This document shows, in pieces, positions 1 through 54,889 of a stretch of DNA of 54,889 nucleotides. This DNA is from a virus (lineage: Duplodnaviria; Caudoviricetes). Where the stretch lies: the IMG/VR virus record IMGVR_UViG_3300037869_000003, positions 1 through 54,889 of that record, one strand, 5' to 3'. The first letter of the stretch is position 1, and every line of letters starts with the position of its first letter. The notes under the pieces were generated by a model. That model saw only the letters and a list, made by a program, of their open reading frames with translations, had not been told where the DNA came from and did no database searches. The position numbers and the translations under genes were made by a program.

Positions 1-132
1 TTATTTAAGCCAGAAGGAGTGTCCATATGGAGCTTTTGGGCTGCTGGCGATCACCGATATTCATATAAATCATTCTCGCCATTAAGACAAACTATAGTCC
101 TATTTATGGCAGCGATAAATAATGAACTATGA
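1..132 (+). CDS. 3' end of a hypothetical protein, cut by the window edge
   Basis: Frame 1 is open from base 1 (LFKPEGVSIWSFW...FMAAINNEL) to a TGA that overlaps the ATG at 129 (ATGA coupling). Confidence 0.6.
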   Translation, partial: LFKPEGVSIWSFWAAGDHRYSYKSFSPLRQTIVLFMAAINNEL

Positions 133-461
133 CAGCTAAAGCCGCTCTTGCAATGGCTCTGTTAGAGGGCCGAGTATTGAATGTAAAAAACTGCTTTAAC
201 GAGATAGGTCTGACTAATATCGCTCGCGAAATACCTAGACTAATAGAAAAGCCTTTTGGCGTACAGGTATCCAGAACTCCAAAATCTGGTAAAAGTAGGT
301 TCAACCAAGATGTTACCTGGACAGATTATAGGCTTAATACTTCTCCATTTAATTCCGATGGGATAGAAAAAATGAAGGAGTATGTCAAAGTACATACTCC
401 AGTTAAAAAAACGTTATATAACGACCCGATTAAATTCAAACAAACTAATCTATTTGATTAA
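129..461 (+). CDS. winged helix-turn-helix DNA-binding protein (putative)
   Basis: 110 aa; LLEGRVLNVKNCFNEIGLTNIAREIPRL followed by a beta-wing (VSRTPK...WTDYRL), a pattern typical of phage wHTH proteins. Confidence 0.5.
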   Translation: MTAKAALAMALLEGRVLNVKNCFNEIGLTNIAREIPRLIEKPFGVQVSRTPKSGKSRFNQDVTWTDYRLNTSPFNSDGIEKMKEYVKVHTPVKKTLYNDPIKFKQTNLFD

Positions 462-895
462 TGGAAAACAATAAAAAGTTAGAAAAAGACTTAAACGATT
501 ATACAAAAGAAGATTTTGCTGCATTACCAATTTTAGGATGGCAAGAAATTGCAAAAGACTTTAACTCATTAATTATTATCCCTAACGATGAAGTTCATGA
601 TTCAGGTTTTAAGTGCATGGAATTTGTTGCATGCAGATATAATACTCCAATTTGTAGAATATCCGGATGTAGTGACGTTATCCATATAGACGGGATAGGC
701 GACTATGGGGTTGGTGGTATTAGATCATGGAGTAAAAGACCTATTAGTACACCAACAGATTGGTCAATAGACTGTCTTAAAACTAGCGGATACCTTCGCC
801 TTTTTACATCTGGCTCCTCTTTGCAATCAGGCACAGCGCTTTCATCATTTGAAATATTCTCAGTAAATGAAACCAATAATAGTAACCTACAGTAA
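461..895 (+). CDS. hypothetical phage protein
   Basis: 144-aa ORF, TAATG-coupled to the upstream gene. Confidence 0.75.
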   Translation: MENNKKLEKDLNDYTKEDFAALPILGWQEIAKDFNSLIIIPNDEVHDSGFKCMEFVACRYNTPICRISGCSDVIHIDGIGDYGVGGIRSWSKRPISTPTDWSIDCLKTSGYLRLFTSGSSLQSGTALSSFEIFSVNETNNSNLQ

Positions 896-1091
896 TGAGA
901 GTTATGTTATTATTTCCGTAGGGTACTTAAGCATATCGGGGCCAAATGGCACTTGGTCTCCGGTCCAGAATGGCGGCTATTATAGTTGTAAAAGTTTAAC
1001 CACAGGCAACTATGCGGATTTATTTGAAAAGGACATAAAGCTATTCGCAAGAAAAATAAGAAAACGTAAAACTCCCGTAACTAATTATTGA
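867..1091 (+). CDS. hypothetical protein
   Basis: 74-aa ORF packed within the operon. Confidence 0.55.
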   Translation: MKPIIVTYSNESYVIISVGYLSISGPNGTWSPVQNGGYYSCKSLTTGNYADLFEKDIKLFARKIRKRKTPVTNY

Positions 1092-1435
1092 ATATGTGTG
1101 TAGGAATAGACTATTGTACTAAAAAGAGTTGTCTGGAAAACGAGCGATGTGTTTTATATGAACCAAAACATAAAAGCACTTGTGAAGTTAGGCGTGGGCC
1201 AAAGAAAAGGAAAAACAAACCTGCTGTTAAAGTTAACCCATGTGAGCAGAATAAAAAGTTTTGTTCAAATATTCAGGCATGTGAGATATTAGGTCAATGT
1301 ATGCTAGAACATCCGGCAGTCGTTGCCAACAAAAACTTCATGAAGGAACTCCGAAAAGCCCGTGCATTAAGCCGGATAGCGGGAATATTTGTACGTTACA
1401 TGGCTAAAGTAAAGAAGACACATGGCGAAAAATAA
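1088..1435 (+). CDS. Cys-rich, basic hypothetical protein (possible metal-binding repeats)
   Basis: Two four-Cys clusters (CVGIDYCTKKSCLENERC; CEQNKKFCSNIQACEILGQC); start may be the ATG at 1094. Confidence 0.6.
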   Translation: MNMCVGIDYCTKKSCLENERCVLYEPKHKSTCEVRRGPKKRKNKPAVKVNPCEQNKKFCSNIQACEILGQCMLEHPAVVANKNFMKELRKARALSRIAGIFVRYMAKVKKTHGEK

Positions 1436-1507
1436 TTATTGAAAAACCACCAGCACCTTTAAAAACCCGGCACCCATTCCAATGTTCTATAAACCTCTGA
1501 AATAAAT

Positions 1508-1771
1508 TTGGTAATGCAAGAATCATACCCTATCATTGTGAAACAATTTCCCCACTACATGAAGTTAACCCCGTATAAATTAGCCAAACTGCAAGCTGAA
1601 GTAAAACAAATTGGAGAAGCTATTGATAAAACAGACGGGAAAATTGGTGAGGCGGCTAAATTACTCCAAATAGATCGAAAAACAATCTACAACAAACTTA
1701 AAATTTATAATAAATGGCTAGACGAACAGTCCAGGAGGAAGTCTTTTACTAAAGCAAAGGCCCCGCAGTAA
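1508..1771 (+). CDS. Fis-family (HTH_8) DNA-binding protein
   Basis: AIDKTDGKIGEAAKLLQIDRKTIYNKLKIY matches the Fis/NtrC C-terminal HTH; true start may be the ATG at 1514 or 1559. Confidence 0.8.
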   Translation: MVMQESYPIIVKQFPHYMKLTPYKLAKLQAEVKQIGEAIDKTDGKIGEAAKLLQIDRKTIYNKLKIYNKWLDEQSRRKSFTKAKAPQ

Positions 1772-1779
1772 ACGGGGCC
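1751..1779 (-). terminator. Rho-independent terminator, minus strand
   Basis: Minus strand reads GGCCCCG-tttactg-CGGGGCC-TTTGCTTT. Confidence 0.7.
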
Positions 1780-1850
1780 ACCCAAAAAATATATCCGGTG
1801 TTTTTAATGCCTTTGACCGGAACAGGCGGCTGACTAAACCGCACACAATC
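1751..1850 (-). ncRNA. candidate ~100-nt antisense small RNA (OOP-like)
   Basis: Lies between a minus-strand TAACTTTG box (1859-1852) and the terminator; two internal hairpins; overlaps the 3' end of the Fis-like gene. Confidence 0.45.
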
Positions 1851-1851
1851 T

Positions 1852-1885
1852 CAAAGTTACTAAACTATTCTGATATTCTTATCAA
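1852..1885 (-). promoter_or_regulatory. Bacteroidota sigma70-type promoter (-7 TAnnTTTG, -33 TTG)
   Basis: TAACTTTG at 1859-1852 and TTG at 1885-1883 (23-nt spacer, at the long end). Confidence 0.5.
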
Positions 1886-2056
1886 TCGGATTGGGCAATG
1901 TCTTCGTAAATGGGATACCCCTTAAATCAAAAACACAGTGGGCTTTACTCGGCCCAAAAATCCGGTAACCAACCTGAGTCAGCCGTTTAATGCAGCCAAG
2001 AGGCTGGGACTGATTCTTAATATTTTCGGAGTATTCTATAGGTTATAGTATGGAAT

Positions 2057-2530
2057 ATGAAGGTGGGGTTGGTAGAATGGTTGTCAATGCGGCACTCTAA
2101 AGGTGTTAGTATCTACCCATTTCATGTACTTATGGTAACTACAAATACAATAAAAAGAGAAAAATTTGCGGCCAAACAAAGTTCGGCGGCGAAATATCGT
2201 AAAAAACTCAGAAAGAATCCTACAATGTGGGAAAAGAAAGCATTTTCTGCGTTAAAGGTTCATTTCCCACAAACTATCTTTCAAAAGACTTTTTTTACTA
2301 AAACGGGGTTTTATATAGTTGATTTTCTTGTCCCTATCCCTTATAATGTGATTGTAGAAATAGATGGAGGTCATCATTATAAAGGTGAAATGATTGAAAA
2401 GGACAAGGTCAGGGATGCGTTTTTAGAAGGGCTTGGCTATGTGGTGGTTAGGATTAAAAACAAAGAAGTTAATTATATAGATTTCAAAACATTAGTCCAA
2501 ACTGCTAAAAAACAGCGATCCCATGAATAA
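2057..2530 (+). CDS. DUF559/Vsr-like endonuclease
   Basis: LRKNPTMWEK...FYIVDF...VEIDGGHH...DKVRDAFLEGLGYVVVRI; likely start is the ATG at 2131. Confidence 0.85.
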   Translation: MKVGLVEWLSMRHSKGVSIYPFHVLMVTTNTIKREKFAAKQSSAAKYRKKLRKNPTMWEKKAFSALKVHFPQTIFQKTFFTKTGFYIVDFLVPIPYNVIVEIDGGHHYKGEMIEKDKVRDAFLEGLGYVVVRIKNKEVNYIDFKTLVQTAKKQRSHE

Positions 2531-2861
2531 AAACAGAGAGAATGGAGTCCAGCTCCCCTTCACAGACGAAAATTTCATCCAGAAATGGCAAGAATGGCTT
2601 CAGTACCGGAAAGAGAGGCGACTCCCTTCTTATGTCCCTACTGGGCTTAAAGGCACGTTTACTAAGCTAAAGCGCATAAGCCAAAATGATCCGGTAATAG
2701 CCATGCAAATTATAGACCAGTCCATAGAGAATAATTGGCAGGGATTATTTGAACTAAAAATTTCATCAAATGCAGCAAATCTCCCAAATCCTACCGCTGG
2801 TAATAAGCAAACCAACGGAAATTCAAGTTCGGCGCGAATCAACTCCATTAAAAACTTTTGA
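2523..2861 (+). CDS. phage replication initiator (O-like), C-terminal-domain-type protein
   Basis: WQEWLQYRKERR...IIDQSIENNWQGLFELK resembles the conserved C-terminus of phage replication proteins; there is no N-terminal HTH. Confidence 0.6.
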   Translation: MNKNRENGVQLPFTDENFIQKWQEWLQYRKERRLPSYVPTGLKGTFTKLKRISQNDPVIAMQIIDQSIENNWQGLFELKISSNAANLPNPTAGNKQTNGNSSSARINSIKNF

Positions 2862-3360
2862 GGAAAAGAACTTTGAAACTGCTGTATTATCTAAACCTAA
2901 GATATGTCATCTTAGGCAGATTGAGGAGGTGGTAGAAGGGTTTAGCCAGGTAGAGGAGGTCAGTAAGGCGTTGCGTTATATTTTCGTTTTAATAGGTTTA
3001 AGAGCCGAACAGGTGCCAGATGAAGAAGAGAAGGCTGTTTTAAAGGATTACGTTATTGAAGAATATGGAGGCCATACAACAGAAGAAATAAAGTTGGCCT
3101 TTAAAATGGCGATCCAAGGAAAGTTAAAAATAGCTCAGAAAGATGTAAAGTGTTATGGCATATTTTCGCCAGCTTATTTTACTTCTATAATGGATGCTTA
3201 TCGAGAATGGGCTAGAGAACAAGCGGAAAAGCTGATTAACAGGAAGGAGCCAGAAAGAGTAGTTACTGAAAAGGAGAAAGCAATAATAAATCTTGAATAC
3301 GCTGGGTGGTTACAAACTTTAATCAAAAACGCAATACTACCTCCCTTAAGGTATGGATAA
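2770..3360 (+). CDS. replication protein P-like / helicase loader (putative)
   Basis: Position after the O-like gene; EEIKLAFKMAIQGKL...FSPAYFTSIMDAYREW helical motif. Confidence 0.45.
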   Translation: MQQISQILPLVISKPTEIQVRRESTPLKTFEEKNFETAVLSKPKICHLRQIEEVVEGFSQVEEVSKALRYIFVLIGLRAEQVPDEEEKAVLKDYVIEEYGGHTTEEIKLAFKMAIQGKLKIAQKDVKCYGIFSPAYFTSIMDAYREWAREQAEKLINRKEPERVVTEKEKAIINLEYAGWLQTLIKNAILPPLRYG

Positions 3361-3688
3361 ATGGCAAAAAGCACAGCACGATTGGGAGCAGCTTATGTGG
3401 CGCATAGGCCGTGATGAAAAAGATTACTTTGAAATTGACAATGAATTTTACCTAGACTCTTTGATACGCCTTCCTTCAAGAAGAAGTCTTATGTGTTGGA
3501 TCTATTCTGATCTGTGCTTCGCGAAAAAGATTGTAAGAATGGAGAGTTTAGATAAAGAAACTAAGAAAAGAATGTGGGATAATATTAGAGCTATGTGCGA
3601 TGGTAAAACAGATGATAAAAAGATACTGATCCAGCTATGCAAAGTTTTCTATGTAATTGATTATTTTTTAAACGAAAAATTATGTTGA
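3353..3688 (+). CDS. hypothetical protein
   Basis: 111-aa ORF overlapping both neighbours. Confidence 0.7.
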   Translation: MDKWQKAQHDWEQLMWRIGRDEKDYFEIDNEFYLDSLIRLPSRRSLMCWIYSDLCFAKKIVRMESLDKETKKRMWDNIRAMCDGKTDDKKILIQLCKVFYVIDYFLNEKLC

Positions 3689-4074
3689 AAATACAAATGA
3701 TAGGCCATCTGGGACGTGATTGTGTTGTTCAGCAACACGGCACAGATAGCGTTATAAATTTCTCATTATGCCATACTGATAAATATAAAGATGCCAGTGG
3801 ACAAAAATACGAAAAGGCAACTTGGGTTAGTTGTTCCTGGTGGGTTGAAAGTACTAACGTGGCTCAGTATCTTAAAAAGGGTACGTTAATTTGGGCTGAG
3901 GGCATCCCGGAGGCGAAAAACTGGAAAGATAAGCAAGGTGAATCACAAGCCTTTTTGAACATGCGCGTAATAAAAGTTGAGTTGCTGGGTGGGAAAAGAG
4001 AAGGTTCGCCTATTGGGACTATGGCTAATCCGGCATCTACCGAGTCATCAAGTGATGATGATTTGCCATTTTAA
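3682..4074 (+). CDS. ssb: single-stranded DNA-binding protein
   Basis: IGHLGRD...YLKKGTLIWAEG OB-fold motifs and acidic tail DDDLPF. Confidence 0.95.
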   Translation: MLKIQMIGHLGRDCVVQQHGTDSVINFSLCHTDKYKDASGQKYEKATWVSCSWWVESTNVAQYLKKGTLIWAEGIPEAKNWKDKQGESQAFLNMRVIKVELLGGKREGSPIGTMANPASTESSSDDDLPF

Positions 4075-4091
4075 AATTAAATAAAAAATAA

Positions 4092-4421
4092 ATGAGAACA
4101 CTTCTTGATGTAAATACTGAAATAATAACTCTTACAGAAGAGATAACTACCGGCACTCCATTAAAACCAGCTCAGGTAAGTAGAAGAAAGAATAGGATAG
4201 AATATCTTAAAACTATCAAAGCGTACTTGGAAACTGGCCCGGCTCTTGAGTATATTGATCTTGAAATTGACAGAATCGAAAATAGGATTGCATTACTTTC
4301 TAATTCATTTGATAGGTCACAATACAAAGACCCAAAAGAAGCATTTAAGCAATACGAAAAGGAGATGGATATTCCACAATTACGTAAACAGCTCCGTACA
4401 TTAAGATTCATTAAAAAGTAG
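4092..4421 (+). CDS. hypothetical coiled-coil protein
   Basis: 109-aa ORF with an A-rich leader. Confidence 0.7.
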   Translation: MRTLLDVNTEIITLTEEITTGTPLKPAQVSRRKNRIEYLKTIKAYLETGPALEYIDLEIDRIENRIALLSNSFDRSQYKDPKEAFKQYEKEMDIPQLRKQLRTLRFIKK

Positions 4422-4426
4422 AATTA

Positions 4427-4801
4427 ATGAGCAGAATACTTCATTTAAGCCTAAAGCGAGAGCCATTTGAAATGATAGCGGCTGGGATTAAGTTAGAAGA
4501 GTACAGAGAGATAAAGCCTTACTGGATTAAACGGCTTACTATTAAAGACTGCCACCAATTAGTACAATTGGATTTAATGAAGGCTCTAATGCATAAAAAG
4601 TCTTTTGAGAAGTACGATATTGTGAGATTCAGAAATGGGTATGCTAAAAAAGATCCAGAGATAGATGTGGTTTGTAATGGTATCCATTATGGGATGGCTA
4701 ATGTGGATTGGATAGGGTTCTTAACACAAAACTGGTATTTCTGCATAGAATTAGGTGAAATTATTTCAATTAAAAACTATACAATTAAAACAACAACATG
4801 A
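4427..4801 (+). CDS. ASCH-domain protein
   Basis: LHLSLKREPFEMIAAGIKLEEYREIKPYW (GxKxxExR) ... VRFRNGY. Confidence 0.8.
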   Translation: MSRILHLSLKREPFEMIAAGIKLEEYREIKPYWIKRLTIKDCHQLVQLDLMKALMHKKSFEKYDIVRFRNGYAKKDPEIDVVCNGIHYGMANVDWIGFLTQNWYFCIELGEIISIKNYTIKTTT

Positions 4802-5094
4802 AAAATTGGTCATTTGTAGCATTAACGGCGGTATTTATTGGACTTCTGGCATTTCAATCACATCAGGCAAAGAAAACCTACAAGGTGGAAGCCGACATTA
4901 ACTTCTGGGTGCAGGCCACGAACGGATTAGAGTTTACAAAGAACAATCTGAAAAATTCTGACCTCCCTTCAAAAACAGTAACCCTTATCAATGACTCCTT
5001 ACTTACTCCCCTCCAAGCTGAAATTTCAAGACAAGTGCAGGCGCAAATAAATTCAGAAAACAAAAAAGATACTACTAAACCTAAAAAGAACTAA
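4798..5094 (+). CDS. exported/membrane-anchored hypothetical protein
   Basis: Signal-like N-terminus MKNWSFVALTAVFIGLLA; DSL and DTT motifs. Confidence 0.65.
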   Translation: MKNWSFVALTAVFIGLLAFQSHQAKKTYKVEADINFWVQATNGLEFTKNNLKNSDLPSKTVTLINDSLLTPLQAEISRQVQAQINSENKKDTTKPKKN

Positions 5095-5095
5095 C

Positions 5096-5509
5096 ATGCC
5101 AATTATTAGTCATGAAGATTCTATCAAAGTAATTGATGGGATTAATAATGTCATAAAAAACTCCGGTATTGATACCAATAAAATAAGCGACGGGTATCAT
5201 ACATTTGGAGAATTATATGAACACAGGATAATATTATTTATCTCTTTGTGTAGGGAGTTGCAGCTAACGGATGATGCATCATGTTCCCCATCCAGATACG
5301 ATATATGGAGGTCTAAAAAACATCACGATGGGAGTACGTTCGATGGCTGGTTTATCATGGGGATAAGGAAGGTAGCTGGCATGCAAATAAGCTATCATTT
5401 GCCAATGAGTAAGTGGGATGAAACTGGGTTTTGTGATACGGATGAAAGAGCGCCTGAATGGGACGGCCATACAAGTAATGATGTTTTAGAACGTTTAAAA
5501 TCACTTTAG
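5096..5509 (+). CDS. WDGH-motif phage protein
   Basis: SDGYHTFGELYEHR...WRSKKHHDG...QISYHL...PEWDGHT. Confidence 0.75.
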   Translation: MPIISHEDSIKVIDGINNVIKNSGIDTNKISDGYHTFGELYEHRIILFISLCRELQLTDDASCSPSRYDIWRSKKHHDGSTFDGWFIMGIRKVAGMQISYHLPMSKWDETGFCDTDERAPEWDGHTSNDVLERLKSL

Positions 5510-5511
5510 AC

Positions 5512-5715
5512 ATGACAATAGCTGAATACCTGGATCGTAGAGATAAGCTCACAAACACGTTATTCATAATAGGGACTGATGGCGTTGGTCATTACGTAGA
5601 AAACCACAAACTATACACGAAGGAAGAGTTTAGAAGAAAATACCCAACGCCGGATAGCTTAGTTCTGAATAACTGTGAGAATTGCGATAAAACAAAATCA
5701 TATCTTAGTGCCTAG
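5512..5715 (+). CDS. hypothetical protein
   Basis: 67-aa ORF within the operon. Confidence 0.6.
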   Translation: MTIAEYLDRRDKLTNTLFIIGTDGVGHYVENHKLYTKEEFRRKYPTPDSLVLNNCENCDKTKSYLSA

Positions 5716-5729
5716 TAAAAACAAACTAA

Positions 5730-5942
5730 ATGGAAATATTACTAACCCCGGATCAGGAATCCACCCTGTGGCATTTTGCTGACACAATTCTAACTGATAA
5801 AGGAGAAAAATTCATGTACTTCCCATATTGGTTGCGTGTTAATGGCAATGGCTCATACGAAAGACTCCGATTCGATCAGATACCAGAAGAAGTAAAAGAT
5901 AAGCTTCTTATTAAACAAGGCGTTAAACTACCTACAGAATGA
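5730..5942 (+). CDS. hypothetical protein
   Basis: 70-aa ORF, ATGA-coupled to the next gene. Confidence 0.65.
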   Translation: MEILLTPDQESTLWHFADTILTDKGEKFMYFPYWLRVNGNGSYERLRFDQIPEEVKDKLLIKQGVKLPTE

Positions 5943-7354
5943 TTGAATTACCTAATGTAACCGTAATAATAGCTGATACTAAAAATTACGGTAGAGCTGC
6001 TTATGCGATAGCTAAGACGCTGGAGCAAATAAAACCAGCTAGAATGGTATGGCTAACAGATATTGACTACGATCATCCAGGCGTGGAGGTAGTTAAAATA
6101 CCGCCTATAAAAAGCAAAGCCGAGTATTCTTACTTAATCATTAAGAGGCTTAGTCATTATTTTACAACATCTCATTGTTTAGTAATTCAGCATGATGGAT
6201 ATGTGATTGATAGTGGTATGTGGACGGATGATTATCTGGACTATGACTATATCGGTGCTCCTTGGTTATATCCAGATCCGGATAGAAATGTTGGGAATGG
6301 TGGCTTCAGCTTAAGATCCAATAAGCTACAAACTTACCTAGAGTATGATAAGAAAATTGAAATAGTAGAGCCGGAGGATGAGGTTATAGGAAGGTTATAT
6401 AGGCGTTATCTAGAAGCTACGTATAATTTATCATTTGCTCCGGAAGAATTGGCGCATAAGTTCTCGTATGAGCTTCATGAACCATACGGTAATACGTTTG
6501 GGTTTCACGGATACTTCCATCCGCCATTCAAGCCGGTAGTGGTGATAAATCGTACAGGCGCAATGGGTGATGTTATTGGCGTGGAGCCGGTATTGCATGA
6601 ATTTCATAAAAAAGGCTATCGTGTAGTTCTTAAAACGCTCCCGCAATTTTATTCCTTATTCTCAGCCCATTACTTCCCGGTAGAAAGTTTTGATATGCTT
6701 AATAAAGCGTTGCCTTATAAGTACATCGACCTGGATATGGCTTACGAAGCAAAGCCAAAGCAATTGCATTTAAAATCTTATTATGAAATTACGGGTATTG
6801 AAGGTGAATCAAGAAACCCAAAGTTGAATTATGAGGCAAGCGAAGATATAAAGCTAATCAAGCAAAAATATGCGGTAATTCATGTAGATAGGCGAGAGCA
6901 GCCGCATAGGAATGCCGATAATGTAGCTTGGTGGAAGGTTACAGATTATTTAAAAAGTAAAGGGTATATAGTTATTCAGATTGGTAAAAATGAAAGCATA
7001 AAATTGGACGCTATACAAATAAATACGATTGAGACGCGGATGTTGGCTTATGTGATTTCTGGGTGTGATTTATTTATCGGAGTGGATTCTGGGCCTTCTC
7101 ATGTTGCTGTGGCTACAGATCGCAAATGTGTGATACTGTTTGGAAGCGTAAATCCAATGTACATTCATGCTGAATTTCAAAATATCCGGCCCGTAGTAAT
7201 CCATAGCCCAGATAAACCTGTATGTGATACGCCTTTCTGTTGGCATAATAGTATTACAACTACTGGCCAGGATTGCACAGTTAATACTTTTCGGCCACCA
7301 TGTACAGAGTTTGGATCAGAAAGGATAATCAACGCTATAAATGAATTGATATGA
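5939..7354 (+). CDS. two-domain glycosyltransferase: DUF5672-like GT-A domain plus GT9 (heptosyltransferase-like) domain
   Basis: N-terminal IQHDG, YDYIGAPW, VGNGGFSLRS, PED, FGFHG; C-terminal GAMGDV and CDLFIGVDSGPSHVAVA. Confidence 0.85.
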   Translation: MIELPNVTVIIADTKNYGRAAYAIAKTLEQIKPARMVWLTDIDYDHPGVEVVKIPPIKSKAEYSYLIIKRLSHYFTTSHCLVIQHDGYVIDSGMWTDDYLDYDYIGAPWLYPDPDRNVGNGGFSLRSNKLQTYLEYDKKIEIVEPEDEVIGRLYRRYLEATYNLSFAPEELAHKFSYELHEPYGNTFGFHGYFHPPFKPVVVINRTGAMGDVIGVEPVLHEFHKKGYRVVLKTLPQFYSLFSAHYFPVESFDMLNKALPYKYIDLDMAYEAKPKQLHLKSYYEITGIEGESRNPKLNYEASEDIKLIKQKYAVIHVDRREQPHRNADNVAWWKVTDYLKSKGYIVIQIGKNESIKLDAIQINTIETRMLAYVISGCDLFIGVDSGPSHVAVATDRKCVILFGSVNPMYIHAEFQNIRPVVIHSPDKPVCDTPFCWHNSITTTGQDCTVNTFRPPCTEFGSERIINAINELI

Positions 7355-7920
7355 CATTGGAATATCCCGGAGTAGTTGGGAGCGGGGAGGTATATTTAAC
7401 TGTAATGAAGGCTATTTGTGGCGATACATCAGGTAAATCAATGGTAGATTTAATGTGCCACCATGCACCATATACACCTTTGCTTGGGTTTAAAGAACGA
7501 ACATATGTTGATATTCAGGATAGAGGGCTAGACCATAAAGAGGAGTATAAGTATTTTATCAAGTCTGATATATGGATGTTTTTGATTGATAATTCAAATC
7601 GCCATTTCGATGTAATGATATGCTCTGATGGTATTGAGCATTTGCCAAAGCAGCACGGCTGGGATTTATCGTTAAGCATGAAGCTATTATCAGATAAGGT
7701 AATAATATTTACACCATTAGGCGAATATAATATCACTAATGACGATAACCCAGATAGTCATAAAAGCGGATGGCTGCCAACAGAGTTATCCAATTATGCT
7801 ACTATAGTATTCCCTGATTTTCACCCTTCGCTGAGTATGGGAGCTTTCTTCGCCTGGTATTGCAAAGATATAGAACAGGATTTTGAACGGGTTAAAAATG
7901 AACTTAAAAACAAACTATGA
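7351..7920 (+). CDS. class I SAM-dependent methyltransferase-like protein
   Basis: SMVDLMC (degenerate motif I), YVDI, FDVMICSDGIEHL, IIFTP, HKSGW. Confidence 0.7.
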   Translation: MTLEYPGVVGSGEVYLTVMKAICGDTSGKSMVDLMCHHAPYTPLLGFKERTYVDIQDRGLDHKEEYKYFIKSDIWMFLIDNSNRHFDVMICSDGIEHLPKQHGWDLSLSMKLLSDKVIIFTPLGEYNITNDDNPDSHKSGWLPTELSNYATIVFPDFHPSLSMGAFFAWYCKDIEQDFERVKNELKNKL

Positions 7921-8159
7921 AATGGCAAAATAGAATGGATGCGGTTATTAAAGACGTTCTAGGAATAGAATGCACGTGTATTGTGGAGTCTGACAAATCA
8001 TTTTCTATATATGAAAACAATGAAAGATTACTTAGAATGGATTATTGCAATTCTTTAAATGCACATTGGAAGGATCTTGTAAAGGATGCGATAACATCTA
8101 TTATTCATGAAAAAATAAAAACATCAATTAAAAAATCACTTACAATAAATGACAACTGA
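7917..8159 (+). CDS. hypothetical protein
   Basis: 80-aa ORF, ATGA-coupled. Confidence 0.55.
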   Translation: MKWQNRMDAVIKDVLGIECTCIVESDKSFSIYENNERLLRMDYCNSLNAHWKDLVKDAITSIIHEKIKTSIKKSLTINDN

Positions 8160-8784
8160 ACAAAAAATACAAGCAATCAAAGATGCCATTGAAAAGGCAA
8201 AGAACCATCAATCTAAAATGGATGAAACGGCATGGTCTGTACCGGCGTTGTCTAGTTTGAAAATACGGCACTTGATGAATAACTTGGGAGCTATCTCAAC
8301 AAGATACCAAGAATGTGGAGTCCATAAAGGTGGGTTATTTTGTTCCGCAATAAGGAATAATAATTTGGAATGGGCTGTTGCTAATGATAATTGGGCCTCC
8401 GATGATGTAAGTGAAGATAAGGCATATCCGCAATTCATAGACAATGTTAGCAAGTGCGTTTCACCATCTACTAATTTTGTATGCTTTAAAAGCGATACGT
8501 TTGATTTAGTCCCAGACGAAATCGGCTTTGATCTTTATTTATTTGACGCGGATCACAGCTATGAAAGCCAGCGAAAGGCCATGACGCATTTCCTCCCAGC
8601 AATGGCTGATGAATTTATTCTTTGCGTGGATGACCATGACTGGCAGGATGTATGGCTTGGCACACATGATGGTTTGAAGGAGGCAAATGTTGATATATTA
8701 TTTGAAGAACCATTTAAGGGCGGCGATCATGATAATGATGGTTGGTGGAATGGATTTTATGTTGCTTTACTTAAAAAGAAATAA
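8149..8784 (+). CDS. SAM-dependent methyltransferase (Methyltransf_24-like)
   Basis: ECGVHKGG motif I, DLYLFDADHSYE, ILCVDD. Confidence 0.8.
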   Translation: MTTEQKIQAIKDAIEKAKNHQSKMDETAWSVPALSSLKIRHLMNNLGAISTRYQECGVHKGGLFCSAIRNNNLEWAVANDNWASDDVSEDKAYPQFIDNVSKCVSPSTNFVCFKSDTFDLVPDEIGFDLYLFDADHSYESQRKAMTHFLPAMADEFILCVDDHDWQDVWLGTHDGLKEANVDILFEEPFKGGDHDNDGWWNGFYVALLKKK

Positions 8785-8786
8785 CA

Positions 8787-9254
8787 ATGGGACTATTTTC
8801 AGATAATCATTATCATAGACACGACCATAGCACACATATTCGTTTCCCTGATACTATTAAAGAGATTAAGGCACCAACCGATGAAAGCATCAAGATGCTA
8901 AATGAAATGCAAGAAAAAGTTATTGACAATGTAATATCAAAAATAGAAGTAAAGGATAATGTTGTAGAAGGACAGATATATGTTATTGATGGGATGCGCA
9001 CAACGGCCAGTGATGAAGTAAAGGTTATATGTAAGTTCAAGATTAACGGGCAAGAATTTGTGGTGGAGAAATCATGGAGTAGATGGGATATTCGGAATGA
9101 AGTAAAAACCATTGAAATAAACAACCAAATACTAGAATATGGAAAATCTATCATGTTGTATTTTGCATTAAAGCAATTTTCGGCAATCGCGCACAAACAA
9201 ATTCTAGGCGCAGAAATACCAACTTATTACCTTAGAAATATTTTTGAAAAATGA
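8787..9254 (+). CDS. hypothetical protein
   Basis: 155 aa; His-rich N-terminus, APTDESIKMLNEM. Confidence 0.7.
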   Translation: MGLFSDNHYHRHDHSTHIRFPDTIKEIKAPTDESIKMLNEMQEKVIDNVISKIEVKDNVVEGQIYVIDGMRTTASDEVKVICKFKINGQEFVVEKSWSRWDIRNEVKTIEINNQILEYGKSIMLYFALKQFSAIAHKQILGAEIPTYYLRNIFEK

Positions 9255-10003
9255 GTAAAACATTAGGAGGATTTCTATTCATAAGGCATGGCGAATTATA
9301 CGACTACCCGTACAAGGAAGTTATTTCTTCGTTATGTGAGTTTTGTGACGAGGTAAGTGTATCAGTAGTGGATGGGGAAGATGATACATGGGGAGAGGTT
9401 GAGAGGCTTAAATTTAAATATCCAAATTTAAAAGTTGCCATTTCCTTACAAGACGTATGGGATAGTATACAAGGGAAGGAGAAATTAGCGGCATTCCAGA
9501 ATTTAGCAGCTTCTCATTTAACGACAGACTACCAGCTTCTTTGTCAGGCTGACGAAATGATTGCGCCTGAATCTTACTCATATATTCGTCAAGCGATAGA
9601 AGAAGGTGGCGAGGGTTATTTGTGTACTAGAATTAATTTATGGAAGGATGCGAACCATATGCTTAATGTTCCGCATTATCGCAAGCCCTGTAGCACTGAA
9701 GTAAACCGCCTAACTAAACGGGGGTATGAAAGCTACGATGATGGGGAAAATATTGCCAGCCCAACCGCAGATAAATACCTAGATAAAATAATCATTTGGC
9801 ACTATGGGTTTATCCGGAAGAAAGAAGTACATCCAGAAAAAATACGAAATATGCAAAAAAACATATTCCTCACAGAGCCAGATAGGAAGCTGGAGGGGAT
9901 GGGTAGCTTTGAGTGGGATCGGTGGTTTAGTGAAAGTGATCTGGCCCTGGTGACTATGGAGCATCCCCCGCACATAAGAGAATGGATAAAAACAAGGCCG
10001 TAG
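9251..10003 (+). CDS. GT2-like (GT-A) glycosyltransferase
   Basis: SLCEFCDEV..VVDGEDDT, QADE (DxD-like), HYGF. Confidence 0.8.
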   Translation: MSKTLGGFLFIRHGELYDYPYKEVISSLCEFCDEVSVSVVDGEDDTWGEVERLKFKYPNLKVAISLQDVWDSIQGKEKLAAFQNLAASHLTTDYQLLCQADEMIAPESYSYIRQAIEEGGEGYLCTRINLWKDANHMLNVPHYRKPCSTEVNRLTKRGYESYDDGENIASPTADKYLDKIIIWHYGFIRKKEVHPEKIRNMQKNIFLTEPDRKLEGMGSFEWDRWFSESDLALVTMEHPPHIREWIKTRP

Positions 10004-10011
10004 CCTTACAT

Positions 10012-10027
10012 GTTTCCACGTGGAACG
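10012..10027. promoter_or_regulatory. parS-like palindrome
   Basis: GTTTCCACGTGGAACG matches TGTTCCACGTGGAACA at 13/16 positions; perfect 12-bp core TTCCACGTGGAA; intergenic. Confidence 0.35.
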
Positions 10028-10032
10028 TTGTG

Positions 10033-10068
10033 AAACAAAAATCCCCGGCGAAATTAATCGCCAGGGAT
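10033..10068 (-). terminator. Rho-independent terminator of the inverted gene 10101-10373
   Basis: Minus strand reads ATCCCTGGCGA-ttaatt-TCGCCGGGGAT-TTTTGTTT. Confidence 0.8.
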
Positions 10069-10100
10069 AACCCATGAAAAATCAGAATCTATGAAAGTGG

Positions 10101-10373
10101 TTAGCTGCCGTTTGTGTTCAGGGTTGCGACTGTATCGGCACTGTAATAGAAGTCAGATTGACCGTTACGCTGCAAGCCAGATGGCAGCAATTCGATGATT
10201 GATTGCATGGTTACACCGTTGGCGGTTGTGCCAGCTGGAGCAGGTCTAAGTTCGCAAAGGGCACCAGGGAAATTATATCCGATGCCTTGTGTTGCGGGGC
10301 CGCCAGACGAATTTTTAAGATCGTACTGATTTTTCCGGTAACCGTTAAAAATTACTCTTCCAGTTAATGCCAT
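10101..10373 (-). CDS. small virion-like protein (possible capsid decoration), inverted orientation
   Basis: 90 aa, rich in G/A/T/N/S like the structural proteins; has its own leader and terminator. Confidence 0.6.
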   Translation of the reverse strand: MALTGRVIFNGYRKNQYDLKNSSGGPATQGIGYNFPGALCELRPAPAGTTANGVTMQSIIELLPSGLQRNGQSDFYYSADTVATLNTNGS

Positions 10374-10448
10374 AACTTTAAAAATTTAATTGTTAATAAT
10401 TGAGCCTAACCGGGGGCAAGACCGGTGGCGGCATAAAAGTACAAAAAA

Positions 10449-10465
10449 AGCTACAACGTTTGAGC
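10449..10465. promoter_or_regulatory. palindromic regulatory site, copy 1
   Basis: AGCTACAACGTTTGAGC between divergent genes 10373(-) and 10468(+). Confidence 0.6.
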
Positions 10466-10467
10466 AA

Positions 10468-11277
10468 ATGAAAATAGCGACGGTTTTACACAGCTTCCCG
10501 GCAGGAGATCTTATATCAATCCTTCCCGGACTAAAGCAAGTCTCAAAAGACAGCGACTGTAAATGGGTCATATATCAACGTCTTAATCAGTCTTACGGCA
10601 TTCACGGTGCATATATTAATGCGAAGTACTCTATATTTGATGAAGGCGGGGAGCCAGTAATGATGAACTCCCCGACGCTGAAGGCGCTACGCCCTCTTTT
10701 ATTAGTTCAGGACTATATTGAAGACTTCCGGGAATGGGATGGGGAGCGAGTTGATTTTAATTTTGACTTGCTCAGAGAAGGGACAACTACGATGCCCGGT
10801 GGTTGCATAAACCGATGGCCCATGTATATCTGGCCGGATATGGCGACTGACTTGTCTAAGGAGTGGTTGAATATCCCATACAAAATAGATCAGCGGGTGA
10901 TCGGGAAAATCCTTATCAACCGTACAGAACGTTACAATAACATGCTGGTTAGTTATAATTTTTTAAAACAATATGAAGACAATGTGATATTCGTGGGGCT
11001 GCCGGGAGAGCATGAGGTTTTTTGTAAGCAAAATAAGCTGGATATTCAAAGGCTAGAAGCTGCTGATTATTTAGAGATCGCAACTGCTCTGTACAATTGC
11101 AAGGTTTATATAGGCGGCCAATCGAGCATATTCCAAGTGGCAGAGGGGTTGAAGATACCACGCGTCTTGGAGGTCTGCAATTCTATTCCAAATGTGATCG
11201 GTAGCGGCCCCGGCTTCTATGATTTTCTAACGCAACGATCATTGGAATATTATACTGAAAAACTATTTAACTCATGA
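10468..11277 (+). CDS. GT9-like (GT-B) glycosyltransferase
   Basis: HSFPAGDLISILP N-terminal motif; FVGLPGEH; CKVYIGGQSS..VAEGLKIPR; ATG 10468 preferred over TTG 10390. Confidence 0.7.
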   Translation: MKIATVLHSFPAGDLISILPGLKQVSKDSDCKWVIYQRLNQSYGIHGAYINAKYSIFDEGGEPVMMNSPTLKALRPLLLVQDYIEDFREWDGERVDFNFDLLREGTTTMPGGCINRWPMYIWPDMATDLSKEWLNIPYKIDQRVIGKILINRTERYNNMLVSYNFLKQYEDNVIFVGLPGEHEVFCKQNKLDIQRLEAADYLEIATALYNCKVYIGGQSSIFQVAEGLKIPRVLEVCNSIPNVIGSGPGFYDFLTQRSLEYYTEKLFNS

Positions 11278-11483
11278 TAGATATTACAGCATATCAACAA
11301 AGATTGGAATGGCTGAAGGAATGGATGAATTTAAGAATTGATAGAATGATGCGAGAGCGGGTTGTGATTTATGAAAGAGTTGGCAGACATAGCATAACTC
11401 ATGACTTTAGAAATTTTGATACATTTTGTCGCCATAAAACAAGAAACTATACCAATAAGGCATTACGATCATTTTTTAAGTAA
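11274..11483 (+). CDS. hypothetical protein
   Basis: 69-aa ORF, ATGA-coupled. Confidence 0.55.
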   Translation: MIDITAYQQRLEWLKEWMNLRIDRMMRERVVIYERVGRHSITHDFRNFDTFCRHKTRNYTNKALRSFFK

Positions 11484-11491
11484 ATTTAATC

Positions 11492-11710
11492 ATGAATAGA
11501 CGTTCTCTTATAAAACGGGTTTGGGATAAACTTTTTCGTAGAAAGAGAAATATATCGAAACGGTTAGTGAATGACATAGTGATTATGACTCCCCAGTATT
11601 ATGGCGATTATGTAAAGAAATATGGTCAAGAGAACTGGACTATCCTAGCACAAGAATTTGGCAGAATTAATAAACCCAAAACAGATGGCAACGAAAGTAA
11701 AAGTGTCTAA
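11492..11710 (+). CDS. small protein carrying a copy of major capsid protein residues 25-57
   Basis: LVNDIVIMTPQYYGDYVKKYGQENWTILAQEFG vs MCP LVSNLQLLTPQYYKQFVEKYGAENWTWWLATYG: 16/33 identical, ungapped. Confidence 0.75.
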   Translation: MNRRSLIKRVWDKLFRRKRNISKRLVNDIVIMTPQYYGDYVKKYGQENWTILAQEFGRINKPKTDGNESKSV

Positions 11711-11915
11711 ATCTAAAGGCCCAATAGGATACCCAGAAGATCATAAGCCAGGAATGAAAGTCCCTCTTGGTGGATCAAATTGCGGCAACTGCCTTTACTG
11801 GGACGGATCAGATTGCGAGAATGAATATTACCGAAAGTGGAACAATGGTAGTGGGAAGATCCCAGTAGATAATCCAGAAGGCTATTGTTCAGATTGGTGG
11901 ACTCCTAAACGTTAA
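11685..11915 (+). CDS. HiPIP-like four-Cys protein
   Basis: CGNC-x6-C...PEGYCSDWW; ATG 11685 preferred. Confidence 0.5.
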   Translation: MATKVKVSKSKGPIGYPEDHKPGMKVPLGGSNCGNCLYWDGSDCENEYYRKWNNGSGKIPVDNPEGYCSDWWTPKR

Positions 11916-11926
11916 AGCATAAATAA

Positions 11927-12118
11927 ATGGTAGACAATAAAAAGATAAAGCAAACAGATAATTCCCCAAAAGGTATCATGGTATTAGATACTGGCGGCTT
12001 GGCAATTGACATGGGAGAAATAAAAAATATTGTCAGTGCTATTAATTGCATTGACATAGAGTATTATGATGGTACTAAAATAACTTGGTGGCCTGTATAT
12101 TTGGATCAATTAAAATAG
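11927..12118 (+). CDS. hypothetical protein
   Basis: 63-aa ORF within the operon. Confidence 0.5.
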   Translation: MVDNKKIKQTDNSPKGIMVLDTGGLAIDMGEIKNIVSAINCIDIEYYDGTKITWWPVYLDQLK

Positions 12119-12127
12119 ATAAAAGGC

Positions 12128-12820
12128 ATGGAAAAACTTAAACACACTGAGGGCCGTATAATAATAAAAATGGACATGGAGTATAAAAATTCCGTAACAT
12201 TTTCTGATGGCACAAAGATAAGACTTGAGCGTAAGTATGATTGCTTCGATCAGAAACATACTCAACCTGTAAATGCAATTGTTGTGTCTGCCGATGGAAT
12301 CCCTGAAGATTCTGAAATAATAGTGCACCATAATTGCACCCATGAAACTGGTCGCATACATAATTATCAGCCATTATCTGGCAAGGTGGAGGCTAGTGAT
12401 GTTCGTTATTTTTCAATACTGGAAGATGAAGCATTCGCGTGGTATGATGAAGTAAATTCAAAGTGGATGCCATTAAAAGGATTTGATTTCGCTCTGCAAA
12501 TATTTAAGCCATATAAAGGTATACTTGAAGGTATTGAACCTGCGCCGATAAAAAATTGTTTATGGGTTACTACTGGCGAATACGCTGGTAATGCCTGCAT
12601 GACCTTACAAGCCAGTAATTACAAAATGATTTTTCAGGATCGAAATGGACGTGAGAAGAATATTATAAGATTCAGATCAGAAGAGGATTTAAAAACCCAA
12701 CGTGAACTAGAAATAGTCTGCCTACATCATTCTTACACTAAACAGGTTTTGAATGGTGATTTGCATGTAGGGTTGACAATTTCAGACGCTAAACCTTTAA
12801 AAGAATATATTCATGCCTGA
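12128..12820 (+). CDS. conserved pre-terminase protein, possibly GroES-like fold
   Basis: IIIKMD...DGTKIRL...AIVVS...EIIVHHN beta pattern loosely resembles GroES; lies upstream of the terminase genes. Confidence 0.4.
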   Translation: MEKLKHTEGRIIIKMDMEYKNSVTFSDGTKIRLERKYDCFDQKHTQPVNAIVVSADGIPEDSEIIVHHNCTHETGRIHNYQPLSGKVEASDVRYFSILEDEAFAWYDEVNSKWMPLKGFDFALQIFKPYKGILEGIEPAPIKNCLWVTTGEYAGNACMTLQASNYKMIFQDRNGREKNIIRFRSEEDLKTQRELEIVCLHHSYTKQVLNGDLHVGLTISDAKPLKEYIHA

Positions 12821-13187
12821 TGAAAAAGAGTTAGAAAAGAAAATAAAAGTATTAGAGCAACAATTATCCGAAAAAGAAAAGATAATTAAAGACCCGTCTA
12901 AGCGCGGGTATTTTGCTTTATGTAAAATACTATATCAGCAGATTGAATACTTGGAACAATTCGATCTTAAAAAACAGATAGCAGAAAACCCTAAAGAGGA
13001 TAAAGTATATGACAGAACCAAGGGGATTTGGGAAGGGCTAAAGACGATGATAATTGATTGTCGTACTCTTAAGCAAGAGTTAGGAGTGTCAAATGAAGAT
13101 GAAGAAAAAGAGGTAAAGAAAATATCTAGAATAACACCTGAAACAATGAGTGATGTATTGGGAAATACCGCAGGGAAAATCAATTAA
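12813..13187 (+). CDS. terminase small subunit (putative)
   Basis: 124-aa helical protein directly upstream of and overlapping TerL. Confidence 0.5.
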   Translation: MPDEKELEKKIKVLEQQLSEKEKIIKDPSKRGYFALCKILYQQIEYLEQFDLKKQIAENPKEDKVYDRTKGIWEGLKTMIIDCRTLKQELGVSNEDEEKEVKKISRITPETMSDVLGNTAGKIN

Positions 13188-15228
13188 TATACAGGGGTTG
13201 GAATGTAAAATTCCGCCTGAAGGGTTTGTTTATAATATCGTATCTGGTAAGCTGGAAGCGCGAGATGTATACAAGCGATCCGAAGTGCCGGAGGAGCAAT
13301 ATTGGGAAAGAATACCATTGCCGATATGGTACAAGGATACTATAAAAAGATGGGAATCATATGACCGAAAGAAAAAAGAAGACGACCCCGAGTTCTTTGA
13401 TGAGCAACTAGAGGATTTTAAGGCCCAAGAATGGGATAGGCGACTGAATGGGTTTTGGTTTATGAATAAAGGAGTAGCCACATATATAACCGGTATGCAT
13501 TATTTGTTTATGCAGTGGTGGAGCATAGATATTGGCTATCCTAAATTTAGAATCATAGATCTGGAGTATTTTTATTTTTTACAGTACGTAATAGAAGATC
13601 CAAATTGCTACGGGATGCTTGAAGTATGCAAGCGTCGTAATGGGAAAACATATAGGGCTGGGGTATTTATTTATGAGTACATAACCAGAACTAAAACAAC
13701 TAATGCTGGCATTCAGTCAAAGACTGGCCCGGATGCAAAGAAATTATTTGGCAAGGCGGTGGTTGGCCCATTCAAGAAATTGCCAAAATTCTTTAGGCCG
13801 GAATATGATATGAGCTTAGGTGTTACTCCCAAGACCGAAATCAGATTCCAGCAAACGAACGTTCGCGGTAAGAAGGCTGAAGATTATTTGGAACGAGAAG
13901 AACTTAACTCTTTAATTGACTTTCAAAGTGCCGATGTAATGGCTTATGATGGTCAAAAATTACATAGAAAATTCGATGATGAGTTTTGTAAAACGGTCGA
14001 GTGTAATATATATGAACGTCACGAGGTAACAAGGTTTTGCTTGGTGGATGATGAGGGTAATATAATTGGGAAAGTTCTTTATAGTTCCACTGTTGAAAAA
14101 TTGAAAACTGACAGAGAGGGTGTGCAGGAAGGGGCTAAGTTATTGTGGGATGAAAGTAATCAATTGGATATACAAGAAAACGGACAAACCAAGAGTGGAT
14201 GTTATAGGTTTTTTATAGGAGCGCATCGTTCAAGGAATATAGATGTGTATGGATTCCCTGACGAAGAAAAAAGCAAACAGCAAATATTAGCTAATTGGGA
14301 AGCGGTTAAAAACAATCCACAAGCATATTCGGCTCGTAAAAGAAAAGAACCATTAACTATAAATGATGCTTTTGGGATTGATGCAGATACTTGCGTTTTC
14401 AATGCTGAGAATATAGAAAAGCGAACAAATGAATTGCTTCAAGCCCCTGTTCATAAAAGAAAAATATTCTTTTATAGAGATTTAGAACAGAAGGTTAAAT
14501 GGAGAGATTGGCAAAAAACAGATGGCCCTATGTTCTGGAAAGTTACGCCAGAGTTCGAGCTGAATATGAAGGAAGAAGTATATAAAATAAGTGATAATCT
14601 CAGAACCCCAACAAGAGTGCATTACGGTGCTATTTCTATTGACGGGTATTCTAATTCACAAGGGGGCCGTAAGTATGGTAGTAAGGCTGCTGCTTTTATT
14701 GGATATAGGCATTTACTTAAGCCTGTTGGATTTTTGTATGGAAGACCAAACATAAAGGATGACCTTCATAACCAGGTGATGTTGGCGGCAGAGTTTTGTG
14801 GCTTCAAGGCTTATTATGAGCATACCGCAGATGATTATTATGGGTATTTTAGAGATCGGGGCAAGATTAGGTATTTGGGGAAATATCCAATGAGTATGAT
14901 TGATCCAGTGAAAATAAAAGAAGCGCAAAAGCAGAATAAGGAAGTAGAGCGATTCTACGGAACCCCTATAACCCCATTTAGCCTAACAACGCAACACGAT
15001 AATGGGATGGCATATTTTGAGCATCATTGCCATTGCATAGACTTTGAGGAGGTTTTGGAATGGGCACCTAAATTTGATCCATATGATAGAACGAAGTGTG
15101 ACATTATTGTGTCATTATTGATTCTGATCTCGGTTCTTATGGAGCCGGTAGTAAAGCCGAAGCCACCAAGAGAACCATTGGTTCGGAGTTATTTAAATAC
15201 CCACGGGCAAAATTTTAACGCGAATTAG
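13150..15228 (+). CDS. terL: terminase large subunit
   Basis: ITGMHY adenine-binding motif, Walker A KRRNGKT, Walker B FDDE, SST coupling motif, nuclease ISIDG; upstream of the portal. Confidence 0.92.
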   Translation: MMYWEIPQGKSINIQGLECKIPPEGFVYNIVSGKLEARDVYKRSEVPEEQYWERIPLPIWYKDTIKRWESYDRKKKEDDPEFFDEQLEDFKAQEWDRRLNGFWFMNKGVATYITGMHYLFMQWWSIDIGYPKFRIIDLEYFYFLQYVIEDPNCYGMLEVCKRRNGKTYRAGVFIYEYITRTKTTNAGIQSKTGPDAKKLFGKAVVGPFKKLPKFFRPEYDMSLGVTPKTEIRFQQTNVRGKKAEDYLEREELNSLIDFQSADVMAYDGQKLHRKFDDEFCKTVECNIYERHEVTRFCLVDDEGNIIGKVLYSSTVEKLKTDREGVQEGAKLLWDESNQLDIQENGQTKSGCYRFFIGAHRSRNIDVYGFPDEEKSKQQILANWEAVKNNPQAYSARKRKEPLTINDAFGIDADTCVFNAENIEKRTNELLQAPVHKRKIFFYRDLEQKVKWRDWQKTDGPMFWKVTPEFELNMKEEVYKISDNLRTPTRVHYGAISIDGYSNSQGGRKYGSKAAAFIGYRHLLKPVGFLYGRPNIKDDLHNQVMLAAEFCGFKAYYEHTADDYYGYFRDRGKIRYLGKYPMSMIDPVKIKEAQKQNKEVERFYGTPITPFSLTTQHDNGMAYFEHHCHCIDFEEVLEWAPKFDPYDRTKCDIIVSLLILISVLMEPVVKPKPPREPLVRSYLNTHGQNFNAN

Positions 15229-15267
15229 CTCAATCGTTGTAGCTTTGTTTGAAAATTGTTATATTTG
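15227..15267 (+). promoter_or_regulatory. palindromic site copy 2 overlapping a portal promoter
   Basis: AGCTCAATCGTTGTAGCT (15227-15244); TTG at 15237-39, 20-nt spacer, TATATTTG at 15260-67. Confidence 0.65.
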
Positions 15268-15284
15268 GTTAACTTTCTTTATTA

Positions 15285-17708
15285 ATGTCTGATAATCAAT
15301 CACAAAGCATAGGCATCTCCGGGCAGTCGTATAAAGATTTTCTTCTCACAAAGAATATCAAGGATAAACTTGACCCTAAATACGGAAAGCAATTAGCGCT
15401 GGATATTGAACAGAAATACAGTGCAGGAGTGGCTAATGGATATTCTTTTCTTAGGAATGATCGTTTTAAAACTAATATACTATGGTCTGCCGGAAAGATT
15501 AACGTGTATGCAAAATTCGCTGATCTTCTGAATTTTAATGGGAAGGTTAATTACGCAAATCTGAAATATAGTGCCCCCATGCTAGTTAACCGGATTATTA
15601 CCGGTCTAGTTGGTAGATGGATGCAGCGCGTAGAGAAAATACAAGTTACAGCAGTTGATCCGTTATCTGTTAAAGATAAGCAAGATCAATATGAGCAGGC
15701 AGAATTTGTACTTTATAATAGAAAGCAATTAGAGCAACTTCAGCAAGAATCAGGAGTCCCATTGGTGCCTCCTGACCAGTTTGTAGCAGAGGATAAAGAT
15801 GATTTGGAAGAGTGGGCGATTAGTGGACAGCGGTTACCAGAGGAGATTAAATATGAAATAGGGACTAATGATATTTTGCAATCGCAAGGTTTTTTTGACA
15901 CCTTAAAGAAAAAGATACTCCACGATTCAATAGAGTGCGGGCTAGTTTCTACTTATGTGTGGATGGATGAATATGGTGTAGTGCATGTGGAGTGGGTAAA
16001 GCCGTTAAATAGCCTATACTCTTATTCTGAGTTTGATGATATGAGAGATACGGCTATGCGGGGTTTTGTGAAGTCTCTTAAAATATCAGAGATTAGGCGT
16101 AAGTATGGAAAGGAATTTGGCGGAACTTTATCAGAGGAGGATTTGTTTTTAATCGCGCAAACTTCTCAGGAATATCAACGTTTCGATAAACTCACTTGGA
16201 ACTACGATTGGCTATTGGCTTATATCCGGCCATACGACGAATGGAACGTAGAATGTATTTATTTCTGGATTAAATCGGTTGATGAGGATGGGTACTTGAT
16301 GACTGTCACAAAACAGAATAAAAGTACTATCATAGAACGTAGGCAACAACAGCCAAACAGCCTGGATGAAAACCAAGAGTTCGTAAAAAAAGATAAGTGG
16401 AATTTATATAAAGGCGTGTATGTAAGGTATGCGCAAAAGATGCTGGAGTGGGGATTGGATAATAATATGATCCGGCCACAAGACCCGAAGGAGTCAGGTG
16501 ATGTGGAGTTCCCGATCAGCCTTTACATGTATCAAAATCAGGATATGCGCAATATCGCGTTACCTGAGAAAATAGAGCAGCCAATTGAAGCTATGATTGT
16601 TGTCATATTGAAAATGCAACAAGTCATAGCTACGATGATCCCCCCAGGGGCTGCTATCAATATAGATGCTATTAATGAAGTTGATTTGGGGTTGGCCGCA
16701 GATGGCACAAGCCCTATCAATGTTCAGAAAGTTTATGAGCAAACTGGCAGATTGTATTACAGGGGTCGAGATGCAGAAGGTAATCCCTTACCGGTTCCTA
16801 TTCAGGAATTGCAAAATGCTGGATTTATTGGAGCCATGCAGGGGCTTATTCAGCAATACGACTTTCAGTATCGAGTATTAAAAGATCAATTAGGGGAAGA
16901 CCCTAATTTAATTACTCAGGCAGTTCAGCCACGTGTTACTTCGGAAAATGTACAGGCATCCCAGCAGACAGCAGCTTTCGCTACGGATTATATGTATGAT
17001 GCCTATAAGTGTATAATGGAAGATACCGCCAAGAAGGTAGCCTGCTTATTGAATAACTCAGTACGTTTTGGTGCAAAAGTTTACAGGCACTTATTGAAAG
17101 AAGAAGATGTTGCTGATAGGCAGTTCTCGACTAAGTTTGAGTTGCTGCCAGATCAATTCGAGATAGCTGAAATGACCAACTCTGTAAATCAGGCACTAGC
17201 GGCTAATCCTGCACTTATTAATTATTTAGATCCAGCTAAACTGAAACGAATAGCCAAAGAAAATAGCAAGCTGGCTTCTTTGTATTTCAGAAATTCAATG
17301 AAGCGAATGATCCGGGCTGAATCCGAAAAGGCGCAGCAACAAAGCGAACAAAATGCCCAGATACAGGCACAGGCAGCACAGCAAAAGGCGCAAGGAGACA
17401 TGCAGTTGTTGCAAGCCCAAAATCAAATGAAGGCACTGGAGATTACAGAACAATCCAAGGCTAAAAAAGAAGAGATATTCCTTGCTGGATATTTGGAGTT
17501 ACTGAAGGCTGGGGTGCCAATCACGAATGAGGTTATGCAGGTAATGAATCAGCTCATACCTTCTATAACAATCCCATTAGTTCAGCAAAATAAGCAAATG
17601 GTTCAAGGCGTAATACAACAGGCGATGGCTGAACAACAACAGCAACAAACCCCAGAAGAAGGGCAAGAGCAGCCAGAGGAACAACAACAAATGATGCAAC
17701 CACAATAA
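15285..17708 (+). CDS. portal protein
   Basis: 807 aa after TerL; P22/crAss-type size with a Q-rich C-terminal helical barrel. Confidence 0.85.
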   Translation: MSDNQSQSIGISGQSYKDFLLTKNIKDKLDPKYGKQLALDIEQKYSAGVANGYSFLRNDRFKTNILWSAGKINVYAKFADLLNFNGKVNYANLKYSAPMLVNRIITGLVGRWMQRVEKIQVTAVDPLSVKDKQDQYEQAEFVLYNRKQLEQLQQESGVPLVPPDQFVAEDKDDLEEWAISGQRLPEEIKYEIGTNDILQSQGFFDTLKKKILHDSIECGLVSTYVWMDEYGVVHVEWVKPLNSLYSYSEFDDMRDTAMRGFVKSLKISEIRRKYGKEFGGTLSEEDLFLIAQTSQEYQRFDKLTWNYDWLLAYIRPYDEWNVECIYFWIKSVDEDGYLMTVTKQNKSTIIERRQQQPNSLDENQEFVKKDKWNLYKGVYVRYAQKMLEWGLDNNMIRPQDPKESGDVEFPISLYMYQNQDMRNIALPEKIEQPIEAMIVVILKMQQVIATMIPPGAAINIDAINEVDLGLAADGTSPINVQKVYEQTGRLYYRGRDAEGNPLPVPIQELQNAGFIGAMQGLIQQYDFQYRVLKDQLGEDPNLITQAVQPRVTSENVQASQQTAAFATDYMYDAYKCIMEDTAKKVACLLNNSVRFGAKVYRHLLKEEDVADRQFSTKFELLPDQFEIAEMTNSVNQALAANPALINYLDPAKLKRIAKENSKLASLYFRNSMKRMIRAESEKAQQQSEQNAQIQAQAAQQKAQGDMQLLQAQNQMKALEITEQSKAKKEEIFLAGYLELLKAGVPITNEVMQVMNQLIPSITIPLVQQNKQMVQGVIQQAMAEQQQQQTPEEGQEQPEEQQQMMQPQ

Positions 17709-17718
17709 AATATTCAAT

Positions 17719-18009
17719 ATGGCAACAATTAATTGTACAAATCAAGTTGCAGCACCAGCCGCTAGAGGCCAATCAGCATGGGTGACTTTAAGTGGGGCCG
17801 AATCTTTAAGCGTTTTACCTGTATTAGCTACGGGTCAATTGGTTACCAACAATGGCAATAGTGTTACCGGATACATAGATTTCGTAGACACTTATGGGCA
17901 CAAGTTTCGGGTGGCTCCTGTTCAGTTAGATAAAAAATTTAATTCTGGGAGTGGTGCAGCCGGAACAAATACATTGAATGCCTCTGAATTGCTAACTGTC
18001 ACATATTAA
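17719..18009 (+). CDS. small structural protein (putative)
   Basis: 96 aa, beta-rich A/G/T/N composition, in the head module. Confidence 0.55.
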   Translation: MATINCTNQVAAPAARGQSAWVTLSGAESLSVLPVLATGQLVTNNGNSVTGYIDFVDTYGHKFRVAPVQLDKKFNSGSGAAGTNTLNASELLTVTY

Positions 18010-18018
18010 AACTATTTT

Positions 18019-18366
18019 ATGGTATCTGTATTAAACGAATATTTATTTACCAATAACAAATTGGTAATAGACATTGGGGAATGGCAAACGTTGACAGTGC
18101 AAATAATAGGCGGGAGTGGTACACGTTCTTTGCTTGGGACTAATGATAATGGAGCTATTACGGGGTCTACAAATGGGAGCGCCTTAGACGCTGCAAATTT
18201 CAATGCAATCCAAGCTGTTAAATTAACTGATGGGTCATCTGTCACAGCAATTACAGATACGGCACTATATAGAATTGATCCTATCAGTTTTAAATATTTA
18301 CAGATAGGAGATGGCTCGACCGCAGCGGCTACCAAGATAATGGTATTCAAAACAAAACCTTGGTAA
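18019..18366 (+). CDS. small structural protein (putative)
   Basis: 115 aa, jelly-roll-like composition, in the head module. Confidence 0.55.
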   Translation: MVSVLNEYLFTNNKLVIDIGEWQTLTVQIIGGSGTRSLLGTNDNGAITGSTNGSALDAANFNAIQAVKLTDGSSVTAITDTALYRIDPISFKYLQIGDGSTAAATKIMVFKTKPW

Positions 18367-18386
18367 TATTATTTTTTTATATTTTT

Positions 18387-18402
18387 GCTACAACGTTGTA
18401 GC
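18387..18402. promoter_or_regulatory. palindromic regulatory site, copy 3 (perfect)
   Basis: GCTACAACGTTGTAGC is a perfect 16-bp palindrome 22 nt upstream of the scaffold ATG. Confidence 0.7.
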
Positions 18403-18424
18403 TTTAACTTAACCCAATGAATTT

Positions 18425-19603
18425 ATGGAACAAGCAATAGAACCAGTAGTAGCGCAACCTGAAGAACCAGTAGTGCAGGCTGCGCCTGAAGTTAGCCAGA
18501 TTGTGGCTGGCAATTTATGGGGTCTTAACCCAACTGCTTATCAGGACATAGAGCAAGCGCCTCCAGTAGCCGCATCGGCCCAAAGCGCAAATGACGTACA
18601 GCCTGCCGCAACGCAAAGCCAGGATGCGGAAGAAGTCGTAGATGTGAATGATTATTTCAAGAGAGAGTTCGGCTTAGAGGTAAATGAATTTAGAACTAAA
18701 TGGGAAGAATATAATAAGCCAAAAGAGCCAGTACAGCCACAGGAGCAAAAGTGGGTTTATGATGATTCTAAGGAAGAAGAGATTTACAACTATATAAATC
18801 AAAAAAGACAGCTTGATAGATTGGAGAAGTATGATATAGCCAATGCGGATCAGGCTGCTGAAATAATCAGGGCTAATCTTCAATTCAAACACAAAGACCT
18901 TCAACCTAACGAAATTGATCGGCTTTTTGCCCGTCAATATTCTATGCCTCCACAACCGCAGCAAAACGACCTTCAGACAGATGAAGAGTTCTCTGCGGTA
19001 ATGGATCAATGGAAGCGACAGGTTCAGGATAGGCAGCAGGATATGATTATTGACGCAAAGCTGGCTAAACCTGAGTTATCAAAATTCAAAAGCGAAATAG
19101 TTCTGCCAGATATTCAAAAGCCACAAGTGCAACAGGCAGGGCCAACCCAGGAAGAGCTGGCGGCCTTTGAGTCTGCAAGAGCGGCTTATTTAGGTGCATT
19201 AGAAAGTGGCTATCAAAACTTCAAAGGATTTAATGTGACGGCAAAGAGCGGAGATGTTCAGTTGCCGATAAGTTACAATGTAAGTCCAGAGGAACAGGTA
19301 GCCACGAAAAAGGAGTTAGAGGATTTTAATGTTAATGGTTTTTTTGACAAGAGATGGTGGGATGATAAAGGAAACCCTCACGTAACGCTGATGCAAGAAG
19401 ATTTGTATTTGCTTAAAAACAGGGATAAAATTCTTCAGAAAACCGCCAACGAAGCAGCAGCACAGATGTATGCGTACATGATTAAAAACCAGAATAACAT
19501 TAACCTGAAAGGTGTTAATCCCTCATTAGGGCCGGTTAACCCAGTACAGCCAACTCCAGTAAATGAATCACAAGCTCTGGCAGCAAGTATTTGGAGTTTA
19601 TAA
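18425..19603 (+). CDS. capsid scaffolding protein (putative)
   Basis: Acidic, Q/E/P-rich helical 392-aa protein directly upstream of the MCP. Confidence 0.6.
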   Translation: MEQAIEPVVAQPEEPVVQAAPEVSQIVAGNLWGLNPTAYQDIEQAPPVAASAQSANDVQPAATQSQDAEEVVDVNDYFKREFGLEVNEFRTKWEEYNKPKEPVQPQEQKWVYDDSKEEEIYNYINQKRQLDRLEKYDIANADQAAEIIRANLQFKHKDLQPNEIDRLFARQYSMPPQPQQNDLQTDEEFSAVMDQWKRQVQDRQQDMIIDAKLAKPELSKFKSEIVLPDIQKPQVQQAGPTQEELAAFESARAAYLGALESGYQNFKGFNVTAKSGDVQLPISYNVSPEEQVATKKELEDFNVNGFFDKRWWDDKGNPHVTLMQEDLYLLKNRDKILQKTANEAAAQMYAYMIKNQNNINLKGVNPSLGPVNPVQPTPVNESQALAASIWSL

Positions 19604-19629
19604 TATTTCACTAATTAAATTTTAAAACA

Positions 19630-21069
19630 ATGGCAGGAATACCTACCAGTAACATATTGCAGCCTGGTAATATATCAGTCTCAGGCGGCGCGAATAGGGC
19701 GTTAGTGTCCAATCTTCAATTGCTAACCCCTCAGTATTACAAACAATTCGTTGAAAAATATGGGGCAGAAAACTGGACGTGGTGGTTAGCTACTTATGGC
19801 GGCATGGAGCAAGTCATGAACCGTAATTTCTTCTGGTTCGAGAGCCGTGGCAAACTTCAAATCGGTATTCAGTTAGCTTCTAATGCTACCGGCGCTACCG
19901 CAGGCGCTACCGTGGCGTGTACTCTCGCGTCTGCGTTTCACTTCAACTCTGGCACTCAATCGCCTTTGCGCGTAGGGGAAACAATTTACATTGCTTCTAC
20001 CGGAGTTGGTGGCGAAATCCTTGGGCCAATCGTTGAAACCGCAAATGCTTTCACATTCAACTTGCGTCCGAAACAATCTACTCAGTCATTGGCATCTGCT
20101 GGACAAGCATCTACATTGTTGGCTACGGATGTGATTATTTTCGGTGGTCGTGTGGATGTAGGCGAAGCGTCTGGTACTAATATTCCGCAAGTATATCTTA
20201 CTCAGAAATATGAGAATAACATCACCGAAATCCACGATACATGGTCTGCGACCGATTTGGGCGAAATGACTGATGTGTTTATTGATAGTGGTGTAAGTGG
20301 TTCTCCTATTGGTGGCGCTGCTCAGGCCGGTACATCCTATTTCACATATTTAGGATTAGTAAAAGCATCTCAACGCTTCGTGAATAACGTAGAGCGCAAG
20401 CTAATGTTTGGTGATGCTGTTAATAATACCGGATTAGGCACAGATACATCAGTGGGTTGCCAAGGACTTCTTCCAAAGATTCTAGCAGATGGCGAGACTG
20501 TAACTTATACTCCTGGTAATTTGGATATCCCATTCCTACATACGCTTACCCGCGTTATGGATGTAAATGGATGCGTGAAGCAAAATATGTGGATGGCCGA
20601 TATCTTCCAACGCCAAGACTTTTCTGATGGCATTTTCCAAACTTTCCCTGCCGGTGCATTCGTTTGGGGACAAGGAGAAAAATCAGAAGACGCAAGTGTG
20701 GCATATGGCTTCAAGTTGATTGATATTGACGGTTATCGTTTCCAGATCGGTAAATATCGCAACTTCAACACTGAAGCATATACAGGTTTAACACCAGCTA
20801 CAGACTACTACCGTAATTTCGGTTTCTTATGTCCAATGGGCGAAACACCGGATGCGAAAACTCCAGCACGCGTTTATAAAAACATTACAGTAATGAGTCA
20901 ACAACCTCCTAAAGGTGGCTCAATAGGTAATGGCATTCGTGTATGGAACTGGGGTGGTGGTTCTACCAATCCTACGGATGGTACATTGCGGGATAATATT
21001 GAAATGGCAACCTACAGATCGATAAGAAATGTTGCAGCCAATCAATTCATCAACATTGTAAGTGCATAA
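19630..21069 (+). CDS. major capsid protein
   Basis: 479 aa; FFWFE E-loop-like segment, VERKLMFG and GLL motifs typical of HK97-fold MCPs; strong codon bias; followed by a terminator. Confidence 0.85.
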   Translation: MAGIPTSNILQPGNISVSGGANRALVSNLQLLTPQYYKQFVEKYGAENWTWWLATYGGMEQVMNRNFFWFESRGKLQIGIQLASNATGATAGATVACTLASAFHFNSGTQSPLRVGETIYIASTGVGGEILGPIVETANAFTFNLRPKQSTQSLASAGQASTLLATDVIIFGGRVDVGEASGTNIPQVYLTQKYENNITEIHDTWSATDLGEMTDVFIDSGVSGSPIGGAAQAGTSYFTYLGLVKASQRFVNNVERKLMFGDAVNNTGLGTDTSVGCQGLLPKILADGETVTYTPGNLDIPFLHTLTRVMDVNGCVKQNMWMADIFQRQDFSDGIFQTFPAGAFVWGQGEKSEDASVAYGFKLIDIDGYRFQIGKYRNFNTEAYTGLTPATDYYRNFGFLCPMGETPDAKTPARVYKNITVMSQQPPKGGSIGNGIRVWNWGGGSTNPTDGTLRDNIEMATYRSIRNVAANQFINIVSA

Positions 21070-21079
21070 TTAGCAATTA

Positions 21080-21108
21080 AGAGCCTCCTTAACCGGAGGC
21101 TCTATTTA
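21080..21108 (+). terminator. terminator after MCP
   Basis: AGAGCCTCC-ttaacc-GGAGGCTCT-ATTTA. Confidence 0.7.
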
Positions 21109-21165
21109 ATAATGTTTTGGCGTGGGTGTTCTCCCTTAAAAATGCGTCACATTAAAATATAAAAA

Positions 21166-22077
21166 ATGGCAACTCTAAAAGACATTCAATTCTCCATGAA
21201 TGGAGAACCTGATGAAAAAACAAAACCAATTGACGCAGATTATGTCCCAGAAGCTAAAGTGCAAGGCTCTATAAATGGTGCCGATGCCGGTTTAAATAAA
21301 CTTGTGATATTTAAATTAGTGAAAAAAAATGCAGGCGGGGTTTATATTCAAGCAATAGATTATGTAATAAATCCAAAAGAACCAGAGAAGGGGCTACAAA
21401 TGATCCGGCTTTTAAAAGGAGTTCCATCAATTTGGGCAAAGGATCAAAAAGACATTCCAGAAAATAAAATAGGCAAATTGATGGAGTTTCTGGAATGGCC
21501 TAAGGGATCAAGGTACATGTATGTGCAGGCGCACGATAAGGCGAAATTGGAGTTCATGGAGTTGTGTTGTCATAACCGATTAAATCCAAACAAAACTAAG
21601 GTAAGCAAGACGGAGTTCTTTTTATATGACCCAGAAGCAGCGGATAAAGAAAGACTGGCTACAGAAATGAAGGAGATTCAGATGTTGATGAAAGCGCAAA
21701 CGCAGCCAGTAGAAAAAATGAAAAAGCATCTGTTTTATTTGGGCGGCAAATTAACGCATGATATAACAGGCGCTCCAAAATCGGAAGACTCGTTGAGAAT
21801 GGAATATCTTCTGATGGCAAAGCGGAACGCAGCGGAGTTTGAAAAAAGTTTCGACTCCAAAGAGGTGGATGTCCATTATAAGATCAGAGAGTTGATTATT
21901 GAAGGGAAGTTGGATACTTCAAGAAATGATGGTAGGATATATTGGGGTAGCAATGGTGCCGTGGCGTGTAATATGCCAAAAGGAGAAAATCCAATTACTT
22001 ATTTAACGCAATTGTCTTTGACGAACACAAAAGAGGGGAAAGAATTTAAACAAGAAATTGATAGATTAGCAACATAA
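21166..22077 (+). CDS. conserved head-module protein of unknown function
   Basis: 303-aa charged protein between the MCP and the tail ring genes. Confidence 0.55.
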   Translation: MATLKDIQFSMNGEPDEKTKPIDADYVPEAKVQGSINGADAGLNKLVIFKLVKKNAGGVYIQAIDYVINPKEPEKGLQMIRLLKGVPSIWAKDQKDIPENKIGKLMEFLEWPKGSRYMYVQAHDKAKLEFMELCCHNRLNPNKTKVSKTEFFLYDPEAADKERLATEMKEIQMLMKAQTQPVEKMKKHLFYLGGKLTHDITGAPKSEDSLRMEYLLMAKRNAAEFEKSFDSKEVDVHYKIRELIIEGKLDTSRNDGRIYWGSNGAVACNMPKGENPITYLTQLSLTNTKEGKEFKQEIDRLAT

Positions 22078-22091
22078 ATAAGGAGGGTTAA

Positions 22092-22763
22092 ATGTCCATA
22101 GATGAAATGTATCGCCTGGTACAATTTATTATTAGAAAAAATCAAAATGGCAACTTAAGGCCACAAGATTTTAATAATATTATCAATGTAGCCCAGGTTG
22201 CATACATGGATTATCTCTTAGGGCAATTCCAAAAATACACACCAGGAAGACCATTTGCCGCTGTCGATTATAGCCAAAATCAGGATATAAGACAGCGGCT
22301 TAGTCCATTTATACCACCTCGAGTTACGGTGACAATAGATGGGAGCGGTCGCGCTTCTTATCCTTCGGACTATCTTAGTTCGGATGCAATGAATTACGGG
22401 GCTTATAAAAGAAGGGTAAAGTTTATACAGCAAGATAGGGAGGATAGCCATATTAATAGCTTCATAGACCCGATGGCAACAAATCCATTTTATTTAATAG
22501 ATGGAGGTGGGTTTAAGTTTTATCCGGAAAATCTAGGGTCGGCCAGCTTGTCCTATATACGTACCCCCACTACAATGGTTTGGAATTTTGTTCCAGATAT
22601 TTACGGAAGGCCAGTTTATACGTCAGTTGGGAGCGTGCAACCTGAATGGCAAGAGCTTGACCAATTAGAAATAGTTGTTCGGGCACTTCAGCAAGTTGGC
22701 GTTAATCTTCAGCTCAGGGATGTTGAACAGTATAGCATGTCAATAAAAAATCAAGGACAATAA
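22092..22763 (+). CDS. tail ring/adaptor protein 1 (crAss/P22 gp4-like)
   Basis: MSIDEMY..IRKNQNGNLRPQDFN..N.AQ; YIRTP; position and size. Confidence 0.65.
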   Translation: MSIDEMYRLVQFIIRKNQNGNLRPQDFNNIINVAQVAYMDYLLGQFQKYTPGRPFAAVDYSQNQDIRQRLSPFIPPRVTVTIDGSGRASYPSDYLSSDAMNYGAYKRRVKFIQQDREDSHINSFIDPMATNPFYLIDGGGFKFYPENLGSASLSYIRTPTTMVWNFVPDIYGRPVYTSVGSVQPEWQELDQLEIVVRALQQVGVNLQLRDVEQYSMSIKNQGQ

Positions 22764-23617
22764 TGAAAAGCAAAATACCTTATTGGCAATCAACTAAATG
22801 TCCATTACACAAAAGAGGAGTTGAGCCTAAATATTCGCATATATCCGAGGAGCATAAAAATGAAATAATAAATCTGTTTAAAACGGGGGAATATACATTT
22901 AATAAATTAGCTATAAAATATAATAGGCATATAAGTAGCATTAAAAAGCTGCTAAATAAGAATGGGCTTACAGCTATAGAAACAACTATTTCATGTAGAA
23001 AATACAGTATCAACGAGAATTATTTTGATGAAATAGATTGTGAGGATAAGGCGTATTATTTGGGGTTTTTATTTGCTGATGGGTATAATAATACAAAGAA
23101 AAATGAAATATCAATAACCCTTAATATAAGGGATAAGTCTATCTTGGAACTGTTTTTAGATTGCATTGAGTCTAATCGCCCAATAAGAATTAAGGGGAAT
23201 TATTGTAGTGTTTCTATAGGCAATAAGCACTTAAGCCAACAGTTGTCTATACTGGGGTGTGGTAAAGCAAAGACGCATACATTGCAATTCCCTATTGGAT
23301 TGAATGAAAAATATTATGCTCCCTTCGTGAGAGGATATTTTGATGGAGATGGTAGCTTTTCATTTAATAAAAGAATAAAAAGCAATATGACTTTTACTAT
23401 AACTAGCGCTAAGAGGTTTTTGATAGAAGTGCAACGTGTGTTAAATAGAGAAATTGGGTTGAGGTTTACAAAAATAACTGATATAAAACATGCGAAATCT
23501 TCTATAGGGGTTCTGTTATATGGGGGAAGAAATAATTGTGTTTTATTCAGAGATTGGATATATAAAAACGCTACAGTATTCCTAACTAGAAAATATATTA
23601 AATTCCATATGATATGA
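22763..23617 (+). mobile_element. free-standing LAGLIDADG homing endonuclease with N-terminal HTH
   Basis: Two motifs, AYYLGFLFADG and FVRGYFDGDG; AT-rich; inserted between ring genes with TAATG/ATGA overlaps. Confidence 0.9.
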
Positions 23618-24255
23618 CAAGGGGGGCATTTATAGAGTCAATATTAATGCAGGTCTATGGTCAGAAACCAACAGATGACAGTGAAATAACTTACAATTTA
23701 GTGAACTTATATTGCGCGGAGGGGATCGCAGTCGCCGCACAAGCGGCCTATAAAAGTGCCATCCAGATTGATGGTGTAGGGTATATTAATAATGGGTTTT
23801 ATACTACTTTTTCCGGTTTAACAATAACGCAAGACCCTACGGATAATTTATGCTGGGTATTTACGTTGCCAGAAATACCGGTAGGCGTAAGTGCAAATAT
23901 GGGGATAGCTGAATTGAGATTTAAAGCAGATGGATTTACATCACTACCGGCAATCCCATTGAGCATGAATCAATGGGGATATTTTGATAGCATGCCGCCT
24001 ATTGTAAATAAGATAATGTATTTGCCTGAAGGCAAGCTGGTGAGGGCTAAAACGCCATTGATATTAAGCCAATATACGGCTACAGTTAAGATGATAAGCG
24101 GAGGGGATGTAAGTAATTTAAATTCTGATTTGAATGTGCCACCTGATTATCTCCCTGTTTGTAGAGATTATATTATACAAAAACTTATGGCAGAAAGATC
24201 CGTCCCGGCTGATGTTTATAATGACGGGACGGATAATAATTTAAAACAACTATAA
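23614..24255 (+). CDS. tail ring protein 2 (putative)
   Basis: 213 aa; ring-protein layout with C-terminal VPPDYL...DVYND. Confidence 0.6.
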   Translation: MTRGAFIESILMQVYGQKPTDDSEITYNLVNLYCAEGIAVAAQAAYKSAIQIDGVGYINNGFYTTFSGLTITQDPTDNLCWVFTLPEIPVGVSANMGIAELRFKADGFTSLPAIPLSMNQWGYFDSMPPIVNKIMYLPEGKLVRAKTPLILSQYTATVKMISGGDVSNLNSDLNVPPDYLPVCRDYIIQKLMAERSVPADVYNDGTDNNLKQL

Positions 24256-24521
24256 TGCGACCTATAAAAAATAAAGTGCTTGTAAAGCCATTCCCATCAG
24301 ATGAATTATCTGCCGGAGGAATATATGTTTCAGAAGCACACAGGGAAGTCAGTAATAAGATGGAAGTGATTGCGGTTGGCAATGGCACAAATAAAACGCC
24401 CATGCAATTTAAGCCAGGGGATGTAGTGTTTAGGGTGAAAGGGTGTGGGGATGAATTTGTCATAAATGGGGAGAAGCATTTTTTAGTAGAACAGTCATGG
24501 CTGATAGCTAAATTAAATTAA
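24255..24521 (+). CDS. groES: co-chaperonin GroES
   Basis: MRPIKNKVLVKP...SAGGIYV...EVIAVGNG...KPGDVVF. Confidence 0.92.
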   Translation: MRPIKNKVLVKPFPSDELSAGGIYVSEAHREVSNKMEVIAVGNGTNKTPMQFKPGDVVFRVKGCGDEFVINGEKHFLVEQSWLIAKLN

Positions 24522-24522
24522 C

Positions 24523-25290
24523 ATGAGTCAACATCAATCGTGGATACCTATTGATGATTGCATAAATTCATATATAAGTGAATCAGAGCAATCTAATCAC
24601 AAGTTTTTTAAACTGTGGCAATGTTCGTTTGACTTGATGACAGAGATGGGGTTGGATTTTTTCTATCAAATAAAATCGGTTAAACTGCCAGTTAACCCAA
24701 ACTTCACAGTTACGTTGCCATCCGATTGTTTGATGTACTCAAAAGTTGGGGTGTTGAATGATGTTGGAGAAATAATCCCATTAATATACAATGACAAGTT
24801 AACTAGTTACGCTGCCTTTAGTCCTGACAGATTGCAGAAAACACAAGACAATACCCTATTCAATTTTTTTCTATTCAATACGCCAATATGGTATAACTTC
24901 TGGACAGGAAATAGCTTTACTACATTATATGGGATGCCTAGCGGCGCTCCATTTGTTGGAAGTTTTAAAATAGATAAGACTGCTGGGGTTATTTTGTTGG
25001 GTGAGACATTCTCTTACGATTACATAATGTTAGAATATGTAGCTACGCCACAGCAAGATCAACAATATTATGTGCCCATTCAATTCAAGGAAGCATTTAA
25101 GGCTGGATTGGCTTGGATGGATATAAGGTCGATTCCTTCAAGCAGGCGTGGCAATCTTGGGGATAAAAGAGACAGGAAGCATGATTTTTATAACCAACGT
25201 AGATTGGCATGGGCTAGGTATCGCCCATTCAATTTGCAAGAGGCGTATGAGTGGGCACAAACAAATACTCGATTAACGGTTAAAATATAA
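24523..25290 (+). CDS. tail ring protein 3 (putative)
   Basis: LPSDCLMYSKVG, IMLEYV, VPIQFKEA; upstream of the muzzle gene. Confidence 0.6.
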   Translation: MSQHQSWIPIDDCINSYISESEQSNHKFFKLWQCSFDLMTEMGLDFFYQIKSVKLPVNPNFTVTLPSDCLMYSKVGVLNDVGEIIPLIYNDKLTSYAAFSPDRLQKTQDNTLFNFFLFNTPIWYNFWTGNSFTTLYGMPSGAPFVGSFKIDKTAGVILLGETFSYDYIMLEYVATPQQDQQYYVPIQFKEAFKAGLAWMDIRSIPSSRRGNLGDKRDRKHDFYNQRRLAWARYRPFNLQEAYEWAQTNTRLTVKI

Positions 25291-25295
25291 TTTTA

Positions 25296-28200
25296 ATGGT
25301 TCAGGCATTCCCATTCGCTGGTGTTTTAAATTACGATGATCCAGATGAGGTAATCCCTTCTGTTCATCATAAGGATGCATTGAATATAGTATTCAAGGGA
25401 ACCTTGCCTAATTTAAGAGCAGAAAATACTCCTGGCACTCGCGAATTAGTAAATCCATTTCTGATAAATGATGGAGCTAATTTAACAATTGGTAGATTCT
25501 ATGATTCTGTAAAAAAACGAATATTCTTTTTTAATTATCGCCCAGATAACAAGAAGGCGATATATATGTTCGATACGGTTGCTCAAGTATTCTATAGAAT
25601 AGTGGAGGAGGGGATTAATGCTTCTGTTGGGGCATTGGATTTTACGGCAGCAAATCCTATTATTCATGCGAATGTTATTTACGGGGATGCTGTACAGGGA
25701 GACATTTTATATTATCTAAATAGTTTCGGAGTCCCTAAGAAAATAAATATTGACAGAGCACTTACTGGTGGGTATGGTACTATAATCCCGCAGTATTTGG
25801 ATGTTGCAAAACAACCATCAGATACGCCCCCTTATGTTGCTTATGAAAATGATCCCGCAAATACTATAAATAATGTTAGGAAGAAATTATTCAGATTTAA
25901 AATAAGATGGGTTTTTGATGACCAAGATAAATCGGTGACAAGTTCGCAAAGCGAAATGCCGTTGCCATTGAACGCGTTCGATCAATCCATAGACACAGAT
26001 CCGACTAAGAATTGCAGGATAGCTGTTGTGTATAAAACCGGGCCGTCTAATGTAAAGAAAATAGAAATATTAGTGTCTAATTCATTGGGAGTTACAATGA
26101 GCGATTGGTATTTGGTCGCTTCGTTGGACAAGTCCGTTGAGGGCATTCTTGATAACGATATATCTACATTCCTTTTTTATAATGATAGAGCCTATACTGA
26201 TATTGATATAAAAGAGAGTGTTCAATTGTTTGATCTGGTTCCAATAAAAGCTGGGGCACAAATAGTTCTGAATGGAAATGTTTTGGATTATGGTAATATA
26301 ACTGAAGGTTATGCTAATTTGACAAACTTCGGTGATGGGACTAATATTAGTTCAATATCTAATAGCTCGGTTCCGTATTATTATGGGATTTATTACGGTC
26401 TTCTAGCCTCAAACATAAATGGGATTACATCAAATAATATTCATATTGCTGTTAGGGGAATAATGATAATAGGAGATGTGTATACCATTTATTTTGATGA
26501 TGCGTCAAATATATCATATACTGTTTTGTCAGGAGACGATTCGGCGGCAGTAATTGAAGGGTTAAGAGTAAATGCAATAGCGGATGGGTTTACAATTATA
26601 AGTTCATCTGCTAATGATCTGTATATATTCAAATTGGGGGTGGGTCTATTAAGGTCAATTATTACAAATAGCGCATATAGTGTTAATTCGGCACTAAACA
26701 CTTCATTTAATGCATACGATTGGAATAGTAAGTATGCGTTTGGGTTGGTTTATTTCGATGCGAAGGGTAGGACGAATGGGGTTGTGTATACAAGTGGGTT
26801 TTCTGTTCAATCTAATTCATATACAGAGAGTAGTCCTACTGGGGATATAACTAAGTTCAATGCCAGTATTTATCATCAGCCACCTGACTGGTCTTATTAT
26901 TATCAATGGGTAAGAACAAAGAATTTAAGTAAGTCTGGATTTGTGCAATGGATTTCAGATAGAACATTTAAAGATATTACTACCGTTTCAGGGCTTATTA
27001 AATATGCGTATATAAGTATTGAATCGCTGAGGCAGTTTGGTATAAATAATCCAGGAAGCCCATTGGGGTATTCATTTACTACCGGGGATAGGATAAGATT
27101 TTTTAAGAGAGATAATCCGGACGGAACAACTGCAAACTTGTATGGGGCTACTAAGGACTTTGAGATAATAGGGTCGATAATAGGCCCAACTATTAATGGA
27201 GATACCAAGTCTGGGCAATTCATTAAAATAATCCTTCCGGCTACGGATGGGGCATTTGATTTTGGGTCAACAGGGTTTGATAATTATTTTATTGAATTGT
27301 ATACCCCAGCTCAGGCTGTAGCTAATAACCTGAATGTGTATTATGAGTATGGTGAAAAATACGCAATATTCAATCCAACTCTATCTGGTAGAGTTCATCA
27401 GGGTGAACTTCAAGATCAAATTTATTTAAGCCAACCAGCTACATTTGAGTTTTATAAAGGAGATGATTATGTTAGGCTTAGATCAATTCAGACCGGGAAT
27501 GTTTATACATGGGATATTCCTACTACAAATGCGAATGGGTTTAGATTTCTTGTCCCATTGAATTTTATAAGTTCCACATTTACAGATGCGAATGTAACAC
27601 CGCATAGTGTAGCGTATGCTGGGGTGGGTAATGCGTTTAACCCAACTACAGATAATAGGTGGTTTCAGTCAGCTAGCCTAATAACAACATTTAAAGTAGG
27701 CGGCTCGTTTTCTGTTACATTCCCAACGGCTAGAGCTGGCGACTCTTGGCGGCTTAGAGTACAAAATAGATTTGGGGACTCATCTACACTTGCTGTATTC
27801 GATGCTTCAAATGCCGGTACGTATACTTTCCCTCTTACTCTTTTTAATAATCCAGACGGAAGTATAACTGATACAGTTACCTTGGATAATGACCATATAT
27901 TTTTGTTGTTTGAATGTATAAACAATAATAGTGATCGGCAATGTACATTCTTGGCAACAAATCTAACACTTACGGTAGATCATGTTATTGCCCAACGGTG
28001 CATTGATCCTAATTTCTCAGATTATTTTTCAAGTTCTGTAAATTCTAATGGCAGAGCTTTTGATTATGAGCCAAATGCTAATCAGGTAACATACCCAGTA
28101 ATGCATAGGTGGAGTTTGGCATTCCAAAGGGATACAAATATAAATCAAACATGTAGGTTTTATTCTCAAAATTCTGATGAATTAGTTAGAGAATATGGGG

Positions 28201-29189
28201 CCATAAAAAGGATGATGTTTTGGGATAAGGTGCTTACTTTCTTTCAAGAGCGTAAATGTGGCCAAACTGGTGTGTATAAGAAATTCATAACTGACACATC
28301 CGGTAATCAACAGCTTATTACATCTACAGACATAATAACTGAAAATAATGTTCAGTATTATGCTGGAGATTTCGGTGTTGGGAATCAACCTGATTCGGTG
28401 GTGCAAAGCGGGTTTGTATATTATTTTGCAGATCCTGTAAAAGGTAAGCAATGTAGATTGAGTAGGGATGGCATAACCGATTTATCTGAGACGTATAAAA
28501 CAATGACATGGAGTACTCAAAATATTTCAAAATATTTAAAAGACTATACGTATATATATGGCGGCATTTCAAGGATAACCGGTACTTTTAACATTAGGAA
28601 AGATAATGTAGGTGAATATTTATGTGTATTACAGCCTGGGACGATTCCTGGGGTTGCTGTCCTTGGTCAGACAATGGCTTTCGATGAAACAAGAAACAGT
28701 TTCACTTCAATTTATAGCTTCCCTCCAGAATGTATATCGTGCGCAGAGAATACTTTATATAGTTGGAGGAATGGTAAGATGTATGCGCATGATCAGAATG
28801 GAGCTGGCGCAATGAATAGATTCTATGGAGTCTCATTTGACTCAACTATAACTAGATCGTTTAATTCCGGGTTGATTGAGAAAAAGAGCTGGATGAGTAT
28901 AACAGAGATAGCTAATTCTATTTGGGTGTGTCCGACTATATACACAAACTATATGAGCTATGGGAATACTCCTCAGCAAAGCAATTTAGTTAATGAAGAT
29001 TTTGCAGATATAGAATCAACGTATTCTGCACCATTTTGGGGGGATTTAAATTCAATAGGTGGAATTTTAGGAGATGTGCTTAAGGGAAATCTAATCGTGA
29101 TAAAATTCAGAGCTACAAATCCTAATAGCTTATCAACTTTAACGTCGGTGAATCTATATTTTATAGATTCACCATTTACAAATAGATAA
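25296..29189 (+). CDS. tail muzzle/stabilisation protein (crAss muzzle, P22 gp10-like)
   Basis: 1297 aa, beta-rich; GVLNYDD N-terminus; C-terminal YGAIKRM, GDFGVGNQPDS, RLSRDGIT and LKG motifs. Confidence 0.75.
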   Translation: MVQAFPFAGVLNYDDPDEVIPSVHHKDALNIVFKGTLPNLRAENTPGTRELVNPFLINDGANLTIGRFYDSVKKRIFFFNYRPDNKKAIYMFDTVAQVFYRIVEEGINASVGALDFTAANPIIHANVIYGDAVQGDILYYLNSFGVPKKINIDRALTGGYGTIIPQYLDVAKQPSDTPPYVAYENDPANTINNVRKKLFRFKIRWVFDDQDKSVTSSQSEMPLPLNAFDQSIDTDPTKNCRIAVVYKTGPSNVKKIEILVSNSLGVTMSDWYLVASLDKSVEGILDNDISTFLFYNDRAYTDIDIKESVQLFDLVPIKAGAQIVLNGNVLDYGNITEGYANLTNFGDGTNISSISNSSVPYYYGIYYGLLASNINGITSNNIHIAVRGIMIIGDVYTIYFDDASNISYTVLSGDDSAAVIEGLRVNAIADGFTIISSSANDLYIFKLGVGLLRSIITNSAYSVNSALNTSFNAYDWNSKYAFGLVYFDAKGRTNGVVYTSGFSVQSNSYTESSPTGDITKFNASIYHQPPDWSYYYQWVRTKNLSKSGFVQWISDRTFKDITTVSGLIKYAYISIESLRQFGINNPGSPLGYSFTTGDRIRFFKRDNPDGTTANLYGATKDFEIIGSIIGPTINGDTKSGQFIKIILPATDGAFDFGSTGFDNYFIELYTPAQAVANNLNVYYEYGEKYAIFNPTLSGRVHQGELQDQIYLSQPATFEFYKGDDYVRLRSIQTGNVYTWDIPTTNANGFRFLVPLNFISSTFTDANVTPHSVAYAGVGNAFNPTTDNRWFQSASLITTFKVGGSFSVTFPTARAGDSWRLRVQNRFGDSSTLAVFDASNAGTYTFPLTLFNNPDGSITDTVTLDNDHIFLLFECINNNSDRQCTFLATNLTLTVDHVIAQRCIDPNFSDYFSSSVNSNGRAFDYEPNANQVTYPVMHRWSLAFQRDTNINQTCRFYSQNSDELVREYGAIKRMMFWDKVLTFFQERKCGQTGVYKKFITDTSGNQQLITSTDIITENNVQYYAGDFGVGNQPDSVVQSGFVYYFADPVKGKQCRLSRDGITDLSETYKTMTWSTQNISKYLKDYTYIYGGISRITGTFNIRKDNVGEYLCVLQPGTIPGVAVLGQTMAFDETRNSFTSIYSFPPECISCAENTLYSWRNGKMYAHDQNGAGAMNRFYGVSFDSTITRSFNSGLIEKKSWMSITEIANSIWVCPTIYTNYMSYGNTPQQSNLVNEDFADIESTYSAPFWGDLNSIGGILGDVLKGNLIVIKFRATNPNSLSTLTSVNLYFIDSPFTNR

Positions 29190-29200
29190 ATTATATACAT

Positions 29201-29860
29201 ATGGGGCCAATGGATATATTATCAGGTGCGCAGGCTGTAGGCGGATTAATCCAAACTGGGGTTGGATTAATTGGGGCGAGAAAGGCGAGAAAGCAACTTG
29301 AAGGATTGCAAACGCCTACTTATACTCCAGCTAAAAGTATTTCCGATTATTATAATCAGGCATTAAGCCGATACCAGCAATCTCCGCAGCAAAGCAATCT
29401 ATATAAAATGCAGGCTCAAAATATTGCTAGGGGAACGGCCCAGGGTATTGCTGGATTACAAGATAGGCGAAGTGCTTTATCTGGTATCTCTGGTTTAATT
29501 CAGGGGCAAAATGATGCACAATTAAAAGCGTTGTCTGCTGCCGAGCAAGATCAGAGTCAGAAATTTTCACAGTTGGGAGCGGCATCACAAGCGATGGGTG
29601 CTGAAGAAAGGCAAGCATTTAATATAAATAAAATGATGCCTTATGAAAAACAATACAATTTATTAGCTATGAAAGCACAGGCTAATAACCAATTGACTAA
29701 TGCAGGGCTGCAAAATATTTATGGGGCCGGGCAATCATATTTGATGGGCAAGTCAATGTCTAGTGATCAGACAACATCCCCGGTTGATTATAGTAAATAT
29801 GAATATGGTAATCCACATGCTTCAACATATAAAGTACCATTAGCTAAATATGGCGGTTAA
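29201..29860 (+). CDS. ejection/cargo protein 1 (putative)
   Basis: G/A-rich amphipathic N-terminus and Q/A-rich helices, directly after the muzzle gene. Confidence 0.6.
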   Translation: MGPMDILSGAQAVGGLIQTGVGLIGARKARKQLEGLQTPTYTPAKSISDYYNQALSRYQQSPQQSNLYKMQAQNIARGTAQGIAGLQDRRSALSGISGLIQGQNDAQLKALSAAEQDQSQKFSQLGAASQAMGAEERQAFNINKMMPYEKQYNLLAMKAQANNQLTNAGLQNIYGAGQSYLMGKSMSSDQTTSPVDYSKYEYGNPHASTYKVPLAKYGG

Positions 29861-31349
29861 TTATAACATAAATCCCTATCAGGCAGGAGCTGTAGTCTTT
29901 GACCAAAAACCGTATCTAGCGTTCTATGAGCGCCAGATGGCTAGGGAGCAGGCAAAGAATGATGCCTTGGAGAATTATTTTAAGGATTTAAACAAGAATA
30001 TTACTAGTGCCGGAATGCGCTCTCAGGATGTGCCAACCTTGTTGCAAAAGAATAAGGATTGGCAAGAGCATTATATTCAAAACAAGGCCGCCATACTTAA
30101 TCCTAAACTTGATAATGGTGCCGCCTATAGTAAGTACATGAATGGCTACCAAGATCAACTGGCATTAGCTAATGAGAGTAAGGGCGCACAGAAAAATGCA
30201 GAAGAAGTTGGTAAGTTAAAATTCAATAAAGATTTTTCATATGTATTTGATGACCCTAATATAATTGATGATATACAGCACGATGCTTTACCAATAGGTC
30301 ATCCAGAAAGAAAATCTTTGGATGTTAATTCTATTGTCGTTCCTCCTAAACCGATAGGCACTAAAGAGAGGGAAGAATTTTCAAAATATGTAGTTGGGGA
30401 AATAAAGCCAGATAAAATACGCGGCAACACGGTAGATGTAGGAAATTTTCAAACCCAAACTCCGGTTACGCATCAGTATAGTGACCAAAATAAAATTATT
30501 TTTGGGCAAAAAGCATCTGATATTTACGATACTGATAAGAGTTGGAGAGTAGAGGCGAATAAAATGTTCAAAGAATTACAGCATGACCCTGTGCAGTATC
30601 AGCAATTAAATAATATTTACAAAAGATATTATGGGAATGAAATAGATTCTCCAAAGGAAGCGTTCATGGCTAAAACAATATTAGATCATGATATTAAGAG
30701 TATTGAATATGAAAAAGGAGAAGATATATTTGGTAGAGAGAAGGCTATGGAGGCAATAAGGCATGCCAATTCAAGGGATTTAATAGACTATAGAAAAAAA
30801 ATAGATCCTAATGATACTGAGTTAAACAATGTATGGTATGAGTCCTATTTGGATAAGCTAATGTCAGATGCAAAGAAATCTGGCGAAAGGCATCATGTGT
30901 ATAATCCAAGAACAGGGAAATCTGAACTATATTACAACATGATTAAACCTGATCCATTCTTGTTAAAGTCACTTAGCATAGGGGATGTTACTCCTGATAG
31001 GGTTGGGGTAACCGAATCTGGGGATCTAATACCAATATTTATAAAATATGATAAGGATGGCAATATGATTAAAACTGAATCAGGGACTCCTGCATTACAT
31101 GAAAATTATAGCCAGCCAATGACAAGAGAGCAGGCATTAGTCAACATGGGTTACAGGGGAAGTACAAAAAAGCAATTAAAAGAAGATCAGCAAAAAATAC
31201 AATCACAGGGTAGTGCAAAATTACCAGTGGCCCCGTCGGGCACTAAAAAATATAACATAGACGGGAAGATATATACCCATGATCAATTAAGGAAGATGTA
31301 TTCTGAAGATAAAATAAAACAATATCTTGACGCAGGAATAATAAAATAA
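29850..31349 (+). CDS. ejection/cargo protein 2 (putative)
   Basis: 499-aa helical protein in the ejection cluster. Confidence 0.55.
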   Translation: MAVNYNINPYQAGAVVFDQKPYLAFYERQMAREQAKNDALENYFKDLNKNITSAGMRSQDVPTLLQKNKDWQEHYIQNKAAILNPKLDNGAAYSKYMNGYQDQLALANESKGAQKNAEEVGKLKFNKDFSYVFDDPNIIDDIQHDALPIGHPERKSLDVNSIVVPPKPIGTKEREEFSKYVVGEIKPDKIRGNTVDVGNFQTQTPVTHQYSDQNKIIFGQKASDIYDTDKSWRVEANKMFKELQHDPVQYQQLNNIYKRYYGNEIDSPKEAFMAKTILDHDIKSIEYEKGEDIFGREKAMEAIRHANSRDLIDYRKKIDPNDTELNNVWYESYLDKLMSDAKKSGERHHVYNPRTGKSELYYNMIKPDPFLLKSLSIGDVTPDRVGVTESGDLIPIFIKYDKDGNMIKTESGTPALHENYSQPMTREQALVNMGYRGSTKKQLKEDQQKIQSQGSAKLPVAPSGTKKYNIDGKIYTHDQLRKMYSEDKIKQYLDAGIIK

Positions 31350-34300
31350 ATGGCAGAAGAATCAGCGACATATGACCAAATAGGTGGGCCAGGTGACCCA
31401 GACCCATTAGGGCTAGATAAAAAGTTGGCTCAGTTAAATTCAAAGGCTGATCCTTTAGGGTTAGAAACTAAATTACGCGCCGCCCAACAACCTAAACAAG
31501 AACAGCCAGCATTTAAATTATTAGACCCTACTTTTAGGTCAATCCCAAGAGAATCGGTAGTTGTGCCATCTGCGCCAAATGAAAAAATAAACATCTCGCA
31601 GGGTGAAGTTAAATATATCCCAGACGAAAAAACACATGAGCTACAGAGACAGCAAGGGAGGGCTAAAGTAGCTCATGAAAAAGTTAATACAGCCTTAGTT
31701 GGCAACGACGCTCAGTATGAAAAGAAATTGAGAGAAAGCAGAAGGGATAATTATACTGTAGAATCACTTAGGAATGATTATAAACAAAAAGGAATAATTC
31801 TTTCTCCACAAGATGAACAAAAGGCTCTGCAAAGAGAAAAAGAAAGATTGTATAATCTTCCTGTGACAAGCGATGAATTAACTGATTTCAAAACAGGTAC
31901 AATACTTACTCCTAAGCTGTCAAGAAAATTCATAAAGGATCTGAATGACAAGGAGGTGGCCGAAAGTGCATATCAAGTAGATAAATTCAATGAGCTAGCC
32001 AATGATCCAGACCCAAATGCCCATAAGAGAATAGAGAAAATTAATGAAGTCGCAAAAGGTATAAAGAAAGGCACCTACGTATACGATCCAGAGACTAAGA
32101 CTGTAGTTCAGCCTATGGGAATGATCGGTTCTATTATAGAAGGGGTTAAGAATAAATTCAAAGCTGACGAGGAACATGATTTCCTAAAAAATACATCTAA
32201 CGATGCTGCTGTCGTCATGGAGTTAGAGAATGAGCGGAATAACCCTGATGTGGATCAGCCCATAAAAGTACCAAGGGGGAAATTAAATGAGGCGCTAAAT
32301 ACTATTGCTGAAATGCCAATAACGCCAATAGTGGCCGGAGTTGCTGGAACTGTTGGGGGCACATTTATTGGTAACCCGGAGTTGGGAACAGCAGCCGCTG
32401 CTTCACTTTTGGCATACGAAAACAGGAGGGCTCAGTATAGAGCCACCTTCAAGCAGGTATATAATGAACTGCGGGATCAGGGAAGGCCGGAATTTGAGGC
32501 TTTGAATGAAGCCAGGAACCAAGCCGAGAATGCCCAAGAAATAGGGACTGTAGTAGGTGCTGCTCAGGGGTTAATTGGAGCTAAGATTGCAGAAATACCC
32601 ATCAATGGAACAACATTCAACTTGGGGTATCAAAAAGCAGTTGGGCAGTTTCTTAAAAATAACGGAGTCGAATTTGGTAAAATTGCGCTTGATGCAGCGG
32701 CTCAGGGCGGCTTAGGTGCTGCTGGAGAAATAGCGAAGAATAAATTAGCTCAAGCTGCGGGTATCAAAAGAGATTGGGATGCCGGTGCTGCTGATGCCTT
32801 TTATGGAAATGCTATCATGGCTGGTGGGATTGGGGCTGCGTTGAAGCTTGGCCGTGGTCTTAGTAAAATAAATTATAAGACTATTCTTAATGGACTTACT
32901 AAAAGTGTTCCAGAAGAAGCAATAAATTCAACATTACAAGAGAAAGTTACATCAGGAGAAATAACACAAGATGCGGCTAATCAAGCATTGACTGAGATAA
33001 ATGACTATAAGGCCAAGGATGCGCAAATACCGCCTAATGTAACCGAAGAAGCCAGATTTAAGATTCAGGACAATATTGATAAGATCAATGAATTGGAGCA
33101 ACAAAAGGAGCAAATGCATAAGTCATTGCAAGGGCCAATAAAAGAACAGATTGATAAATTAGTTGATGAAAATTTAGCGTTATCCAAAGAAACAGTTAAG
33201 CAAGAAAAACCCGTATCTGGATTAAGTAAAGATAAAGAGAAGGAGGCTATTGATTTTGCTCATGAGCTTGTTGACGAAGGTATTCTGCCAGATACATATG
33301 CCCCCGAAGTTAAAAAAGATCCAATAAAATTCTGGCAGACAATAGCCCAACAAGCGCAAAATAGAGATGAAAATTGGAAGCCATTAGCTAATCCATTAGA
33401 CGAACAAGCGGTTAAGGATAATTACGGTGAAACAGTAGTGGATTATGCTAAGGAGTTGTTCCCTGCGCCTGAAGTTGCAGAATCAAAAATATCAGTTATC
33501 CAGCCAGGAGAAATACAACGTCCTGAAGTAAGAACTATTGCCCCAAGAGAGCAGCCAAAAGAAGTAAAATCTACAAAGAACGTTTCGGTTATTATGCCGG
33601 GGGAAGCAGGCGCAGGCAAGGTTAGTGCAGAGCAGGTAGGCCATGTGGAGGTTAGTGAACATGGGGAGGATGCAAAAACCGCTGCCGGTAAAGAAAACGG
33701 GATAGGGCCATCTCCATTAACTGAAGATGGGATGAAAGAGGCTAAACAATTAGGCCAATACATAGCGGATAACAACAAGAGTAAAATAATAACTAGTGAA
33801 GTAGAGCGTGGGCTTCAAACTGCTGAAGAAGCAGCTAAAGAAGCAAAAAGAATAACCGGTAAAGAAGTACCTATTGAGCGGAATGAATTACTGAATACGG
33901 CTAACATAGGAAGCGATGAGGGCAAGCCAGAAGGCACATTCAAAGAGAAGGAATGGTTTGAAGGTAAATACATGCCGGATGGCGCTGAATCTCCTGAAAG
34001 CTTCAAGGCTAGAATGGAGAAGGCGTACGAGTATGTAAAGTCATTGCCGGAAGATACTCATGTGGTGAGTCATAGTAAGGTAATGAGAGCACTGGATGCC
34101 CTATCTAAAACAGACGGTAAATGGACTGATGAAACAACTGAAATATTCTTAAAAAATAAAGAATTAACACATGCCATACAAGAGCCTAGCGCAAGCGGCT
34201 TACTTCAACATTCACAAGAAGGAGCTGGAGCGAAAGGGGGTGAACGTGGAGGAGTGGAACCAGGCCAGCAAGGGGAAGTCCCTGCCGGAACACACCCAGA

Positions 34301-37031
34301 AGAAGAAGGTAAAGATACGGGTAAAGAAGGGGTAGCTGATTTGAAAATTGATGAGGTGTATGAATTGCCATTCATAGAGGAGCCTGGAGATAAGAAAACG
34401 GGGATAAAAAACGTAATATCCAAGGCAACTAGATTTGAAAGAAAGTTGCCATCGGTTGAAGTGGGCAAGCTGGGTACGGATCAGCAGGTAGTATTGGAAG
34501 GTAAGAGTTTAGTGGATAACAATGTGATTAACCCGATAAATGTTGTTAACCGGATTTTGGACACGAAAGAGGGGATGCAGCCGGATGAGGCAAAAGCTAT
34601 GCTGTACTACATGCATCAATTGGCACAACATGATGCTAACCTGCGTGAAAGATTAGCAAATGCTACCACAGATACAGAGAAGGCTGAATTAAACGGGCAA
34701 TTGCAGCAGTTATCTGATGAAATAGATGCAGCAACGCAAGCTAATATTATTAGCGGCAAGGCGTGGTCTGATGTAGGTAACATACGTCAAATAGTAACAG
34801 ATAATGGGTTTAATCCGAGTAGGGACTTAGCTACTATAAAAGATGCATATGGGGGTAAGTTGCCAAAAGATGTACAAGACAGATTGAATCGAGCCTTAAA
34901 AGAAAGGGATGAAGCTTTAAATAGATTGGCCAAGCTTCAGGCGGAAGAAAAAAAGAAAGCTGTAGACGATACTATTAAGAAACAAGGAGCGCCTAAGAAC
35001 ACAAAGAAGACATCTACGGAGTTTAAGGCTGAAAGAAGTCAAATAAAGAAAGACATTCTCGATAAACTTAAGAAAGGAAGAACGGGAGAAAGCGGATTGA
35101 CGGCGGTTCCGTTACCGTTCGCCAAGGAACTTATTTCCATAACCCCAGAAATATTCAAATTAATAAAAAGTTATGCTGAAGAAGGGATACAAAAAACAGA
35201 AGAAGTAATTAATAGATTGCATGATGTTCTGAAGGATGAACTGGATGGCATAACAAAGGCAGATATTGTAAACTTGCTTGCAGGTAAATATAAGGAACAA
35301 GAAGGTGTTATTTCTCCAATTGCTCAGAGATTGCGTGATTTTAGAACTGAGGCGAACCTGTGGACTAAAATTTCAGAAGCCACCAAAATGGAAGAAGATA
35401 CACCACAGAAAAAGCAAGAGAAAAATAAAAAATTGCAAGATTTAAGAGATCGGCTTAATGAGATCCGGGAGAGAAATAAAGAAGCTATAGTTGTGGCAAA
35501 GGATATATTGATGACAGATGCGCAAAAAGAAGTAAAAAAACTTCAACAAAGAAGAAGAGGGCTGGAGAGTAGGTATAAGAATAAAAAATACTTACTACCT
35601 GCTGAAAAAAATAAAACGCCGTTTAGTGAAGAGATATTAAAAGAAAAGCAACGAATAATAAACGCTAATTACAAAATAAGAATAGAGAAAAGAAGGGCTT
35701 TTGAATCACAAAAGAGCATGTATCAAAAAGGATTAATGTGGGTGGGGAGGATGGTTAGACTATCCGTACTGAGCGGATACAATGTATTGGGGAAATTAGC
35801 TGCGGCTGCTACTGTTGGAGGCGCAGCAAAGCGTATCCCAGAGCAAATGATAGGTGCTATATACGGTCATGCCTTTAAAGGGATAGCCGAGAAGGCACCA
35901 ATAGAAGGATTTGTTAATGCCGGAGCGGAGGCTAAATTCTATAAAGAATTTCTCAACCCGAAGAAATTTGTGAAAAATTCTTGGGAAATCTTGAAAAGCG
36001 GCGAGTCGCCTCTGAGTAAAAAATTCTCTCCAGGCACTTATGAACATATCCCCGGTCTGTACCTGCCTACGGATTTACACCAAGTAATTAAAGATCCACT
36101 GAAGAGGGGTGTTTATGAGGCTTCATTAAAGAATGCATTGGTATGGGCGGAGAAAAATGGTTTGGATATTAATGATGATTTGGTGATTCAGTCCATAGAA
36201 ACGGCGGCATATAAGCGGGCGCAATATGAAATATTCCAAGAGCAAAATTGGCTTTCTAAAAAATTCGGAGAGTGGAAGCATAGTATGGATGAGGCTGGTA
36301 ATTTAGGCTCAACAGGCAAGTTTTTGGCAGATTTCATGATACCTGTGAGTACCGTTCCTACCAATATTGCACGTAGAATGGTAAGTACGTCGCCATTCGG
36401 CTTGATAAAGGGGAGCGTGGACGTAATAAATGCGTATCGGAAGGGCATTGAGAGCCTCGCGCCCGAGGAAGCGGATTCAGTAATGCGTCAACTGAAGCAA
36501 GGGACTCTGGGCACTGCATTGTGGCTAATAGGCTGGTATGGCTATTCTCAATTTGGCGGCCTATATAGCAAATTCAATCCGAACAAACAGCGAGATCAGG
36601 GTGACTTATCTTCTGATGAGATGTCGGTGGGGGGCAAGATGATTCCAAAGCCGGTTCAACATGCGTTGCCTTTAGAGATAATTCAATTTGCGGCAACCGC
36701 TAGAAGGGTGTATGATAATTACAGGGAAAACAAACATGCATCTACTCCTGAGGCTATTGAAAAGGCTGGATTGGCAAGCGTAGGCGCTCTTACAGAGCAA
36801 ATACCTGTGGTTGAAACCGTAGCACACACTATTGGCGCATTTAATAATCCGTATGAGGCGAAGAAGTTAGAAGAAGATGTGAAGAGAAGATTCCAGCCAC
36901 AAATATTAAAAGAGACAGGGGTTATAGGAGATAAGAAAGGCGGTTCTGGCGGTGGCGCTGGCGCAACAGGTTCTTTTGGAGGTCATAAAAAAACTCATAG
37001 AACATTACATAGTACACATAAAATACGTTAG
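31350..37031 (+). CDS. large ejection/cargo protein with an internal histidine-phosphatase-like domain
   Basis: 1893 aa; G/A-rich membrane-like segments; at ~33640-34160 SEHG, LTEDG..EA, SEVERGLQTA, GAESPESFKAR, VVSH. Confidence 0.7.
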   Translation: MAEESATYDQIGGPGDPDPLGLDKKLAQLNSKADPLGLETKLRAAQQPKQEQPAFKLLDPTFRSIPRESVVVPSAPNEKINISQGEVKYIPDEKTHELQRQQGRAKVAHEKVNTALVGNDAQYEKKLRESRRDNYTVESLRNDYKQKGIILSPQDEQKALQREKERLYNLPVTSDELTDFKTGTILTPKLSRKFIKDLNDKEVAESAYQVDKFNELANDPDPNAHKRIEKINEVAKGIKKGTYVYDPETKTVVQPMGMIGSIIEGVKNKFKADEEHDFLKNTSNDAAVVMELENERNNPDVDQPIKVPRGKLNEALNTIAEMPITPIVAGVAGTVGGTFIGNPELGTAAAASLLAYENRRAQYRATFKQVYNELRDQGRPEFEALNEARNQAENAQEIGTVVGAAQGLIGAKIAEIPINGTTFNLGYQKAVGQFLKNNGVEFGKIALDAAAQGGLGAAGEIAKNKLAQAAGIKRDWDAGAADAFYGNAIMAGGIGAALKLGRGLSKINYKTILNGLTKSVPEEAINSTLQEKVTSGEITQDAANQALTEINDYKAKDAQIPPNVTEEARFKIQDNIDKINELEQQKEQMHKSLQGPIKEQIDKLVDENLALSKETVKQEKPVSGLSKDKEKEAIDFAHELVDEGILPDTYAPEVKKDPIKFWQTIAQQAQNRDENWKPLANPLDEQAVKDNYGETVVDYAKELFPAPEVAESKISVIQPGEIQRPEVRTIAPREQPKEVKSTKNVSVIMPGEAGAGKVSAEQVGHVEVSEHGEDAKTAAGKENGIGPSPLTEDGMKEAKQLGQYIADNNKSKIITSEVERGLQTAEEAAKEAKRITGKEVPIERNELLNTANIGSDEGKPEGTFKEKEWFEGKYMPDGAESPESFKARMEKAYEYVKSLPEDTHVVSHSKVMRALDALSKTDGKWTDETTEIFLKNKELTHAIQEPSASGLLQHSQEGAGAKGGERGGVEPGQQGEVPAGTHPEEEGKDTGKEGVADLKIDEVYELPFIEEPGDKKTGIKNVISKATRFERKLPSVEVGKLGTDQQVVLEGKSLVDNNVINPINVVNRILDTKEGMQPDEAKAMLYYMHQLAQHDANLRERLANATTDTEKAELNGQLQQLSDEIDAATQANIISGKAWSDVGNIRQIVTDNGFNPSRDLATIKDAYGGKLPKDVQDRLNRALKERDEALNRLAKLQAEEKKKAVDDTIKKQGAPKNTKKTSTEFKAERSQIKKDILDKLKKGRTGESGLTAVPLPFAKELISITPEIFKLIKSYAEEGIQKTEEVINRLHDVLKDELDGITKADIVNLLAGKYKEQEGVISPIAQRLRDFRTEANLWTKISEATKMEEDTPQKKQEKNKKLQDLRDRLNEIRERNKEAIVVAKDILMTDAQKEVKKLQQRRRGLESRYKNKKYLLPAEKNKTPFSEEILKEKQRIINANYKIRIEKRRAFESQKSMYQKGLMWVGRMVRLSVLSGYNVLGKLAAAATVGGAAKRIPEQMIGAIYGHAFKGIAEKAPIEGFVNAGAEAKFYKEFLNPKKFVKNSWEILKSGESPLSKKFSPGTYEHIPGLYLPTDLHQVIKDPLKRGVYEASLKNALVWAEKNGLDINDDLVIQSIETAAYKRAQYEIFQEQNWLSKKFGEWKHSMDEAGNLGSTGKFLADFMIPVSTVPTNIARRMVSTSPFGLIKGSVDVINAYRKGIESLAPEEADSVMRQLKQGTLGTALWLIGWYGYSQFGGLYSKFNPNKQRDQGDLSSDEMSVGGKMIPKPVQHALPLEIIQFAATARRVYDNYRENKHASTPEAIEKAGLASVGALTEQIPVVETVAHTIGAFNNPYEAKKLEEDVKRRFQPQILKETGVIGDKKGGSGGGAGATGSFGGHKKTHRTLHSTHKIR

Positions 37032-37034
37032 GGC

Positions 37035-37511
37035 ATGGCAAAAATTATTATTAATGACCAACCTAAGCCTAAGCCGCTTTTTCTTACGAATAAGGCAGCA
37101 TATGTAGATAGTGTGTTAAATTCTAATAAGCATTTGGATTGGGTGAAAAGGCTATATGAGAAAAATGCTCCATCTATTCAAGTTCCAGGAGAGCCAGATA
37201 GGTCTACCCATCTTATGGGAGATGACGGGAAAGGGTATGTGTTCCCGACAATAGTTAGGATAAATGGGCAATTGAAGTATTTAGGGGATAATGCCGAAGA
37301 TTATGCTAGAGAAACTAATACGGGGATACAATTGCCAGAGAAAGAGGGGACTTGGTTTGCTAATAATGGCTATAAAATTGGGGCTAATGTAAATAACTCA
37401 ATTAGTCCTATGGGCACTCCTTATAATACCCCAAATGTGCAAGTGGATGATAAGGGAATGGTTATTTATCCTCAGCAGAAAAAAGTAATGATAAAAGTTA
37501 AAAAACATTAA
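37035..37511 (+). CDS. hypothetical virion-associated protein
   Basis: 158 aa; STHLM..VFPTI motif; ends in KVMIKVKKH. Confidence 0.6.
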   Translation: MAKIIINDQPKPKPLFLTNKAAYVDSVLNSNKHLDWVKRLYEKNAPSIQVPGEPDRSTHLMGDDGKGYVFPTIVRINGQLKYLGDNAEDYARETNTGIQLPEKEGTWFANNGYKIGANVNNSISPMGTPYNTPNVQVDDKGMVIYPQQKKVMIKVKKH

Positions 37512-37514
37512 TAT

Positions 37515-38288
37515 ATGGCAAAGGTAATGCTTAAAGTAAATGGAGATAAGGGAGGGGGCCCGGAACCTAAAAAGGTTGTAATCCCTGGGCATGAAGATAC
37601 TCCACTTTATATGCCAACCGATAACACAGATGGGCGAATACTCCTGACAGATAACAGATCCGTAAATCCGGCGACGGGACAACCTTTTGGGAAGGACAGA
37701 ATGGGAACAAAGACAATGAGGGTACACCCTAACATAATAAAGGCAATAGTAGCCCATGCAAAAGCAAAGGGGATTGATCCTTACGATGCCCTAGCGATTC
37801 CTTACCAAGAAACCGGATTTGGGGCTGCCGGAACCGGCTTGGGAGAAAACAAAGATTATTTTCCAGATAAGGGGGTTGAAGATAATTTTGATAATCTAGA
37901 TGAGGCAAATATGAATATGGAGGCTAATGCTATGGTAAAGGCTATGGCTGATAAATTTAAATACGCTAAAAGTCTTGGTTTCGCAAATAAAGGGAAAGAT
38001 TATATGTTTCAGGCGTATAATGGTTACGGCAAATTAAGGCCGCAGGCCGGAGAACATACCACTTCTTTCTATGGTATTCCTGTATCGCATGATAATCCAT
38101 TGGATATGGCTAGAAATCCTGTGTATGGGCGCGTGGTTTCTTCATTGAGAAATGTTTTGGCGAGTAACCCCCAAGTTAAAAAAATAGTAGAGACAACCCC
38201 TGCGTTTAAAAGCGTATGGGATCAGCCGCAGCAATCACAGGAGCCGCCACAAGCTGCGCGAAAAGTGATGCTTAAAGTGAGTAAATAA
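37515..38288 (+). CDS. virion-associated lytic transglycosylase (SLT/lysozyme-like)
   Basis: AKAKGIDPYDALAIPYQETGFG (catalytic E) and QAYNGYG. Confidence 0.7.
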   Translation: MAKVMLKVNGDKGGGPEPKKVVIPGHEDTPLYMPTDNTDGRILLTDNRSVNPATGQPFGKDRMGTKTMRVHPNIIKAIVAHAKAKGIDPYDALAIPYQETGFGAAGTGLGENKDYFPDKGVEDNFDNLDEANMNMEANAMVKAMADKFKYAKSLGFANKGKDYMFQAYNGYGKLRPQAGEHTTSFYGIPVSHDNPLDMARNPVYGRVVSSLRNVLASNPQVKKIVETTPAFKSVWDQPQQSQEPPQAARKVMLKVSK

Positions 38289-38322
38289 AACAGTATTTTT
38301 ATATAACAATTAACTGATTTGT

Positions 38323-38832
38323 ATGGCGTTTAATGCTGATTATAGCGTTAGTCAGGGGCTAAACCCTCATAATTTCACACTTACTGATACAAGCACAGGA
38401 AGTGACCCGGCGTTGACGGGCCGTACAATATTTTTATATGAGGCTGACGGGTCGCTACTGGGAGGGTCTTCAATAGATTGGCCGCTTTCACTCGGATCTA
38501 CAATAACAATTAATGGCCTGCTGAATTGGGATTTCAGTCTTAATGGTGTCGTGGCGTGGGCTTCGTCTTCTCCTATACCTGGAAGTGTGTATACGAAAGC
38601 TCAAATCATAACCTTTGATGGCAATTCTAATGATTTTGCGTATAATCTAGTACAGCAAATTTCATCGGATCAGGCTATAACAAAGGATACTAATTTTTTG
38701 TATAATTTGGCACTAGTGAATAGTGATATACTGAATGCTCAAAGATGTAGTAGTTATGGAGATCAGGGAGCTGCGCAACAATGTCTAAATAGGATATACA
38801 ATTTTTACATAAATAGGGCTTTTTATTTTTAA
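38323..38832 (+). CDS. tail hub/adaptor protein (putative)
   Basis: FTLTDTSTG beta-rich N-terminus, helical C-terminus; upstream of the fibre gene. Confidence 0.5.
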   Translation: MAFNADYSVSQGLNPHNFTLTDTSTGSDPALTGRTIFLYEADGSLLGGSSIDWPLSLGSTITINGLLNWDFSLNGVVAWASSSPIPGSVYTKAQIITFDGNSNDFAYNLVQQISSDQAITKDTNFLYNLALVNSDILNAQRCSSYGDQGAAQQCLNRIYNFYINRAFYF

Positions 38833-38835
38833 ACT

Positions 38836-39447
38836 ATGGCATTACCAATTGATGTAGACTTGTATACTAAGTATGGGAATATATGCTCGTATTTGGCGGC
38901 TATTGATTTTGCGAATCAGAATGTTTTAAATGGCGGTAGTTTTAATTCGGACTTGCCAATGAGATTGAGCATGACTACTCGCTTGGTAGAATGGAAGTTT
39001 AATCAAAATCCTGATGATGAGACATTGGTGGCTACCGGCAATTATCTATACCAATTATGCGGGAAATATATAAGATTTGCAAAATTAATATTAGCTAATT
39101 ATATGCCAGGGATAATCATAAATCCAGCAAATGGCGCACAGTCCACATTGCAGCCTGTTTATTTGCAATTTAGGGTAGGGGTTACTCCTTCTCCCCAAGT
39201 GGTGAATGGGGTTAATGTGACATTGCCAAATGATGGGGAAAGTTCAGTTGTATTGCCATTGACATATATCTTGGCTTCGTTGGAGGTTACATTGGATGGG
39301 GTGGAGGTGCCAGTGAGTGATCCCTTGCAGACGTCCTATAATCCAATTTATACCAATAATAGCGCCACTATATCATTGGCGAATGGATCTAAGTTTCACA
39401 ACAATGACCTATGGATAATCAGCGGCTATCAGTTTGTTGCTATTTAA
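38836..39447 (+). CDS. tail hub/fibre-attachment protein (putative)
   Basis: Helical N-terminus, beta-rich C-terminus (LEVTLDGVE). Confidence 0.5.
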   Translation: MALPIDVDLYTKYGNICSYLAAIDFANQNVLNGGSFNSDLPMRLSMTTRLVEWKFNQNPDDETLVATGNYLYQLCGKYIRFAKLILANYMPGIIINPANGAQSTLQPVYLQFRVGVTPSPQVVNGVNVTLPNDGESSVVLPLTYILASLEVTLDGVEVPVSDPLQTSYNPIYTNNSATISLANGSKFHNNDLWIISGYQFVAI

Positions 39448-39456
39448 TAAGACACG

Positions 39457-42400
39457 ATGAAGAATTTAATCATAATATTTTTTTTGTTTTTGAGCTATAA
39501 CGTTGTAGCTCAAAGTAATCCATCAGGAGTGCCAACGCAATTTAGTACCGGATGGTTTAGGCATGGCTGGGATCAGTCCGACTCCGGAAAGATATTTACC
39601 AATAGGCAGCCAAATTTTACGCCGCGCTTCCCTGGCACCGTTGAATTTTACCAAGATGCGGGAGTGGATAGTCTGTTGTCATTGTGGACTGGCGGCAGGT
39701 GGCTAAAGTTAATTCCTGGATTTGATTCTACTTCAATAAGTAATAGAATAAATCTGAAATTAAACATAAGTGATACTACTGGTAAGTGGCTGGCTCAATC
39801 AAGTAGACTGGTAGATACTATGTATCGGGTTAATGATTCAACGGTAGGGTATACTGTCAAGGGTAGCCCATATACATTTCAAATATTAGGTCGATCGCAA
39901 GGCGCTACCGGAAGTGGATTGACCAGTGTAGGGTTATCGATGCCATCTGCATTTTCGGTTTCCGGATCACCATTGACAAGCAATGGAACTATAAACGTGT
40001 CGGGGGCTGGTACTACGTTGCAATATATAAGAGGGAATGGAACATTAGCCACTACAGATACCGGAATGATACCTAATTTTTATTTGAAAGTTCGTGGTCT
40101 TTTAACCGGCACTTCGCCAATAACATTTAATCAGACTACAGGAGCTATAGGTATTAATAATGCCAATACCACGGGCACTAAGGGGGCTGCTTCATTTACT
40201 AGTGCATTTTCGGATAATGGGGCTGGATTAATTGATTTGGCGGATTTAGTGGCAACGGGAAGTTGTACTAATTGCTCGATTACGTATAATGCAAAAGGAC
40301 AGGCTACGGCTTATTCATCTGGAACTGGGCCTACTGGCGTGTCCGTAGATACTATATTCAGAACGCCAGGTGTTGATAGCATTTATTACACAATAAATAG
40401 TGTCCAAAGAGCTATATTAGATAGTACGGGGCCAGCAACTACAGCTAATAATGGATTAACGTATGCATCTGGTAATATACAGGTTGGGCAAACCATTAGT
40501 GCTGTAGGTAATCCAGGCTCTTTACTACACAATACGGAAATCCCATTGAACGGGTTTAATACAGTATTTACAGGAACGGGCACTGTCGGTATTGGTTTAA
40601 ATAACCCTAGTGCTTTTGCAAGTCTAGATGTGTTGTCAACTGGCATTAGTAATGCTGTTAAGGCAACCTCAGCATCTGGTGCCGCTGTTAACGCATTTTC
40701 TACTTTGGGTAACGGAGTTGTAGGCGTTACCGGGACAAATGCAATTGGAGTGTCAGCCACATCAAACGGCGGGTATGGTATTGTAAGCAATGGCGGTCTA
40801 AACGGGATTGGTGGCAGATTTACATTGACACAGCAGGGCAATTCAACCGACAATTTAATGTTGGATTTAAGTTTATTGCCAACCGGGACAGGCATTACAT
40901 CGGGCGCTGGCTATACCATAGCATTGCGTACAGGTCTTTCTGACGGAACCGCTAACACCATTACTGGGAAAATAAAACATTTTTTATCTAATGCTCTACC
41001 AGGCGCATATTCTTCTGAATTAGAATTTCATCTTGTCAATAATACGGTTTTAGCAAGAAAAGCATTATTAAGCCATACGGGACAATGGACATGGGATGGG
41101 TATCCTGCATTAACGGCGCAGGTAGATACTACCACATATAAACCTATAGCTATTGATGCTTCTGGTAATATTGTTAAAATGATAGGTTGGGCCGGAGGTG
41201 GTGGAGGAGGTAGTTTTGCAATAAATAATATTGGAAGCGGGTATAGATTTGCAGCTACTCCTACTGGTAATATAAAAACTGCATTTGTTAAATTTGGAAC
41301 AAGAATAGATAGCACATCTAATTCTAATGGGATTACATTTTCTGCTGATACTTCCGTTCTAGCAACAAGGATTATTTCAAGTAATGGTTGCATATTGGGG
41401 AATAGTACTATTGCCGATTATATTGGCTACCACGGAATTTATTATTATTTAATGACAACTGCTGATAGCGTAGCGGGTACTACGATAACCAGCGATGCTG
41501 TTCCGGGCAATACAATAGATCAGCAGCGATTAGCATGGCAAGCGGATGCTAATAAGGCAACCTATGATTGGATTGTTATAGAGGTCGGGTTGAATGATTT
41601 AGATCCGACAGAAGCGGCGGCGATTGCACTAGGGCGTTATCAGAGGCTAGTTGACACTGTAGTTTCTCAAAAGAAACAAGGGGCTAGGATTTTACTTTCC
41701 ACGATGACTCCGTGTAAACAGCGGCTAATAGATTTGTATGGGTCTACGAATGGGTTAATTGCCTATCAGAAATGGCTTGATATGAACGCGGCTATAATGG
41801 GGGCTTTACCAAATAGAATAGTTGGGGCTGATTACAGAATAACAAATCATACGATCGCCTTGAATGACGGCCAGGGTAATTTATTACCAGCTTATAACAT
41901 TGGTGATGGAGTTCATGAAAATGATGCAGCGAGAGCGATTATCGCTTCTTTTTGGAGAAATGCATTGAACGAGATTGGGTATTTAAAAGTAACACAACCT
42001 GAATATTTTAATCAGGCTCCTTTTTATCAAACTGGGGATAGTATATATGCGTTAAACACATTATCTTCTTTGTTTTTGGGACGAACTGTGAATGGCACCG
42101 TATCTAGGCCGATAGCCCTAAATACAGGAGGGAGCGTGGGTGCATCAGCCGGGAACCCTTGGAATTGTAAATTAATTACATTCGATGGTGGCTTTGGCGA
42201 CTCCACCCTGATTTCTGGTATAGGCGTTAGTAGCGGGCGGCAAGAGTATCATGTACTCGCCGGAGGAGTGCATTCATTTTATATTGCCGGGATCAGCGCC
42301 ACAGTTAATGAAAAGATGCAAATAAGTGAAACAGCAAGCGGAGAAGGTAAGTTGACACTTAGGGCTATCGCTGGCGGTTACAGCACAGCAACCCCATCTG

Positions 42401-43368
42401 TAATAGATATGGGTGGATCTGTCTCCAATACTTTCGGCGACCCAACTAAATGTAAATTATTTCTATTCAATAATGCCGGTGTCTATGCCGGCATAGGAGA
42501 TGCGTTCGATGGAACAAGCATGCAGTTTGAGCTGCACTCTCCTTCAAATTCGTCTTTTCACGCTTATATAAATTCTATAGATAAGTTTGCTATATCGGAT
42601 ACATCGTTGGTTGCCCCCGGGTTACAAACAACAACTGACACGACCACATTTAAGCCGGTGGTTCAAAACAGTAGCGGTTATATCAAAAGAATGACAAGCT
42701 GGCCAACTGGAGCGGCGGGCGGTACTACCTTATATAGTGGGGATGGAGCATTGGCGGGGAATAGAACCGTAACCGGAAATAATCTTAGCCTTACGCTGGA
42801 TACTATATTTAATTTCAGAGTAAACGCAAATACATTTATTCTGGCTCAGAAAGATAGAGGATTCCCATATACTGCTAGTGTTGTAGCAGTTGATCCACAT
42901 AATTATCAATTCGGGTATACTCCAACCCCAACCGTATATACAAAGGGAGCCGGCATTTATATAGACACTAATAATAATATTGGCCTAGCCATTTCAATCC
43001 CAACTACGTTGCCTATGTATAGTACGGGCAATAGTGCATATGTTACCAGGTTTCAATCGGGCGGCTCAAATTTCTATAAAAGCACAACGATCACTTCAAA
43101 TGTTACTGCAAATACAGATAATTATATTTATCTCATAGATGCAACTAGTGGTAATGTAACAGTAACGCTTCCGGCAGCATCAGCCTCGTACGGAGGGACT
43201 GTTGGGATAAACTATAAATTTAAACGGATGGATAACAGCGGGAATACAGTAACAATACAACGAGCTGGAAGTGATACGATAGATGGGAATACCTCGTTTA
43301 CGCTAACAACTCAATATGAAGTAAAAGAAATATTGGCAATATCAACATCAAGTTGGGGCGTTTTTTAA
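39457..43368 (+). CDS. tail fibre/spike-like protein with Sec signal peptide and SGNH esterase domain
   Basis: N-terminus MKNLIIIFFLFLSYNVVA|Q; G/T/S-rich fibre repeats; SGNH blocks LGNS, PGNT, GLND, DGVH (~41380-41990); C-terminal DATSGNVTVTLP...DTIDG tail module. Confidence 0.8.
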   Translation: MKNLIIIFFLFLSYNVVAQSNPSGVPTQFSTGWFRHGWDQSDSGKIFTNRQPNFTPRFPGTVEFYQDAGVDSLLSLWTGGRWLKLIPGFDSTSISNRINLKLNISDTTGKWLAQSSRLVDTMYRVNDSTVGYTVKGSPYTFQILGRSQGATGSGLTSVGLSMPSAFSVSGSPLTSNGTINVSGAGTTLQYIRGNGTLATTDTGMIPNFYLKVRGLLTGTSPITFNQTTGAIGINNANTTGTKGAASFTSAFSDNGAGLIDLADLVATGSCTNCSITYNAKGQATAYSSGTGPTGVSVDTIFRTPGVDSIYYTINSVQRAILDSTGPATTANNGLTYASGNIQVGQTISAVGNPGSLLHNTEIPLNGFNTVFTGTGTVGIGLNNPSAFASLDVLSTGISNAVKATSASGAAVNAFSTLGNGVVGVTGTNAIGVSATSNGGYGIVSNGGLNGIGGRFTLTQQGNSTDNLMLDLSLLPTGTGITSGAGYTIALRTGLSDGTANTITGKIKHFLSNALPGAYSSELEFHLVNNTVLARKALLSHTGQWTWDGYPALTAQVDTTTYKPIAIDASGNIVKMIGWAGGGGGGSFAINNIGSGYRFAATPTGNIKTAFVKFGTRIDSTSNSNGITFSADTSVLATRIISSNGCILGNSTIADYIGYHGIYYYLMTTADSVAGTTITSDAVPGNTIDQQRLAWQADANKATYDWIVIEVGLNDLDPTEAAAIALGRYQRLVDTVVSQKKQGARILLSTMTPCKQRLIDLYGSTNGLIAYQKWLDMNAAIMGALPNRIVGADYRITNHTIALNDGQGNLLPAYNIGDGVHENDAARAIIASFWRNALNEIGYLKVTQPEYFNQAPFYQTGDSIYALNTLSSLFLGRTVNGTVSRPIALNTGGSVGASAGNPWNCKLITFDGGFGDSTLISGIGVSSGRQEYHVLAGGVHSFYIAGISATVNEKMQISETASGEGKLTLRAIAGGYSTATPSVIDMGGSVSNTFGDPTKCKLFLFNNAGVYAGIGDAFDGTSMQFELHSPSNSSFHAYINSIDKFAISDTSLVAPGLQTTTDTTTFKPVVQNSSGYIKRMTSWPTGAAGGTTLYSGDGALAGNRTVTGNNLSLTLDTIFNFRVNANTFILAQKDRGFPYTASVVAVDPHNYQFGYTPTPTVYTKGAGIYIDTNNNIGLAISIPTTLPMYSTGNSAYVTRFQSGGSNFYKSTTITSNVTANTDNYIYLIDATSGNVTVTLPAASASYGGTVGINYKFKRMDNSGNTVTIQRAGSDTIDGNTSFTLTTQYEVKEILAISTSSWGVF
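39490..39513. promoter_or_regulatory. palindromic regulatory site, copy 4 (inside signal-peptide codons)
   Basis: TTGAGCTATAACGTTGTAGCTCAA, a 24-bp palindrome with one mismatch. Confidence 0.6.
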
Positions 43369-43377
43369 AATTAAAAA

Positions 43378-43800
43378 ATGATTGAAATGAATAAATATCC
43401 GGACTTCTGGAATGTAATTCTTGGCAATGGATCGCTGGGCGCTTTCTTGGCATATTTGGTTATAGCATATTTTGCAGCAACGGCTTCACTATTCGCTGAA
43501 GCTAGTAATAGAGATATATCTAGTGATAATACTCCAAAGAAATGGAGTACAAAATTTCTACTTGCTTCAAATTTGTTTAGACTAATAGCAAACTTGCTTG
43601 CTATCCCATTATTGATAAGAATGGAGTATGAATATATTGAAATGAAATGGATGATAGCCTTAGTTATAGGAGAGGGTATTTTATTCGATAGAGCATTCAT
43701 GTTCTTGAAAAATATCGGGGTGTTAACTTCCGATAAATTTGCATCCAGATTTGCAAACAAGATGGCTGAGGATGATTTAGTCGTCACTAAAAAACAATAA
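43378..43800 (+). CDS. holin-like membrane protein
   Basis: About 3 hydrophobic segments and a charged C-terminus; start of the lysis module. Confidence 0.55.
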   Translation: MIEMNKYPDFWNVILGNGSLGAFLAYLVIAYFAATASLFAEASNRDISSDNTPKKWSTKFLLASNLFRLIANLLAIPLLIRMEYEYIEMKWMIALVIGEGILFDRAFMFLKNIGVLTSDKFASRFANKMAEDDLVVTKKQ

Positions 43801-43803
43801 TAA

Positions 43804-43977
43804 ATGTCACAAAAACAAACCGCTTTGGGAATTTTAGAAGAAGCGAAACATGCTTTTAATAAATTGGGGGAGCTAATTAAAAAACTAGAAGATGCAATCG
43901 GGGAAACGCCTACTATCCAATCTGCTGATGACGGGGAGGGCGGTAATTCGCCATCTGAGCCACCGGTTTTACCATAA
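43804..43977 (+). CDS. 57-aa peptide (below ORF-track cutoff)
   Basis: MSQKQTALGILEEAKHAFNKLGELIKKLEDAIGETPTIQSADDGEGGNSPSEPPVLP; ATG 3 nt after the previous stop. Confidence 0.6.
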   Translation: MSQKQTALGILEEAKHAFNKLGELIKKLEDAIGETPTIQSADDGEGGNSPSEPPVLP

Positions 43978-44320
43978 CACTTTCAAATTTGCTTTAGGCT
44001 GGTATCTTACTGGCCTTTTGCTTTTCCATACCAAAGCCGATTTTACCAATCCTATATGGGGTATGGTCTATTATACTTGGCAGAAAAGTAGCGATTGTTT
44101 ATATTTGTTAACGTTACATTATTTAGTACCAAAATATAGAAAACTAATTACCCCGATCGTTATTTATTCAATAATTAGATTATGTTTTCAAATAATGGGT
44201 TTCTTCCAAAAGACGGGGCAGAACGAGGCGCATATAGTAACCACACTTTACCTCCTCGCGTTGACTATAGTGGTATATTACAGCGTAAAACAGCTCCAAA
44301 GCGAATGGAAACAAAACTGA
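43928..44320 (+). CDS. multi-pass membrane protein
   Basis: About 4 hydrophobic segments; start uncertain (43892 or 43928); overlaps the peptide ORF. Confidence 0.6.
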   Translation: MTGRAVIRHLSHRFYHNTFKFALGWYLTGLLLFHTKADFTNPIWGMVYYTWQKSSDCLYLLTLHYLVPKYRKLITPIVIYSIIRLCFQIMGFFQKTGQNEAHIVTTLYLLALTIVVYYSVKQLQSEWKQN

Positions 44321-44535
44321 TAGTAGCTATTTTCACATGGGTAGGATTATCATCTTATATAGGGGCTATATTATTAAATATTGGCACTTGGAAAGCTGAT
44401 TTATTGGTAGTGTTCGGGGGCGCTTTTATGTTGCTTAAATTTGTTCGTCTAGCCATGAGGACGTGGTATGAATGTCAGCGCCAGGAGATAGAAATAAAAA
44501 TGCTGAAGAAAAAATCGGAGGAATCGGAAGAATGA
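44305..44535 (+). CDS. small holin-like protein (2 TM)
   Basis: METKLIVAIFTWVGL...LLVVFGGAFMLL with a charged tail; ATG 44305 preferred over 44182. Confidence 0.55.
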   Translation: METKLIVAIFTWVGLSSYIGAILLNIGTWKADLLVVFGGAFMLLKFVRLAMRTWYECQRQEIEIKMLKKKSEESEE

Positions 44536-44537
44536 TT

Positions 44538-44656
44538 TACATTTGAAATGCTCATCGGACAAAACTTATTAATTTGAAGCGCCGCTATTTTTAAAGTGCA
44601 GGTTTACCTTAATGGTAGTCTGATGAGCCACTTTAGAGATAGCGGCCTTTCTGTTT
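44538..44656 (+). promoter_or_regulatory. promoter plus structured leader (A-B-A'-B' pairing with terminator tail)
   Basis: TACATTTG at 44538-45; 44550-60 pairs with 44618-28; 44581-98 pairs with 44629-46; followed by CTTTCTGTTT. Confidence 0.65.
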
Positions 44657-44667
44657 AAATCAATAAA

Positions 44668-45429
44668 ATGACCTTGAAAATAAACCCTTGGGTAGCGACA
44701 GCACTTATTGCTGGTATATTGATTTTGGTGATAGCCTTGTTTAAGGGGTGTCACCAAAGTAAACTGGAAGTGGCCGCGAGAGAGAAAACACAGCATATAG
44801 CGGATAGCGCATTATCTGTCTTGAAAGATTACAAAGCTGCATCTGATAGTGCTGCTAAGGATTTTCAAGATACATTGGAGCTTGAAAGGGGACAGCGTGC
44901 CTTAATGGAAAATCAAAAAGAACAAACTGAATCTGCCCTTGATAAAGCATTGGCTGAAAACAAGAAGCTGATTGACGAGCATAGATTAGCTCAGTATGCG
45001 GACACTTCTGCCACAGTTGTGCCACACGGTTATATAGTTGAATGTGAAGATTGCTTTACTAAATTAGAAACCACCACGAGTTTATCACGCAGATACAAGA
45101 ATGATTTAAATAGCCTTCAGAATAATTGGGATAATCAAAATAAGATTTACTTAAAAAGATTCAAGGAGCTGGATGCCGAGAAACTTGGTTTTTACAACAA
45201 AATAAATACATTGGCTAAAGAAGCCAAGGATGCATCAGATAAATTAAAGCCTCATGGTAGACTTTATTTATCATGGGAGGTTTTGTTTGGTCCTTGGCCT
45301 AAGATGGCAGGCGGCGGATTTATGTATCAAACCAAATATAACATGATGTATGAGGCCAATTGGCTATATGGTAATAAAGGGCACATGGTAGAAGCAAGTA
45401 TTAAATTTCCCCTTTCGATAAAATTTTAA
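44668..45429 (+). CDS. spanin-like protein
   Basis: N-terminal TM helix then LFKGC, long coiled coil, C-terminal amphipathic beta-strands ending in F; in the lysis module. Confidence 0.6.
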   Translation: MTLKINPWVATALIAGILILVIALFKGCHQSKLEVAAREKTQHIADSALSVLKDYKAASDSAAKDFQDTLELERGQRALMENQKEQTESALDKALAENKKLIDEHRLAQYADTSATVVPHGYIVECEDCFTKLETTTSLSRRYKNDLNSLQNNWDNQNKIYLKRFKELDAEKLGFYNKINTLAKEAKDASDKLKPHGRLYLSWEVLFGPWPKMAGGGFMYQTKYNMMYEANWLYGNKGHMVEASIKFPLSIKF

Positions 45430-45431
45430 CA

Positions 45432-45851
45432 ATGAAGGTGCTTGTGTTTATTTGTTTCTCATTGATATGTCTTATGGGTGTTGCTCAGAATAGGCATAAA
45501 TGTGATTCGGGGTATACGTACTTGTCGAGTATGTCATCTAGTTCTTACAGAATAATAGGCGGTTGTTATCCTGATAGTGTTGCGAAAAGGATTTGGAAGG
45601 AATATTGGAAAGGAGTATGTCTTGATACACAGATTGCTTTTTGGGGAGATAGTTTAAGTTATTGTGATATGCATGAATGGGATGATAGTATAGGTTGTAT
45701 TAGTAAAGAGAAGTGGACTGTTTTAAGAAAAGAAGGATGGGTTGATGTTACCAAAAGCGTATTTGATAGCATTGAACATGATAATAAAATTAAAATGGAA
45801 TTAAAAAATAAAAACATAAAACATGAGTACTCAAAACAAAAGAAAAGATGA
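45432..45851 (+). CDS. secreted Cys-rich protein
   Basis: Signal peptide MKVLVFICFSLICLMGVA|Q; several DS[VLI] motifs. Confidence 0.65.
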   Translation: MKVLVFICFSLICLMGVAQNRHKCDSGYTYLSSMSSSSYRIIGGCYPDSVAKRIWKEYWKGVCLDTQIAFWGDSLSYCDMHEWDDSIGCISKEKWTVLRKEGWVDVTKSVFDSIEHDNKIKMELKNKNIKHEYSKQKKR

Positions 45852-46161
45852 TGAATTAGAAGTATGGGTTATAGTAGGTTCCATATTCACCATCTTCCTG
45901 TTAATTATTGATTTCTTTTATTCATCAGTAAATCAAATGGCACCGATCGCCAGAATTGCAATTTGGATTGGTCATGGGCTTGTTAGCTTCGGCTGGATTA
46001 TCTCTCTTGCGAAATGGAAAGATCCCGCGTATGATGATGTAAGAAAAGGTGTAGTGTATCTGTGTATTGTATTGTCTCTTGTTATAGGGATTCATCATGC
46101 TACGGCAAAAGAAGATGCGCAAGTAATAATAGATAGCGAACAAAATGCAGCAAAGCCATGA
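45823..46161 (+). CDS. membrane protein (3 TM)
   Basis: Three hydrophobic segments; ATGA-coupled to the next gene. Confidence 0.65.
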   Translation: MSTQNKRKDDELEVWVIVGSIFTIFLLIIDFFYSSVNQMAPIARIAIWIGHGLVSFGWIISLAKWKDPAYDDVRKGVVYLCIVLSLVIGIHHATAKEDAQVIIDSEQNAAKP

Positions 46162-46502
46162 TCTGGATATATGCCTTAATGTTTATGGGCGGCTTCTTTA
46201 GCGCATGTGAAGATACATTTGAGAATAGCCCGAACTTCGATAAGAGTATCTTTAAAAAGCTCAATAAACAATGGTGGTGCAAGGATGTATCATGCAATTA
46301 CGTGAAGTTAATACTTGGCTATCGCCCCGATAGCTGGCATATTTGTAAGTCTCTAATGTGGGGATGCATAATTGCAGATGTGATAATTGCATGGTTTGCT
46401 CCTAAGCCTTCATTGTCGTGGTATGAGCATTTTATTGGATTAGGGTGTACATGGAATGCTTCATTCCCATTATTTTATAATATCATATTCCGAATCAAAT
46501 GA
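46158..46502 (+). CDS. membrane protein
   Basis: Hydrophobic segments, DSWHICK motif; ATGA-coupled to the lysozyme gene. Confidence 0.65.
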   Translation: MIWIYALMFMGGFFSACEDTFENSPNFDKSIFKKLNKQWWCKDVSCNYVKLILGYRPDSWHICKSLMWGCIIADVIIAWFAPKPSLSWYEHFIGLGCTWNASFPLFYNIIFRIK

Positions 46503-46966
46503 CTGAAATAAGAACATTGGATGAGGTAGGTAGAAAGTTCATGAAGCAGGAGGAAGGGTTGATATTACACCCATATAAAGATGATGCTGGTATACCAACA
46601 ATAGGGGTTGGGTGTACGTGGTATCCTGGAGGTAAGAAAGTAACAATGAACGATTCACCTCTGGCCGATGAAGAGGCTGCATGGGATTTATTTGATAAAG
46701 TAAATGCAACCTTCTTAATGGCTGTATACAGTACAACCAGAGACGACATTAACCAAAATCAATTCAATGCGCTTTTGAGCCTATGTTATAATATAGGGAC
46801 GGGCGACTTTAAAAAGTCAACAGTTCTCAGGTTGGTTAATCAAAGACCGGATGACCCAAGAATAACGGAAGCATTTTACATGTGGAGATTTTCTACAATT
46901 AATGGCGTTAAAAAGCCGGTATTGGCTGCTAGACGCATTCGGGAGTCTAAGCTATATTTTAGTTGA
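46499..46966 (+). CDS. endolysin, GH24 phage lysozyme
   Basis: EEGLILHPYKDDAGIPTIGVG (E-x8-D-x5-T), QNQFNALLSLCYNIG, LAARRIRE. Confidence 0.95.
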   Translation: MTEIRTLDEVGRKFMKQEEGLILHPYKDDAGIPTIGVGCTWYPGGKKVTMNDSPLADEEAAWDLFDKVNATFLMAVYSTTRDDINQNQFNALLSLCYNIGTGDFKKSTVLRLVNQRPDDPRITEAFYMWRFSTINGVKKPVLAARRIRESKLYFS

Positions 46967-47000
46967 TTAAATATTTAATGGATATTCTGTTTTATTATTT

Positions 47001-47030
47001 CGGCCCTTTAGTCTTATTGGGCCGCTTTTG
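47001..47030 (+). terminator. terminator after endolysin
   Basis: CGGCCC-tttagtcttatt-GGGCCG-CTTTTG. Confidence 0.6.
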
Positions 47031-47053
47031 TTAACCCCTAAATAAAATAATCA

Positions 47054-47422
47054 ATGCGGTTATTATTGCTCCTATTGGCCCCTGTTTTTGGCTATTCGCA
47101 GCCGAATATAAACCTCACTTATCATGTTAAAGAGGTTCATACAATAGGCTGGCGAAGCGACACGACTACATTTTCGTGGAGGATAGATACAATTAAGTAC
47201 GGAGTGCCATTTGAAATAAAACTAACAAGCAAATCAGTAGTGGTAGATGGATATGGCACATTTAAGGTTGATAGCGTAAAGCAAAAATACAATTCTCCTT
47301 ATTGGAATTATTGGTTGAACGGCGGCAAACAGTTTGCATTAATAGAAAATGAAGGGTTCCTAAACTATCCCATCATAAATAAAAAGAGCCAGATCATAAT
47401 ATTTTATATAGACTCGCAATGA
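47054..47422 (+). CDS. secreted beta-rich protein
   Basis: Signal peptide MRLLLLLLAPVFGYS|Q; DTT, DTI and DSV motifs. Confidence 0.7.
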   Translation: MRLLLLLLAPVFGYSQPNINLTYHVKEVHTIGWRSDTTTFSWRIDTIKYGVPFEIKLTSKSVVVDGYGTFKVDSVKQKYNSPYWNYWLNGGKQFALIENEGFLNYPIINKKSQIIIFYIDSQ

Positions 47423-47435
47423 AATTACTTTAATC

Positions 47436-47942
47436 TCAGCCGATAGTAATGCCTCTGCTTTTTAATTCTTTTCTGATTTTATCGCTCGCCTGCTTCAGTG
47501 TATTTCTTAATGTGTTTCTGTTTATGTCTTTTCTTTCTCTAATTATTTTTTCAATTGAAATATCGTCTAAGTATCTAAGTGTAATGTATTCTTTCTGCTT
47601 TGGAGGCAATGATTCTATTATGTCATGTAATTGCGCGGTAATTGATTTTAAATCAATAGAAGGGATTGGGTCTATGTAATTATCCGCGTATGACAGTTGG
47701 TTGTAAATTCTTTTTTTAATGTATTTTCTACGTATAACGTCAATGCATTTATTTTTAGCTAACGTAAATAAATAAGTATTTGCGGCTCGCATATGAATTT
47801 TCTCCTTGCCAATCCAAAATATATAGAAAGAATGCAGGGTAACATCCTCCGCTTCTTCCTTAGATACTCCGCATGTTTTACAAAAATTCAATAGGTATTG
47901 ATATTGCTGATGGAACAGGTTAATGTATTCTGCCGTAGTCAT
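47436..47942 (-). CDS. ECF-type RNA polymerase sigma factor
   Basis: Region 2 EEAEDVTLHSF...TYLFTLAKNKCID; region 4 IESLPPKQKEYITLRYLDDIS; true start MTTAEY at 47942. Confidence 0.88.
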   Translation of the reverse strand: MTTAEYINLFHQQYQYLLNFCKTCGVSKEEAEDVTLHSFYIFWIGKEKIHMRAANTYLFTLAKNKCIDVIRRKYIKKRIYNQLSYADNYIDPIPSIDLKSITAQLHDIIESLPPKQKEYITLRYLDDISIEKIIRERKDINRNTLRNTLKQASDKIRKELKSRGITIG

Positions 47943-47962
47943 GGAATAAAGTTTGTAAGGTT

Positions 47963-47994
47963 TAAAAATGCCCCCTCCCAAGACTAGGAGGGGG
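47963..47994 (-). terminator. terminator directly upstream of the sigma gene
   Basis: Minus strand reads CCCCCTCCT-agtctt-GGGAGGGGG-CATTTTT. Confidence 0.7.
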
Positions 47995-48028
47995 AAACTA
48001 ACTGTATATGATGAGACACTAGAGAAAG

Positions 48029-48274
48029 CTATTCGTATTTTAAGTGAAACATGTCTTTTGGGTCTGTAAAGGTGCATATTATGCCCCAATTACTATCCAG
48101 TATAAATACTTTTTTGGTTTCTGTGTTTTTTAGCCAGCCATATCCGCTCATGCCTCTGGTGCCGTAGCAGCCTTTTTGCGGACGACAACGAGCAGCAAGT
48201 AAAGCGATAATGACAATGAGGCATAATAAAACTGCATGAATAGATTGTCTACGGTAATAATGTGGTGTATTCAT
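48029..48274 (-). CDS. small membrane/lipoprotein
   Basis: AVLLCLIVIIALLAARC hydrophobic segment ending in Cys. Confidence 0.6.
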   Translation of the reverse strand: MNTPHYYRRQSIHAVLLCLIVIIALLAARCRPQKGCYGTRGMSGYGWLKNTETKKVFILDSNWGIICTFTDPKDMFHLKYE

Positions 48275-48471
48275 TTTATTAATATTTGATTTGATGCATG
48301 GAGTTGAATTAATAGTTCTCCATTGGTTATCTTAGTAATGGTCAGCCCTTTTCTGATGCTATCATACCGTAGATAAAATTCTTCTCCATTAGGGAGTATG
48401 ATGTTTTGGCTGTTTAGGGGGAACTCTTTAAATTCCCCATTCCGTTCAGTTGCAAATTTGATTTTATCCAT
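48271..48471 (-). CDS. hypothetical protein
   Basis: 66 aa, ATGA-coupled. Confidence 0.6.
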   Translation of the reverse strand: MDKIKFATERNGEFKEFPLNSQNIILPNGEEFYLRYDSIRKGLTITKITNGELLIQLHASNQILIK

Positions 48472-48483
48472 TTTACCAATTGT

Positions 48484-48852
48484 TTAAAGATGAATCTTTG
48501 CCCATTCTTTAATATTGTTAGCTACTTCTTGCGTCAGATAGATGCTGTACTCTTTATAAGGCCCGTGGCGGTCGGTTTTATAAACAATAGATATTCTCTT
48601 GAATTGATTGCCAAACTTCAGGGAAATGTCTATAAAAGCCTTTTCGGAGTAACTGGTGATTTTTGCCCCCGTCTTTAATTGGGTAATCCAGGTTTCGTCT
48701 GCTATTAGTTGCTTCTCTGTGGAATCCGCAGGGATTATTTTTGAGACATTCCCTTCCCTTGAGCCGTAGACATACGTTTGAGCTTTAGTCGCTACAAAGG
48801 CTGCTAATAAGCATAGAACTAAAAATGGGATAATTAATACTTTAGATTTCAT
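48484..48852 (-). CDS. secreted protein
   Basis: Signal peptide MKSKVLIIPFLVLCLLAAFVATKA|Q; DST motif. Confidence 0.7.
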   Translation of the reverse strand: MKSKVLIIPFLVLCLLAAFVATKAQTYVYGSREGNVSKIIPADSTEKQLIADETWITQLKTGAKITSYSEKAFIDISLKFGNQFKRISIVYKTDRHGPYKEYSIYLTQEVANNIKEWAKIHL

Positions 48853-48855
48853 GTT

Positions 48856-49149
48856 TTAAAGTTTATTTAACAAGTCGTTATTTATTTGTTGTGTTATGTA
48901 ACATTCTTGTAGCCATCCGGCAAAATAAGTTAGGTCGCATTGTTCTAATCCTCGAAGGAATTTTACTATGACAGAATATTCTTCTTTGTCTAATTGGATG
49001 TTATATGAATTATCTATTTTCTTATCAATTAATTGCATTGTTGCCTTTGCATTAACTTGGATTATCCCCATGATTTGTTTCTGAATGCTTAAGTTTGATT
49101 CTAGTAGACCTATTTTTATGGTCAATAGCTTTATTTCTGCGTCTGTCAT
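48856..49149 (-). CDS. hypothetical protein
   Basis: 97-aa ORF in the minus-strand operon. Confidence 0.6.
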   Translation of the reverse strand: MTDAEIKLLTIKIGLLESNLSIQKQIMGIIQVNAKATMQLIDKKIDNSYNIQLDKEEYSVIVKFLRGLEQCDLTYFAGWLQECYITQQINNDLLNKL

Positions 49150-49159
49150 CGGATGTTTA

Positions 49160-49870
49160 TTATGGAAGTTTTATGTTATATGTATTTGTTTTGTCGTCTC
49201 CAGGAACTAGCAGCACCGTCTTGTATATGCTGCCGTCTAATTTCTGAATTACAACCCAGTTTAATTCTGTCGGTTCCATTACATTGAACCCAATAAATAC
49301 GCGTTCTATCGCTTCGTTATAGGTGACTGCAAAGTTTGTATAGGTTATTGGGAGAATGGCACTTGTTATGTTTATAATCAGTGAGCTACTGTTCCCGCAA
49401 TTGCCAACGCTGTTTAATTGTGCTTTAAGTCTGCCGGGCTTTGGCTGTTTGGAATAGATGATAAACGTTTTAGTTTGACCTGCTTTTAATACGTCGTTTT
49501 CTGGATCATTAGGATTGTTACTTGCATAGCCGATGCTGTCAATTTTAAAGTTGCCGTCCCAGCTCCACCGGATAATACCTTGGCATGTTGTTAAGTTGGT
49601 GGCGGTTAATACAAAAGTACCATAGCCGTCATATGATAGTAGTGTGATCTTAAAACGGCTATCGAATGAGCTATCTATACCCACGGTTTCAACTCTAGCT
49701 GTCTTGGAACTTAATTTAGTCGTTGTCCAGGTGGTATCTCCTGTTTTGCTGACAAATCCGGCTCGATAGTTCCCAATACCGTTTTGAGCTGTAGGTGGTT
49801 GAAGGCTTCTTTTGCAGCTAAAAATAATTGCGGATGCAATAAGAGATAAGAATAATACTTTAATTTTCAT
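49160..49870 (-). CDS. lipoprotein with a T9SS-cargo-type Ig-like C-terminal domain
   Basis: Lipobox SAIIFS|C; ILPITYTNFAV...WVVIQKLDG.IYKTV resembles the LPVxLxxF...FEIERSxDG domain. Confidence 0.65.
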   Translation of the reverse strand: MKIKVLFLSLIASAIIFSCKRSLQPPTAQNGIGNYRAGFVSKTGDTTWTTTKLSSKTARVETVGIDSSFDSRFKITLLSYDGYGTFVLTATNLTTCQGIIRWSWDGNFKIDSIGYASNNPNDPENDVLKAGQTKTFIIYSKQPKPGRLKAQLNSVGNCGNSSSLIINITSAILPITYTNFAVTYNEAIERVFIGFNVMEPTELNWVVIQKLDGSIYKTVLLVPGDDKTNTYNIKLP

Positions 49871-49893
49871 TTGTTTGTTTATTTGAGGTTAAA

Positions 49894-50172
49894 TTATAAC
49901 TCTGTTATTTCGGCGGGTTTAATATTTACAACTGTGGAATATAGCCATATATCGCTATCCATTTTGCCGTTTACTAATGGGGAATGAATGATATATGCCC
50001 TGCTTTCTAATCTATCCGTGTGGATTGTGTGATTTTGCTGTATTGCGAACTTTTTTAAATCATCCAGGGGAATGTCTTTTATCGCGTGGCGTACCTCTAC
50101 TACTGTAGTGTAGTGTTTTTTAATTTCTTCAGTATTTTTAAGTAAGTATTGAATAGCTTGGTGAATGTCCAT
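49894..50172 (-). CDS. hypothetical protein
   Basis: 92-aa ORF. Confidence 0.6.
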   Translation of the reverse strand: MDIHQAIQYLLKNTEEIKKHYTTVVEVRHAIKDIPLDDLKKFAIQQNHTIHTDRLESRAYIIHSPLVNGKMDSDIWLYSTVVNIKPAEITEL

Positions 50173-50178
50173 ATGTTG

Positions 50179-50403
50179 TCAGTTTAATGAGTGATAGGCG
50201 CTATAATCTATTTCACTGTTTACGATGAACACTTCAAAGGATGTAACTATTGGCTCCTGAATGCCTTTGAAGTCACAAAAGAGTATTATTGGCTGCGTTT
50301 CGTATGCATTGTGGTTAATGTATAATCTGTTAGGATCAATGAATGAATCGCGTTTTAAAGAGCAACCGGAACGGTGAACGGTGTGGTAGTTGATATTGGT
50401 CAT
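50179..50403 (-). CDS. hypothetical protein
   Basis: 74-aa ORF. Confidence 0.55.
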   Translation of the reverse strand: MTNINYHTVHRSGCSLKRDSFIDPNRLYINHNAYETQPIILFCDFKGIQEPIVTSFEVFIVNSEIDYSAYHSLN

Positions 50404-50416
50404 GTATTTGGATGTG

Positions 50417-50638
50417 TTATAAAGATTCTAATTTTTCAAGTTCTGTTTTTATATGATCGCAAAGAGAAATAGCGCTAAGATAATCTAATTCATTGGCTGC
50501 GTTAAAAGCCAATTGTAAAATTCGGTTATATTGCTCTTTTTGCCATTTGGCCCCGGCTTTAAATGCATCTCGTTCCTTCTTTTGCGCGTTCAATGGGGCA
50601 TAATTAGTTGCGCTTTGTTCTAATGTTAATTGTTCCAT
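50417..50638 (-). CDS. hypothetical protein
   Basis: 73 aa; AFKAGAKWQKEQ, a motif common in small phage proteins. Confidence 0.65.
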   Translation of the reverse strand: MEQLTLEQSATNYAPLNAQKKERDAFKAGAKWQKEQYNRILQLAFNAANELDYLSAISLCDHIKTELEKLESL

Positions 50639-50658
50639 GAATAATATATAAGAAGGTT

Positions 50659-50691
50659 AAAAAATAGAGCTGCACTTTCCCCTGGCAGCTC
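50659..50691 (-). terminator. terminator
   Basis: Minus strand reads GAGCTGC-caggggaaagt-GCAGCTC-TATTTTTT. Confidence 0.7.
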
Positions 50692-50735
50692 ATTCAGGGC
50701 CGTTAACCATTGCCTAAGAGAAACGCGCCTTCCAA

Positions 50736-50951
50736 TTATTTAAAATAAGATAATACCGCTTCGGCCAATTCATAAGCTATCCCAGCTATTTGACTTCTTT
50801 CGCCTGAATCGGGCAAATATTCGTATTTAGTCGAAAGATGGCCCGCAAGCAAAATAGCTGCATATTCGTGCTTAGTAAGTCCACGAGATATACTCGGGCC
50901 GCTGGGGCCCTCCTCGATCAGAGGGAAGGCTAATTCTTTTAAGTTTGACAT
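50736..50951 (-). CDS. hypothetical protein (AFP...GLTKxEYxA phage family)
   Basis: AFP...GLTKHEYAA...AYELAEAVL. Confidence 0.7.
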   Translation of the reverse strand: MSNLKELAFPLIEEGPSGPSISRGLTKHEYAAILLAGHLSTKYEYLPDSGERSQIAGIAYELAEAVLSYFK

Positions 50952-51005
50952 GGTAGTCTGTTTTATGCTTTTAATAATTTTTATCCCCGTCTTTAATTAT
51001 GTTGA

Positions 51006-51266
51006 TTAAATCATGACTATTTTGGAGTACGGCTCGTATCCCATCCCGTTTGTCAATGCGTTCATTTCATCTTCTGATAGGCTATATGGATTGTTTACCT
51101 CGATTGGGTGGGAGTATCTATTGCCATTATACCCTTTATAATGTGTATCTTTTTCGTCTGCTATTGTGATTAAGACGCAATAGTCTTTGCCTTTTAATTG
51201 AAAGGTACTAAGCAGACTTATTAGATTGTCTGAAGTTTTGTATTTGTTTCCTATTGTGTGCTGCAT
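51006..51266 (-). CDS. hypothetical protein
   Basis: 86-aa ORF. Confidence 0.6.
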   Translation of the reverse strand: MQHTIGNKYKTSDNLISLLSTFQLKGKDYCVLITIADEKDTHYKGYNGNRYSHPIEVNNPYSLSEDEMNALTNGMGYEPYSKIVMI

Positions 51267-51275
51267 ATGTGGAGC

Positions 51276-51497
51276 TTAAATAGTTTGTAATTGTTTGTAT
51301 TGTCTTTTAATGTTGTTCATTAATACGGATATCTCAGTTAGGTCAGAAGTAGATAGATATTTCACTTGAGTAAATCGTATTAAATGACCGCTTCCCTCAA
51401 TTATTGCAAATTGCTGATTGCTCACTTGTACCTCCCATCTGTTAGTAATTTTATTAAGTGCAACCGTATATATCCCGCATGTAAATTCTGTTTGCAT
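51276..51497 (-). CDS. hypothetical protein
   Basis: 73-aa ORF. Confidence 0.6.
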   Translation of the reverse strand: MQTEFTCGIYTVALNKITNRWEVQVSNQQFAIIEGSGHLIRFTQVKYLSTSDLTEISVLMNNIKRQYKQLQTI

Positions 51498-51508
51498 GGT
51501 ATTTTAAT

Positions 51509-51724
51509 TTAAGCATATGAAACGGATAATTCAAAATCCATAATAATATCTATTGCTCCCAATGCCTGCTTCATTTCACTTACTTTTTCTGATGCCATGA
51601 AAAGAACATATGTGATGCAGTCAATGCCGCTATTGTTATATAGTTTTGTCTCCTCGGTAAATTGATTTGTGTGAGAGTCGTAATAAAATTGTTTCCCTCT
51701 CACAATGGTATATATCCCAAACAT
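51509..51724 (-). CDS. hypothetical protein
   Basis: 71-aa ORF. Confidence 0.55.
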   Translation of the reverse strand: MFGIYTIVRGKQFYYDSHTNQFTEETKLYNNSGIDCITYVLFMASEKVSEMKQALGAIDIIMDFELSVSYA

Positions 51725-51794
51725 AATATGAATGTTTAATAAGTTAATAAAATGGGGCTGCTATCAGTATATAGCGTCTAGCTGCCCGTATTAG

Positions 51795-52055
51795 CTAATC
51801 TGCGAACTTTTCGCAGTAAGAAAGGAATCTGTGCGGTTCCATTGGTCGGTGTGAATTTACCCAACCACCTAATTTTAACAGTTGCTTGCTGCTCAATAAA
51901 CTAAGATCATAATCGTAAATGAACGCATTTAGCATTTTTTTAAACTCTTCCTGAATAGGGTAATATTCATTTCCTTGGTTATTGGCCTTTAAGTGGGTGT
52001 GTTTATCTTCCAGCGTTTTCCAGCCTTTCTTTATATTTTGTTGTACAGTTGCCAT
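51795..52055 (-). CDS. hypothetical protein
   Basis: 86-aa ORF. Confidence 0.6.
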   Translation of the reverse strand: MATVQQNIKKGWKTLEDKHTHLKANNQGNEYYPIQEEFKKMLNAFIYDYDLSLLSSKQLLKLGGWVNSHRPMEPHRFLSYCEKFAD

Positions 52056-52061
52056 GAGGAT

Positions 52062-52328
52062 TTATTTTAAAGGTTTAAAAGTATCAGTGATTAAGTACAT
52101 ATGGTCTTTACCTTCGCCTTGACCAATAAGCGTATATCCTTTAGCACTTAGGTAAAGGGATGCGGTATCAATAGAGGGGCTACTTGCTCCAGGGTGATTA
52201 GTAAATGGGATTATAATTGATTGTTCAAATCATTCACTAATAATCTTTACTCTTGCAGGTTTATAATTAGTCGCACCGATTGTTTTTACTTTCAAAACGT
52301 GAAAGTTTTCAGTTTTTGGAATGTTCAT
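52062..52328 (-). pseudogene. 88-codon gene interrupted by an in-frame TGA
   Basis: MNIPKTENFHVLKVKTIGATNYKPARVKIISE*FEQSIIIPF...DTFKPLK; TGA at 52232-52230; the ORF fills the gap between its neighbours. Confidence 0.7.
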
Positions 52329-52353
52329 ATACAGTTAAATATTAAATAGTTAA

Positions 52354-52581
52354 TTAAAGTAATTCAAATTCATGCTCGTATAGAGAAAAAGGGACTGATT
52401 TCCCGGTTCCCAAAACTTTAAAATCGCATAACGCTTGCCCTTCCATACTAGAGTCGTATCCCAGATGTTCTTTTACTGAATAAGCTACATGAATAATTTG
52501 TAAGTCCTTGTCTCTGTAGTTGTCATAATTCTCATTGTCCGAAACAATTTTCGCTATTCTGTGTAATAAGTTCTTTTTCAT
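52354..52581 (-). CDS. hypothetical protein
   Basis: 75-aa ORF. Confidence 0.65.
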   Translation of the reverse strand: MKKNLLHRIAKIVSDNENYDNYRDKDLQIIHVAYSVKEHLGYDSSMEGQALCDFKVLGTGKSVPFSLYEHEFELL

Positions 52582-52694
52582 ATACTGGTTTTAATTTATG
52601 AATTTAAAAGTAAAAATGTTACATAGGCAATTGTTTATGTGTTTTCTCCTCGTCTTTAATTGTGTCGGGTTGGTTGGTATCAAATACAAGGGAG

Positions 52695-52868
52695 TTAATC
52701 TTCCTGGAAGAAATCATGAATAAGGGTAGTATTAGGTTTAATCTCCTTATTCAACTCCTTGCACTTTTTTGTCATTTCTTTTTTAGTCCCAAATAAGACA
52801 TAACAATTGGTTGTCCGGCAGAATATTGCCCATTCTTTAGAATTGTATTTATTTGCTGAGTAATTCAT
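52695..52868 (-). CDS. 57-aa hypothetical protein
   Basis: MNYSANKYNSKEWAIFCRTTNCYVLFG...; ATGA-coupled to the upstream ORF. Confidence 0.55.
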   Translation of the reverse strand: MNYSANKYNSKEWAIFCRTTNCYVLFGTKKEMTKKCKELNKEIKPNTTLIHDFFQED

Positions 52869-52975
52869 CTTTTAAAGTTTAAATAATTAAAGAAAGGAGA
52901 AAAGCGAACAACAAGCAATATGAATGTAATTACATACAGTCCGAAAGCGGTGGGATTAATTAATATCTTTTTCAT
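52865..52975 (-). CDS. 36-aa single-TM peptide
   Basis: MKKILINPTAFGLYVITFILLVVRFSPFFNYLNFKR. Confidence 0.45.
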   Translation of the reverse strand: MKKILINPTAFGLYVITFILLVVRFSPFFNYLNFKR

Positions 52976-52993
52976 GCGTTAAGGATTGAGATA

Positions 52994-53308
52994 TGATTGA
53001 ATGTTGTTTGAATTAATCAATAGAATGTAGGCCGTGTGGATCTGCAACAAGGTCATTATAGTCTGAAACGATCAATGGTACGCCTAACATATCCTCTAGT
53101 TCGTCCAAGTCGTGTTTTTCTGAGTCTGGGTAAGTGTCTGGCGGGTATGATGGCTTATTAATTGACCATTGAGGGCAAAGGATAACCACCTCGCCAGCGG
53201 GGCAATCAGCTATGAGTTGTTTAACGACTTCAAGATTAAACATTTTGGCTATTAAATTATTATCATTCATATATTATAATATTAATAAGGTGATTGAATG
53301 TTGTTTGA
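52994..53308. repeat. 18-bp direct repeat flanking gene 53013-53270
   Basis: TGATTGAATGTTGTTTGA at 52994-53011 and 53291-53308. Confidence 0.85.
53013..53270 (-). CDS. acidic hypothetical protein
   Basis: 85-aa ORF. Confidence 0.6.
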   Translation of the reverse strand: MNDNNLIAKMFNLEVVKQLIADCPAGEVVILCPQWSINKPSYPPDTYPDSEKHDLDELEDMLGVPLIVSDYNDLVADPHGLHSID

Positions 53309-53311
53309 GGT

Positions 53312-53500
53312 TCAATTGGGGTATTTAACCCATTTACGGCCCTTTTTTACGGAAATAATGTCAACATCGTAACCGGAATTATATCTTATTGATACTTTGT
53401 TATAATGGTTTCTAGTTGCGAAGTTTTTAGCTCCCTTCTCTGACTTTGATACATCTATATGTTCGCCTTTATTATTTACAACTCCGTATATATTATTCAT
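53312..53500 (-). CDS. hypothetical protein
   Basis: 62 aa; SKSEKGAKNFATRNHY. Confidence 0.65.
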   Translation of the reverse strand: MNNIYGVVNNKGEHIDVSKSEKGAKNFATRNHYNKVSIRYNSGYDVDIISVKKGRKWVKYPN

Positions 53501-53529
53501 ACTACTAGTTTAATTAGTTATTAGTAAGA

Positions 53530-53697
53530 TTACTGACGTGTATAGCAAACCATTGATCTATTGCTATCTGGGAATGATTTTACCAAACGTTGAGCTTCAG
53601 GCTCAGACAGATTTCTAGCTAAGATAGATTTACGGCCAGATTTGCGCCCCACCTTAAATACTTTATATTTTGGTTGTATTACAGATTGTTGTTTCAT
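53530..53697 (-). CDS. 55-aa basic hypothetical protein
   Basis: MKQQSVIQPKYKVFKVGRKSGRKSILARNLSEPEAQRLV... Confidence 0.6.
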   Translation of the reverse strand: MKQQSVIQPKYKVFKVGRKSGRKSILARNLSEPEAQRLVKSFPDSNRSMVCYTRQ

Positions 53698-53706
53698 ATA
53701 CATAAG

Positions 53707-53949
53707 TTATTTAATAAGGTATTCAGCCGGTAATGTTGTGCAATGAATAGCATAACCGTTTTCTAATTGCTCTATTTCTTTAGCTGTTATGTATTTGCGT
53801 ATTCCATCAATTGCGCTGCATGATTGAACAAACATATCGGCTTCGCTCCCGTTGACTGTTGGAGTGAGCGGGTGATATTTAGGAGCGTGAAAGCCTTTCC
53901 ATATGTGTATGCAACCATGTTTATCTCTAATTATTGTTGTTTTTATCAT
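53707..53949 (-). CDS. hypothetical protein
   Basis: 80-aa ORF. Confidence 0.6.
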   Translation of the reverse strand: MIKTTIIRDKHGCIHIWKGFHAPKYHPLTPTVNGSEADMFVQSCSAIDGIRKYITAKEIEQLENGYAIHCTTLPAEYLIK

Positions 53950-53970
53950 AATATATAGGTATTTATATAG

Positions 53971-54207
53971 TTATTTAATCTTGTGGGCTATGTAGGTGCT
54001 ACAATTGCCACCAGAACTGTGTAAGTCATTGCGGTGACAAAAAGAACTATCATCTTGAATGGAAACAATACGAACACCTTCTTTAGTTAGGAAGTCATCA
54101 ATTTCCTTTATTTCTTCATCTTTAAGCAAATATCTATCTCCATTGATAAGGTAGCCTGCTAGATAATCAGGAAGTGTGTATTCTAATACTTCAATTTTTT
54201 GTGTCAT
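53971..54207 (-). CDS. hypothetical protein
   Basis: 78 aa; LPDYLAGYLINGD..L.DEE motif. Confidence 0.65.
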   Translation of the reverse strand: MTQKIEVLEYTLPDYLAGYLINGDRYLLKDEEIKEIDDFLTKEGVRIVSIQDDSSFCHRNDLHSSGGNCSTYIAHKIK

Positions 54208-54219
54208 GATATACAGGTA

Positions 54220-54393
54220 TTAATAAGGATTATAAAGAGAAGACAACCGGACTTTAAATGTGCCTAATTGTAATTGTGGATTTACAGGCTTAACAGATGC
54301 CATCTTGCCGCTTATGCGAACGACGCTTATAGGAAATTCTTTGCCTCTAGAGCGATACCAAACATTTTCGATGGTATTTAATTTGTTACCCAT
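54220..54393 (-). CDS. 57-aa hypothetical protein
   Basis: MGNKLNTIENVWYRSRGKEFPISVVRISGKMASVKP... Confidence 0.55.
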   Translation of the reverse strand: MGNKLNTIENVWYRSRGKEFPISVVRISGKMASVKPVNPQLQLGTFKVRLSSLYNPY

Positions 54394-54426
54394 ATAATTG
54401 ATAGTTAAGAGGGTTATTGTGTAATT

Positions 54427-54889
54427 TTAATGATTTGCATGATAAAAGGCGTAAGCAAACCCTAGTGGAGTAATACTCCTTAGATTCTTTGTTTTAAGAC
54501 TTTTGCCGCCCAGCTTAGTGAATCCGTGATATTCTTTCTGCAAAGGCGATAGATATGATACGGGAAGCGCATTATTGAAATTGCCCCACAGCCATGTTGT
54601 TTTATTATACCTACTATTATCTGGGATGGGATCATAACCGGCATAATCGCAGGGATTAAATTTTAGCTTTATTTTGCCCAGCCAAGGGTTTAATTTGTGT
54701 ATGCGGCTCATTGGATTTTCTATTTGCCAAAACAATAAACAGCCTTTGCGATTAAAATAATCTATTATCTCTTTTGTTTTGGCTACTAATGCTTGACTTT
54801 TTGCAGTTGTTCCATCGGAATCTTTCCTCTTGAAATGTTTTGCCCCACTTAGTGCATAATCTGTACATGGGATCATTGCAATAATTCCA
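54427..54889 (-). CDS. phage DNA-cytosine (C5) methyltransferase, 5' end outside the window
   Basis: Catalytic PC motif (PCTDYALSG), ENP motif, KTTWLWG, RSITP.GFAYAF. Confidence 0.8.
   Translation of the reverse strand, partial: GIIAMIPCTDYALSGAKHFKRKDSDGTTAKSQALVAKTKEIIDYFNRKGCLLFWQIENPMSRIHKLNPWLGKIKLKFNPCDYAGYDPIPDNSRYNKTTWLWGNFNNALPVSYLSPLQKEYHGFTKLGGKSLKTKNLRSITPLGFAYAFYHANH

What the first reader, a model, noticed from the sequence alone, without database searches (positions are those of the whole stretch)
11492..11710. 72-aa ORF that mimics the N-terminal arm of the phage's own major capsid protein
Seen: residues 25-57 (11564-11662) align without gaps to MCP residues 25-57 (19702-19800), 16/33 identical (TPQYY, KYG, ENWT). 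Seven of the 16 identical codons differ synonymously (act/acc, ccc/cct, tat/tac, gta/gtt, ggt/ggg, gag/gaa, act/acg), which suggests selection on the peptide rather than a recent DNA duplication. The segment is fused to a very basic N-terminus that begins like a twin-arginine motif (MNRRSLIK) but lacks a hydrophobic region. Known: some anti-phage systems (CapRel, Lit) are triggered by capsid protein. Inference: a decoy for a capsid-sensing defence, an assembly regulator, a capsid-interference factor against related phages, or a capsid-targeting tag.
Basis: partly seen in the sequence, partly recalled or inferred. Interest (0 to 1): 0.85.

Follow-up and report, generated by a model that had tools for sequence, protein, structure and literature searches.

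The report
Small phage protein copying capsid arm
A small, dispensable gene of an uncultured soil phage carries a diverged copy of the N-terminal arm of the phage's own capsid protein and belongs to a large, undescribed family of such proteins, which probably compete for whatever binds that arm, although this has not been tested.

Summary
ORF72 residues 25-57 match residues 25-57 of the 479-aa capsid protein at 16/33 positions, and 7 identical residues use different codons. BLASTP gives E=7e-11.

ORF72 is not an orphan. A profile search found 104 small-protein clusters. Most have a fixed 22-residue signal-peptide-like leader (MxRxSFLKSL..APKILAE) followed by a copy of MCP residues ~18-80 (hhalign 99%, E=6e-18).

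ORF72 is a rare variant, 4 of 104. It keeps MNRRSLIK but has a basic amphipathic helix in place of the hydrophobic core.

The gene is an accessory cassette:
- Relatives with 89-97% identical MCPs carry 25-42% identical versions in the same slot.
- A close relative lacks exactly 11488-11708.
- Most related phages have none.
- dN/dS is 0.16-0.39 among leader-type copies.

No Pfam, PHROG, NCBIfam or PADLOC family matches.

Best reading, with the mechanism inferred rather than shown: a competitive mimic of the MCP N-arm, acting in the cytoplasm in this copy. The decoy, packaging-tag and export readings remain open. This is a real, undescribed family of unknown function.

The parts
11492..11710 (+). 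ORF72, 72 aa: basic-helix variant of the leader + MCP-N-arm small-protein family
   Evidence: It matches the family profile at 86.7 bits. It is packed 8 nt after the preceding ORF and overlaps the next by 26 nt. AlphaFold2 predicts two helices, 3-31 and 34-59, with pLDDT 70.5 and pTM 0.24.
11492..11515 (+). First 24 nt (MNRRSLIK), conserved at the DNA level between copies that are otherwise very divergent
   Evidence: The exact 24-mer is also in L001 and L130, whose proteins are 33% and 27% identical to ORF72. It is nearly invariant in the 5-sequence DNA alignment.
11516..11563 (+). Basic amphipathic segment (RVWDKLFRRKRNISKR) in place of the leader's hydrophobic core and linker
   Evidence: Alignments A2 and A6. 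The same replacement is seen in P0143 (14/18 identical N-terminal residues, read from the A6 alignment), P0155 and P0222.
11555..11662 (+). MCP-N-arm-like segment, residues 22-57
   Evidence: BLASTP E=7e-11; shuffle control. It keeps 8 of the 9 positions that are >=70% conserved across the family or named here (L25, D28, P34, Y36, K43, Y44, G45, E47); L29 is I in ORF72.
19630..21069 (+). Putative HK97-fold major capsid protein, 479 aa
   Evidence: Foldseek top hits are the phicrAss001 MCP and the VP1 capsid. 979 homologues, none given a functional name among the 120 listed. Gene order.
19693..19800 (+). MCP N-arm residues 22-57, the segment that was copied
   Evidence: It is among the most conserved stretches of the MCP family: L29-Q35, E42, G45 and E47 are invariant in 32 sequences.
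11488..11708 (.). Presence/absence cassette: exactly this stretch is missing in a close relative
   Evidence: A 56,958-nt contig of run X3 and a contig of run X4 join 11487 to 11709, with 39 other letters between. The X3 left flank carries 69 other letters over 1,082 bases.
11685..11915 (+). Downstream conserved 76-aa Cys-containing ORF whose start overlaps the ORF72 3' end
   Evidence: 60-82% identical in L001-L003, L005-L007. The same overlap is seen in L001 and L003.
11274..11483 (+). Variable 69-aa ORF in the slot just upstream
   Evidence: No homologue in relatives by tblastn. L001/L003, L131 and L002 each carry a different small ORF there.
18425..19603 (+). 392-aa acidic, Q/E/P-rich ORF immediately upstream of the MCP; putative scaffolding protein, assigned by position only
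   Evidence: No family hit.

Best explanation
ORF72 is a real, expressed-type gene. It is a leader-less variant of a large, undescribed family of small accessory proteins of an uncultured, probably Bacteroidota-infecting phage lineage. The family arose by partial duplication of the 5' end of the major capsid protein gene. Its members carry a helix-turn-helix copy of the MCP N-terminal arm: MCP residues ~18-80, residues 22-57 in ORF72, and up to ~105 in long members. The copy sits behind a fixed 22-residue signal-peptide-like leader. In ORF72 the leader's hydrophobic core has been replaced by a basic amphipathic helix, so this copy should stay in the cytoplasm (inference). The copy keeps 8 of the 9 best-conserved or named N-arm positions (L25, D28, P34, Y36, K43-Y44-G45, E47; L29 is I). 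The most likely mechanism is therefore competitive mimicry: it binds whatever the N-arm binds. In other HK97-fold phages the N-arm binds the C-terminal helix of the scaffolding protein and neighbouring capsid subunits. The gene is a dispensable, fast-evolving cassette in a plastic small-gene region. It is therefore more likely a modulator or conflict factor than a core assembly component. Possible roles are interference with capsid assembly of co-infecting relatives, or titration of a factor that recognises the invariant arm. Shown here: the homology, the family, its architecture, the accessory distribution and purifying selection. Inferred: binding by mimicry, the partner, the cellular location and the biological role. 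The confidence given applies to the whole statement: the descriptive part I hold at about 0.9, the mimicry mechanism at about 0.35-0.45.
For: Homology: BLASTP E=7e-11; at most 11 identities in 200 shuffles against 16 observed; family profile against MCP profile at hhalign probability 99.0%, E=6e-18, 63 columns, MCP 18-80. Family: 118 cluster representatives at E<=1e-3, of which 104 are small proteins after I removed 14 MCPs or MCP fragments. 85 of 104 score >=10 bits on the N-arm part of an MCP profile, and 79 of 104 hit it by BLASTP. The consensus of 81 small-protein arms is identical to the MCP consensus at 24 of 35 positions. Real gene: the frame is open in all syntenic copies despite 25-42% identity. 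dN/dS is 0.16-0.39 among leader-type pairs. Gene spacing is tight. A ~93% identical copy of 11470-11666 without gaps occurs in another soil study (X4 record 14). The variant is conserved: P0143, P0155 and P0222 share the basic N-terminus, and P0143 is 14/18 identical there (read from A6) against 44% overall in that alignment. Accessory status: relatives with 89-97% identical MCPs have 25-42% identical copies. There is a precise 221-nt absence in X3 and X4 contigs. There is none in L002. Small-ORF hits occur in 7 of 81 sources within +/-10 kb of the MCP and in 3 of 42 whole records. Established knowledge: in 80alpha the scaffold C-terminal helix contacts the capsid N-arm helix, and SaPI1 CpmB competes there (PMC5644958, passages read).
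Against: No binding partner was shown. 94 of 104 family members carry a leader that looks like a cleavable export signal. That would take the arm copy out of the cytoplasm, away from scaffold and capsid proteins. The cytoplasmic-competitor reading may therefore hold only for the rare basic variants, or the leader may do something else. A mimic of its own MCP arm would also interfere with the phage's own assembly unless timing or dose prevents it. dN/dS for ORF72 itself against relatives is 0.30-0.76, with dS about 0.9-1.9 and so near saturation; selection on this copy is not firmly measured. The MCP and scaffold identities rest on a weak structural match and on gene order. There are no expression data.
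Confidence: 0.45

Rival explanations
1. Exported or membrane-inserted peptide. The leader is a genuine Sec/Tat-type signal, so the arm copy works in the envelope or outside the cell, for example in superinfection exclusion or signalling. ORF72 would then be a derived form that has lost export.
For: The leader has a positively charged n-region, 9-13 uncharged residues, and a proline fixed at position 17 in 91 of 94. The residue at position 21 is small in 67 of 94 (A43, S16, G8), followed by E or D in 68 of 94. R-R-x-hydrophobic-hydrophobic-K geometry is present. The nearest named language-model clusters are Tat-signal families, but at scores of 0.79-0.85, which are leads only. The same leader heads unrelated small proteins in Cellulophaga phages phi46:3 and phi13:2. 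MAG contigs point to Bacteroidota hosts, 8 of 9.
Against: The twin arginine is present in only 23 of 94. Pfam TAT_signal matches 1 of 61 at E=0.11 and NCBIfam matches nothing. ORF72, P0143, P0155 and P0222 lack any hydrophobic core yet keep the arm. No periplasmic role for a capsid N-arm is known. No signal-peptide predictor was available.
Confidence: 0.2
2. Decoy for, or inhibitor of, a host immune sensor that recognises the invariant MCP N-arm.
For: The arm is one of the most conserved MCP segments, so escape by mutation would be costly. The gene is a fast-evolving presence/absence cassette in a plastic region, as anti-defence genes often are. Capsid-triggered systems exist (CapRel, Lit/Gol; recalled, not read here).
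Against: No sensor is known for these hosts. There is no PADLOC hit for the gene or its neighbours. A free arm could trigger a sensor rather than block it. The export-like leader of most members does not fit a cytoplasmic decoy.
Confidence: 0.15
3. Packaging tag. The arm copy binds the scaffold or shell interior so that the small protein is incorporated into procapsids, as a minor or ejected protein analogous to T4 internal proteins with a capsid-targeting sequence.
For: A conserved N-terminal module is shared by proteins with different C-terminal parts, in a polymorphic locus. This resembles the T4 CTS with its diverse internal proteins (PMC3012670, passages read). The leader ends in I/L-x-E, which resembles the T4 prohead-protease motif (motif recalled, not read here).
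Against: No prohead protease family was found among the structural-module ORFs that were scanned. The leader also occurs in phages with no detectable relative of this MCP or of 10 other window genes. No virion proteome is available.
Confidence: 0.12
4. Non-functional by-product: a decaying fragment left by illegitimate recombination in a plastic region.
For: Distribution is sporadic, with a truncated 38-aa copy in L005/L006 and complete absence in close relatives.
Against: There are 104 clusters with the same architecture and conserved key residues. dN/dS is below 1. A basic sub-variant is conserved. A ~93% identical gap-free copy occurs in a second study.
Confidence: 0.05

Closest known systems
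SaPI1 CpmB (capsid-size redirection by mimicry of the helper phage scaffold C-terminus)
   Same: A small accessory protein that carries a copy of an interaction motif from the capsid-assembly machinery. In 80alpha the interface concerned is scaffold C-terminal helix against capsid N-arm helix (PMC5644958, passages read).
   Different: CpmB copies the scaffold side and ORF72 copies the capsid side. CpmB is encoded by a satellite, whereas ORF72 lies in line with the phage's own genes. Binding is shown for CpmB and not for ORF72. CpmB has no signal-like leader.
Full-length MCP paralogues (SaPIbov5 Ccm; T4 gp24 vertex protein)
   Same: Extra genes derived from the major capsid protein gene (Ccm: PMC8569155, abstract in the search listing only; gp24: PMC3012670 abstract).
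   Different: Those retain the whole HK97 fold and build into shells. ORF72 keeps only ~36 residues of the arm, and family members keep at most ~85. The prediction is two helices with no fold core.
T4 internal proteins with the capsid targeting sequence
   Same: A short conserved N-terminal module, a hypervariable remainder, and a polymorphic locus (PMC3012670).
   Different: The leader here looks like an export signal. It is also shared with phages that have no detectable relative of this MCP. No protease or virion data exist. ORF72 keeps only the first 8 leader residues.
Sec/Tat signal peptides
   Same: n-h-c organisation, RRxhhK-like start and a small residue at -1 in typical family members.
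   Different: Profile models do not match. RR is present in a minority. ORF72 has no h-region.
phicrAss001 gp57, portal-vertex auxiliary protein
   Same: A small protein that takes the place of another capsid component at a special position in a capsid whose MCP is the best structural match here (PMC10172136, passages read).
   Different: gp57 substitutes for the auxiliary protein gp36 and is not described as an MCP copy. There is no sequence relation, and ORF72-type genes are missing from most relatives.

Membership tests
Twin-arginine (Tat) signal peptide (Pfam PF10518, TIGR01409) | R-R-x-hydrophobic-hydrophobic-K motif near the N-terminus | tested here: met
   ORF72 reads M-N-R-R-S-L-I-K. 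In the family, RR occurs in only 23 of 94 canonical leaders.
Twin-arginine (Tat) signal peptide (Pfam PF10518, TIGR01409) | Uncharged h-region after the motif | tested here: not met
   ORF72 has 0 uncharged residues after K8. Typical members have 9-13.
Twin-arginine (Tat) signal peptide (Pfam PF10518, TIGR01409) | Match to the curated profile | tested here: not met
   No Pfam hit for ORF72. PF10518 matches 1 of 61 members at E=0.11. No NCBIfam Tat model is listed among the 18 families shown for the 61 members.
Twin-arginine (Tat) signal peptide (Pfam PF10518, TIGR01409) | Actual export and cleavage | not testable with these tools
   No signal-peptide predictor or experiment was available.
HK97-fold major capsid protein | Sequence homology to an MCP | tested here: met
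   Arm only.
HK97-fold major capsid protein | E-loop, P-domain with spine helix, A-domain | tested here: not met
   72 aa, two predicted helices and nothing else. ORF72 is not a capsid protein.
T4-type capsid-targeting-sequence proteins | Conserved N-terminal module on otherwise unrelated proteins | tested here: met
   Family level: P0192-type cargo matches MCP 271-308 instead of the arm, and there is unrelated cargo in L116-L118. ORF72 itself keeps only 8 leader residues.
T4-type capsid-targeting-sequence proteins | Prohead protease that removes the module | tested here: inconclusive
   No protease family among the 20 window ORFs scanned against Pfam and PHROGs. Most of those ORFs match nothing at all.
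T4-type capsid-targeting-sequence proteins | Presence inside virions | not testable with these tools
   No isolate exists: the MCP and a typical family member have no match in 50,697 phage records.
Assembly-interface mimic (CpmB-like) | Carries a copy of an assembly interaction motif | tested here: met
   Copy of the MCP arm with 8 of the 9 best-conserved or named positions kept; L29 is I in ORF72.
Assembly-interface mimic (CpmB-like) | Binds the partner of the copied motif | not testable with these tools
   Needs pull-down or cryo-EM.
Assembly-interface mimic (CpmB-like) | Encoded by a competing element | tested here: not met
   It lies co-linear with the phage's own genes, in a conserved slot between the homologues of 10390-11277 and 11685-11915.
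Known defence / anti-phage families (PADLOC) | Profile match | tested here: not met
   0 families for ORF72, five family members and four neighbours.

The most novel reading that the evidence does not exclude
These phages maintain a toolkit of leader-tagged peptide copies of the most conserved segments of their own structural proteins. The MCP N-arm is the commonest cargo. At least one group of four clusters copies MCP 271-308 instead (hhalign E=4.5e-4). There are marginal hints of a portal segment (475-495) and of the N-terminus of the 223-aa protein at 22092-22763. The peptides would be deployed, membrane-tethered or exported in the typical form and cytoplasmic in the ORF72 form, as dominant-negative or decoy molecules. 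Their use would be in conflicts between related phages or with a host sensor of invariant capsid motifs. That would be a new class of virus-encoded self-mimic.
Probability: 0.25. Interest if true: 0.85.

Novelty: new variant of a known kind. Interest (0 to 1): 0.62.

Why it matters
The MCP N-arm is the handle through which HK97-fold capsids are guided by scaffolds and locked together. Here is a natural, widespread family of free-standing arm copies: 104 clusters at 50% identity, with no Pfam, PHROG, NCBIfam or PADLOC model and no isolate. It offers a ready-made probe of what the arm binds in a large uncultured phage lineage. It would also be a new example of molecular mimicry within the capsid assembly pathway, this time encoded by the phage itself. 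If the leader is a true export signal, the family poses an unexplained question: why send a capsid arm out of the cytoplasm? If it is a decoy or interference factor, it would add a new category to phage conflict genes.

Tried and rejected
**Sequence and structure searches that returned nothing**
- A direct search with ORF72 alone in the 5.8-billion protein set returned only ORF72 itself. The family appeared only with a 4-sequence profile.
- Megablast of 10000-22000 against phages: no match.
- A profile of 32 MCPs against PDB sequences: no hit.
- Sigma-70 promoter and terminator scans around the gene were at chance level, 10 found against 10.4 expected. They are not suited to Bacteroidota anyway.

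**Complex prediction**
- Complex prediction with the 392-aa scaffold-like protein (residues 70-392, 18-row alignment) and ORF72 (81-row alignment) gave no verdict (score 0.01, mark 0.32, controls not run). This is reported here only and is not evidence either way.

**Sequencing runs**
- The look-up of sequencing runs listed no RNA holder, so expression stays untested.

**Co-variation**
- Only five full small-ORF/MCP pairs were available, and four have nearly identical MCP arms.
- The one hint is residue 49. It is W in 9 of 85 MCPs, all in the window's clade, and W in 7 of 81 small proteins, including the window's and several syntenic ones. L074 has Y in both.
- These copies are not phylogenetically independent, so I do not count this as a test.

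**Mosaic idea (other structural fragments)**
- In the profile test, only P0192 (14.6 bits, MCP 273-315) exceeded the highest control score, 9.6 bits in 624 reversed or shuffled sequences.
- Below that level and kept only as leads: portal 475-495 (P0167 and P0210, 9.1-9.2 bits), the 22092 N-terminus (P0143, P0168, P0122; 9.2, 7.7, 4.6 bits) and MCP 194-225 (P0223, P0150, P0190; 6.3, 5.7, 4.1 bits).
- Against 1,243 large ORFs of all loci, only P0192 passed E<=1e-3.

**Ideas considered and set aside**
- The leader's 'PKILA' is identical to MCP 282-286. I judged this possibly chance and did not test it formally.
- The 76-aa downstream protein recalled a HiPIP-like cysteine pattern (from memory), but Pfam at E<=10 gives nothing.
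- A fusion of ORF72 with that gene by frameshift was considered. It was dropped because the gene stands alone in L002 and in the X3 contig.

**Tools and files not available**
- Paper supplements were not opened. Virion proteomes of Cellulophaga phages (recalled to exist, not seen) might show whether leader-bearing small proteins are in particles.
Full report
**1. The observation**

The window is a 54,889-bp IMG/VR virus record, 84% complete by CheckV. ORF 11492-11710 (+) encodes 72 aa.

Its residues 25-57 align without gaps to residues 25-57 of the 479-aa ORF 19630-21069:
- 16 of 33 residues are identical.
- 7 of the identical residues use different codons.
- Nucleotide identity is 52 of 99.
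- In 200 shuffles the best window reached at most 11 identities.
- BLASTP gives 16/36 identical for residues 22-57, E=7e-11.

**2. Is the 479-aa protein the capsid protein, and is this its N-arm?**

It has no Pfam, PHROG or PDB-sequence match. It has 979 homologues; none of the 120 listed carries a functional name. The AlphaFold2 model from 32 sequences is poor (pLDDT 51).

Foldseek nevertheless ranks phicrAss001 capsid chains and the VP1 capsid first, at probability 0.99-1.0 and E 6e-6 to 7e-5. TM-scores are only ~0.22, so this is a lead and not proof.

Gene order fits: TerL (PHROG 6681, 7e-62), an 807-aa portal-sized ORF, two small ORFs, a 392-aa acidic ORF, and then this gene.

The matched residues precede the well-folded beta block at 79-173. 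In phicrAss001 the E-loop insertion domain occupies residues 79-180 (PMC10172136, passage read). I accept 'MCP N-arm' as the working label.

The arm is among the most conserved MCP stretches: L29-Q35, E42, G45 and E47 are invariant in 32 sequences that are 63-91% identical overall.

**3. ORF72 has relatives**

ORF72 alone found only itself. tblastn into seven related phage loci then revealed 94-95-aa proteins in L001, L003 and L007. All start MNRRSLIK, continue with a hydrophobic stretch (SILGLAAAPKILAE) and then have an MCP-arm-like segment. The L007 copy matches MCP residues 21-74 at 54% identity.

A 4-sequence profile searched against 1.84 billion representatives gave 118 hits at E<=1e-3. 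I removed 14 MCPs or MCP fragments: P0021, eleven found by a motif, P0234 and P0236. That leaves 104 small proteins of 38-154 aa.

Arm similarity across the family:
- 85 of 104 score >=10 bits on the arm part of an MCP profile.
- 79 of 104 hit it by BLASTP.
- Profile against profile gives 99.0% probability, E=6e-18, MCP columns 18-80.
- The consensus of 81 small-protein arms is identical to the MCP consensus at 24 of 35 positions. The best-kept residues are L25, D28, L29, P34, Y36, K43, Y44 and G45. ORF72 has all of these except L29, which is I.
- Long members continue the similarity to about MCP residue 105 (read by eye).

**4. The leader**

94 of 104 proteins have a fixed-geometry N-terminus:

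| Position | Residue | Count (of 94) |
|---|---|---|
| 1 | M | 91 |
| 3 | R | 91 |
| 6 | F, L or V | 93 |
| 8 | K or R | 91 |
| 9 | S | 78 |
| 17 | P | 91 |
| 18 | K | 68 |
| 21 | small residue (A43, S16, G8) | 67 |
| 22 | E or D | 68 |

This has the n-h-c layout of a cleavable signal peptide and the spacing of the Tat motif. Three results go against a true Tat signal:
- RR occurs in only 23 of 94.
- Pfam TAT_signal matches 1 of 61 members at E=0.11.
- No NCBIfam Tat model is listed among the 18 families shown for the 61 members.

Language-model neighbours of the leader are Tat-signal clusters, but at scores of 0.79-0.85, which the tool rates as leads only.

The same kind of leader heads small proteins with unrelated C-terminal parts in three other phage records, L116-L118. 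L117 and L118 are Cellulophaga phages phi46:3 and phi13:2. None of the three has a detectable relative of this MCP or of 10 other window genes.

MCP relatives occur on nine MAG contigs, eight of them binned to Bacteroidota. The host phylum is therefore probably Bacteroidota, with the caveat that binning can be wrong.

**5. ORF72 is a distinct, conserved variant**

ORF72 keeps MNRRSLIK. Its first 24 nt are identical in L001 and L130, although those proteins are only 33% and 27% identical to it. In place of the hydrophobic core and linker it has RVWDKLFRRKRNISKR.

P0143, P0155 and P0222 show the same replacement. P0143 is 14/18 identical to ORF72 in this part (read from alignment A6) and 44% identical overall in that alignment. 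This is a maintained sub-type and not decay.

AlphaFold2 with 81 family sequences predicts two helices, 3-31 and 34-59, broken at T33-P34, with pLDDT 70.5 and pTM 0.24. That describes a peptide likely to fold on a partner. The first helix is amphipathic and strongly basic (read from the sequence).

Without an h-region this copy cannot be exported by Sec or Tat. That follows from established knowledge and was not tested.

**6. Genomic behaviour**

ORF72 lies in a tightly packed co-directional array, 8 nt after the previous ORF and overlapping the next by 26 nt.

The slot between the homologues of 10390-11277 and 11685-11915 holds a family member in L001, L003/L128, L130, L131 and the L004 record. 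L007 and L005/L006 carry theirs two genes further on. The L005/L006 copy is cut to 38 aa. L002 has none.

Laying contigs of other soil and rhizosphere runs showed two things:
- A 56,958-nt contig (X3) and an X4 contig join 11487 directly to 11709 through 39 other letters. ORF72 is missing exactly, while the X3 left flank carries 69 other letters over 1,082 bases.
- Another X4 contig covers 11470-11666 with 13 differences and no gaps.

Further afield the gene is rare. It was found in 7 of 81 sources within +/-10 kb of the MCP and in 3 of 42 whole records.

Copies diverge much faster than the MCP: 25-42% identity against 89-97%. dN/dS (NG86) is 0.16-0.39 among leader-type pairs. For ORF72 against relatives it is 0.30-0.76, with dS about 0.9-1.9 and so near saturation. 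L001 against L130 shows 6 non-synonymous and 0 synonymous changes, which is not significant by my estimate.

The small-gene slot just upstream is also variable.

**7. What it most likely does**

Shown:
- It is a peptide-level, selected copy of the MCP arm.
- It is dispensable, cassette-like and fast-evolving.
- It belongs to a large family.

Inferred: because the residues kept are largely those invariant in the MCP arm, the peptide should bind the arm's partner or partners. In 80alpha the scaffold C-terminal helix lies against the capsid N-arm helix, and SaPI1 CpmB competes there (PMC5644958).

I therefore favour competitive mimicry of the arm, cytoplasmic for ORF72, with an accessory or conflict role and not a core one.

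The main difficulty is the export-like leader of most members. It points either to a function outside the cytoplasm or to a leader with another role, such as membrane tethering or a T4-CTS-like targeting module (PMC3012670). I could not discriminate between these. No family in Pfam, PHROGs, NCBIfam or PADLOC matches.

**8. A wider pattern (lead)**

Four leader-bearing clusters (P0192, P0187, P0229, P0210) carry, instead of the arm, a segment resembling MCP 271-308:
- BLASTP for P0192 gives E=2e-5 against the window's ORFs.
- The profile score for P0192 is 14.6 bits against a control maximum of 9.6.
- hhalign gives E=4.5e-4 at probability 33%.

Other apparent fragments, from the portal, the 22092 protein and the middle of the MCP, do not exceed the controls.

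**9. Novelty**

Full-text searches did not surface a description of such a family in the listings returned:
- 'major capsid protein' + decoy + CapRel + phage
- signal peptide + major capsid protein + N-terminal arm + small protein + phage
- partial duplication + major capsid protein + bacteriophage
- capsid protein + mimic + anti-defense + small protein + phage-encoded

I read only the listings of those searches, plus the 'decoy' passages of one preprint, which concerned mass-spectrometry databases.

Neither the MCP nor a typical family member has any match in 50,697 deposited phage records.

I rate this a new variant of a known kind: mimicry of a capsid-assembly interface, or a gene-fragment paralogue. 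It would be categorically new if the export or decoy reading proves right.

**10. Verdict**

This is a real and undescribed gene family whose mechanism is inferred, not shown. Interest 0.62.

Noticed in passing
window 13150-15228 versus L001, L002, L004-L006 (TerL): The large terminase is only 37-39% identical in phages whose portal (77-96%) and MCP (85-97%) are close, but 68% identical in L003 and L007. This looks like a terminase module exchange within one capsid lineage.
   Followed up: no
window 11685-11915: A conserved 76-aa protein with four cysteines (CxxC...C...C) whose start overlaps the ORF72 stop. From memory the pattern resembles HiPIP-type iron-sulfur proteins, but Pfam at E<=10 and PADLOC give nothing.
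   Followed up: partly
window 11274-11483; L001 ~790-990; L131 ~9730-9990; L002 1427-1620: The slot between the 295-aa gene and the family member holds a different small ORF in each lineage. This is a hyperplastic small-gene region.
   Followed up: partly
proteins P0192, P0187, P0229, P0210 (no locus): Leader-bearing small proteins whose cargo resembles MCP residues 271-308 instead of the N-arm.
   Followed up: partly
L117 10001-10291, L118 10001-10348 (Cellulophaga phages phi46:3, phi13:2); L116 10001-10291: The same kind of leader (MKRSSFLKSLLGIA.AP...) heads small hypothetical proteins with unrelated cargo, in phages with no detectable relative of this MCP. That cargo has no second match in its own genome.
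   Followed up: partly
L005 and L006 2014-2130: A family member truncated to 38 aa (leader plus 16 residues) by a stop codon, just upstream of the homologue of 12128-12820.
   Followed up: no
window 5939-8784: Auxiliary-looking genes upstream: a 471-aa protein with DUF5672 and glycosyltransferase family 9 matches, and a 211-aa methyltransferase-domain protein.
   Followed up: no
window 47436-48089 (-) and 54427-54876 (-): A phage-encoded sigma-70-family factor (PHROG 1740, 4e-15) and a DNA methyltransferase (PHROG 757, 1e-27) on the opposite strand.
   Followed up: no
window 19630-21069 and its 979 homologues: A large, environmentally widespread capsid-protein family without any Pfam or PHROG model and without an isolate in 50,697 phage records. 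The best structural lead is the phicrAss001 MCP.
   Followed up: partly
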